Shown piece by piece: positions 1-64,000 of a DNA stretch of 64,000 nucleotides. The DNA lies in contig JBHGNT010000002.1 of assembly GCA_043228905.1 (NCBI GenBank), positions 10,602,001-10,666,000 on the forward strand, read 5' to 3'. This DNA is from Azolla caroliniana (Eukaryota > Plantae > Polypodiophyta). Each line of letters begins with the position of its first letter. The first letter of the stretch is position 1. Both the position numbers and the translations under genes were made by a program. The notes beneath the pieces were generated by a model. It worked only from the letters and a program-made list of their open reading frames with translations. It made no database searches and had not been told where the DNA came from.

Positions 1-2335
1 TAGTAATTGTCACAAGTAAATTCCTGGAACGATAATTGATGGGGGATCCGGAGTAAACGTCACGAGTAAAAATACGTGTGACAAATTAGGAAATTGAGAA
101 TGGGAACCATGCCCATTCTGGTTAAGGATGGCGGATATGAGCTCAGTCCGACCAATAGGACTCATCCAAAACCTAGAAATCACCATGGGAGATCATGCTT
201 TCCAAATATCGGCAGAATTTAAAGATGTATTCGCCTTGTCCTATGAAGATATGAAGGGACTACACCTGAAGTTCTATCAACATCAAATTCACCTCAGCAA
301 AGACGTGAAACTGGTGGCTCAAAGGCATTACCGAATGAAGCCCAAGTATGCGATTAAAGTAAAGGAGGAAATTGACAAATGATTAAGAGTTGGCTTTATC
401 CGACTAGTCAAGCAAGCTACGTGGCTCAACGCAATTGTGGTAGTACCCAAAAAGAATGGGAAAATTTGAGTTTGTGTGGAGCATTTGGATCACCTCCGTA
501 TGTGTTTGGAGAAATGATGTAACTTGCGCTTAAGCCTGAACGCGAAAAAGTGTGCCTTCGGAATAGCAAACGATGCCCTATTGGGTCACATCATCAGTAA
601 GGACGGAATTGCCATAGATACAAACAAAGTAAAAGCTATACTAGCAGCACCCGCACTAGCAAATGCAAAGGCATTAAGCAAATTTCTTGTTTAGATCCGG
701 TGGCACAGTCGGATGCTCCGGTATTTGGCAGATTTTGCCACACCATTACATGCCCCGGTGCATCAACTATCATTCCAATGGATGGAGTAGGGGGAAAAGG
801 CTTACTGAGGCTTAAAAGTAATGCTATCTCAGGCCCCAGTGGTTCAACCACTGGACTGTACAATAGAGTTTCACGTTTTTGTAGATGCCTCAAACATTGC
901 AATTAGCAACGTACAAATGCAGCTGACGGAGGCAAACTGGTACTGGCCGGTATACTACGCGAGCCTAAAACACTCTAAGGCAGAAGGGAACTAGTCGACT
1001 ATAGAATGGGAAGCATTGGGAATGGTATACAACGTTACAAAATATAGCCACTATTAGTTGGGGCGGAAATTCTCATTCCATGTAGATCATTCGGTGCTAA
1101 TATACTTGGTCTCCAAAGCCTCATTAACAGGAAAATTAGCTAGATGGACTCTACTTCTACAAGAGTTTGAGTTCGATATTTATCATCGACCTGGCGTCTA
1201 GCACGCCATAACAGATTACTTAAGCCAGTTAGAGTCTAGAGAAATAGGTGTCAGAGTATAGGACGAATTTCCGGATGCCCAATTGTTTCAAGTCGCAGCC
1301 GACGAATCAACAACCAAGGTGCTTCAATCTAAAGGCAAATGGATTACAAACATGCAACAGTTCTTAGGTATTGTCCTACCACCAGAAGAGATGAGTCAAG
1401 ATGATCAGAAGCGGTTGGCAGTCCAGAGCCGACACTTTTGTGTCATACAAGACATGATGTATCACAAAGGAGCGGATGGAATATGGAGATGAGCGGTTCG
1501 AAGCGACGAGAAGGATGTGGTGTTAGGGAAGCTCATTGTGGAGTAACCGGCAAACACTATGCCAGAGAGGCCACAACCAGGAAGATGTGGCGGAGCGGCT
1601 TGTGGTGGCCAACCACCCTGAAAGATGTCATCCCATATTGTCGTCAATGTGGCTTATGTCAGAGAATGGACCAACAAACGGAGCAGGCATAGATGCCTGC
1701 CCCACCAACCGATGCTACCACTGGAATTGTTCTAGAAGTGGGGATTGGATTTTGTCGGGTTATTCAAGCCAACGGCAACACGTACCAATAATAGGTACAT
1801 CATAGTCGCCATAAATTACTGCACCAAATGGGTAGAAACTAAGGCACTACAAGATAACACAATAGCTTCAACCGCGGAATTTTTGTATGAGAACATTTGG
1901 TGTAGGTTTGGATGTCTGATTGAATTAATCAGTGATCAAGGAGGGCACTTCATCGGCCAAGTCGTAGAGATCTTGACATTGTTTTATGCCATCGTACATA
2001 AGAGAAGCACCCCATACTACTCGCAGGCTAACGGATTAGCCAAATCTACAAAAAAGACACTCCAGAACATTTTGAAGATAATTGGGAATAAGAATCGAAT
2101 GGATTGGGATACAAAGTTGCAAACTACATTGTGGGTGTATCGAATGAGTTATAAGACAAGCATCCGGTCGACACCATTCCGGCTGGCTTTCGGATTGGAA
2201 GCGGTGATGCTGATGGAATTCCAAATTCCGAGTTTATGCGTGCAAGTACACGAACGGCTGAACAAACAAGAGTCGGAACGGATGCGATTGGAGAAATTTC
2301 TCGAACTCGAAGAACATCGATCATCAGCACAATAG
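1..2335 (+). pseudogene. Degenerate Ty3/Gypsy pol (protease, partly deleted RT, RNase H, integrase)
   Basis: Protease-like IIDGGSGVNV near 35-65; RT start W..IVVVPKKNGK; RNase H FVDAS..AI; integrase Zn finger (H..H..C..C) and core (WGLDFVG, LISDQG, QANGLA, TPFRLAFG). Many stops and frameshifts. Confidence 0.9.
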
Positions 2336-2984
2336 TGGTGGAGCTAAGGCCGGTGGAGAGCGCACTAGTGGAACGACCAGAAGCGGTACAAACGGTTCAG
2401 ACAGAACCAGAGCTACAAAGACAAACTCAACCGGGTCCCACCAATTAGCAAATAAATGAGGCAGACAACAGACCGGAGAATCTGCAAAACCAAGAAGAAG
2501 GAACACATGAAGAACATGTGTTTCAGCTGTTAAGGGACGCTAGAGGAAAACATTTAGAACTGCTGGAGGTGGCGCAAGTGTTCGCGGAGATCACCGAATA
2601 CGATACCTGCCAACAACTGGTTGAATGGCTAGGGCAACAGGTTACCGGGGTGACGATGCGGATGGCAACGTAACAGAAGAAATGGGTCGGCCTGCGCACT
2701 TTGAAAGAGAAGACGGAGGTTACGACCAGACAACTGACAGACCCGGGGGCTTCATTGTCAATACTTGTATGATAGCACGTGAGTTCATCAAAAGGGGTTT
2801 AAATTGACCACTGAGATCCAGAATGTATATATATAATGGTATAAATAAATATTTGAAAATATATCTACATAAGGGTATTATCAATTATGCTAGAGAAAAA
2901 AATGACATAAGCCCGTGAAATATTAAATATTTCAATGAGATAGTAAAGCATATATTATGCAAATAATGCTCAAATTTGGAGTAG

Positions 2985-3002
2985 CATATATACATACATA
3001 CA

Positions 3003-3034
<32 letters not shown>

Positions 3035-3241
3035 CATGCATGCATGCATATATACCTACATTGAAACATTACATCCATGATTCATATTCTATGTATATAC
3101 ACACATTACACCCATTTATACATGCATACTGACTAAATATGAATATATTATGTTTGTAAAATATATATTACCATATGTAAATACATACATACACATACAT
3201 AAATACATTACATACTACATATATAAATACATGCATATACA

Positions 3242-3275
<34 letters not shown>

Positions 3276-3865
3276 ATGCATACATGCTACATACATATAA
3301 GAATAAGCCATATATATTGACATACATATATACATGATACACACATAAAAATTACATATTACATATATACATATACATTCTTACAAACATATTTTATATA
3401 TTACATATTACACGCATATATTATTATACGCACAATTATACAAAAGTATACAAAAACATATATAAATACCAAACACAAAAAATATACATACATAAATAAA
3501 TTACATATTACATATACACATACACATAAATATATAAGATTACATATTATAGATGGGTGTTGCCATGAGAAGAGAGTGGAGGATGTCTATACTGAATTTG
3601 GGTTGTATGAGGCTCACGTGGAGGGTATGTGGTCGAGTAATGCTATGCTCATCGAATAATGTGGTGTTTTAGAGTTTTTTTGTTGTTTCCTTTACAAATG
3701 TTATTTTCTTTTCGACATGCAAGTTGGCCTGTAAGATATGAGTTGTATATTATCCTATGTACATTGCCTTAACTAATGGAAGTAGCTTTTTTTTGGGAAG
3801 ATTACATATTATATGTATTACAAATTCACATACATGCAAACAAGTTACATATATTACACACACAC
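2985..3865. repeat. (TACA)n / TA-CA low-complexity tract, left part
   Basis: Perfect and degenerate TACA repeats. The same tract resumes at 14091 after the Mutator-like element. Confidence 0.9.
3552..3797 (+). mobile_element. 5'-truncated non-LTR retroelement (LINE 3' end), 246 bp
   Basis: Perfect 16-bp TSD AAGATTACATATTATA at 3536-3551 and 3798-3813. The 3' end TAACTAATGGAAGTAGCTTTTTTTTGGG matches the 3' end of the LINE at 10715-10740. Confidence 0.8.
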
Positions 3866-4323
3866 CATGGTGTCTAACTACTACCAAATATTAAAGAGGG
3901 CAAGTGAGGGAATCGCGGAGAGGGACGGTGCAGGTCGCTAGATGAGGGCGTGTGCGATCTGCACCGTCCAATGTGGCTGTGGAAAAGGCGCGAAAAAGCG
4001 CGCCAATTAAAGAGGGAGCCCGTCTCATTAAAGAAGGGCTCCACTTTGTGAAAGGGAGCCCTTCTCATTAGTTTGAGGGAAGTATAAAAACCCTTTTTTT
4101 GTCATTTTTTTCCTGTTTGCAAACAAGAAGCGTGAGGTTGAGGGTTTAGGGTTTTTGAGCGAGGCGCACCACCTGCTGTCTGCGAGCACCTGTTGCAGAC
4201 ATCTTCAGCGAGGCACAACACCTGTTGTCCGCGAGCACCTACAGTCCAGAGGTAGGTATCATATTCCTTCTATTAGGTTTAGGTTTTTATTATGTATCAT
4301 ATTCCTTCTATTAGGTTTAGGGC

Positions 4324-4669
4324 TTATTCCATGTCATAAAAACCAGCAACCTAATATGGATGATTGCTTGAACCTAATATGATTTTATTCCTTCTATTGT
4401 GTCTTCAAGCAATCAACCATGATTTTGAGTAGACATGGAATATAAATAATATTTGTCTATGTGTATTTAAGCAATCATAATCCATATTAGGTTTAGGTTT
4501 TATTCCATGTCATAAAAACCATCAACCTAATATGGATGATTGCTTGAACCTAATATGATTTTATTCCTTCTATTGTGTCTTCAAGCAATCAGCCATGATT
4601 TTGAGTAGACATGGAATAAAAATAATACTTGTCTATGTGTATTCAAGCAATCATCATCCATATTAGGTT
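4324..4669. repeat. Two ~176-bp tandem units, each with internal inverted repeats
   Basis: Units start at 4324 and 4500. AACCTAATATGGATGATTGCTTGAA is inverted against TTCAAGCAATCATCATCCATATTAGGTT, and TTATTCCATGTC against GACATGGAATAA. Confidence 0.85.
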
Positions 4670-5770
4670 TTTACCCTACAATAGAAGAAATAGGTCTTTA
4701 TTCTTGAAAGAAACAATTCCCCAAACATAATACTTTTTCTTAAGGGAATGTATGTTACAAAAAAATATAAACATTTTATAACACAAAATTTGAATTAGCT
4801 AATGTTTAAATTAACAATGCTTGAATTTGCCCATCTACATAAATGCCAACATTTGAATGTCATTATTTGAATGCCAACATTTGAATGCTTTAATTTGCCC
4901 ATGTGATTCATGCATTATTGGGCTTTTTTATGCCCACATTTGAAGGTCAAATCTCAAATTTTGTATACATTCTTTGTGTTTTTTCTCCCCAAATAATAGT
5001 AATGTAATGAATGCCTTACTAAAAAAAGTTGTGTGCTATGTAAGTCTATGTAAGTATGTTTTAAGTTGGAAGTAAAACGTTGTGTCCATTATAGTATTCT
5101 AAATGATAAATGATAAATTCTTGCTGAATGAAATTAGGATTCTCCATGAAGATCAACTATTTGTCATGGACTCATGAACTATGACTATGATTTAAAACGT
5201 ATCATTATTATGGCTATTTCCCTTAATTTAGAATGTGCCCTCTATGTATATATATTACAAAAACTAAAATAAAAACTGCAAGTAGCATTCATGAATTTTA
5301 AATTATTGACATTGATATGTTAGAATTTGTTAAGATTGATCTATTTTTTGAAATCATTGACAATTTTTGTCCATTCCAAAATCCTTAACACTAATGTATT
5401 GTGTAGAAACAATAGGATAGACTCAAGTATTCTTGAATTTAAAGACAAACATATGGTGATGTTTTGGACTCTACCAATTACTAAGGAAACATTAAAGGAA
5501 TTTATGTAAAAGTGAAAATCAAGCATAACATAAGAATATGCACATTTATTACAAGCCATGAACACATGAAACCCATATTATGTGTAACGAAAAATGTATA
5601 TTGGTTCTAGGTAACAAGTGTCAATATATAAGATCAACTCCCCTAGTTCTTTCGTAAGTCCCAAGGAACGACCTAAGGTGACACCAAGCACCCAAGAGAA
5701 AGTTCTCATTAAAGCTTACAAAACAGGGAAACGCAGATGAATAAGTCATGTAAAGACCCTAATAAGGAGC

Positions 5771-6424
5771 TTGAGTGGAACGACACCCAATGCAGAAGAA
5801 GCAACCCAAGGCAGAAGTGTGAATGTCACGCCTCAAATCATAGTCGTCCCGGACACAAATGAGTGTGCTTCCTCTAGCCAAGACCTTGAACCACACCCAC
5901 AAAACGCCTTGAAATGGCTAGGTTTAGGGCTGAAGGCAGTGGAAAAAATAATGGTACATGTATCAACGGTGCACAATAACGGAGTTCCGACGACCTCAAT
6001 CTCCTTTCCACTCTTGCTTCCGACTCAGGAAGATTGGTCGAAATCCAAGATTAAAGATATGTTATGTAGCCAAGCAGCGTGCTTTGTAGCACAAATAAGA
6101 GATGAAGAGCTCATGAATGAACTAAAGCAACATTGGCATAACACTGAATTCTGGTGCACCATGGATGAAGAGGACCCCCATCTTTGCCACATCCACCTGC
6201 GGACTATCATAAACACCCAACTAACTCCAAGCTTTGTCTATTTCTATGAGAAGCATGAAGGGGCGATTGAAGCCCACAAGATAGCCCACAAACTCCACTC
6301 ATGGATGTGGACCACTATTCCATCCCTGGAAATGTCTGGATGTCTAAATGGTGAGTGCTCCCCACTCACGACCTGTTGTACAAAGCACCAGGCACAACTG
6401 GCAACCTCCCACCCCATTCCATGA
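5771..6424 (+). pseudogene. LINE ORF1 remnant (C-terminal part)
   Basis: 217-aa ORF directly upstream of ORF2. Its TGA overlaps the ORF2 ATG (ATGA at 6421-6424). Confidence 0.6.
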
Positions 6425-9400
6425 GTATGAAGATTATAACATGGAACGTGCAAGGACTCAGAAGTAGACTAGATCAACAAAATAGATGGAAACTGAGAAG
6501 GGATCTTGAAGAACATTTACTAGGGAGTGGTGCTGACATCATCATGTTGCAGGAACACCACCTCGATAGCACACAGTTAAAGGAAGTCGGAGACCTTCTA
6601 CCAGGATCATGGCGAACGATTTGGGAGCCAACAATTGGGGAGGATGGAAATCATGGTGGTATTTGCACTTTGATTCGGAAACATCTAGCCCAAGGCTTAA
6701 TACACCAAGAATCACTTATACCTGGTAGGGCACATTTTTGCATGCTGACCATCCAAGGGCAACGATGGAACTTCATGAATGTTTATGCTCCAAACAATAG
6801 AACAGAAAGAGCAACATTCTGGGACCGCATCCGCCTACAAGTAGTGGGTGTGGAAGAGTGGTGTATTGGAGGGGATTTTAATATGATCGAATCCATTCAT
6901 AATAGCTCCAACAACAACCCCATAGTTCTACAAGGAAGGGAACGCAAACAATGGGAGAAGCTATGTGTCCACCTTAACCTGTGAGACATCTGGCATTCTG
7001 CCAACTTCCAACGAAAAAGGGACTCTCTCCTATTCTCCCGATTAGACGGGCGGAATAGTGGACCCACCCTATCTCGCATTGACCGCATTTATGTGGGGGA
7101 GGCTTTAGAAGTGAAGGGAGGGTGGTGTCGCATAACTGCAGGCACAACTTTCTCTGACCATTACCCGGTAGCTGGTCATTTTAAATTGCACCAAAAATGG
7201 GGCCCATTCCAGACTCGCATCCCACACACTATTTAGACACTTATAGACGTGAAGGACCAACTATCCAACCAATGGTCATTACCCGTCAATGGCTCATCAA
7301 CATCAGACAAACTTTTAGCTAAATTAACAAGAGCCTCTACTCTCCTACATGAGATTGTCAAGACCAGACGCAAGGATGCTCAGGAGAAGCAACATAGGAC
7401 AAAACGGGGACTAATAGCCTTACAACGCCTCGAACAGAGATACCCATCCTGTAGTTGGATCGCAGGACAAGTTGCCACGGCCAAACAGGAACTTAGCATG
7501 GCAGAAAAGGCAATATATGACATGGAGTTTCATGGCAGCATGGCGCGATGGATTCGAGTAGGGGACAAAACCACAAAGGAATTCTTCCGCTCCAAAGGCC
7601 CGAGGCATGCTAGAACTGTGATGCGCAGCCTCAACCGGGAGGATGGAACAACCACTGAGGATGGCGACGAAATGAGGAATATTGCCACAAGGTATTATAG
7701 CCGCCTACTTACCGAAGACATGATAGCTATAGGGGAAGACATAAGCGATGATATTATCCTCCAAAGCATAAGTCACACCGGAAATGAATACCTGGCTCGT
7801 GCATCCTCTATCAATCATTGAGATATGGGAGGCCCTCACTGATTTAGATGCTGAGAGCTGCCCCAGAATTGACGGTCTCACCCCGCACTTTTTCACATGC
7901 CTTGGGGCACTATTAAAGAAGAGCTCCTCTAGGCATATGAGGAGATCATCACTTCTGGAAGCATGCCAGAGGAATTTGGACAGGGGATGATACATCTCAT
8001 TCCTAAAAGTGGTGGGAATGCCAACGACATTCACAAGTGGCGGCCCATTACTCTTCTCAATACTGTCTATAAGTTGCTCGCAAAAATCGTGGCACGCCGT
8101 TTAACTCCACTTCTCCCTCAACTCATTCATCCGTCGCAGACAGGTTTCGTTAGAAATCGGAGCATCCTAGACAACCTCTTCTCATTTTGCCAAGCAATAG
8201 CCCTTGCCAAGCAGTGGTGCTACTAGATTTTGAGAAAGCCTATGACAGGGTATGCTGGAACTTTCTAGAAAGTGTGATGAGGAAACTCGGCTTTCAAGAG
8301 ACATGGATCAAAGGCATTGTAGGATTTTATAGGAATGGCAGTAGTTGCGTTTCGCTGGCAGGTGAAAGGGGCCCCTTTTTCCGAATATCCCGCTCTGTAC
8401 GGCAGGGATGTCCACTAGCTCCATCCTTATTTCTATTATACGCCGAAGCACTCTCTTGCTTTCTCAACTCGCGGCATCTCAACCTACGTGGTCTTCCCAT
8501 ACCTCATTCTTACCAAAGCATCCTGGATATAGAATTTGCAGATGACACAGTAGTCTACCTGCAAGGGGACCTGGAAAACCTCCAAAAGCTAGAAAGTGGG
8601 CTAGTTTTATTTTGCAAGCAATCCAACGCCATGATCAATTGGCACAAATCCTGTGCAATATGGCTCTCTCAGGAAACACATCTGGCGTGGCACCCACACC
8701 CCGCTTTCAAGTGGATCAATCAAGGAGCGAGCACCAAATATTTGGGCTTCCAAATTGGCTTCAACATACCGCCGGAGACTATGATTGCACCCGTTATCCT
8801 TTCCATTCGACAAAAGTTGATACATTGGAGCTTTAACAAATTGTCGCTAGCAGGTCGCATCATAGTGGCAAATCAGGTACTCCTCGCAACAGCATGGTAC
8901 AGTCTATCATGCTGGACAATCTCCAAGGAAAGTATACATCAGATTCAACGACTGGTCCGCAACTACATTTGGTCTGGTAAGGAAGACCATGTAGCTCGCG
9001 CCAAGGTGGCGTGGCCTGTACTCACAACGCCTACGTCGAGAGGGGGATTGGGTCTTATTGATCCCCTTTCACAATCGAAAGCCTTACTTGCCAAATTTGT
9101 GGTGCGAGGACTCCAACCAGGAAATGATTGTTGGAAAATGCTACTGAGGTTACGTTTCACTTACTTTAGGCCATGAAAAGGGGTCAATTGGGTCCCCCAA
9201 ACGGGATGGATTCTAAACATGGATCTCAAACCTAGTTTCTCCCGCCATTTGGAGGACAGATTCAGTGCATCCATGTGGAAGGCATGGTGTGACATTCGTC
9301 GGGGGCTCCAATGTGATCAACCGAGATCCGAACCTGCTTGGCTCAGTCAACGTATCCTATGGAACCCATGTCTCAAGGATGAATCTAATCAACTACTAGG

Positions 9401-10691
9401 ATCACGTAAGGGGTTGTCATGGGGATACATTGCAGAAGGTCCAGGCAAAAGTATAGAATGTTGGCAACGGTTTATGTTAATGCCACTACAGGATCAAGCG
9501 AACATACTCCATGGAATTAGGGGCGGATGGACTATGAGATCAGAAATCATTAACACGCTACTGATTAGGGAATCTGCTACACAAAGGACGACAATGGAGA
9601 AATGGATAGGCCACGAGGAGGAGGGCTCTCTGATTCCGAGAGGTAGGGGATCACCAGACATACTCGAAGGCCATGAATTGCGAGACACTGAGACACCCAC
9701 ACAGAATAACGCCATTCGAGTACTTGTGTACACTGGTCATAAATGGATTGTAGATCCTGATCCGATCAAAGTACAACCCGATTGGCATATATGTACTCAT
9801 GAAAACACATGGCTACGTAAGGTCAGTTGGGACCCTTTGCAATGGACATGGCGTGATCCCTACGCGGGGCAAGGAAGCAAACTCATCCCTTTCTTCCAAT
9901 TCACAACTAGATTGGGTCGCCACATTCTAGCTGCTCAAGTCGCCCGAGAACCGGCTGTTGCGAAGGTCTGGCACACATTTCAAGTTCCCTCCGCAATAAT
10001 CACCAAGTTTTGGCAGAAAATCTGGAAGCAACAACACGTGAGGCGAATTACCACTTTCCAATGGCTGTTAATACATAAGTCTCTACCGGTGGGAGCATGA
10101 CAACGTGGGAACCTTAGCTCTCCTAATTGTGTAGAGTGCCCACATGCAGTAGAATCCATACGACACACTCTGTGGGACTGCCCAACGTCCCATAGAATAT
10201 GGCGGGGGGTTGGCCGCTTGTTGCAATTATGCCAAGTGCAAGGTTCAATCAAGTGGGGAAATATATGTTGGCTATCATGGCAGGCTGCAATTGGCCGATA
10301 CGAGCATCAGGAGGAGGGGATGACTTTGGTGATAAAAGCACAAGAGGTTCTTTTCTCCTCCAGCGGAAATGTCCACTATTTTCCTCTTAATGACAAATCT
10401 CAAGAGGTGTTGGAATTGGTCAGCCCAATAACCCTTTGGATTCTATGGAAACAATGATGTAGGCAAGTCTTCTCCAACCAAACCACCCATCCAACAAGGT
10501 TACTGCAAGAGATATGGAGTGAAATTGTAGCCACTCTGAAGAGCCAATATGATGTCCTTAAAGGTGGCTCCGAGGGAGTTGAAAGACAATGCATAGCCTT
10601 CATCCAACAATGGTCGTCCTCTCCCTTTCTTGAGTCAGTGGGCTTCCACATTAGATGGAACTATCGCGTCCCTTTAGGGATTTGTACATAA
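6421..10691 (+). pseudogene. LINE ORF2: APE endonuclease, reverse transcriptase, zf-RVT (disrupted)
   Basis: EN motifs ITWNVQG, LQE, NVYAPN, GGDFN, SRIDR, SDH. RT motifs RPITLLN, DFEKAYD, RQGCPLAP, FADD, YLG. C-terminal C..C...ESIRH.LWDC. Confidence 0.95.
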
Positions 10692-10984
10692 TCGTCTCAT
10701 TTGTAAAATTTTATAACTAATGGAAGGAGTTTTTTTTTGGAATATATATATATATATATATATAAGATCAACATATTCAGTCTTATAAACGGGGTTTAAT
10801 CATGTTTCTGTTGTGCCTACGATGCATATAAGGCTCAAATACCCAATGGAGTGTACATCCACAAAAAAATGTGTGGCAGTACATTTGTGATAACATAGAC
10901 AACTTGTGTATATGTCTCATGATTGCTTCAAATATGATGTCCAAATATGATCGTAGATCCATTGGTGGTTTTTGAAGATGGCAT

Positions 10985-11225
10985 GCCGACTGATTAATGT
11001 GGAGACCGACTCATTCATATTCATTAAAAAAGGGAGCCCCACTCATTAAAAAAGGGAGCTCGACTCTGGTAAAAAGGGAGCCCGACTAATTAATGTGGAG
11101 CCTGACTCATTCATGTTCATTAAAAAAGGGAGCCCCACTCATTAAAAAAAGGAGTTCGACTCATTAAAAAGGGAGCCCGACTCATTAAAAAAGGGAGCCC
11201 GACACTGTAATAGGGAAGTGCCCAA
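10985..11225. repeat. MULE internal/subterminal ~21-bp repeats (AAAAAGGGAGCCCGACTCATT)
   Basis: About 7 copies here, related copies at 4005-4070, and inverted copies (GAGTCGGGCTCCTTTT) at 13900-13955. Confidence 0.8.
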
Positions 11226-11447
11226 CTACGTGTAATGAGGGCGTCTCAACAGTCATATTAACGACTACAGTAAATTAATTCACCAAATTCAGTAGCATGC
11301 ACTAAGAGTCTTCCCATCATTCCCAATTAACCCATTCCCTTCCTTAACAGTCTATTAATCACTCGCACTCATATCATTCACTCTCATTCTCGATCGTTAA
11401 TCTACTCCATTCATGTGAATTATTTGAATTCATTCACTTGAATTCAT

Positions 11448-13400
11448 TTGATTTCATTCACTTCATTCTCCTCAATCACTGACATTCTTGATCATATTGT
11501 ATTTGCTATGGAGAGCACAATGCATCATGGTGTCTTTGCCATGTCGGAAGATGAATTGGAGGATACGTCATGGTCATCCAATGAATATGAGGACGAATTG
11601 GAGGATCCTTTTGAGTCATCAGATTCCAATCGTGAGGATGAGGTGCTCGATCCCTTCATGTATTGTTCCCCTAGGTATTTTGCATTTTCAAGAGGTATGT
11701 ATAATTTGATGATTAAAGATTTATTGGGACAAGTAAATGTAACATTGGAAGCATTACGTGATGTCGCGAGGGGAGCACCTCTTTCACTTCATGCATGGAG
11801 GCACATGAAGAGTCGTCTCATACTCGGGAATGAGAGTGCAATTTACCTTAAAGCATCACCTAATCTTCAAGTCTTATACGTCGAGAAATGGAGGGAAGTA
11901 GTATTAGCATCACATGGTGACACATCCCATCACACGTTTTCAAAGACTCTTAAAGAGTTAAAGCTAGTTTATGCGACTGATGTACGTGATTATGGCATGC
12001 CACCGGAGTACGTGAAAGCACTCATTACAAGTTGTGGTTGCCAAATGGCATCGAAGCTCGACTCGATAGAAGGTTTGGGATCAAGCATGGCCAAATATAA
12101 CAAGACCCTACCCATAGAAGTGATCAAGGTAGAAACCCACCAATTAGATGATGTGCTCACGGATTTGCAAACCAAGTACCACACACGTTTAAGGAAAGGA
12201 GTCAAGAAGGGTATGCATGTGACTAGGTATAGTTGCCCTCGTGCTGGGACATCTCGACTTGCGTCTAATTCCACTCGACGACGTAGGTGCACACCCCGAT
12301 GTGGGTGCACATTCCATGTGGACATTAGAATCAATGACGATGTTGACATTGAGACACTTACCATTTCAATATATGGACCTCATAGTGGTCATGTACCATG
12401 TAGTAGGTCGGATGTGTACCATTTGCCAGTACACCCCAATGTCATAAGTTGTTGCAAAGATGACCTATTTGATGTTGGGTGTGCAAGGCATGTGGCATGA
12501 ATGAGCATGCGTAAGGAAGCATATCATAAGTCCAAGGCTAGTCCATTAGAGCTTGTTACCTATCGGTTCTTTATGATATCAAAGGAGGTCCATAACATGG
12601 CAAATAGGTTAAAAATCGGGAGTGCCATGACTAAGGTTGATTGGGATTTGATGATGCAAGATGCCTATGCACTCCGAGATCTTGGGAAAGTGGCTCATGT
12701 TCAACCCTACCTGCCTGGTGAACCAGGATCTGTCGCCATACAACCATTTATCTTGATACTTCAAGATCAATGGATGTTGGAAATGTGTGAGCGGTTGACC
12801 CTAAACAACTCTTGGGCAATCGACTCGACATTGAAAACAAACCAATTCGGGCTCCCATTATATGCAACAGTTTCCCCCAACGCCATGGGAATTGGGATCC
12901 CATTATGGTACATGCTTTGTAGTTCTGATAAGGGGTCAAACCATGAGCAAGTGGCATTAGAAGCTTGTTCGAGAGTCATATTCGCAAGGATGCCCACGGT
13001 GAGGCCAAATGCGATTGTGATCGATAAATGTTGGACATCATATAATGCCATAACTAATGTGGTTGCAATAGACCGTCAATCTTGGATTGTTGTAAATGGG
13101 CAACGGTCCCAAACACATTGTCGACTTTTGTTGTGTTAGTTTCACGCCAAAAAGTCATGGGTGGACAACTTGTTGCCAAAAGTAAGTGCAAATGAGAGAA
13201 GCCATCTTTATTAACGAATGTGCCAACTCATGCAATGCATTACTGAATCATCATTCAATGCAATGTGTGAGCAGTTAAAGGTAGAATATGCGGATACGCC
13301 CGGTGTTTGGCAATATATAGAAGGAGGATGGTGTGGTTTGACATGTGTGTGGAGGAAACTCTGGCCCAAGTTTGGTAGAATGTTCAACTATGGACACGTT
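11448..13400 (+). pseudogene. Mutator-family transposase (WRKY/GCM1-type Zn finger + DDE), disrupted by stops
   Basis: CPRAG...RCGC.F.V....H.GH finger; WAIDSTLKTNQFGLPLY; PNAIVIDK; LLC*FH (MULE CxxH); TTN near the end. Confidence 0.85.
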
Positions 13401-14090
13401 GACACTACCAATATTGCGTTGGTGCACCAAAATCAACCAATGAAGAAGATGGTAGATCAATAAGTCGCAACCAACAAATCGGTGCCAAAAGAAGTGCAAC
13501 AATAGACATCTCGCAAGAACTTATTGGTAGCTCCCCAAACACTTCCAAATCCCACTCCGGAAAACTACAAAGATGTGCTAGTCGGGCTAGGAAGAGATTG
13601 CCATTGGTTGACCATGAGAAGGTTCGGTGTTTGTGTTGCGATGGCTTGACCTTGACTTCAAGGGACTCAAATGTTACATGTTGTAAAAATTGTGGTTGCA
13701 TCTTGCAATCATCCTGACATGAGCCATAATCTTAATATGTAACGTGTATATTCATATTTCATTTTAGGGTTGTCAATATTTTATGTAAGACTTGTTATTT
13801 GAATCTTTAGGTTTTTTTGAGAAATTTTATGATCAGTTTCATGGCAAATATTTGTTTTACACTTACAATTTTGTGGAGTTTTTGATGTTTGTTGTTACAG
13901 AGTTGGGCTCCTTTTGACAGAGTCGGGCTCCTTTTCCAGAGTCGGGCTCCTTGTGACAGACGTTGTCAGGTTTTTATCCATCTTGGATGGTGGAGATCGA
14001 ATGTGCCATCAGCGGTGCGACCTGCACCGTCTCTCTCCGTGATTCCCTCACTTGCCCTCTTTAATATTTGGTAGCAGTTAGTCACGAGCC

Positions 14091-14168
14091 ACACACACAC
14101 ATGCACGCATAAATAAATTACATACTAGATATCATATAATCCATACATATTATATGATATACAAATTT

Positions 14169-14204
<36 letters not shown>

Positions 14205-15060
14205 TCCACATATCACCATATATATAGGTTATACGAAACCATACAAACTACAATACTTACATACATATATACATTCATACACACATTGGAATCTGGATAT
14301 ATGTATACTTACACATACATCGGATATATACATGTATATTATATGCATATTACAAACATACATCCATATATGAGCTATATGCATATGTCCTAAACATTAA
14401 AATACATTGAAAATATACATACATAAATACATTACATATATACACATACATACATTCATACATTGCTACACATATATACGTACATATGCCTACAATGTCA
14501 CGCATATAAACATACATTCATATGCATACACACATACATACATAGATTACATGCATGCATACACATACATACATTACATGTATGCATACACATACATATA
14601 TTACATGCATGCATACATTCATTGAACACATAATGGATCCAATATACACATCTAAACTTACACACAATGTATGCCATATATAGAATACATACAACACATG
14701 CAATACAATACATACATACACACATCCCATACATACAATGCATATGTATATACAATAGATACATTTTACAATTAATACAATACAACATGTATATATATAC
14801 ACACTTACAAATGTACACATATCACACACACACACACATATATATGCAATACAATACATATGGATGTATATAGAGAATAGACACACACATATACACATAT
14901 GTATATAGAGCATACACACACATACATACACACATGCCATACCAATAATTCATACAAATTACAATACATTATATGCACATGTATAGAGCATAACACACAC
15001 ACAAATATAGATATCCACAGATATAAACATGCACATGTATAGAACATACATTCACAATAG
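14091..15060. repeat. (TACA)/(CA)n low-complexity tract, right part
   Basis: Direct inspection. ORFs called here are compositional artefacts. Confidence 0.9.
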
Positions 15061-15871
15061 AACACTCTTTTTAAAACGCTTCTCAAAGCCATGCTAATTG
15101 TTTTAAAAAAATGGGGGAAGAAAGGGGGGGAGATTAGACATGTGGTGTGTTTTAGTAAAATGTGGGGGGAAAAAGGAGAGAGAGAGAGAGACTGTGTTTC
15201 CTCCTCCACCCCCTCCCCACCTCGAAGCTTCCATGGTTGTTGTAGATCTCGAGTATTGTTGCTTCGTCGGAGTTCTCGCGTGGACCGCCGATGATCGCAA
15301 CCTTGCGGATGCCTTTTGATACTTCAGCGAAGTTATCAACTCCAAGCTTATCAATGGTTGTGAAATGAGATGATCATGAGGCTTTGGCTTTGTGACAAAC
15401 TTGGTGGCTCAGATTCACAAAATTGGAGGAAGTAAACGAAATGAAAACTTTACAAACTTTTATATGCAAATTGAGTATTGACTTCCTTTTTGCTTTTGTT
15501 ACTTGAGGCCTTTTGTTTTGCTCTAACACTTTTGTTATGGTTCAGATGGGAAAAAAATTGATATCCCTAAAGAGATGATTCCAAAGAGAGAGAGAGAGTG
15601 AGAGCACCATGAGCGTGAACGACCTCCTCTTTGAAGTAGTCCTCCTCTAGCGAGCAAGGATGTGCAGGACAAGTTACAAGAAGGCAACAGAGAAGGATAG
15701 GTTCTAATGTATGAATTTTCGTTTTTTGTTTTTAGCATCGATTTTTCCATTGTTCTCTATATAATCTTGAAATGCTTAGGATTGCTAATTTTGTAAACAA
15801 AACATTGATTTTAAGAATTATTTGGTTTTCTTTTTCGTCACATGTAATTTTTCAATTGATTTTTACAATAT

Positions 15872-16701
15872 TGCATCTTTAAATTGTATTATAACAATGT
15901 TAGGTTTTGCTGAAATTTTATTGTTCCTTTTTTTGGTTTCTTTTTATTTCACTTTGATTTTGTATTGCCTTGTATATATTATCATGTTAATTATATATTC
16001 AAAACTTTGGTCTATGAATTTTCTTTGTAAGGATACCCAAAAAATCAGATTAATTGGAGGGTCTTGTGGAAATATTGTCACTTGATCGATGATAAATCAA
16101 GTGTTTGTGGTGAAGAGGGGGAGAAGAAAGGGGAGAAGGAGGATGTAGGGAGTAATGATGCCGAAAACATGAGGGAAGGTGACATTGGAAACATGAAGGT
16201 TCTTAGTTTAGTACCATATAAGTTTAAGACGATGTTTGTATGCTTATGTGTATGTGTATGTGTATGCATGTGCGTGCGTGTGTATGTGCATCTTTAAATT
16301 GTATTATAACAATGTTAGGTTTTGCTGAAATTTTATTGTTCCTTTTTTTGGTTTCTTTTTATTTCACTTTGATTTTGTATTGCCTTGTATATATTATCAT
16401 GTTAATTATATATTCAAAACTTTGGTCTATGAATTTTCTTTGTAAGGATACCCAAAAAATCAGATTAATTGGAGGGTCTTGTGGAAATATTGTCACTTGA
16501 TCGATGATAAATCAAGTGTTTGTGGTGAAGAGGGGGAGAAGAAAGGGGAGAAGGAGGATGTAGGGAGTAATGATGCCGAAAACATGAGGGAAGGTGACAT
16601 TGGAAACATGAAGGTTCTTAGTTTAGTACCATATAAGTTTAAGACGATGTTTGTATGCTTATGTGTATGTGTATGTGTATGCATGTGCGTGCGTGTGTAT
16701 G
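15872..16701. repeat. Apparently identical 415-bp tandem duplication
   Basis: 15872-16286 matches 16287-16701. ORF pairs are offset by exactly 415 (16064/16479, 16078/16493). Confidence 0.95.
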
Positions 16702-18134
16702 TGTATTTGCATATGCATCTCCATGGTTGTGTTTGTATTCATGTATGAATGCAAGCGCATACGCATGCTTTTTTTGCCATGTTACTCTGTGTATTTGCCC
16801 TTGTCATTTCACATGAAAGACTAGCTCTTTCGGTCTTGAGAAACTTCATGAGGCTTCAAGAAGTGATTGACAATAGAGGCCAGACATTCTAGTGACAATC
16901 GAACAAGAGTTTGTTGTGATTTGTGCAAGCTTTTGTGCTAATGCAAGCTCGAATCCACATCTACCATCATCTAAAAGAAAAAGACAATGAACCAATACAA
17001 CTTCTGAAGAGCTTATGCCATACCATTGGAATCTTGACCAACCAACATTGAGGTGCACATAAAAAACAATTAATTTATTTTGTGATATCTTTGCCGAAAA
17101 GGCCATAGATCTTGTTGATATGTGTTATATTAACGATAATCTTAATCTGCTAACCCAAACATGAAGTTCCATTCTCTTGTTTTGTTTCCAAATTTCTTTA
17201 CTAAATGAACAAATTTCTTTGCTATTCAAGGTGGCACGATTGCATAGGAACAATTGAAGAGATTGAAGCATGTGTTTATTTGGGCAAGGAATGACATATA
17301 AGAGTGTCTTGACCCTAAATAGTTCTTGCAATGCTGGAGTTTCCTTTGAAACTATAAGGAAGTAGACTTCGTTAATTCAAGCTTCCAACACTGATGGGTT
17401 GGAGAAAAGTGAGCTCATTGAGACATATAATGTAATACGAAAACCACTAGGCATGCATCCATACACGGTTATAAATATATACACATACATAGTTATGGGT
17501 TGCATATTATATTATTGACCACATAAGTTGATGTTATTGTGCACAACCTACATGATCACTTAGGAGGTGAAGGTATAATGATTGATGCTTCTTGATTATT
17601 ACTCTATATCTTTTGTTTGCTACAGATTCTATTATGGACCAAAAAAGTTAATCTTATTGTGCATGGGATCAAGATTGTGGCATTACTTAAGAGGTGAAGG
17701 TATAATGATTCATGTTTCTTGATTATTATTCTATATCTTTTGTTTGCAACTATCATTTTGATTGTATTATTTCATTCGAACAATATATTAACCTTTGGTT
17801 TCTTATTGTTACTCCATAGGTTTTCAACTTATTGAATGATGGTGCTCGACAAAGAAGTAAAAAAGCGTGTTTTTTGTGTGTGTAGGTTTGCAAATGTTTG
17901 CAAATGTCAGATTTCATAAGGACTATGATAAAGGGCGTGTACATGAAGCTTGATCATATTTACATTGATGATAACCTAACACTACTTTTCTTGCAAATTT
18001 CAAATAAAATGTTCTTGATGTAAAGCTTTGTGGGTTCCAAAGCCTACTTACTTTGTTTCTGCTGTAGAGAGATTAATGGCTATGGCTATGGAAGAGAATA
18101 TGTTTTATAGGTTAAAAGTATTGTGTGTTAGTGT

Positions 18135-18404
18135 GACTCTAGCGCTTCTCCACCCCTCGGCTCCTTAGTGTTGGTGTCGACTTCCGCTACCTTCTCGTCC
18201 GTCTGGCCTACAACTGATCTGACCCTTTTGAATCAAATTGTTCAACTGATCGGCTGCCTCCGATTCATTCCCATTGTCGTCAGAATTGGCTGTCTCCAAT
18301 TCGTCTTCAATCTTCAGGCCCTTCACCACATCGGACCATGTCTGGATCTTGGCTTTCATCTTCTGGTTGGCTCTGTCCTTCTTGACATCTTTGCCATCGT
18401 CTTT
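18135..18404 (-). mobile_element. Fragment of Copia post-RNase H extension
   Basis: KIQTWSDVVKGLKIEDELETANSD, homologous to 24180-24300 and 28150-28260. Confidence 0.7.
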
Positions 18405-18697
18405 TGTACAAACATACGTAAATAGTGTTGAGCGGCAAGCTCAACCGGATCCGGATTGGCTGAATAAGCCTGAGCCGGATTGGTGAGCCGGTGAGCCGGA
18501 TCAGAGCGGTAACCGAAAGCCTAGTAGTAGCCTAGACTACTAGGCAATCATTTTCTTGTAGTTAGTGTCAGTCACACGTAGGAATATTGAAGTACTTGTT
18601 AGTACTTCTGTCAGTCCTTATGGACTTGTATAAATAGTGTTGTTTAGCACGTTGTATGTACACAATTTTTTGAATTGAGTTTATGTTCTGCTCTCTT

Positions 18698-18735
<38 letters not shown>

Positions 18736-19103
18736 CCACACGTATTCTCTGGGTGTTAAGCTACTCCATTAAACCTTCATCTTATTCTCTGTTGCTATCC
18801 GGTTGAACCGGTTCTGTCTAACACTTCCTCACGATTACATTTACATGGTATCAGAGCGCGAGGGTTGAGAACCTCTATCGCCGATACTTGCTTCCGTAGA
18901 CGAACCCTAGAACCCAATAACAACAGACAGGGAGAAGATATAGACAGAGGAATGGCGATTTCACTTCCAACAACGAAGCTTGACCGGAGCAACTACGCGT
19001 CTTGGTCATACAAGATGCATCAGTACCTGCTGGGGCATGGATATTGGAGCTTCATGGAAGGAACAAACGAGGTAGCGTCGGAGCCGGCACACAATGACTT
19101 CCC

Positions 19104-19874
19104 AGCGGGAACTGCACGCTCCGTATACGCAACGCTCGGCCACAACCGAGCTTAGAATCATACACAAAAAAAACGGGAAAGAAAGCACGACGTGAAGAAG
19201 AGAAGAGTACACAAGATGTTTACGTGGAAAACCCAAACTAAGGCAAAAAACCACGGCAGCCCACAGGCTGCAAACTATCACTATGTTAGAATGTACAACA
19301 GTGAGTTCACGGAGGTAACGACCTCGTGCTCACAATCTTCGCCACAGGCGGCGGTTACAACAGAGGCAACGACCTCTTTCTCTCTCTCTCTCTCTCTGTA
19401 CACAGTTACGCACTCTCTCTCTCCTTGCACCAACAAGAATGACAACAACAACAAAAAGTTTGCCCTAAGTCATATTTATACTAATATGACTTTTCAGCTA
19501 TTTACAAATATAGCCATGATGGACTCTTAGAAAACATATTTACGAATATGTCTCTTCATCCGGTGAGAACTCCTCACCGGGTCTGCACCATCCGGCTCTC
19601 CGTAGCCGGGTACTCCTCATCCGGTTCTCACCGGGTCTGCATCATCCGGCTCTCCGTAGCCGGGTACTCCTCATCCGGTTCTCACTGGGTCTGCATCATC
19701 CGGCTCTCCGTAGCCGGGTACTCCTCATCCGGTACTCATCGGGTCTGCACCATCCGGCTCTCCGTAGCCGGGTACTCCTCATCCGGTTTCGGCCTTGGCC
19801 TATCGGCCTCGGCTGAGTTTGCTTATCAACATTGTTCTTCTCCCTTCCCATCCGGAGGGACCTGTCTCCCAACA
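19104..19874 (-). mobile_element. One-end-truncated LTR of the Tnt1/Tork-like Copia family, with a ~54-bp tandem array
   Basis: Homologous to LTRs 50079-50697 and 54750-55264. Intact ...TCTCCCAACA end at 19874. About 4 copies of a 54-bp unit at 19557-19788. Confidence 0.9.
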
Positions 19875-20044
19875 TTATTCTCTGTTGCTATCCGGCTGAG
19901 CCGGTTCTGTCTAACACTTCCTCACGATTACATTTACATGGTATCAGAGCGCGAGGGTCTAGAACCTCTATCGCCGATACTTGCTTCCATAGACGAACCC
20001 TAGAACCCAATAACAACAGACAGGGAGAAGATATAGACAGAGGA

Positions 20045-23000
20045 ATGGCGAGTTCACTTCCAACAACGAAGCTTGATCGGAGCAACTACGCGTCTTGGTC
20101 ATACAAGATGCATCAGTACCTGCTGGGGCATGGATATTGGAGCTTCATGGAAGGAACAAACGAAGTAGCGTCGGAGCCGGCACACAATGACTTCCCGGTA
20201 TGGGAGCAAGGAGCGAGCCGAGTATTGTAGTGCCTCGCGTCTTTGTGTGCACGATCAGATGCTCGACTACATCAAGGATGCAAAGACGCCGAAGGAGGCC
20301 TGGGCAAATCTATGGAAGATTTTCGCCGCGAGTACCACAACCCGTAAGTTGCAGCTCCGGCAAGAGTTGAACAACATCCGGCAAAGAGACATGTCGGTTA
20401 CGTATTACACCACCAAGATAAAGGATATTTGTGACGCACTCGGGTCCATCAATGTGACGGTGGACGAAGACGAGATGGTACAAATTTGCCTCGGTGATCT
20501 AGTGCAAAAAGGGCCACGGGGAAAGCGAGTGCTGGAAGAAGCGCGCAAATTCGGACAAATCTGGATCCGACAAAACCGGTCGGGAGAACCGGCAAAGCTC
20601 GCACTACACGGAAGGATTGGAAGGATCCGGAACCGGGAAAACTGGTGAAGGGCCAGGTCAGCCTTCGTGATGAAGCACAAAGCTAACTCGATGAAGAAGT
20701 CTACTTCCAACTCGGAGGAAGTATGGTACGTTGATTCCGGTACGTCCAACCACATGACGAGCCATGAAGAGTGGTTCTCTTTTTTGGAGAAACCGGAACA
20801 ACTGGGGATTGTCGAAACCAGAGACGACACCCCTCACCCGATTGTGCATATCGGAGAAGTCCCTTTAAGCCATGTCAGACAAAAAGGGAAGCTGATGACC
20901 GTACTACACGTTTCGACAATCACAAAGAACCTGGTGTCAATTGGACAAATAGTCGACTAGGGGATGCAAGTGCAGTTTATGTGCCTAGGGTGCTTCATCG
21001 AGGAAGAAGGTCGGATAACTACGCAAGGGCATAGAGAAGGGAGGATGTTCATCCTCAACACCAATGACGTTGGCACCGCCATGTTTGCCAAAGGGCAAAA
21101 GGTCGAGTCGGACATCGACCTATGGCACAAGCGGATCGGCCATGTCAACTACCGGAGGATTCAGGACCTGCAATCGAAACAAGTTGTCTTCGGTTTGCCG
21201 AAATTTTGCGGCCGAAAGGCCGAAATTTGTGAAGCCTGCCAACTCGGGAAGCAACACCGGCTTCCATTCCCACCGAACGAAACTGGAGCCGTAACAAGCT
21301 CGATCTAATACATTCGGATGTATGGGGACCGGCACTGAACTTTAGTCTTGGCGGGACTTGATACTTTGTCTCCTTCATCGACGACTACAGCTGGCACACG
21401 TGGATCTACCTCATCGAATGGAAGAGGGAAGTCTTCAAATGTTTCCGGAACTTGCAAAGCTAAGTTGAATGGGAAACAGAGAGGAAGGTCAAGTTCTTGC
21501 GGTCGGATGGCAGGAAAGAATACTTTTCTAGCCAATTCAACAGTTATCTGCAGCAGAATGGAATTCGGAGAGAATTCAGCTGCAGATACACAACGGAGCA
21601 AAATGGTGTGGCTGAAAGGAAGAACCGGTTGATTGTCGATGCGGCAAGGGCAATGCTAGAGGAGAAGAGCATGCCCCAATTCTACTGGGTTGAGACGGTC
21701 CGGACGACCGTCTACATCCAAAACTGGATCGGAGAGAAGGTGTCATCACATGAGCTGTATTTTGGGTAGAAGCCGAATTTGAGACACCTTCGGATATTCG
21801 GTGGCATAGCATATGTGCATGTACCGGATGAGAAGCAAAAGAAGCTAGATCCGAAGTCGGAGAAATGCATCCTAGTTGGCTACTCGCATGAGCAGAGGGG
21901 GTATAAGTGCTATAAACCCCGGACTAAACATGTCCGAGTCAGCCAAGATGTCGAGTTTGATGAGACGACATCATGGTACTCCTTACTGACTTCGACTCCC
22001 GACGAAGACCCGATTCCGGAAGATGAGGTTAGTGAGCTCGAGGAGGTCCAGGTAGAAGATGACGACTTCGGCACTCTAGAAGAGAGTTTGATCTCATTCC
22101 GGGCTCAGTGGCCCGAATGAACGGCCGAGTTGAGATGACCAGTTGGATGAAGAACCGGTGAGTAGTGGAGACTCTGCGGTGCTCTCCCCGCGCAAAGAAC
22201 CGAGGAGACGGTTCATGTGCAAAGAATCGAGGAGAAGGGGAAGACGAAGATGCCGGAATACAAAACCGGGCAACGTTGAGTCAGATCGGAGCGATTCCGA
22301 CTTCGGAAAGAATGCAGGTAGATCTTTGGGAACGAACTCCGAACTAGCCAAGAAGGGCCCCAAACCGGGTGATGACAAGTTGCGCCGGTCTTCCTGCCAG
22401 AAGAACCCTGTTACGCGGGACAGGTACAATGAGTACATGGCGCATCACTATGCGTACATGACCAAAATGGCGGAAGTGCGTGAGTCGGAGAGCTACGCAG
22501 AAGCGACAAAGGACACAAATTGGCGTGCCGCTACGGAAGAAGAAATGTGGGCACTCAATCCCAATGACACATGGGACCTTGTTGACCCTCCCCAACACTG
22601 TAAATTGATAGGTTGCAAATGGGTGTACAAGGTAAAGTACAATGCCGACGACTCGGTTAACCAATACAAGGCTCGGTTAGTGGCAAAGGGATACACACCG
22701 ACCCATGGAATTGACTACGACGAGACCTTCACTCCGGTGGCGAAGATGACGACGGTTCATGTGGTACTGGCGGTTGCTGCGGCAAGGGGGTGGCATCTTC
22801 ACCAGATGGACGTGAAGAATGCATTTCTTCAAGGCGATCTTGAAGAAGAGGTCTTTATGACCCAACCCCTCAGTTTCCAGTCGGAGATGAACAAGTCGGC
22901 GGTGTGCCTGCTTAAGAAGTCGCTTTACGGTCTGAAACAAGCCCCCGGAGCTTGGAATGCGAAGATTACACACCGGTTGCGTAAGATGGGGTTTCTGACT

Positions 23001-24407
23001 TCTAAATCCAACTCATTGTTGTTCATCCGGCAAGGTCCGGATGGTCTGGTTTGCATCCTACTTTATGTTGATGATTTAGTCATCACCGGACCTGAACTCA
23101 ATGAAATCGGCCGAGTAAAGTCCTAGCTATCAGACGCATTTGAAATGAAGGACCTAGGGGACCTTCATTATTTTCTTGGCATATTGCTCTCACAACGACA
23201 CTATGTGTTGAATATGTTGTACAAGTTCGGCATGACAGAATGCCGACCTGTGTCCACACCCCTGGACCGGAACCAGAAGCTCTGTCGCAACTCTGGACCG
23301 GCCTACGATGAGAAACGGTTCCGACAAATTGTTGGAAGCCTCATATACCTGACAATCAGTCGACCCGACATCAATTACCCGGTCGAAGTGATCAACCAAT
23401 TCATACAGAAGCCGATCGTCGAGCACCTTCAGTGCGCACACCGGATACTCCGGTATGTGAGCGGCTCGAAGGACCGGGGACTGTTATACCGACATGGTAT
23501 AACTGAAGAGCTGGTCGGATACATTGATGCCGACTGGGCTGGTGATGCATCGTATTGCCGATCCACCTCCGGTTACATGTTTTCTCTAGGTAGCATGGCT
23601 ATTGCATGGAGCAGCAAAAAGCAGCCAATAGTGGCTCTATCGAGCACTGAGGCTGAATACCGGGGCGCTACCAATGCCACCTATGAAGCCATTTGTCTTC
23701 GGCGACTGGTGCAAGACCTGCTGATCGACGTACCGACACCGATACTGATCTACTGTTACAACATGAGCAGCATTCAGCTTGCCAAGAACCCTGTATTCCA
23801 TGCTTGGACAAAGCACATAGAAGTGCGTGATCACTTTGTTCGCGAGCAAGTCTTGAGCGGTGAAGTTGAACTTCGGTATGTTCACACGAATCGGCAGGTT
23901 GCCGACATCTTCACCAAGCCGCTAGGATCAGACAACTTGCAACATTTTTCGGAGATGCTTGATATTCAACATCTCGATGTGCCGCACTTAAGGGGGAGAA
24001 AAGGAAAGGGAACGGATGGCACAGGACAAGGAGCCGAAGAGGAAGAAAGAACCTACAAAGGGGGAGACAAAGGGAAAAAGGAAGTTGAGTCGACAAAGGA
24101 AGTTGGCACATCCGAAATAGTGGAAACGAGTGGCGGCGGTGGTAGAATCAAGAAGGACAGGGCCGACTGGAGGGAGAAGGACAAGATCCGGACATAGTTT
24201 GATATGGTGAAGGGCCTAAAACCGGAAGATGAGTTGGAGAACACCGACTCGAACAAGAGCCGGAATGAATCAGGAGCGACTGATTCGGATAAGAGCGGGA
24301 ACGAATCAAAGGAAACCGATTTGGTTCAAGATTCGGAGAAGCCGGATCAACTAAAGGCCAAATGGACATGGACACAACGGAAGTCGACACCAACACGAAG
24401 GAACTGA
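20045..24407 (+). pseudogene. Copia gag-pol (gag, PR, IN, RT, RNase H, C-terminal extension)
   Basis: LDRSNYASW; WYVDSGTSNHMT; LWHKRIGH; QNGVAERKNR; KLDPKS; YKARLVAKGY; MDVKNAFLQG; LYVDD; YIDADWAG; SSTEAEY; KHIEV. Confidence 0.95.
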
Positions 24408-24931
24408 TGGGTTGACAAGTGCCGGAGTCGCAACAGCGAGGGAGTTGAAATGGGCATGTTGAGCAGACAAGTTGACTGGGGAGGTCGAGGTGCGCAGAAC
24501 CCGAAGGGTCGTGGCAAAAGGGACTAGACCGGACGAGGAGAGCGAGCAAGGTGGAGTGACGCCAGAAGGAGTCGGGTAGAAGGACCGGCTACCATGAACA
24601 CTGACACCACGACACGATCTCAAGTTCAGCTTGAGGGGGAGTTTTGAGCGGCAAGCTCAACCAGATCTGGATTGGTTGAATAAGCCTGAGCCGGATCGGT
24701 GAGCTGGTGTGCAAGACGGATCGGTGAGCCAGGTAGCCAGGTAGCCGGATTACAGCGGTAACCGAAAGCCTAGTAGTAGCCTAGACTACTAGGTATTCAT
24801 TGTCTTGTAGTTAGTGTCAATCACACGTGTACTTCTGTCAGTCCTTATGGACTTGTATAAATAGTGCTATTTAGCACATTGTATGTACACAGAGTTTTTT
24901 AGAGTTTTTTGAATTGAGTTTATGTTCTACT

Positions 24932-24965
<34 letters not shown>

Positions 24966-25538
24966 CCACGTGTATTCTTTGTGTGTTAAGCTACTCCATT
25001 AAACCTTCAGCTTATTCTCTGTTGCTATCTGGCTGAGCCGGTTCTGTCTAACGCTTCGTCACGATTACATTTACAAATAGCATAGTAATGATAGGGTTTT
25101 GGTGATTACTAGGAAAGAAGGATTCGATAGGTACGTTGGTACCACAAGCAGGGCTAGAATTGAGCGGAGATCTATGAGAAACCCGATTATCATAAAGACG
25201 ATGTAACGACCTTCCCTTGTGCTATGAAAGGGGAGGCCTTGAATTGTTTTGGGGATCTGAGGATTTGGGGAGGACGAAGCTCTGCCCGTTGAAGTGCCAA
25301 AGCTCTCTCCTCTCTCTGTACTGTGCTCTATACTATGGAACAAGAAGGTGAATCCTCTGCTTGCGTTGGAGGCCTGCATGCTCCCGACTAGAGGATCATC
25401 ATTCTGTGTGTGTGTGTGTGTCTGTTGAGCTCAAAGTTCCTTTCTCGACTGCGCCCGGTTGTACTTACTACATGTTCTACGCCTAATCGAATCAAGACTC
25501 GTTGTTCTGTCTCTGTGTTCTATTCTAATATTTTCGGT

Positions 25539-26760
25539 TGTCGTGAAGATTTTCGGCAATGGTGTGAAAATTTTATTTTAATAATAGTGAAGATATTATT
25601 TTAGATTATTTTAATATCTTGGTACAAAAAGATGGATGTCTTCAAGAGCTTCCGAATGTACTTTACTACATTTGAAACAGACAACTAAATGTCAAGTTAT
25701 GTGAATGTGAAGTTTGAGAAGACGAAGATAAAAAGAAAACTATGAGATATCCAACATAGATAGGACAAATCAGGATCCCACATTATATAAGAAGAGCCAG
25801 AACTTATTACTTTTTGTCTATGTGTGGAGCGCAGAATGTTCTTGGGCTAAACTGTGCCTTAACTACTCGTAATGGTTTTGCAGGACCAGACCGAACAGAT
25901 GGCGACAGAACCGGAACCGGACGGAGGGCGATGGAGCCGGAACCGAACTGGAACCGGACGGTGACGAAACCAGAACGGACGGCCGGTGATGGAACCGGAA
26001 CAAATGGACAACGACGGAACCGGGACCGGTACCGGACGACGACGGAACCGGGACCGGGAACAGACAGCCGGTGACGGAACTGGAACAGAAGGACGATGAT
26101 GGAACTGGAACCGGGACCTGAACCAGACAACGACGGAACCGGGACAAGCCAGACGACGCCGGATCGGATCACCGGGTCAGATGCGGATCGGATGGACTGG
26201 ATAGACGGGTCAGTCGGAGAGCTTGATCGCGACGCTCGGTGTCTTGAAGATTTTTGGTGTGAAACGAAAAAGCCAAGTCATTTCTTTAAGTTATATTTTT
26301 ATCATTATACTTTCACATGTAAATTCTCATGCACCGGAACCGGACCGGATGGACCAGATCACCAGGTCAGATGTAGATAAGATGGACTGAGTCGGATGCG
26401 AACCGAATGGACCGGATAGACGGGTCAATTGGATAGGTTGATCGCGACGCCAGATGTCTTGAAGATTTTCGGTGTGAAACGGAAAAGCCAAGTCATTTCT
26501 TTAAGTTGTACTTTTATCATTATACTTTCACATGTAAATTCTCATGCATGAGAGCTTGAATGATTGACATGGTTATCATGCAACACATGTAATGCATGAG
26601 TGCCAAATCGAAAACATGCATTTCATGCATTTTATGCATTACATGCATGTCTTGCACCCTCACATGCATCATATGCATGGGTGCATTTATAAAAGAGTGG
26701 ATGAAGATGAAAAATGAGCGATGTATTAATCAAGAATTTAATAGGAAGAAAATTCGTTAT
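25539..26760 (+). mobile_element. Gypsy LTR (3'-truncated) with GGAACCGG repeats
   Basis: Starts TGTCGTGAAGATTTTCGGCAATGGTGTG, the reverse complement of the end of LTR 38438-39595. Internal ~190-bp duplication at about 26160-26550. Confidence 0.75.
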
Positions 26761-27104
26761 CTGTGAAATGTTACGTGCGGAAGCTATACGAAACACAGAA
26801 TATCGATAGAGAAAATAGGTTTAATGGAGAGCTTAAGACACAATGTACGCAGGAGAGATAGAGAGGGAATCAACACACAAAAAAACTGAATTAAAAAATG
26901 TGTAAACTCTGTACATGGATGTGCTTAGAGAGAACTTTTATACAAGTCCATACTGACTGACAGAAGTACTGACACGTACTTCAATGCTCATAACTGAGCG
27001 CCTACACTAACTCCCAAACATATTCCCTCACGGATTATCTGTTCAACAGCCTCCCGGTTTCCGCACCGATCCGGCCTCTTGTTGCGTATCGGTTTACACA
27101 CCGG

Positions 27105-27874
27105 TGTCGTGTTGTTACGCGCGTGCGTGGGGAAAGGCGGGACCACGGGGGTCTTGGACTAGGGAGTGACGGAGCGGTGGAAGCCGTACTTCACCGTTTC
27201 CGGGGCATCCCAGAAGCACATCGGAAGCAACCGAAGGGAGACAGAGAAAGAGAGGGAGCGCGCGCTTGACACCGACTCACGCACACACACAGGCTGACCC
27301 GACTCACGCCCTTATGTACAGGAAACGCAGGAAAGGGGAAGCACGACACCAACAGAGACGCCAATATACACAGACAGACGCAAATGTATATATATAAAAG
27401 GAGGAATACATTCCCGGCCTCGTGCCGAACCAAGGTAGGTTACAACAGTCGTCTGCTGTCAAGCCGCCATCGGGGAGCTCTCGGCTCGTCGTGCCGAGCG
27501 GGGTCTTGCACAGGAGGCCGAGCCGAAGCAAACCCTAAGCCAAACACGAAGGGGGGGGGGGGGGGGGGGGGAAGAAGAAGAAGAAGAAGTGTAACTAACC
27601 CTAAATCTAACGGTATACCCTCTAACGCAAAATGGGCAACCCGTTTCACAAAGGGCGCTCCCTTCCTTTTATAGAACAAGGAGAGGGATGCGTTACAATG
27701 TGGGATAGATCCCGACTTACATGGGATCGTCTCTCCCGACTTGTCTACTCTTCGGCGCCATAAGGGCGCCCTCGTTATTCACACTAAATGTACAAGGGTG
27801 AGCGCACATGCTGCACCCCGCCGATGTAGCCAATGTTTCCCGGTTTCTGCCTCTGGCCGAAATTCTTCACGACA
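27105..27874 (-). mobile_element. Solo Gypsy LTR, 4-bp TSD CCGG
   Basis: TGTCGTG...CACGACA termini; CCGG at 27101-27104 and 27875-27878; ends resemble LTR 49811-55648. Confidence 0.9.
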
Positions 27875-30351
27875 CCGGTTTACGCACCGATGCGGCCAAT
27901 GTTGGGCTTGTATCTCTACACTCCCCCTCAAGCTCAACTTGAGGCTCTTCCAGTCCTTAGCTCCGGTTTCTCTTGACTTCACGCCTTGCTCGCGCTCCTC
28001 GACCCGTTTGATTCCGCGCGCCTCGATCCTTACTGTCGGCTTGTCTATTCATGTGGCCTTTTCCAGCTCCCTTACTGTCACGGTGTTGGCGCCTCTTTTG
28101 TTGCCCTTTCTTTCGTTTGGTCTTCAGTTGATTCGGCGTCTCTGAATCAAACATTCGAGCCGAATCGGCTGCCTCTGATTCGTCTCCACTTTTGTCCGAA
28201 TTGGTTGTCTCCAATTCGTCCTCAATCTTGGCCTTCTCGCCCTTGTTGGCTTCATTTCTCACATGTTTGGCTGGCTCTGGCTCTTTCTTTCGGCTATTGC
28301 CCTCTCATCTGCTTCCATACTCTTTCGTGGATCCGCCTTCGGCTTCTTTAACCGACATCAAATCGAATTTGTCATCCGATTTGATGTCGCGGTCACTTCC
28401 GCTCCTTTCCTGCTCCTTTCCGTCGTCTTGCGGGACTTTTCTCCCCCTCAAGTTCAACACGTCAAGGTGCCGCAACCCAAGCGCACCCGAGAATTTCCGC
28501 AACTTGCCCAGACCAAGGGGCTTAGAGAAAATGTCGGCGGCCTGGCGATCCGTCGAAACATACTGAAGTTCAACTTCACCAAAGAGGACACGCTCACGGA
28601 CAAAGTGGTAGTGCACCTCAATGTGCTTAGTCTAGGCGTGGAGGATGGGGTTCTTCGCAAGTTGGATGTCGCTGAGGTTGTCGCAGTAGATCATCGTCGG
28701 ATTAGACACCTCCACCTGCAAATGCTTAAGTAGCCGCTTTAACCATATGGCTTCGGATGTTACGACAACTGCTTCTCGATACTCAGCCTTTGTGCTCGAC
28801 AGTGCAACAGTCAGCTGCTTCTTGCTACTCCATGCGATCGCGGAGCTCCCAAGGGAGAACGCAAATCCGGATGTGGATCGGCGATCGCCATTGTTTCCGG
28901 CCCAGTGGCATATGTATAGCCGACTAGTCGTGTGGCAGTACGGATTTGATATAGTAGTCCCCGGTCCTTAGTGTCATTGACGTACCTGAGTACGTGTTGC
29001 GCGCACTGAAGATGCTACTCGGTTGGCCGCGACATGAACTGACTAATCAAGCCGACCGGGTAACTAAGGTCCGGTCGGGTGATAGTCAAGTAAATGAGGC
29101 TTCCGAAAATTATCGGAACCTTTTCGGGTCACAGACCTTGCCGGAGTCGGGGCGAAGTTTCACGGTTGTGTTAGGAGGAGTTGAGATGAACTTACAGTCT
29201 GCCATCCCGATCTTGAAGAGCATACTCACCACATAATGGCGTTGGCTGATCAGTATGCCTTCGGGGGTTCGGATCACTTCAATCCCGAGAAAGTAATGAA
29301 GGTCCCCTAGGTCCTTCATATCAAATGATGTCGCAAGCTGGAGCTTTATGCGGTCAATTTCATCTAGGTCGACGCCGGCGATGACCAAGTCATCAAGATA
29401 AAGTAAAAGACTAACCGGCCCAAGTTGACCTTGCCGGACGAACAATGAAGAGTTCGATTTGGACATCGTAAATCACATCTAACGCAATCACTGCGTGATC
29501 TTCGCGTTCCAGGCACGCGGGGCTTGCTTTAGTCCGTAAAGGGACTTCTTCAACCGGCATACCGCCGAAGTGTTCATTCTGGAGTGAAATCTGGGGGGTT
29601 GTACCATGTACACTTGTTCCATCTGATGTAAGTGCCACCCCTTCGCTGCAGCCACCGCAAGCAAAACACGGACGATCGTCATCTTCGGGACCGACACAAA
29701 TGTCTCATCGTAAATCGATGCCGTATTGTTGCGCATAGCCTTTTGCCACTAACCGGGCCTTGTATCGGTTGACCGAGCCGTCGGTGTTGTACTTGACCTT
29801 GTACACCCACCTGCATCCAATCGGCTTTACACCCTTGGGGGTGTCAACGAAGTCCTAGGTTTCATTCTCCGCAAGTGCATTCATTTCTTCCTCCATGGCG
29901 GTTGATCAATTCGCGTCCTTTGCCGCATCTGCGTACCTGTCTGGCTCACGCACCTCCACTATGCGTGTCATGTATGCATAGTGATGCGCCATTTACTCGT
30001 TGTATCCGAACCGCACAATAGGGTTCTTCTAGCGGGTAGATCGGCGTAATTGCGCATTAGCCGATGTTGAGGTCATTCTGGCAGACGTGGGCTTCGTTCT
30101 TGAAGGCCCATCATCGCTCTTCTCGGAGTCGGATTTGCGTCGATCCGACTCGTCCCTATCCGTGCTGTACTCTAGCATCTTCTTCTTTCCCTTTTCTTTA
30201 CGCATAAGTCGTCTCTTCGGCTTCCTACGCAAGGAATTCATGGCCGAGTTTCCACTACTCGCCGGTTCTTCATCCGACTGGTCATCGCGACTCAGCCACT
30301 CATTCGGCCCACTTAGCCGGAATGAGATCGGACTCTCTTCTAGAATGCCGT

Positions 30352-31038
30352 TGTCATGGAGAAAACCGTCCCTAGGCAGAAACCACGTATAACGTGCGTA
30401 AACCGGCCCTTACACATGGGCACAAGTTTTGTTGTATAGTACGTAGATAGGTACAAGTCGGCTGAGGTGAAATCCTAGGTAGCACGCATTCAGTAGGGAG
30501 AAAATCGAGGTGTATCCCTGTCTGAAAGGACAGGGAATAAACATGATGTAATGGGTGGTAACGACCTCCCTCCTTGGGCTATAAAAGAGAGGGAGAGGTA
30601 GTCACCAAATATATCGCGTTTGTGGAGGACGAAGTGTTGCCGGATTGGAACCGAGCACTTCTCCTCTCCTCTGTCATCTCCATAATCGTTTTGTGTAGGT
30701 TTCGGGAGGTTGACTCTGCTCCGCAGGAAGCCTGAGTGCTCCCGACAGAGCCTCCATCTCACGTTCTGTGTGTGTGTGCGTGCGCGCGCACGCGCAGGCG
30801 TCGGAGCCCATCACTCGCCGGTTTGCCGATTGTAACACCTTGATTTATATATACATAAACATCCGTTCTGTCTCCATCTCGCGTTCTGTAGCGCGTTGCA
30901 ATTCCTGTGATTCTGCGGGTTTGTGCGCGTGTGAATTACATTGTTAGTTTCCTTCCCCTCCCCTCATTCGCTAATTTCTCGGTCCGAGGCCCCGGTGGTC
31001 CCACCTCGTTCTCCACGCACGTGCGTAAAAACGTGACA
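30352..31038 (+). mobile_element. Solo Gypsy LTR, 4-bp TSD CCGT
   Basis: TGTCATG...CGTGACA termini; CCGT at 30348-30351 and 31039-31042; reverse-complement homologue of LTR 49811-55648. Confidence 0.9.
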
Positions 31039-31717
31039 CCGTCTTCACATTCATCAAGAGGCATCTCAGCCTTGTTGACCTCATCTTTAGAACTCAGATT
31101 GGAGTTGAGGTCCAGAGTCGGAGGCAAATACCAAAATGCTGACTCATCGAACACAACATCGCAACTTACGTGAGCTTGTTTGGTTTGGGGGTTATAACAC
31201 TTATAACCCTTCTGTTTGTTCGAGTAGCTGACCAAGTGTTAACCGTAGGAGTTTTACGGGGCGATATAAGGGTAAAACACGTTAAAGGGGTTGTTTGGTA
31301 TGTGTAATGTATATGAGTGTGAGGATGAGTATGTGTGAGCACATGCACAATTATGTGCATGTGACAGGAATGTAACGGTCTCTTTTTGTAACAGACATAT
31401 TATTTACCGTTAATTATGTATTATATAAAACCCTTATGGGGCATGTAATGAGATATAGTTTTTCCCCCTCTCATTTGGCATCATTTCCTATTTTTCTTTC
31501 TCTCTTGCTCTCTCTCTAACTTAACCCCCTTGGGAGGGGGGTGAAGCCATTCTAGGTTTCACCCCCCACCCCAACAACACTTTTGGCACGCCCAAATGGA
31601 CGACCCTCCTTTGAGAGGAAGTCACTCCCTCCCTCACCGCGTCTCTGCGTTTCTGAATATGTGTGTGTGTCTCTCTCTCCATCTGCCTTGTTCTACTATT
31701 TCTTGGTATTTGCAGTC

Positions 31718-31823
31718 ATGGGGAAGGAGAAGATACATATAAGAGATGTTGCTTTTGGCCATGGGTGATGTGGGAAAGTCCACAACTGGCCATGGTAACA
31801 GTGACAAGCGTGTGATTGAGAGG
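31718..31823 (+). pseudogene. EF1A: Captured fragment of translation elongation factor 1-alpha (N-terminus)
   Basis: MGKEKIHI....GH.D.GKSTT.GH...DKRVIER versus canonical [41 protein letters not shown]. Preceded by a splice-acceptor-like TTTGCAG. Frameshifted and partly deleted. Confidence 0.8.
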
Positions 31824-32684
31824 AACTATCTCTCTCTGGGTGAAAGCATGAGAGTGGAAACAATTAGCTATGTCCTTGACATAGCTAATTAGCTAGGCAA
31901 AAAGCTACCATTGATAAATAGTCATTTTAGCAAAAAGCCATCATTAATAAATTAACTATGCAAAAAACTACCATTGAAAATACTAGAGTGTTTTAATTAC
32001 ATATGTAAATGAGCACCATAAATATACAACATAAATTGATATGTGCACCATAAATGTGTACCATAAATTATATATCGAATTCCTAGGTCCATTATGCATG
32101 ATCCTTTGCCACATCACGTAGGCCATCTCTAGTTGAGTATTGTGGGTTAGTTGCTACCACTGTTGCTAAACCATATCGAGTCCACCTACCGCCACTCTAC
32201 ACTCAGTGGGACGCTACTGTGAAGGTCGTGTATTGTTGCCACTTTTCGACCCGACAACGTTAACAACTCCACTGCCGCCATTCTACTCTCAATTGCCTTC
32301 TCTGTGCGTTCCAAGCATCATCGGTAATTGTTCAATCTGACGGGGTTCTCTCCTCCATTTCCATCATTCTACACTCAGTTGCCGCTACTTTCCAGTCCTG
32401 GATTGCTTCCACATTTCGATTTGACGGAGTTCACTCATCCAACGGCAACATTCTACACTCAGTTGTCGCTATTGGTCGGTCCTGGATCGCCTCCTCAACT
32501 GTTTGATCCAATGGAGTGAACTCCTCAATTGTTCAGTCTTGGATTGCAATAACTTTTCTGTCTATTGATTATCTTGTGTATTGTTGTGTCTAACCTTGTG
32601 TATTGTGGAATATTTTTGTGTATTGTTGTTGCCCATAGCCATCTTAAATACTTGTTTTTTTTTCTGGAAATTTAGGGTTTTAAT

Positions 32685-34885
32685 ATGTCCAGCCAAATGG
32701 AAGGGGAAGAAGGGTGTTTAGAATTACCCCTCAATGATCATAAGGATAGGGATGATGCTATCAAGACACAACAAGCCATACGAAACTATTGGGCAGAAAA
32801 AAAAAGGAAACATCATCAATTGTTGAAGGATGCGAAAGCCACACTTAGTAAAGGTAAAGATAGTTTAGCTGAGAATGTAAGTAATGCGACTACCATCATA
32901 GAGAGAAAGTTGTAGACTATTTCAATGTTCAAACCAAGCACATCAGCAATGAAGAAAAGAAGGTAGTACTTTATGGAATATTAAATGATCCATCAATAAA
33001 GGACTTAGTTGATTGTGATGGTCTTAATGCAAACATATCATCTATTTTAGTAAATAATCTTCGTAATAGTTTCGAATCCATGAGCAGGTCAGAAGATGAT
33101 ATTGTCTTAAAAAGGTCTAGTCTAATGATGTTACTTAATAGTGATGTTGACGATATAAACATCAATGAGCTATCTAAGGTAATTGGTGTTAGTAGAAAAA
33201 TAGTGTACAATACATTGAACCGTATAATTTCCTCGGGTGAAGGAACTAGTCTACTAAAGCTAACTACAAGATGTAAGCTAATGACACCCATAACATCAGA
33301 AATCAAGGATGTAATCACAATGTTTTGGACTAATGAGAGTAGGGTTTCACCCAATAAAAAGGATTTATGCAGGAAATGTGTTGGAAGAAATCAATACGAG
33401 GAGCATCCCATTCATCTTCTTGATGTACCTCAGGTATTTACATTTATCTCAACATTTGTTTTGACTGTACACGGAAAGTTAATTAGCTTATCAGTTACAT
33501 TTACCTTAGTTAGCTACTAGGATAGCTACTACATAAGTAACTGGCTACTCTCAATAGCTACTACCATGATAGCTAATTAGCTATTCTCAATAGCTAATTT
33601 AGTTACTACCACATAATTAGCTACCAAAATAGCTAACTAGCTACCATGATAGCTAATTAGCTATTCTCAATAGCTAATTTAGTTATTACCAGATAATTAG
33701 CTACCAGAATAACTAATTAGCTATTAGAATAGGGTTTTAGCTACCATGATAGCTAAATAACTACTAGAATAGCTAATTAGCTAATTAGCTATTAGAATAG
33801 GTAATTAGCTACCATGATAGCTAATTAGCTATTCTAGTAGCTAATTAGCTATTCTAGTAGCTAATTAGCTACTAGGATAGCTAATTAGATATCATGGTAG
33901 CTAATTAGCTGTCCTAGTAGCTAAATAGCTATCATGGTAGCTAGTTAGCTATTCTAGTAGCTAACTAGCTACCATGATAGCTAATTAGCTATTCTAGTAG
34001 CTAATTACCTATTCTAGTAGCTAATTAGCTATCATGGTAGCTAATTAGTTGTCCTAGTAGCTAATTAGCTATCATGGTAGCTAATTAGCTGTTCTAGTAG
34101 CTAATTAGCTATCATGGTAGCTAATTAGCTATTCTAGGAGCTAATTAGCTATTCTAGTAGATAATTAGCTATCATGGTAGCTAATTAGCTACCATGATAG
34201 CTAATTAACTACTAGGACAGCTAATTAACTACCATGATAGCTAATTACCTACTAGAATAACTAATTAGCTACTAGAATAGCTAACTAGCTACTAGAATAG
34301 CTAACTAGCTACTAGAATAGCTAATTAGCTACTAGGATAGTTAGCTAGTTACGAGAATAACTAATTCCCCTTTATTACGCAGGTCGATTTATTTATTAGG
34401 TTCAAACGAATGCATCCAAATATCAAAGTTCAATTACGAACATTCGAGTCTCTTAAGCCACACTTTGTGAGACGCTTAAAGGATCGATACACATGTTGTT
34501 GCATTTACCATGTACAGATGGGTTTTCTGAAGGACTTTGTTAATCTACTACGTCACCATAGTGCATCCCTAACTAATACAGTTTGCACATGTGGGTGCCC
34601 AATCTGTCGATCAAGCCCGCAAGAGGAGTATAAATCATCTAAGCACGTTATATCTTCCATGAGTTATTTATTAGATTCAATATTGTGTCCGAGAGAAACT
34701 GACGCTATCTTCCATAGTCATAAATGTGTCATGGGTTTATGTCAAGATCGTGGCCCTACTAGATTTAGGTGGTGTCCAAATGAATTGAGTAGTGAAATAT
34801 TGATCTCTGTGAAGTTATTTGAGTCAGTGAACACCAATTTCAAAGGAAAGGTGTGTAAAAGAAAGGATCTAGTTCGGAAGATGCG
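32685..34885 (+). pseudogene. Spliced Cys-rich transposase-like gene (tentatively Sola2-like), 3'-truncated by a Gypsy fragment
   Basis: GT-AG intron 33434-34382 joins ORFs 33080 and 34410 in frame (..LDVPQ|VDLFIRF..). Motif F..LKP..V.....TCCC..H followed by C.C..C and C..G.C clusters. Family assignment is from memory of motifs only. Confidence 0.55.
33480..34366. repeat. Palindromic ~20-bp minisatellite (TAGCTAATTAGCTA core) inside the intron
   Basis: About 40 units of a self-complementary core plus short linkers (TTCTAG/CTAGAA, CCATGA/TCATGG). Confidence 0.95.
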
Positions 34886-34894
34886 TTTACCGAG

Positions 34895-36312
34895 AGCCAC
34901 TACATGAAGCCGCATTGGACGAGGGAGACAATGGAGACTCCGGTTCGGATCGGGGATGTGAAGGAACCGGTGGTGGCATTGATCGACCATGGGTTGGAAA
35001 TTAAACTAATGTCCATGGACTTTTATAAGAAGGGAAAATGGCCGATCAACACCAAGCACGGGTGGAAGATATGCGCGGCTACGCGAGCCATGAAGGACCT
35101 GCATGGAGCATGCCCAAATGTTCGTGTAAGGGTCAGCGACATCGAGATAGACTAGCACTTCTTTGTGCAAGAAACATCCTCCCATCGGGTCATCCTCAAT
35201 GAACCCTATATAACAACGGCTCGAATGGAGACCAAGGTGTTGGACAATGGCTCAGCATACACGAGGTTGAAGAGCTAGGACAAATGGCACTTCGTCCAAT
35301 TTCTCACGGTTCACCCAAACCATGAGCATAATTGGGATCTCTCCGTAGTGATGACCGAGAGGATTTTTGAAGAGGGCTATTAAGGTGTGGGAGCGCGATA
35401 GTCCGGACAATCGGAAAAAACCCCACACCTGTACCATAGGTAGGAAAATTTTGTTCTCTGACAACAAAGGTTGTACTATAGCCGGCATTGGTGGCCGAGA
35501 CAAGAAGCGAGTCAAAGGGCGCTTGAAGGCGTGTGGAGCCTTGGGGCCCGATGAGGATATTGGCGACGCCGTGGAGGTGGTGTCATTCGATGACACCGTC
35601 AAGGAGATCGAGAGGGTAGTCGACGAGGATCTGAGCGAAGACCGGGTCATACCGATCAACTCAGTTGAGATGTATGAAGTCATTGTGGACTTCAAGAGGA
35701 AGATCGGGGTGAACCGGACCGCCCATGTGGACACAAAGTACAAGACTGTGGGCCGGAAGGTGAGGCTAGTCACGGCTCCCTTGCCAGAGGATAGTTAGGA
35801 GCGAATGAAAGGGATTGCTACCAACCCAAGTTTACGAGATCCGGCTTGCATAGGACACTGGTTCACCCACAAGCCTCTACGAGAGCTGAAGATCGATGGG
35901 GGTGGCTTCCTATTGCCAGTGGAAGAGGATTGGTTTCGGAGAATGCTCGAGAGGCACCGGAAAGCCTTCGCGTTCTTACAAGGGGAGATCGGGTACGTCG
36001 ACCCGACTATTGTAGAACCAATGGTGATCTTCACGGTACCGCATGTGTCGTGGAGTCTCAAGCCGATTCTAGTACCAAGGGCTCACATCCCGAAATTGAT
36101 GGAGCTACTTAATGAGAAAGTGGAAAAGGGTATCCTCGAACCGTCAAGCGTTCCTTATTCAAATCGGTGGTTTACGGTGCCAAAGAAGAATGGCTCACTA
36201 CGCTTCATTTAAGACCTGCAACCAGTCAACAAAGTGACCATTCAAAATGCAGGAGTTGGACCAACAATTGACGAGTTTGTGGAGGCCTTCGCCAGAAGGT
36301 CCATATACGCGG
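34895..36312 (+). pseudogene. Gypsy protease-RT fragment (tRNA-Trp-primed family)
   Basis: ALIDHG(S)EI.LM protease; PYSNRWFTVPKKNGSLRFI.DLQPVN RT start. Cut by an LTR at 36313. Confidence 0.9.
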
Positions 36313-37562
36313 TGTCGTGAAATTACGACGAGGATACGTGAACTTGAGGCAGGACCCCGGGGCCTCCGACCGGAAGATATCAAATACGTATGTTTATATT
36401 AAACAATTAATGGAAAATGAGAAAGATTGACAAATTTCATGAATAAATAGAAAAGAAAAATTACAATCAATCCCAAGATTGGGATTACAAAAGTTTTATC
36501 TTAAGGAGATTACTAGAATAATAGATTAGAGGAAATAAGAGATTATGATTCTTGAGTGATATGGCTTTGATAAGGAATTTTGGATTTTGAGAGATATGGC
36601 TTCCGTAGGGAAGATTAGCGTTTTTGAGTGTTATGGCTTCCGTAGGGAAGATTAGGGTTTGAGTGTTATGGTTTCCATAGGGAATTTTGGGTTTATGCCA
36701 GTTATGGCTTCTCTCAGATAAGGGAGCTGAGAAGGAAAAGAAAAAAATATATATTATGGAGAGAGCCTATGGAGAGAGGATGAGAGTATAGGAAAAAAAA
36801 TGGAATTTTATATGGAGTTCTCCCTTGATCATCTGCATGTCCACTTTTTGTTGCATGGCCTCTACTTTTAGTTGCTTAGCTTTTTCTTTTAGTTGCATCT
36901 ATTTTTAGTTGCATGGCTTTTTCTTTTAGTTGCATGCGACCGTCCACATGACCTTTACTTTTTGCATGCACTCCAACTTTAGTTGCTTGCGTCCACATGG
37001 CCTTTACTTTAGTTTGTTGCATGATCCATTCTTCCGTCCGTCCACGTCCAACCTTGTCTGATAGCCGATTCCGCTCGATCGACGAATCCCTCGCCGGCCA
37101 GTTCCATTTTGCTTGCCGGCCGGTTCCAGTTTGCTTGCTGGTTCCGGTTCTGATTTTGCTTGCCGACCGGTTCCAGTTTGCTTGCCGATTGGTTTTGATT
37201 CCGGTTTGCTTGCCGGTTCCAATTTTGCTTACCGGCCGGTTTTCGGATTTTGGGAACTTTGCCACCATCATCCATCAAGACAAAGTGGCCAAAGTGCTCT
37301 TAGCACAAATGAAAAATGAGGGAGCTCAAGGTGCTTATATAGCTAGGGCCTTAAGTTTCCTATCTATGTGGGATAGTTCTAATTTCCCTATCTTCTCAAA
37401 CTTCATTTTCAGATAACTTGATATGTATTTCTCCATTTTGTATATAGTAAAATACGTTTTGAAGCTCTTGAGTAAATCCATCTTTCTATAGTAAGCTACT
37501 AATATAATCTATAATAATTATTTCATTATTTTTTTACATAGTGTGTGAAGATTCACACGACA
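36313..37562 (-). mobile_element. Gypsy 3' LTR with adjacent PPT
   Basis: TGTCGTG...CACGACA termini; PPT-like sequence (rc TTCGCCTCCACAAAA) at 37563-37577; homologous to 61119-62464. Confidence 0.85.
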
Positions 37563-37599
37563 TTCGCCTCCACAAAACATGTACAATGTGCATGAGAAC

Positions 37600-38155
37600 T
37601 AAAGTTAGCAAAACCGTGATGCTTGCATGTGATAAACTTAGACTCTTCCAACACTATATAAGGAAGAGAGAAAGATGTATAGGTGTTGTTGATTTTTATA
37701 AGGTTTGAATATTATAAAGTAATCGTGGGATTCACGATTTTGCCATCTATTTCTCTCTTACAATCTAAGTATCAATTAATACACTATACTCGTCGGATTC
37801 ACGAGTTTCATATCTTCTTCTTGCAATCTCTTCCTAAATAACATTTTCTCATATTCTTCTTTCTCCTAGTCCAAAACCCCAGCGGTTCCCACCCGAGTCA
37901 CGCAAACGATATGGCGCTGTAAGACACGACACAAGTGGTGAACCCGATGTGAAGTCGGGTGGCAAGGAGATGGAAAATCAAGGTGGGGCTAACAACATGA
38001 TGGTGATGTTTGAGCGGATGCAACAAGAACAACGTGCGATGTCGAAGATTGCGACGACTGTAGAGCGGCTCGTGCAACGGAACGGGCAATTCAATGGGAA
38101 AGATGTGTTCGGTATTTGCAAGATTACAAAGCGGAAATGCTACGGTGCGGAATTG
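37600..38155 (+). mobile_element. Gypsy LTR end + tRNA-Trp PBS + gag start
   Basis: LTR ends ...CACGACA at 37931; PBS TGGTGAACCCGATGTGAA 37936-37953; gag VERLVQRNGQFNGKDV. Confidence 0.8.
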
Positions 38156-39595
38156 ACGTGCTTCGTACACGTCCCTTTGATTCATCTCCCTTCTATATGC
38201 ATCAAGGAACTTTGTAATGTTCCATCCGTCAAATTGACCCTCGAGCTCAACGACACGGTCGATGGCCCTGTCCACGCTCGCATCGTTGTCTCGAGATCTC
38301 ATCATTTGTTGGACGATCAACATCATCCTTTCGAAGTCTCCCACTTGGTTGCTTGAGGATGCCATCTCCAAGTATCGGTTGATCCTCGATTTGATCCTTC
38401 TTGCTGCCTCTTTCACATCGGGTTCACCACTTAATTATGTCGTGAAGATCTGTCACTACTTGTGGATCGTGAGGCGGAACCGCCAGGGTTTTGGACTGGA
38501 AGGATTTGAAGTATGCACAAGCTTTAGCGAGAAAGGAATTAAGATAGATTGAAAGAGAGAGATTGAGATAAGATAGAACATTTGATTTTTGGATTGAGAG
38601 AGAGTTTTTGAGAGACAAGATATATCATCAATTGGATAACAAATTTATTATTTTTAATTTTAATTTTGATATCAAGTACAAAGCTTCTTTGATAAGAATT
38701 TTAGATTACAAAATCCCCTCTTTAATCTTTTTCATCCCCTCTTTTATAGATGCCCTCATGCATTTGAGGGTTCAAGACATGCATAAAATGCATGTTTGCC
38801 ATTTGGTGCTCATGTATTACATGTGGTGCATAATAACCACGTCACTCATTTTAGCTCTCATGTATGAGAATTTACATACAAAGTTACAATGATAAAAATA
38901 TTATTTTAAGAAAATGTCTTGGCTTAGTGGTAAGCTTATAGACTCTCAACTTGGAGGTGTAAGGTTCAAATCCACACTTATACTCCTTGTGTATATATAT
39001 ATGTGTATACATATATTTATTTATATATTTATCCGGTCGCCGGATGCCGGATGACGCCGGTTACCGTCGATCGCCGGTTGCCAGAATCCGATTATCGTTC
39101 TGTCGTCGGTTGTCGGATTCCCGTTACCGTTCTGTCACCGGATTCCGGTTCCGTCGTCGGTTACCATTCGGTCGCCGGAAGCCGGTTACCGTTCGGTCAC
39201 CGGGTCCCGGTTCCGTTGCCGGTCTAGTTTTGGTTGGGCAAAACCTTTGCAAGTAGTCATGTTACACCCATTCATCCAATAGCTTAGTTCAAGTCACCTT
39301 GAACTCTCTATGCTCCACACATAGACACAATATAATAGCTTTTGCTCTACCTTATATATGGTGAGATCCTTATTTCCTGTCTATGTGGGAGATACTCCCA
39401 CATAACTTGTCACTTAGATGTCCGTTTTTTATGTAGTAAAGTACATTTGAAAGCTCTTGAAGACCTCCATCTTTTTGTACTAGGATATTAAACATATTTT
39501 AATTATTATCTTTCCTATTATTGTTTTATATGAATCACACTCGATTTAATACGTTTTATTTTATTTTCACACCATTGCCGAAAATGTTCACGATA
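38156..39595 (-). mobile_element. Gypsy 5' LTR + tRNA-Trp PBS + gag start
   Basis: LTR 38438-39595; PBS (rc TTCACATCGGGTTCACCA) 38412-38429; gag RAIDRVVELEGQFDG.NITKFL. Confidence 0.85.
38913..38985 (+). ncRNA. Degenerate tRNA-like (A-box/B-box) cassette within an LTR
   Basis: TGGCTTAGTGGTA (A box) and GGTTCAAATCC (B box) at tRNA spacing; no intact cloverleaf. Confidence 0.55.
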
Positions 39596-39599
39596 GCGG

Positions 39600-42500
39600 A
39601 AGCAGCAAGAATCAGATGAAGAGGAGGTAAAAACAAGTGCCATAACCATGGAAAGATCGAAACAGGAGGAGGAAGAAGAAGTGATGGCGGACAACCATTA
39701 CTCTCGGCCTCATTGGGCACGAGCGACAACGGAGACGCCGGTGAAGATCGGAGAGAAGAAAGAGACCGCGGTAGCCTTGATTGACCATGGTTCGGAGATC
39801 AACCTCATGTCAACCAAATTCTGCAAGAAAGGAAGGTGGCCGATCAACACAAACCATGGATGGAAGATACGAGCGACAATGAAGGCCACGGAAGACCTAT
39901 ATGGAGGTTGCCCCAATGTTAAGTCACGATCGGAGATGTGGAGATGGATCAACACTTCTTCGTGCAAGACTCGTCTTCACATCCCGTCATCCTAGGACAA
40001 CCATATATCACATTGTCCCGGATGGAGACTAAGGTGTTCAATAATGGAGCGGCCTTCGCACGAGTCAAGAACCTTGAAAATCAAAGGTCTGTTCAATTCC
40101 TTATCGTGCGGGCTAATCACGAAAGGAACCGAGATAGCGTTGGAGGCGAATCCTCGGATTTTTAGAGCGGACTATTGAAGCGTGGGGCACAAATAGTTCG
40201 AGCAATTATATGTCTCCACAAGGAAGCAAAATAAGTGGATCTCTAGGAAAAGCAACATGTGTGACACCTAGTGGCACATGTAAACTAACACTACTCAACA
40301 AGAAGGACAAGCGTTAGATACAAGACTTCGAGAAGATGCTGAAAGAAGAAAGCATAATCGAAGAAGAAGAATTTGTGTCTCATATTCTAGAGGAAGCCTC
40401 ATTTAACAACACCATCGACGAAATCGAGGAAGTCGTGGACTTGAGCTACCCTCACGATCAAAATATGATTTCGGTTAACTCCGTCAACATGTACGCTATC
40501 ATGGATGAATATCATCGAGTCATCTTGATGGAGGAAGCTGAAGTCAACACAAAATATAAAACGGTGGATAAGAAGATCAAGCCAGTTGCGGTTCCGCTAC
40601 CGGAAGATAGCTGGTAGAAGATGAAGGAAGTTGCTAATGATCCGAGCTTAAGGGATGCAAAGGCAATAGGTCATGTCTTCACCAAAGAGACAAAAGGAAA
40701 GCTACAAGTTGGAATGGAAAATTTCCTTCTCCCTGAAGAGGAGAGAATGTTCCGTGGAATGCTTGAGAGACATGGGAAAGCCTTTGCCTTCTCTCCACAA
40801 GAGATCGGATGTGCCGACCCGAAGATAATAAAGCCGATAATGATTTTTACGGTGCCACATGTACCTTGGCACCTCAAGCTGATACTGGTTCCAAGAGCTC
40901 ACATTCCGAAGTTGATTGAGCCTCTAAAAGAAAAGGTTAGGATGGGAACACTTGAGCCGTCCAATGCTCCCTACTCCAATAGATGGTTTACGGTGCCGAA
41001 GAAGAACGGGTCCTTACGCTTTATTCAAGATCTCCAATCCGTCAACAAGGTGACGATCCGAAATGCCGGAATTGGTCCAAGTGTGGATGAATTTGCCGAA
41101 GCCTTCGTGGGAAGATCGATCTATTCCATTGGTTATCTCTACTCGGGCTATGATCAATTTTAACTGGCCGTCAATAGTAGAGACATAACGACAATGAGGA
41201 CGCCGATCGGGTTGGTAAGGATGTGCACCTTACCCCAAGGTGCAACAAATTCCATAGCCCACATAGTGAATGCCATGAACAAAGTGTTGAGGGATTGTAT
41301 CCCTGATATCACAATGCCCTTCTTAGATGATATTCCAATCAAAGGATGCTTGGTGGAAGAAAAAGATGAATCGAAAGATGAAGATGGTTGCCGAAGATTC
41401 ATCATCGATCATATAAAGGATAGCGAGAAGGTGTTGCAAAAACTTGAGGATGCAAATTTGGTCAACCAGAAAATTTGGTAGTAGCACACTTATGTGGGTC
41501 TTATGGCCGGAAGCCATCTCCATCCAAGGTGAACGCTATTCAAGAGATGAAAGAAGAATATGTGTCTCAAACAGAGGTGTGAAGATTCTTGGGAGCATGT
41601 GCATTCTATCACATATGGATTCCACATTATGCTCATGTCGTTGAACCATTGTATGGATTACTAAAGCAAAGGAAAAAGTTTGAATGGGAAGATGAGCATA
41701 CCTACGCGGTTGAAAAGCTAAAGAAACTATTACTGGAAGCTCCATCACTGCGAAAAGCCAACTACACCGAAGCTAGCCCGATATATGTGACAATGGATAC
41801 GAGCCCAACCGGAATTGGATGGGTGATAAACCAAGAAGACAAAGAAAAGAATCGGTATGCAATCGGATTCAGTGCAAAGGTGTTAACCAAAAGACAAAGG
41901 AAGTATGCCCAAGTAAAGAGAGAGCTATGGGGAATAGTATCCGCGGTTAAAACCGATCGTGACTGCCTTATCAGAACAGAGGTCATAATTGAGACTGATT
42001 GTCTGCCTATTCTTGGAATGATATCCGATTGTGCTACACCGGATATTGCTATGCTGTGATGGATTTCCTATATCAAGTCCCTCAACCCCGAGATTCAATA
42101 TATAAATGGGAAGCATAATGTGGTGGCCGATATGTTATCAAGGGCAAGGTATGAGGGTGAAGAAGATTTCCACTCCGACGAAGAAGATGTTGGCCTAAAC
42201 TTCTTTACGGTTTCTTGTGCTCGAGTGCTTGTCATGTTTAAAGTAGAAGATTATGAGGGTGAATTCGTTGAAATTGGCAAGTACTTAAGCTCTCTTACAA
42301 AGGATGAATCATGGTCAAAGGAAGACTTCTACCGAATTAGGAAGAAGGCCTACAAGTTCTTCCTCAAAGAAAGACATCTATGGAAGTTTCCAAAGAAGAA
42401 GAGTGGAACTCCACTTCGAGTGGTGTGCAAGAAACAAGATCAACAAACACTAATTTCTGAATTTCATGATAGTGTGTGGACAGGTCATTGAGGTATATGT

Positions 42501-45012
42501 GCAACATTTGCAAAGCTTAAGGAGAAGTATTGGTGGTCGGGTGTTTACAAAGATGTAGCAAGCTATGTTGAAACATGTGAGCAATGCCAATTATACTCGA
42601 ATATTCAACATAGGGATGAACTTCATCCAACATATCCATTATCAATGCACTATAAGTGGTTGGTAGACATAGTGGGCATGCCGATGGGATTGGGACAAAT
42701 GAAGTATCTCATGCTAGCAAGAGAGGATCTCACCAACCAAGTAGAAGGACGAGCGCTAAGGAATAAAACAACTTCGGTGGTTTGTAAGTTTCTCCTTGAA
42801 GATGTTATTTGTCGATACGGATGTGTTGGCAAAATAGTAGCTGATAGGGGAGAATTAGATGCGAATGAAGCTAAAGAATTCTTTTCAAGAATAGGCATCA
42901 AACTATTGCTCACCATGGCATACAACCCGGACGCAAATGGGAAGGTGGAACGAGGACATAGTCCGATTGTAAAAGCTCTAGCAATGGCTTGCCACGACAA
43001 GATGGGGAATTGGCCACGATTACTACCTTATGCATTGTGGGCTGACAGAACTACACATACCACAACTACAGGATATATGCCGATGACAGAACTACACATA
43101 GCACAACTACAGGATATATGCCGACCGAACTTATATTAGGGCAAAAACCAATGATGCCTATCGAGCAAAGTGTTGCTTCGTGGACATCTTTGCCATGGCA
43201 AGAGGAAATGAGTCGGGAAGACTTGCTAACCATGAGGATTCAACAACTAGAACGGAGGCCCGAAGATGTCGAGTTGGCAATAGAACGGTTACGCCAAGCT
43301 CGACTGAAGAACAAGGAGAATTTTGATATAAAGCATTGTCTTTGACAAAGAAAAATTGAAGAAGGAGATTGGGTTCTTGTCTATGATAGTAGTCTCGACA
43401 ATCAATATAGCAGTGCTCGAAAGTTCGCAAAACGATGGTTTGGGCCGTATATGGTCAAGAAAATAAGAAGCAATGCAACCTATTTTTTAGTGGAGTTAGA
43501 TGGAACTCGACTTGCTTTGCCAATTGCAGGGAAAAGAATCAAGATCTTTAAGAGAAGAGAGGCCCCAAATCTTGAGATCGAAGCTCTAGATGATATAGCC
43601 TCGAACATTGAGTTTGAAAAAGAGTAATTAAAAGAGGAACCTCACCACAATTGGCACATACCAATGGATGTGCAGGTTTGGTGGGGGTGAATGTCGTGTG
43701 GTTTTTCACACACGATATGAAAACTAGTAAAACAATTATTTAAGATTAGCTTAATGTATTCATATAGATGTCGTGTGTGTTTTAACACACGATATGAAAA
43801 CTAGTAAAACAATTATTTAAGATTAGCTTAATGTATTCATATAGATAGATTTCTTGAAGATCTTCATAGCGTATTTTACTACGCATGAAACGGATAAACA
43901 AGTATCAAGTTATATGAGTGTGAAGTTTAAAGAAGAAGAAAGAAAAGACAAAATTGTGAGATATCCCACATAGATAGGACAACATTGGAACCCAGGATAT
44001 ATAACGGAAACCAAAACATATTCATTCTATCAATGTGTGGAGCATAGAATGTTCAAGGTGACTTGGGCTGCACTATGTGGTGTGCACGCTTCAGGCCTAT
44101 GCGTGTATGCATGGTCGTGTAACGCTTCGGGCATGTGCGCGTGTGCAAGTTTTGGGCATACGCGTGCACGACTGTGTGGATGTTTTGGACGGACGTGTGT
44201 GTGCAGATGAGCGTGCGGATGCGTACACGGTGTGGTCGGGAGTTTTGCGCGCGACCACGTGGACATTTCAAACGGATGCGTGTGTGCGGATGAGCGAGCG
44301 GATACGTACACGGCGCGGTCAGGACTTTTGCGCGCGGACGCGTCTACGATTTGGTTGTGACACACGTATGAATTGCGCACGGGCTAAACTTTATGGATGA
44401 TTGGGTCATTTGACCAAATTATACGGACGGTCGCATGCAACTAAAAGCCAAGGCCATGCAACTAAAAGTAAAAGGCATGAAACTAAAAATGGAAGCATGC
44501 AACTAAAAATAGAGGCCATGGAACTAAAAGTGGACATGCAAAGTAACATTGGGAAGGAGGATCAACAATGAGCTGAATATATGTTCCATTCCTTTCCCTC
44601 TACTTTCTTTTTTTCTTTTTTTCTTTTTCCCTCTTCCTTCTTCTTTTTCTCTCTCCCATTTCCTTGAGAAACAAATTATCTCTAAGATTGATATGAAACT
44701 CTTGGATGGGCTTGCTCAATCTTTCTTGTCAAAAATTATCTCTCATATTCATATTAGACCACTCCTTACATGGCTGTTGGCTCCTTTCTTTAAAAAAATT
44801 TTATCTCTCATTTTCATCTTCAACCCGTAGTAACAAGATTCTTGAATTATAAAAGAATCTATTTTCTTATGCTATAAACGAACGTTTTCTCTCATTTATT
44901 CATCTTATATGTGTACTTTGCTTGTGTTGTACGTGTTGCACTAAATCATTCTAGTCCAGAACCCCAACGGTTCCGACTCACGATCCGCACATAGTAACGG
45001 ATTTTCACGACA
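39600..45012 (+). mobile_element. 5'-truncated Gypsy: PR-RT-RH-IN, PPT, 3' LTR
   Basis: ALIDHGSEINLM; LPQGATNS; FLDDI; DTSPTGIG; VADMLSR; IVADRGE; NGKVERGH; WFGPY. PPT about 43677-43691; LTR 43692-45012 ending CACGACA. Confidence 0.93.
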
Positions 45013-45825
45013 CCAGAAAGACCTTGGAGTGCTTCTGGAGGACACGACCACCGAGATTGGCCTCACCGATATTTGGGATAATGTGCGAGATATTGTCGCA
45101 CGATACACAAAGAGGGGGCAATGGCTTGCTAACGAAGAAAAGAGGGTTTCAGAACCGATTCCGAAACCGAGATCCGGATAGGAAGACCATCAACCGCGGG
45201 GCGGGCTCAGGAGACTACGACCGAGAAGGGAATCGACGCAACCACAGTGGAGCAGTTGCTGAAGGAGATGGAAAATCTAAAAATCGCGATGGTGAAGAAG
45301 GCGGATGACCGTCCCACAAGTTCCAAGTATATGGACCGTCGGTGTATATGCTGTGATAGCACCGAACATGATAGGAGGGATTGCGACGAGCACAAGGAGG
45401 TGTTAGGACGAGATCTTATCTACTACGAGGGAAATCAGATTCATTCGATGGACTCTCGGATGCCACTCCGACCGAACTTCCGAAAAGGCAACATGAAGAA
45501 GGTCCTAGAGGAGGAGATCACGACGAAAAACAATTAAGCGACAACCGTAGGAATACGTGTCGGGGAGTCATCTGGAGCAAAGGCATCTTTTTGGCTGAAA
45601 GTGCTAGAAAACCCCGAGAAAACCGACTCCAATGAGATTCGAACCACCGCGGAAGGCATTCGTGAAGCTATAGGATGGGAGTGCCCCGTCGATAAGAATA
45701 GCGTGTACGCCTTATGTCAATTGCATGAAGTGTATATAGACGAGAAACAATGGCGCACGGAAGGGAAAAGAAACCGGAAAGCTGGAACTCCGGAGGGAAG
45801 GGAAAAGAAAAGACGATTCTGGCAT
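45013..45825 (+). pseudogene. Gypsy gag fragment (Zn knuckle)
   Basis: RRCICCDSTEHDRRDC; homologous to the gag at 47500-48138. Confidence 0.75.
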
Positions 45826-48204
45826 TCAATCCTGCGTTCCGAATGGTCACTCTGTTGACCGGTTGCAGGTCTTGAATGAAGCGCAATGTCCCGTTCTTCA
45901 TCGGTACGGTAAACCACCGGTTCGAGTACGGGGCACTCGACGGTTCGAGGATGCCCATATCGACTTTCTGCCTCAATAGCTCCATCAGCTCCGGGATGTG
46001 AGCTCTTGGTACCGGAATTGGCTTGAGATTCCACGGCACATGCGGTACCGTGAATATCACCATCGGCTTCACGACTGTCGGGTCTACGCACCCGATCTCT
46101 TCCGATGAGAATGCGAAGGCTTTCCCGTGCCTTCCGAGCATTCTCTGAAACCAGTCTTCTTCCGCCGGCAGTAGGAACCCGCCCCCACCTATTTTGAGCT
46201 CCCGTAGCGTTCTGTCGGTGAAGGCGTGCCCTATGCAGGCCGGATCTCGTAAACTGGGGTCCGACGCGACCCCCTCGATTCGCAACTCGCTACCCTCCGG
46301 TAAGGGTGCCGCGACTGGCCTTACCTTCTGGTCCACAGTCTTGTACTTCATGTTAACTCGGGCCGTCTGATCCGACTCGAGCCCTCGACTAAAGTCCGCG
46401 ATGACTTCGTACATTTCTTCTGAACAAACCGGTATCGTCCGGTTCTCTTTAAGGCCCTCTCCGACCACCTCTCGCAGTATTCCCAAGGTATCGTCGAAGG
46501 AGACCGCCTCCACGGCTCCGTAGATTTCCTCGCTGGGCCCGAGAACTCCGCACGCCCGAAGTCTCTCTTCCGCCCTTGTCTTTTCTCAGCCAACGACGCC
46601 GACTATCGTACACCCTCCGTTTTCGGAGAAACAAAACTTGCTACTTATGGTACCAGGTTTCTTCGGTTTCGCATCTATCGTACATATGTGGGGTTTTCCC
46701 GGATTGTCCGGACTGTCGCGGCCCCACACCTTGGCAGCCCTCTCTAAAAATCCTCTCAGTTCTCGCCACCGAGGGACTCGCGGTTTCACTCGTGGTTCGG
46801 TCGCACCGTCAAGACCTGGACCGAATGACGCTCGTCCTGACTCTTGACCCTCGTGTAAGCCGACCCGTTGTCCAGCACCTTGGTCTCCATTCGCGTTGCC
46901 GTAATGTATGGTTCTCCCAGTATGACCAGGTGCGAGGACGTCTCCTGCACAAAGAAGTGTTGGTCTATTTCGACGTCGCCGATCTTGACTCGCACGTTTG
47001 CGCAGGCCCCGTGTAGTTCCTCGGTGGCGCGCGTTGCCGCCCGTATCTTCCACCCGTGCTTAGTGTTGATCGGCCATTTCCCCTTCTTGTAGAAGTCCAT
47101 GGACATCAGGTTAATTTCCGAACCGTGGTCCACCACCGGTTCCTGAACATCTCCGATCTTCACCGGGGTTTCCGTGGTCGCTCGGGCCCAATGTGGCCTC
47201 GAGTAGTGGCTCTCCACCCATTCGTCTTCCAGCGCCATGTCCTCTATGTGCGCCGTCCGCACCTCCACCGGCCTTCCCGGTTCTGCCTCCATTGACAGCC
47301 TCTTCCTCTTCACCAAGTCCACGATGGAGTCGTGGAACTCCTTCTTGGCGATCCCTAGCACCTCCCGCAACGACAGTTCCACCTTGCTGTCGAGGATTTG
47401 TTCTTCCAGGACCTTTCGTAGGTCCGTGGTCCTTTCGATCTCCGTGCCAAAACGGTACCCGCCCTTTTTGTGGTTATCCCGAGCATTGGACTCACCAGCC
47501 TAGTTCCGTTTCGGCCCAAATCGGGTTTCATATCTCTGTGAAGATCCGACTCCTCCGGGTTTACCTACCCGTTTGTCTTCAACCAGAGCCTCGTAGTTCT
47601 GGCAAGCCGCTTGGACGAAACCCGTCTTTTCTTCGACCGGGTCACCCCACCCGGTTACGTCCTGGACCCGCTTCTCCACGCGGTCCACCTCGTCTCTCTT
47701 TAGTCGGGCACCGGCGAGGCCTTCCAGCACCATCGGCCAGAACTCGGCTTTGCTCTCCTTCCGGGCCTCGCTGCCTCCGACCCGAATACTGGCTGACGCT
47801 GAGTAGTGGACGGTCTCCGCGTGCCGGGCTGCCGCCTCTTCCATCAACCTTTTCATTCCTCCTCGCCCGTCATTTCGGTTCAGGGCCCTCCGGGTATCGC
47901 TGGCGTGCACCCGACCTTCACACAGGTACACTACCCGGCTTCTCAAAGCCTCCATAAAGTCCCCGCAATCTTTCCGGATGTGGCCGACCTCGTCGCACCA
48001 CATGCACCTACTTCCTGCCGGAGGCCGTCGGTCACGAGCCTGATCGCCGCCTTCTCTCCTAGCTTGGGCGATCTGGAGATCCTTTACCGTTCGTGTCAAC
48101 TCCTCCAAAGTTGTTCCCCCGGACGAGCCTCTTACCACGCTGGTCGAAGCTGAACCGGTTTTGAGCCACTCCCGGGTCTCTTCCCTTCGCGCCTGCGGTA
48201 TCGG

Positions 48205-49101
48205 TAGGGATCGGCAACGGCTAGGCTCAAGCCTAAACCGTTTGGCCTAACGGTTTGAGCTCGGCTCGGCTCGGCTTGAGCCTCGCCAAACCGGCTCAAG
48301 CCGGCTAAGTCGGATAAACCATTTAAGTCGTTTATAAACTTTAGAGAGGGGAAGAGACAGACAAGGGGAAAGAGAGAGAGAGAGAGTGAGGGAGGGAGAA
48401 CTACATAGACGAGGAGAGAGAGACAGAGGGAGGGAGACAACATATAAGGAGAGAGAGACTACACAGAGGGGAGAGAGAGAGAGATAGAGAGACTACACAG
48501 AGGGGAGAGAGAGAGAGAGAGAGGAACTACATAGAGGGGAGAGAGAGAGAGACTACACAGAGGGGAGATAGAGAGAGATAGAGAGACTACACAGAGGGGA
48601 GAGAGAGAGAGAGAGAGGAACTACATAGAGGGGAGAGAGAGAGAGAGAGGAACTACATAGAGGGGAGAGAGAGAGAGACTACAGAGAGGGAGAGAGAGAG
48701 AGAGAGGAACTACATAGAGGGGAGAGAGAGGGAGAGGGAGAGAGAGTCAAAGACCACATACGTGAGAGAGAGTGGGAGGGAGAGCTTGTACAATGTATAG
48801 TATATAGTATATAGTATATAGTATATAATGGATCATTTGAGAGAGAGGGAGGTAGGGAGAGAGAGAGAGAGGGAGGTTTCTAAACCGGTTTCCAAGCCGG
48901 TTTGGAAACTGGTTTACAAGCCGTTTACCAAGCCGGTTCACAAACCGGTTTAGCATAAACCGGTTTAGCCTAACCGGTTTGTGAACCGGCTCGGCTCGGC
49001 TCGGCTCAAGTTTGAGATCCTGTAAACGGTTTAGGCTTAGCCGGTTTGGCTTGATCCAAGCCAAACCGGCTAAGCCTAAACCGAACCGTTGCCGATCCCT
49101 A
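48205..49101. mobile_element. hAT-type non-autonomous element (MITE), 897 bp
   Basis: TIRs TAGGGATCGGCAACGG / CCGTTGCCGATCCCTA; perfect 8-bp TSD GGTATCGG (48197-48204 / 49102-49109); subterminal AAACCGG repeats; GA-rich core. Confidence 0.93.
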
Positions 49102-50078
49102 GGTATCGGTTCGAGCTTCCTTGCTGCGACAGGTCCCGCCTCGGTCACCTCTGTATCAGCCCACTCCCACCGTTTGTCAAAACGGCCGCAGACTCTTTTT
49201 ACCACGGCCCAGTCGGCCATCGGCCCGTCTTCGGTTTCCAGTAAGGAGCCAACTTGCCCCCGATCCCGTGCGTCAACCGATTTGACAAACACCAGGACAC
49301 GACTTGTGTCCAAAACGGTCCGATCGAGCGCCGAAAGGCGCGCAAAGCGTTCCTCAAACTCCCAGAGGAGTACCGACACATTTCTTCCTTTGTTGGGGGA
49401 CTCCACCCACTCCATGAAGCTCCGCTTAGAAAGTCGAAGCGTGTCATCCAGCTCGTATTTCTCCAGGAGCCGTCCTTCGAACTCCTCCCAGGTCCGGCTC
49501 TTCGCCCGGACCTCGAGCACCTCCGCATGGATGCCCGGCATTGCCACTCGAGGGAATCCGGCAAGACGCCTCTCTTCCGGAATATCCATCATCAACATCT
49601 CCGCCCGGTAGGACGCCAAATAACTCGTGGCATCCTTTCCACTGAACCGGCCGATAGTACCGACGATCGCCTCAATAGCCCTGTCAAGGGCGCCGGTGCC
49701 CTCCCGCACGCTCACTATCCAGTCCACAGCCGAAGCCATGGCCTCTGCAAGATCCGAACCCCTCATCTTCTACTCCTCTGCCGCCTGTTTCACGTCGGGT
49801 TCACCAAATATGTCGCGTTACTACGCGCGTGCGTGGAGAAACGAGGCGGGACCACCGGGGTCTTGGACCGAAGAGCAAGTGATAGAAGGGGAATGAGAGA
49901 GAGAGAGACGCCCTGTCACGTATGAGTAAGAAACACAGGGGCACGGTCTGTCAACATAGAAGACGCGAATGGACAAAGAGACAGGGAGACACAAGTGTTT
50001 GTATATTAACGAATATCAAATACACAATAGAGCACGCGAGCGGTTACAACCGAACAGGCCGGCGAACAGATGTCGATG

Positions 50079-53000
50079 TGACAGGAACCCAACGTTCCTT
50101 ATGCGCAACGCTCGGCCACAACCGAGCTTAGAATGATAGACAGAAAAACGGGAAATAAAACGCGACACAAAGAAGGAGAGAATACACAGGAGGTTTACGT
50201 GGAAAACCCAAAACTAGGGGAAAAACCACGGCAGCCCACAGGCTGCAAACTGTCACTATGTAGGAATATACAACAGTGAGTTCATAGAGGCACTGACCTC
50301 GTGCTCACAAATCTTCGCCACAGGCGGTGGTTACAACAGAGGCGACGACCTCTTTCTCTCTCTCTCTTTCTGTACAACGTTACGTACTCTCTCTTCTTCT
50401 TGCACCAACAAGAAAATGACAACAACGACAGTTGCTAAAAGTTTGCCCTAAGTCATATTTATACTAATATGAATTTTTGGCTATTTACAAATGTAGCCTC
50501 GATGGGCTCTCAAAAACATATTTACGAATATGTCTCTTTATCCGGTTCATACCGGGCCTGCACCATCCGACTCTCCGTAGCCAGGTACTCCTCATCCGGT
50601 TCATACCGGGCCTGCACCATCCGGCTCTCCGTAGCCGGGCACTCCTCATCCGGTTCATACCGGCCTTGCACCATCCGGAGGGACCTGTCTCCCAACAAAC
50701 TCCCCCTTCACTCCGGCATGGGGTGTCTTACCAGTCCAATCCGCTTCCGGCATGCGTCCAGCTTGTCGGGTATCAGAACTTTGGTCAGCATATCTGACCT
50801 GTTCTCGGTCGTGTGGATCTTCGTCAGCACGAACTCCTGGTCATCTACTCTTTCCCAGATCCAGTGATACCTCTGCTGGATATGCTTCGTCCGGGAATGG
50901 TAGGCCGCATTCTTAGCAAGGTGGATGGCACTTTGACTGTCACAATAGAGTCGGTATTCCTCTTGCCGTTTACTGAGCTCTCCGATGAAGTCCTTCATCC
51001 ATAAAATTTCCTTACCGGCTTCCACAGCCGCCATGTACTCCGCCTCCGTGGTTGACAATGCAACCGTCTTTTGCAGCCTCGACTGCCACGAAACAGCTCC
51101 CCCTGCATATGTCATTACATACCCGGATGTAGACCGGCTAGTATCCACATCAGCCGACATGTCCGAATCGGTGAAACCGTCCAGTTGAGGTTTTCCGGAG
51201 TCGAATCGGAGACACATATTTGAAGTGCCCTTCAAATACCGGAGTATCCACTTGACCGCGTTCCAGTGCTCCTTGCCGGGATTACTCATGAACCGTCTCA
51301 CCACTCCGACTGCGTATCCAATGTCCGGTCGGGTACAGACCATAGCGTACATCAAGCTCCCGACGGCCGAGGCATATGGGATCTTCATCATATCCGCCTT
51401 CTCTGCAGTTTACCGGAAGTGTCAATCCGACCGGTTTCGCTTCTGACATGTTGAACCGGTGAAGCACCTTTGTCACATACTTCTCTTGTGACAGCCATAA
51501 TTGCTTCGCTGACCAGTTCCGGATGATGTGCATCCCCAACATCTGTCTTGCCAGACCCAAGTCTTTCATTGAGAAGGTCCGATTGAGAGCCTTCTTCAGC
51601 ATCCGTATTTTGACTTGTTCCCGTCCGACGATCAACATGTCATCCACGTATAGAAGGAGTATCAGGAAGTCGCCTCCTTCAAACTTCTTCACAAACACGC
51701 AGTGATCGGCCTGCGTCTTGTGGTACCCTTGATCGGTCATGAAGGAGTCGAACTTCCGGTACCATTGCCGGGGAGCCTGCTTCAGTCCGTACAGGCTCTT
51801 CTTCAACCGGCATACCAGGTGCTCCTTCCCTTTCTCCACAAATCCTTCCGGTTGCTGCATGTAGATCTCCTCTTCGAGGTCGCCGTGAAGGAATGTCGTC
51901 TTCACGTCCAACTGCTCTACCTCGAGGTCCATGCTTGCTGCTATACTCAGCACCATCCGGATGGAGGTCATCTTTACTACCGGGGCAAATATCTCGTCGA
52001 AGTCCACGCCCTTCTTCTGCTGGAACCCCTTCACCACGATCCTGGCTTTGTATCTCGGGGGGTTGCCGGCATCTCCCGGTTTCAACTTGTACACCCACTT
52101 GTTTCGGAGTGCCCGCTTTCCTTTCGGCAACTCCACCAACTCGTACGTATGGTTCTCATGCAGGGAATCCATCTCGTCCTGCATGGCACTTAACCATTTT
52201 CGGCTGTGGGTGTCCTCCTTCGCTTCTTCGAAGCTTTCCGACTCCCCCTCATCGGTCAGAAGAACGTGCTCTGCATCCGGAAATCTCCGAGGGGCCCTTC
52301 TCTCTCTGAGAGGATATCTCCGTCTTTGGGCTTCGGTAGCCGGCTCCTCCATTTTCTCTTCATCCGAATCCGATTCGGGGTCTTGGCCAGTTCCGGTCTC
52401 AGCTTCCCCTTCCTCTTCTTCTGCCGGTTCGGTATCCTCACCGTATCCGGCTGGTTCCTCGAGTGCTAACCGGTCTCTTGCCGGTTGGGTCTGCTCATCG
52501 TAGAGTCTATCCTTACCGGTCGACTCGGAGTTCATTATCTTCTTCTCCGACTCCCAGTCGGCAAGCGTCTTGTCCTCCATGAAGATAATATCTCGACTCC
52601 GGAATACCTTCTTGTCGACCGGGTCCCACACTCGGTAGCTGAACTCATCGTCACCGTAACCAAGGAATATGCATGGCCGGGTCTTTGGATCTAGCTTTCC
52701 TCTCCGGTCCTTAGCTACATGCACGTAAGCGAGACACCCGAACACCTTCAGATGCCGGTAGGATACTTCCTTACCGGTCCACACTCTCTGTGGCGTGTCT
52801 CCGTCCAAGGGTACTGAGGGTGATCTATTTATCACATATGTCGCCGTCGACAGTGCCTCAGCCCAAAACTTCTTGGGTAGTTTTGCATGCGCTAGCATAC
52901 TCCGGACCCTCTCCATTATGGTCCGGTTCATCCTCTCGGCCAGTCCGTTTAGTTCCGGCGTCTTCGGCACAGTAAATTCGAGCCGGATTCCCTTCGAGCG

Positions 53001-55264
53001 GCAGTACTCCTCGAACTACCCCCGGTACTCTCCTCCGTTATCTGCTCGAACTGCCTTCAGCTTCCGGCCGGTTTCTCTTTCCACTCTCGCGTGGAGCTCT
53101 TTGAAGACGGATAACACCTGATCCTTCGTCTTCAACGGTGTGGCCCACAGCTTCCGGCTGTGGTCATCTATGAACGTCACGAAATACTGCGCTCCGGCAT
53201 CTGACTTCGTGTCTACTTGACACACATCCGTATGCACCAACTCTAGTGGTGCATTACGTCTCATTGGTGGCCTTGGTCGGAAGGAGGTCCGGTTCTGCTT
53301 CCTGGCCAGACAATCAGTGCACTTCTCTAAGTGCACGTTCTTCACTGGAATGAGGTTGTCGTCTGCAAGCCTCTTCATCCCCTTCTCGCTCATGTGACAC
53401 AGCCTCTTCTGCCACAGCTCACCGGCAGTGTCGGATGCCACGTTCACTTCTTCCGTACATACCCGGGCATTCATCAGGTACAGTGTGTTTATCTTCCGGG
53501 CCCGAGCCACAATCAGGCTCCCTTTGCTGAACTTCATGACACCGTTCCGGATGCTACCCGTGTAGCCTTCATCATCTAGCCGACCGGCTGATATCAGGTT
53601 CAGACAAACTTCCGGAACGTGTCGGACATCCTTCAGCAGCAACTTGCATCCGGTTGGTGTTGTCAGCCACACGTCTCCTATGCCGACAATTCGGCATGTT
53701 CCTTCATTCCCCATCCGGACACAGCCGTGATCACCGGCTGAGTAGGATGAGAAGCATTTCCGGTCCGGGATAAGGTGGAATGACGCTCCAGAGTCTACCA
53801 CCTAGGTCATCTCGTCATCGGCAAGGTTTATCTCACTCTCCTCGGTGATGAGCATCAACTCTTCTTCACTTGCCGCGATTGCCGTCGTTCCCTTCCGGTC
53901 CGGCCCCCTCCGGTCTTTACCGTTACGGTCCGGGGTTTGCTTCGAATCGGTACCGTCGGTTTCCTTGTCTTTACGAAAATGCCGACAGTTCTTTTGGAAG
54001 TGACCCGGCTTGCCGCAATAGAAGCAAGTAGGCCTCCCCCTTGACTTTGACCGTGTCCCCGACTTCTCCTAGTTCTGGGGACTACGGTTTCTATGTCTTC
54101 CGCCTTCCGATTCGGTAAGAAGCGCTTTGGAGTCGGAGCTCGTATCTTTGTCTTTCTGACGCGCCTCCTCATCTAGCAAGCTCGACTTTACTCTTGCTAG
54201 GGATAACCGTTTTCCTTCCGGCCCGGCGTTGCCCAAAGTGACAACCAACGTCTCCCAGCTATCCGGGAGGGAACTGAGCAGGAGTAGCGCAAGTACCTCA
54301 TCGGCGAGAGGTACTTCTAATGAAGTTGCCTGGTGGATCAGCCCCTGGAAGGCATTCATGTGCTCCGCCATGCTGGAGCCATCTTGGTACCGGAGTCTTA
54401 CTAGCTTCCGGAATACCGACACCTGATTGACAGCATTTTTGTTCTGAAACATTATGCCGATCTTCTCCCAGAGCTCATGAGCCTTGCTCTCTTCATTGAA
54501 GTTGTTGTATAGGCTCATGTCGATGAAGCACCGTATGTACGTCGTTGTCTTCATGTGCGTCACCTCCCATATCGCGGCGTCGATTTTGTCTGGTCTCTTG
54601 TCCCCGAACTGAACCAGCAGCCAGAGGTCTTTAACTACGAGCATGTCCCTCATCTTCGACTTCCACACTAAATAGTTGGAGCCGGTGAGCTTGAACATGC
54701 CGCCAAACGATTCGTCCATTTTCTGTGTCGATTTCGCTCTGATACCACTTGACAGGAACCCAACGTTCCTTATGCGCAACGCTCGGCCACAACCGAGCTT
54801 AGAATGATACACAGAAAAACGGGAAATAAAACGCGACACAAAGAAGGAGAGAATACACAAGAGGTTTACGTGGAAAACCCCAAACTAGGGGAAAAACCAC
54901 GGCAGCCCACAGGCTGCAAACTGTCACTATGTAGGAATATACAACAATGAGTTCACAGAGGCACCGATCTCGTGCTCACAAATCTTCGCCACAGGCGGCG
55001 GTTACAATAGAGGCGACGACCTCTTTCTCTCTCTCTCTCTCTCTCTGTACAACGTTACGTACTCTCTCTTCTTCTTGCACCAACAAGAAAATGACAACAA
55101 CGACAGTTACTAAAAGTTTGCCCTAAGTCATATTTATACTAATATGACTTTTCGGCTATTTACAAATGTAGCCTCGATGGGCTCTCAGAAACATATTTAC
55201 GAATATGTCTCTTTATCCGGTTCATACCGGGCCTGCACCATCCGGAGGGACTTGTTTCCCAACA
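50079..55264 (-). mobile_element. Full-length Tnt1/Tork-like Copia element
   Basis: LTRs 54750-55264 and 50079-50697; 5-bp TSD CGATG; iMet PBS 54736-54747; PPT 50698-50708. Confidence 0.96.
50708..54719 (-). pseudogene. Copia gag-pol polyprotein, lightly disrupted
   Basis: VDSGASFH; LVHTDVC; RADNGGEY; TPELNGLAERMNRT; QLDVKT.FLHG; LYVDDML; PYASAVGSLMY; RTKHI. A few stops and frameshifts. Confidence 0.95.
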
Positions 55265-55648
55265 CGATGCCTGCTCGTCTGCGCACGAAAGGAGAAAAGG
55301 GTGGAGGTGCTGCCGGAAGCACACAGGCGTTCCTCGAAGCAGCGCGAGCCTCCCAAAACCCTGCAGAGAAGAGCGATGGAGAACGAACAGAGGAGAAGCG
55401 TTTCGTTATGGTCCGACAGCACTTCGTCCTCCTTAATGCACGATCCTTTCTCCCTGTGTCTCCCTCTCCTTTATAGCTTCAAGAAGGGAGTCATCTCCCT
55501 CATTTACTCCCCACCTACCGAATCTAACTACCCGGATATGCCTTTGTACTTAATTCCCTATTATATACATTAAGGGCGTGCACACGTGAAGAGCCGGTTC
55601 ACACGCGCTATGCACCGATTGTGCCAAGGGACGGTTTTCTTCACGACA

Positions 55649-56640
55649 ACGTGGAATGATAACATTTGAAAACCGAGCTCTCCATAATCTTGTGAATTGG
55701 CTATATGTGACAGACTTATTACGTGACCCCACCATATCAGATCGATAGACATCATAAACTTCTCAACGTTTGTAATTATCAGAGAGGTGCATCCTACCTA
55801 TAGTGGGCATTACTTCACAATTTAACTGAAAGTAATTTTTCATCCAACCAATAGCATGTCTTCCAATTGCACCTTTCATACTTGGAACCTCTTTACAATT
55901 GGGCATCTAATCCCCGCTAAGTAGACGTTGTTGTACTCTATGTAGTCACATGTTACTAACACATAACGCAATTTTAAATGCAATTCTACATATTTGTTGC
56001 GCATGGAAGATATAATACTCGAATGATACTTTGATCCCCGTACATTTGTCAGACACTAGTTGCATATGTGACCCGAGGTAAGTGTCTTGCTCATCACCAG
56101 TCATCGAAAAATAGTATCGCCTTAATTCTCGCAACTTTGATTTTCCAATCATAGACATACAACCACGGACACAACATATTTTTTTAACATCAAATCCAAT
56201 CTGTTTATTTGATGTCACCAAGTTAAATCTAGTCAGGCGAATTCTTCGTGGGATTCTTCTAATATGCATAGGGCTTCCAGATTTCTCTTCTTGCATTGAA
56301 GGTGGTGTAACATTGTTACTATCCAATTCTTTGTTGTGACCATCGTCCATGATATTCGATGTTTCATTGGCACTAGCTTCATTCTCCGTATCTTTATTAA
56401 TATCGTATTCTTCAATAGAGAACTCTTCTCATGTGTCATTATTCACATTCGTTGTAGGTGAAGATGAGTTCAGAAAATACTCTTCGATAGAATATGGTGA
56501 GTCTGTCGATAGACAATATTCCTCAATAGAAAATGGTGAGTCTGTCGACAAACAATACTCTTCGGTAGAAAACGAAGAGTCTGATGACAAACAATATTCT
56601 TCAATCGAGAACGGTGAATCTTCACTCATGGCTAAGGTCC
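55649..56640 (-). pseudogene. Transposase-like N-terminal fragment (Cys-rich, possibly Sola-related)
   Basis: CC.RGC; ICRIAFKIAL.VS; W...YF....E.MP...MHL; VY..Y; F.RLW...F..V.IPR. Cut by the LTR at 55648. Family assignment is uncertain. Confidence 0.5.
56474..56625. repeat. 39-bp tandem repeat, ~4 copies
   Basis: CAATAYTCYTCRATAGAAAAYGGTGAGTCTGTCGAYAAA; open reading frame on both strands. Confidence 0.85.
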
Positions 56641-56724
56641 ACACAGAGATCTTTAAGTTATGTGCTTTGGCTAACATAAAAACCAACGCACGCATCGCAG
56701 AGTTGGAGAGTACCACGATGACAG

Positions 56725-57453
56725 TGTCATGCCTTTCGGCTCCGGATCGTTGCGTGAGTCGGGTGGGAACCGCTGGGGTTTTGGACTAGGAAGAGGAGAG
56801 TTTTAAGGCTAATAAGAATATAAATATGTTGTAAGAAAGAGTTATAGCAAACTCGTGAATCCCACGAGTGTATTGTATTAGATTAATCAATATGAATATA
56901 AGAATATAAACTTCGGTTGAAAGAGAATGATATAGAATTCTCGTGAATCCCACGAGTATAGTTTATTAATTGGTGTTTTTTAGAAACATATCCAGTTTCC
57001 AAATATTTTTCCACACACAATTACATTGTGCTCCCCATCCTTATGTAGTGATGAGGAAGTCTTAGTAATCCATGCTTTTTCTCTAACTATAGACCCCATG
57101 CTTTTCCTATAGATAGACTATATGCTTTATCTAAAGCGATCATGCTTTTTTCTAACTTGTGCGTTTTTTATCATGCACGCTAGATGTGTATGTGTAGCTT
57201 TTTCTTTTGTTATGCGTTTTTCTAATGTTTATCCTAGCGTGAATTTACCTTTCTATGTGGGACATCTATGCTTTAACACTAATGAAATGTTAGTGTAATG
57301 GTAAGACATTACATTATTAACATGGAGGTGCAAGGTTCGAATCTTGCCCTATGCATGTTCCATTTATTTTGCTATTTTCTTCTATTTCTTCATTTTTTAT
57401 TGAATCTAATACTATATACGTTTTTCACGTAGTGTACAAAATACACTACGACA
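56725..57453 (-). mobile_element. Solo Gypsy LTR, 4-bp TSD ACAG/ACGG
   Basis: TGTCATG...TACGACA termini; homologous to LTRs 59700-60293 and 63275-64000; the flanks rejoin a coiled-coil-like frame. Confidence 0.85.
57283..57355 (+). ncRNA. tRNA-like cassette in LTR (copies also at ~60010-60083 and ~63853-63927)
   Basis: TAGTGTAATGGTA (A box) and a GCAAG-GTTCGAAT-CTTGC T-arm/B box. Confidence 0.55.
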
Positions 57454-57877
57454 ACGGTGCAGTAGGCAGCTCAACCAATAGCCAACACCGCCGAGGCCTT
57501 GAGGGAAGAAATTGAAGCCCAGACCGCCATTGCCTCGACATCAAAATGGGCCGTGGAGCTATCGGAATCGGAGATTGACCGTCTTCGCTCCGAACTTCGC
57601 CTGTCCTCGGATAGAGAGAAGGACATTCGGGCCAACGGCCGAAAGGCAGTAAAGACCCTTGAAGAGAAACTTGCAGTGGAAGCGGCACAACACAACCACA
57701 CGAATGACGAAAAAGCCAAACTACGGGAGGAAGCGAAAAAATTGGAAGCGGTGATTACGGGACTTCAGGCGTTATTAGACAAGAAGAAGACATGGTTCGA
57801 CGAGCAGATGGTTGGGGAGCAGGAGAGAAGGCATCAGCTCGAAATACGCCTGAACAATGAAATGGGGAAGCTAGAAG

Positions 57878-59030
57878 ACGTACCTCGTCCACCACGCCCA
57901 CGGGGCCGATCCGCCTCCTTGTACAGCATCCGACTGTCGGTGGGTGCACTTGTTGACACACCGGTGTTGTTCTCCTCTCCAAGGAGCATCGACTGCAAGT
58001 TGAAAAATGACGGGGTATTCTCCCTTGTACATACCACCGTTCGGAAAGCTTCGAACTTCGACGCTAGTCCCCCAAGACAGATCTGCATCGTCTCGCCTTC
58101 CTCGACGTTCACATCGATAAAGGCTAAGGAGTCTCATATATCTTTGATCTTCGAGGTGTAATTAGCCACCGACAAGTTGCATTGTTGTAAGTTGCTTAGC
58201 TCCTATCGGAGTTGAAGCTTCTTGGTTGTGGTGCTTGCGACAAAAATCTTCTTCAGATTTCCCCAAGCATCCTTCGACGTTTTTGCATCCCGAATATAGC
58301 TCAGAAGTTGTTCGCCCACACAAGACGCGAAGCAGTAGAGAACTCTGCTTGCCGACTGTTCCCAAGCCGAGAAGACTTTGTGTGTCGAATCGGGTGCTAT
58401 GTCATTTTCTCCGTTGACATACCTCTAGTATCCATGCCCGAGCAAGTACTAGTGCATCTTGTGGGACCAAGACGCATAGTTGTTTCTGTCGAGCTTCTTG
58501 GTCGGAAGCGAGCTAGCCATGACTCTATCCATTTCATTTTCCCTCTTCTTTTCGAAGGTTAGGTTTTCTTCTCAAGCTAAGGTCGGATGCAGAGGTTCTC
58601 AACCCTCGCGCTCTGATACCATGTAAAAAGAATAGCATGCGAAAGCAATAGAAAACCGAACACAGAAATGTTGGTTTAATGGAGAGCTTGAATATACACA
58701 GTACGTGGGAGAGAGAGAGAGAGAGAGCAGAACATAAACTTCATTCAAAAATGACTCTAACACTCTGTACATCGAACGTGCTAAACAACACTATTTATAC
58801 AAGTCCATAAAGGACTGACAGTTACTTCAATGCTCACACGAGCGTCTGACACTAACTACGAGACATTAATTACCTGTAGTTTAGGCCGCTACTAGGTTTC
58901 CGGTTATTGCTTGATCCGGCTAACCGGCTCCCCAGCTCACCGGCTCACCGATCTAGCTCATCCTTCCAGATGCCAATCCGGCTTAGACTTATTCAGTCGA
59001 TCCGGATTTGGTTGAGCTTGCCGCTCAACA
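57878..59030 (-). mobile_element. Copia 5' LTR + iMet PBS + gag fragment
   Basis: LTR 58622-59030 is the same family as 18426; PBS 58610-58621; gag LPTKKLDRNNYASW. Confidence 0.9.
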
Positions 59031-59700
59031 CCCAAGAACTCAACTTCTTTGCAATCAAAACTGCACTTCTCTAGTTTGGCATACAAACCATACTCTCTTA
59101 AGCATTGGAGTACCTTCCGGACATGTATATCATGCTCCGCTTGTGTTCTAGAGTAAATCAATAGATCATCTAAATAGATGATACGAAAGATATCTAGAAA
59201 ATCTCGTCTTCTAATCGGATTAGGACCTCAACCTTATTGGATAAAGTTGGATTACTAGAAACACTAGTTGGCACAATTTCAACAATGTGAGACTCATTTC
59301 CATTATCAATAATGCTAGACTCATTTCTATTATCATAGTTAATGTGATGTACCTGACGTCTCAGTTTGTGTGGACAATGAATGGCAATATGTCTTGGACC
59401 TCCACAATATAAGCATAGTCGATTTTCTCGATGATGTTGTTTCTCTTCATCTGATAAAGGTCCTCGTCGCTGGGTCATATCAATCTCCATCGTTGTCAGC
59501 CTATCCATTGGTGTTGGGCTACGTGCTTGCCGTGGAGTTGGGACGGGGCTATATTGTTGCCTTGGAAATTGTGTTGTCACTGATGCATAAGTTGGCGTAA
59601 ATCTTGATCTTGTTTGTTGTTGTTGTCGCTCGGACCGACGCTCAAAAAGCCGATTATCACACCGTATTGCTCAGCTAATAGCTTCTGTAAGGGATTTTGG
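59031..59700 (-). pseudogene. Chromovirus/Ty3-type gag + RT fragments, internally deleted
   Basis: TMEID..RGPLS.EEK......LCLYCG...H...C; YLDDLLIYS...H..HV.KVL..L....LYAKLEKC.F. Confidence 0.8.
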
Positions 59701-62700
59701 ATAGAAACCTCGTGAATTTAGATAGAAAGAAAAGAATATACAAACCTCGTGAATCACAGGAGTATAGTTTTCTTCGTGAATCCCACCAATATAATTTATT
59801 AATGGTGTTTTTTAGAAATATATCCAATTTCCAAATATTTCATACACCTATTACATTGTGCTCCCCATCCTTATATAGTGATGAGAGAGTCTTCACAATC
59901 CATGTTTTTCTATCGATAGACTCTCTGTTATCAAGCGTTTTCTTCTAACTAAAGTTTATCCTAGCGTGAACTTGCCTTTCTATGTGGGACGTTTACTATT
60001 TTAACACTAATGATATGTTAGTGTAATGGTAAGGCTTTACATTATTAACATGGAGGTGGAAGTTTCGAATCTTGCTTTATGCATGTAATATATATTTTTA
60101 TACTTTCTTCTATTTACAAATATGTCTCTTCATCCGGTGAGAGTCTGCCTTCTTCATCCAGTTCTCACTAAGTCTCCTTACCGGGTCCGGTCCTTACCGA
60201 TTCCTCCTTCCGGTTCTCTCCGGGTATTCCATGTCCTATCCAGAGAGACCAAAAATGCAATTTTTCACGTAGTGTGCGAATTACACTACGACACTCGCCC
60301 CTCCGAACTCGCACATCCTCCGGTATGTGTCGAAGCTGTCGGTGGTTGTTAGTCTTGTCCGTCTGGTCTCCGCCCAGTTGGTTTCATCGCTGGTCGTGCT
60401 TGGTTGCCAGCTCCGCTTTGTTTCCGCCCAGTTGGTTTCGTCGCCGGTCGTGCTTGGTTGCCGGCTCCGCCTGGTTTCCGATTCTATTCGGTTGTCGGCT
60501 TCGTCCGGTTTCCGGTTTTCAGTTGCTTGCTCCGCTTGGTTACCGGTTGCCGGCTCTCGTATTTCTCCTTTACTCACAATCCCCTCCAGCTCTCGTCCGT
60601 GGTAGTGCCTTTGCTTGGCCTCTTCCTTATCTTTAGCAACCTTGACTTTTTTCCGGATCGGTCTCGCCCGATCGTCTTTCGGTTGAATCGGCTTCTATTC
60701 CGATTCGTATTCACCCGAATCGGACTCGGTTGATCTATTTTTACCAATTCGGTCCCCTTTCGGTTCGGTTTCGACCGATCAGTTTCTGTCCGGATTTGCT
60801 TTCTTTTCTTTGTTTTCACCGGTCTCGACCAGTTTGACTTTGGACACTTCTTTCCGGATCAGTCTCGTCCAATCAGCTTCCGGTTGGAATGATTTCCGTC
60901 CGCGTCGAACTCGACGAATCAGATTTTGTCCGAATCCACTTCCGCTTGCTTCAGCTTTCATTTAGACCAAAATGTCGGCCAGATCATCTTCCGTCCGGAC
61001 CCACTTTCGGCTTTACATTCTTTGCTCCCACCTCCCGTCTCTCCGGTCTCACATTGGCTCTTGGACACAACCGCCGAAGTCTCTAGAATTAGTGGGCAGG
61101 AATCCTTTGTATTATCGTTGTCGCGAAAATACGACGAGGATACGTGAACGTTAAGGCAAGACCCCGGGGCCTTTGACTAGAGGATATCAAATTCGTGTAT
61201 TTATGTACTAAGAATTACCCGAAATGAGAAAGATTAACAAATTTTATTAACAAGTAGAAAGAAAGATTACAATTAATCCCAAGACTAGGATTACAAAAGT
61301 TTGCTAATGGAGATGGCTAGAGTAATAGATTAGAAGAAATGAGATATGGATTTAATTAGAATATTAGGGTTTTTAGCTTCAATTCGAAAATTAGGGTTTT
61401 TGAGTTGTATGGCTTTGCTTAGGAAATTAGGGTTTATGACTTCCGTAAGGAAATTTAGGGTTCTTGGCTTCGATTAGATAAGAGAGCTCCGAAAGAAAAG
61501 AAAAAAAATTAAGATAATATGGAGAGAGCCTGAGTGTAGGAAAAAAAATGGAATTTTATATGGAGTTCTCTCTTGATCATCTGCATGTCCACTTTTTGTT
61601 GCATGGCCTCTACTTTTAGCTGCTTAGCTTTTTCTTTTAGTTGCATCTATTTTTAGTTGCATGGCTTTTTCTTTTAGTTGCATGCGACCCGTCCACATGA
61701 CCTTTAATTTTTGCATGCACTCCAACTTTAGTTGTTTGCGTTCACATGGCCTTTACTTTAGTTCTCTTCACTTTACTTTAGTCTGTTGCATGATCCAATC
61801 TTCCGTCCGTCCGCGTCCAACCTCGTCCAGTAGCCGGTTCTGCCCGATCGCCGAATCCCTCGCCGGCCGGTTCCATTTTGCTTGTCGGCCGGTTCCGGTT
61901 TGCTTGCCGACCGATTCCGGTTCCGGTTTGCTTGCCGGTTCTGGTTCTGGTTTTGCTTACCGGCCGGTTTCCGGATTTGCTTACCGATCGGTTTCCGGAT
62001 TTGCTTACCAACAGGTTTCCGGATTTGCTTACCCGCCGGTTCCGGTTTTGCTTGCCAGCCGATTCCGGTTCCGCTTGCTTGCCGGCCGGTTCCGGTTCCG
62101 CTTGCTTGCCGGTTCCGCTTCCAATTTTGCTTATCGGCCGGTTTCCGGTTTTTGGGAACTAGGCCACCATCATCCATCAAGACAAAGTGGCCAAAGTGCT
62201 CTTAGCACAAATGAAAAATGAGGGAGCTCAAGGTGCTTATATAGCTAGGGCCTTAAGTTTCCTATCTATGTGGGATAGTTCTAATTTCCCTATCTTCTCA
62301 AACTTCATTTTCACATAACTTGATATGTATTTCTCCATTTTGTATATAGTAAAATACGTTTTGAAGCTCTTGAGTATATCCATATTTCTATAGTAAGCTA
62401 CTAATCTAATCTATAATAATTATTTCATTATTTTCTTACATAGTGTGTGAAGATTCACACGACACCGTCCCCCATTGTTTCACCCATAGCCACCTTCTCG
62501 ACTATCTCTCTGTCGTATACATCGGCTTCGACCTTCGTTTTCTCTCCATGACCTTCCGTCTCTTCGATCTCACGTTGCCTTTCGAACGCAACCACCGGAG
62601 TCTCTGGAATCAGTGGTGAGAAAGTTTCGATACGATCATATGCCATCGATTCGTCCATAGCCACCTCCGATTCGATGTCATCTTTCGTGGCGACCTCCTC

Positions 62701-64000
62701 AATCAAGTCCTGCTTACACTCTTTATATCCATCAATTATGCTTACTTCTTTCTCATCCGATGTTTCGGACACTCGTATTCCGAAACCTTCTTCCGTTCTT
62801 GAAGTGGTGTTCGCCACTCTCAAATCATCGACCTTATCCTTGGCCGTCATTCTTTCGCAAGACGAGAGGATGCCTTGTTCCACACCCTCTCCCGTGGTAC
62901 CGTCAACTCATACTTCGGCCTTCATATCAGCCACATCGTTTATCCTTAATCGATCATCCCTCATAGGCCATGTTGTTGCCGACGATATTCTCATCTTCCT
63001 CTTATCATGTCTACCCGATTGAAGGAAATCACTTGCAATCCTTCCGGTATCCCACATCGCATCATCTCTGCCTTGTTGTCACGTAGATAGCATGACACAT
63101 CATTTCCGTTGAATTGCCCGTTTCGTTGCACAAGCCGCTCTACTACCGACTTCATCTCCGGCATCGCAGGTTGCTCTTGTTGCATCCGCTCAATCATCAT
63201 CATCATTATGCTCATCGCCTCTTGTTGATTCTCCATCTCCTTGCCACCCGCCTTCACGTCGGGTTCACCACTTGTGTCGTGCCTTTCGGCTCTGGATCAT
63301 TGCGTGAGTCAGGTGGTAACCACTGAGGTTTTGGACTCGGAAGAGGAAGAATTTGAGACGAGTTTAGATATGAATATGAATCGATTATAAGAAAGAGAGA
63401 TTGAAACTTCGTGAATCCCACGAGTCTATTGTATTAGATTAAACAATATTTAGATAATAATATGAATTTAGATAGAAAGAAAAGAATATAGAAACCTCGT
63501 GAATCACACGAGTATAGTTTTCTTCGTGAATCCCACGAATATAATTTATTAATAGTGTTTTTTAGAAATATATCCAATTTCCAAATATTTCACACACCTA
63601 TTACATTGTGCTCCCCATCCTTATATAGTGATGAGAGAGTCTTAACAATCCATGTTTTTCTATAGATAGACTCTCTACTTTTTCTAAAATGATCCTACTT
63701 TTTCAAACTTGATGCGTTTTAATCGACTATGGTGTTCATGCACGCTACATGTGCATGCGTAGCTTTTTCTTTTATCATGCGTTTTCTTCTAAGTAAAGTT
63801 TATCCTAGCATGAAGTTACTTTTCTATGTGGGACATTTACTTTCTTAACACTAATGATATGTTAGTGTAATTGTAAGGCTTTACATTATAAACATGGAGA
63901 TGCAAGGTTTGAATCTTGCCCTATGCATGTAATATATATTTTTATACTTTCTTCTATTTACAAATATGTCTCTTCATCCGGTGAGAGACTCTCATCGGCC
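59700..64000 (-). mobile_element. Non-autonomous (gag-only) Gypsy; 5' LTR runs off the window
   Basis: 3' LTR about 59700-60293 (truncated); PPT 60294-60305; Trp PBS 63253-63270; 5' LTR from 63275; gag VERLVQRNGQFNG; no pol. Confidence 0.8.
61119..62464 (-). mobile_element. Solo Gypsy LTR, 4-bp TSD TCGT/CCGT
   Basis: TGTCGCG...CACGACA termini; homologous to 36313-37562; contains a CCGG-rich array at 61860-62155. Confidence 0.88.

Follow-up and report, generated by a model that had tools for sequence, protein, structure and literature searches.

The junction between the protease and reverse transcriptase (RT) reading frames of Phygy Ty3/gypsy retrotransposons is very probably a site of programmed -1 ribosomal frameshifting, which, judged from sequence, best explains its arrangement. 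At this junction, ORF1 ends with the heptamer G_GAU_UUY and a stop codon, and ORF2, which overlaps ORF1 slightly, begins in the -1 frame. The junction was studied from a 64,000-nucleotide stretch of the Azolla caroliniana genome (the window), in which three sites are decayed copies of Phygy elements. An earlier note on this DNA had proposed that the family makes Gag-protease in frame 0 and needs a shift to make RT, RNase H and integrase. This proposal is supported by a retropepsin fold before the stop codon and an RT-RNase H-integrase ORF after it, the shift itself being predicted. The signal is real and lineage-wide, and searches of the open literature gave no description of the arrangement.

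Upstream of the junction, the elements carry an ORF containing DUF4100; the domains downstream are RT, RNase H and integrase, arranged as in Ty3/gypsy elements according to Pfam searches of window ORFs and open copies. A zinc knuckle (CX2CX4HX4C) is visible in ORF1. The protease domain is recognised through fold search only: the last 166 residues of ORF1 have a retropepsin-like predicted fold (pLDDT 75) that matches the Ddi1, XMRV, EIAV and HIV proteases, and sequence searches gave no Pfam protease match and one, unrelated, PDB match. In the copies read (window 39780-39800 and homologs), the catalytic motif is D-H-G instead of D-T/S-G; a fern homolog (P0075) has D-S-G.

The RT shares 102 of 119 residues (about 86%, compared by eye) with the REXdb Phygy-1 reference and is unlike the Selgy and Ogre references. 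The REXdb table of Neumann et al. 2019 (PMC6317226) gives a tRNA-Trp primer site, an NCGN target duplication and the lack of a chromodomain as marks of Phygy. Young relatives of the window copies have a primer site complementary to tRNA-Trp, whose reverse complement sits in a genomic tRNA-Trp(CCA) gene; three such genes also form a tandem, at a spacing of about 700 nt, in L250:44-1521. Matching 4-bp target duplications flank 17 of the 21 elements with readable ends, all of them NCGN, and Pfam finds no chromodomain and a single RNase H region. The elements are 7.3-8.0 kb long compared to 7.66-9.97 kb for Phygy in REXdb, with the young -1 family slightly under that range. In the same source, Phygy is described from P. 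patens only, while the homologs found here include fern and liverwort proteins. A looser form of the junction motif, GGATTTYTRRNNNGGRYY, has 4,316 matches in the 523-Mb genome compared to 26 for the reversed control.

In the window, the junction motif is present at all three sites where the earlier note had placed it, namely 35361 (+), 40156 (+) and 46753 (-). In the plus-strand copy A, the slippery heptamer G_GAT_TTT (40156..40162) encodes D-F, the two final codons of Gag-protease, and is followed by a 6-nt spacer (40163..40168) that starts with the Gag-protease stop codon TAG (40163-40165). The predicted stem 1 (40169..40199) pairs 40169-40176 with 40192-40199 through 8 pairs, one of them G-U, and the predicted stem 2 (40182..40219) pairs 40182-40187 with 40214-40219, leaving a loop 3 of 14 nt. 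The protease domain remnant of ORF1 (39693..40165, +), with the motif ALIDHGSEIN, is broken by a frameshift near 39915. The ORF2 remnant (40156..43597, +) has RT (from 40546), RNase H and integrase behind a linker of about 130 codons, and it is interrupted by several stops and frameshifts. A tRNA-Trp-complementary primer-binding site at 37936..37952 (+) is probably that of copy A, its assignment being made uncertain by nested insertions.

Copy B is a plus-strand fragment (34895..36314) with protease, junction and the start of RT; its heptamer (35361..35367) is followed by TGA (35368-35370) and a predicted pseudoknot at 35374..35429 (stem 1, 35374-35381 with 35397-35404; stem 2, 35384-35391 with 35422-35429). 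Copy C lies on the minus strand (45827..49806), with a tRNA-Trp primer site at 49806, an interrupted Gag-DUF4100-protease ORF (49694-46744) and an ORF2 truncated in RT at 45827. Its heptamer (46747..46753) is followed by TAG (46746-46744) and a predicted pseudoknot at 46686..46740 (stem 1, 46740-46733 with 46717-46710; stem 2, 46729-46722 with 46693-46686). The motif GGATTTTTRRNNNGGRCT (GGATTTT, stop, 3 nt, GGRCT) has these 3 matches in the window compared to 0.00 expected from 100 shuffles, and the copies are members of three different subfamilies. All three are decayed, because the RT frame of copy A meets stops 53 and 153 codons downstream, the protease frame of copy C has TGA codons already upstream of the heptamer, and copy B has lost one nucleotide about 23 nt upstream of its heptamer relative to the sister copy L062. 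This deletion agrees with the 1-nt indel that the earlier note had called for in copy B. It had also been claimed that the -1 frame of the heptamer is the RT frame, which is true for all three copies; among the positions cited for that relation, however, 47053 lies in the protease, 300 nt upstream, and 46753 was probably meant.

The frame relation extends well beyond the window. A search of the same genome with the three window junctions found 90 loci, 6 of them without RT. Relative to protease, RT is at -1 in 63 of the other 84, at +1 in 15 and in frame 0 in 6; the 21 loci that are not at -1 are put down, as a group and not locus by locus, to indels after insertion. The heptamer and stop codon are kept in 75 of the 90. 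Among 37 metagenome loci (11 without RT), RT is at -1 in 24 of 26, and the two exceptions are broken. A Phygy-type junction (L249) also occurs in a contig that is listed as part of a cyanobacterial genome assembly; the bin likely contains plant DNA. The heptamer reads G_GAT_TTY in 12 of 12 family representatives, in which the 12 bases upstream vary. In 8 of 12 representatives, a stop lies in the -1 frame no more than 9 codons ahead of the heptamer (no more than 20 in 11), so that entry into this frame is limited to a few codons.

In 60 ten-kb stretches, mostly picked for a long ORF1, the junction was located in 57. Both ORFs are open in 15 copies, with RT at -1 in 3, at +1 in 12 and in one frame with protease in none, so that the observation named beforehand as refuting the proposal, protease and RT in one frame, is absent from all 15. 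The three open -1 copies have an ORF1 of 710 codons and an ORF2 of 1158 codons that overlap by 22 nt, and LTRs that are 96.9-99.5% identical; in young copies, 1150 codons of the downstream -1 ORF are open. Homologs ending in QDYG or QDFG were considered as a read-through variant and rejected, being Gag-protease-only deletion derivatives with the 3′ LTR directly behind. Such derivatives include L129, L169, L238 and L299 and the metagenome loci L121-L123, in which a polypurine tract and the 3′ LTR adjoin ORF1. They are likely mobilised in trans, because the LTRs of L169 are 99.5% identical.

The RNA downstream of the heptamer has a conserved structure. In a MAFFT alignment of 19 real copies (11 of them from three related groups), there are no gaps between the heptamer and stem 1, which starts 6 nt past the heptamer. 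In L116, the stop codon comes one codon later and the stem still begins at 6 nt, so the distance of the helix is tied to the slip site and not to the stop. Stem 1 (alignment columns 14-23 with 35-44) is paired in 83% of cells, with 8 of 10 pairs changed on both sides, and its covariation score, computed with kinship ignored, is 0.499 compared to 0.259±0.030 when shuffled. Registers slid away from this one are 25-37% paired and score at most 0.139, and RNAalifold recovers the inner 8 pairs unaided. When arms are swapped among representatives of 13 families, stem 1 drops from 8.5 to 6.6 pairs (0/20000) and the stem 2 score from 15.9 to 13.4 (11/20000), both again with kinship ignored. The amino acids encoded by the helix region vary freely.

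The earlier note had claimed that stem 1 changes in sequence while keeping its pairing. This needs correcting in that copy A has one G-U pair and copy C pairs at only 7 of 8 positions, with a C-A mismatch; three copies alone could not show covariation, although the family-wide alignment does. Stem 2, which had been drawn from a GTGGGG loop, covaries across families but is weaker than stem 1. It is short (4-9 pairs), occurs as GTGGGG/CCCCAC, GCAGGGA/TCCTTGC, GCAGGA/TCCTGC and TGAGGG/CCCTCA with a loop 3 of mostly 11-18 nt, and within single families is often indistinguishable from shuffles (p 0.001-0.33). For copies B and C, nested folding gives stem 2 together with another hairpin in preference to stem 1. 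Stem 2, which has less support than stem 1, would complete an H-type pseudoknot. Rfam has no match at E≤1 in window 35200-47000.

In the proposed mechanism, most ribosomes would stop at the end of ORF1 and release Gag-protease. A minority would pause at the pseudoknot while GAU and UUU occupy the P and A sites, slip back by one base to re-pair, and continue to make Gag-protease-RT-RNase H-integrase. Tandem slippage on G_GAU_UUY would thus yield much Gag-protease and little Gag-protease-Pol, setting the Gag:Pol ratio as in avian alpharetroviruses. As part of this explanation, the signal would have been selected in the active ancestors of the dead window copies, and it is intact in young relatives.

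Several elements of this arrangement have precedents. The earlier note had cited GGAUUUU as a known -1 slippery heptamer, and it is in fact an experimentally mapped -1 site on plant ribosomes in PEMV, where a nearby stop codon raises efficiency, according to the PEMV results given in PMC4737148. Umbraviruses and dianthoviruses (PEMV2, G_GAU_UUU) thus have the identical heptamer, a close stop codon and plant ribosomes in common with Phygy, but their stimulator is a bulged hairpin with long-range pairing, while that of Phygy is predicted to be a compact local H-type pseudoknot. At the gag-pro/pol junction of alpharetroviruses (RSV/ASLV) and the pro-pol shift of MMTV/HTLV, protease is made with Gag and a -1 shift leads into RT, as proposed here, and the heptamer is likewise followed by a structure 5-8 nt downstream (from the account of RSV and MMTV arrangements in PMC12789967). 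Unlike these viruses, Phygy is a plant retrotransposon, uses G_GAU_UUY and places a linker of 120-155 codons before RT.

Other explanations of the frame break have to be weighed. Splicing could join Gag-protease to RT, with the helix as a splicing or packaging signal, given that Ogre has such a split with a spliced intron (described in the Ogre entry of PMC6317226), that TTTTTAG resembles an acceptor, and that ab initio gene predictions for P. patens, Adiantum and Riccia place introns at the junction. Those models, however, use many different acceptors, and the AG is replaced by TAA, TGA or CCT in some families. A conserved GT is lacking, 3 of 11 families having none in the 45 nt upstream. The region after the stop codon stays open in the -1 frame, with no gap. 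Moreover, the linker is conserved as protein, at 30-48% identity between families and with the fewest changes at codon position 2. The Ogre/Retand (Tat) elements carry an intron-containing spacer or a single in-frame stop together with an aRH, whereas the Phygy frames overlap and the junction shows no non-coding spacer with stops and a conserved GT-AG. Among contigs of four runs whose type was guessed, 2 cover the stretch, and of 5 skips none is a GT..AG across the junction, an outcome that carries no weight either way. An open, conserved linker and splice dinucleotides that are not conserved count against splicing, which is considered improbable.

Translation of ORF2 on its own, through reinitiation or internal initiation, is rated lower again. 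The short overlap around the stop codon would suit it, as would an AUG 5 codons before the heptamer in most copies of a sister family with RT at +1, but in the -1 families the first Met is scattered from codon 8 to codon 113 (12 representatives), and the invariant heptamer with its constant 6-nt distance to a helix would go unexplained. Finally, most copies are decayed and all are related, so that the break could be an inherited defect, conserved through the protein end and common descent. Against this, the break is shared by families at 40-65% protein identity to one another and is retained by copies whose LTRs are 99-100% identical and whose two ORFs are open, and the stem changes in sequence while its pairing stays. 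With 15 copies open in both ORFs and none in one frame, an inherited defect is largely refuted and hardly credible.

Homologous proteins also bear on how far the frame break extends. The protease end is reached by 74 of 120 near-length homologs, with a D-F terminus in 49, and by 113 of 120 longer homologs. Among 91 ORF1 homologs called from contigs, 64 end in D-F, 18 five residues further, 3 in N-F and 6 otherwise; tail lengths are 18 to 38 residues and none of the 91 runs into RT. In a 50%-identity library, 78 of 121 new matches reach the protease end, of which 15 end in D/N/G-F, 18 end within 6 residues of it, 25 continue for over 60 residues and 20 belong to none of these groups; among those that continue, many look like spliced gene models. 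The D-F ending extends to relatives at about 40% identity. The frame break is not universal, because P0334 (a contig ORF, 44% identity) reads protease into RT in a single frame.

Homologs with a named source belong to P. patens, Adiantum and Riccia, and one Riccia protein (P0205) ends in D-F. Many gene models of these plants bridge the frame break by varied predicted introns, which are likely annotation artefacts; in P. patens, 14 of 18 do not end at D-F+5. Other proteins end in G-F (P0186, P0195, P0218, P0330, P0340), N-F (P0200, P0203, P0223) or V-F-P/Y (P0055, P0150, P0371), and such ends are compatible with other candidate slippery sites, G_GGU_UUU, A_AAU_UUU and G_GUU_UUU. Viral contigs yielded one locus, unrelated, and no match to the motif of the sister family.

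This sister family is a young Phygy family of the same genome, outside the window, with RT at +1/-2 (L163-L168, L172, L177-L197, L246; about 169 first-look candidates). Its LTRs are mostly 99-100% identical. RT is at +1 in 12 of 12 fully open copies, in 16 of 20 pattern-found loci with protease and in 10 of 15 older copies with RT. The pseudoknot is retained, with 10 of 10 stem-1 pairs and the same phase relative to the RT frame, and the spacer is 5 nt, so that a stem of 10-12 pairs begins 5 nt downstream. Of 29 loci, 27 carry the site CAG_GTT_TTT and 2, one of them fully open, carry CAA_GAT_TTT; in a GAC variant, the -1 frame hits TGA at once. In trees of protease (L061 dropped) and of linker-RT (L232, L117 and L246 dropped), which are rooted at the midpoint only, the family falls among the -1 families with modest support, and L001 and L090 have long branches from broken frames. 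The family to which it is sister, represented by P0150 (ending QVFY), was not found in the same genome.

The sister-family site AG_GUU_UUU is identical to the -2/-1 site of the arterivirus PRRSV (nsp2TF; site as given in PMC7618472), in which the -1 frame also stops at once (as stated in PMC4937337). The PRRSV site lacks an RNA structure and depends on nsp1beta/PCBP at a C-rich motif; in the sister family, this PRRSV-type, protein-stimulated motif (CCCANCUCC) is absent from the 60 nt inspected and a stem is present instead. The shift product would also be essential Pol, unlike that of PRRSV. By analogy, the site may work like that of PRRSV without belonging to the arterivirus-type -2 class. 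It has been reported that the best spacers for -2 shifting are 1-2 nt shorter than those for -1 (in the spacer data of PMC3458567).

About an even chance is given to -2 slippage in this family; CAA_GAT_TTT, which re-pairs poorly at -2, and the +1-frame AUG that most copies have 5 codons upstream speak against it. Slippage by +1 is a doubtful alternative, reinitiation is unlikely, and some other mechanism is more unlikely still. It is an evenly balanced proposition that the same pseudoknot would promote -1 shifting in most families and, in this young and recently active one, -2 shifting into essential Pol after the loss of one spacer base and the change of G_GAU_UUU to AG_GUU_UUU. If true, this would be a natural RNA-stimulated switch from -1 to -2, of the kind predicted by the spacer-tension model. 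The sister family and a -1 family form a natural pair, one spacer base and one slip-site base apart, which tests directly whether a shorter spacer converts -1 into -2. The cassette is easy to test, because it is short and exists in thousands of copies and many natural versions.

In the REXdb description of the lineage, which the earlier note had suggested consulting, the ORF organisation of Phygy is given as ND, and the table (PMC6317226, additional file 5) lists no lineage as GAG-PROT overlapping RT-RH-INT. As far as the text of Neumann et al. 2019 on this point goes, splits after GAG-PROT are noted for Ogre and Retand only, by a spacer or a stop. A 2003 survey, as summarised by Atkins 2016, yielded only +1 cases from plants. 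Vendrell-Mir 2020 makes no mention of a frameshift, ORF, splicing or Phygy, and the Retand paper contains nothing relevant to such a signal. Searches of the open literature gave no description of the Phygy signal; subscription journals, Repbase or GyDB may contain an earlier note of it. The frame break explains the introns that gene finders invent, and the Pol that they mis-annotate, in Phygy elements.

Other repeats are also present in the window. A Copia element at 50079-55244 (-) has LTRs that are 96% identical and remains of Gag, protease, integrase and RT. Remnants of a LINE-like endonuclease and RT and a second Copia RT occur at 5741-13139 (+) and 22134-24197 (+), and a degenerate tandem array with direct and inverted self-matches lies at 33507-34369.
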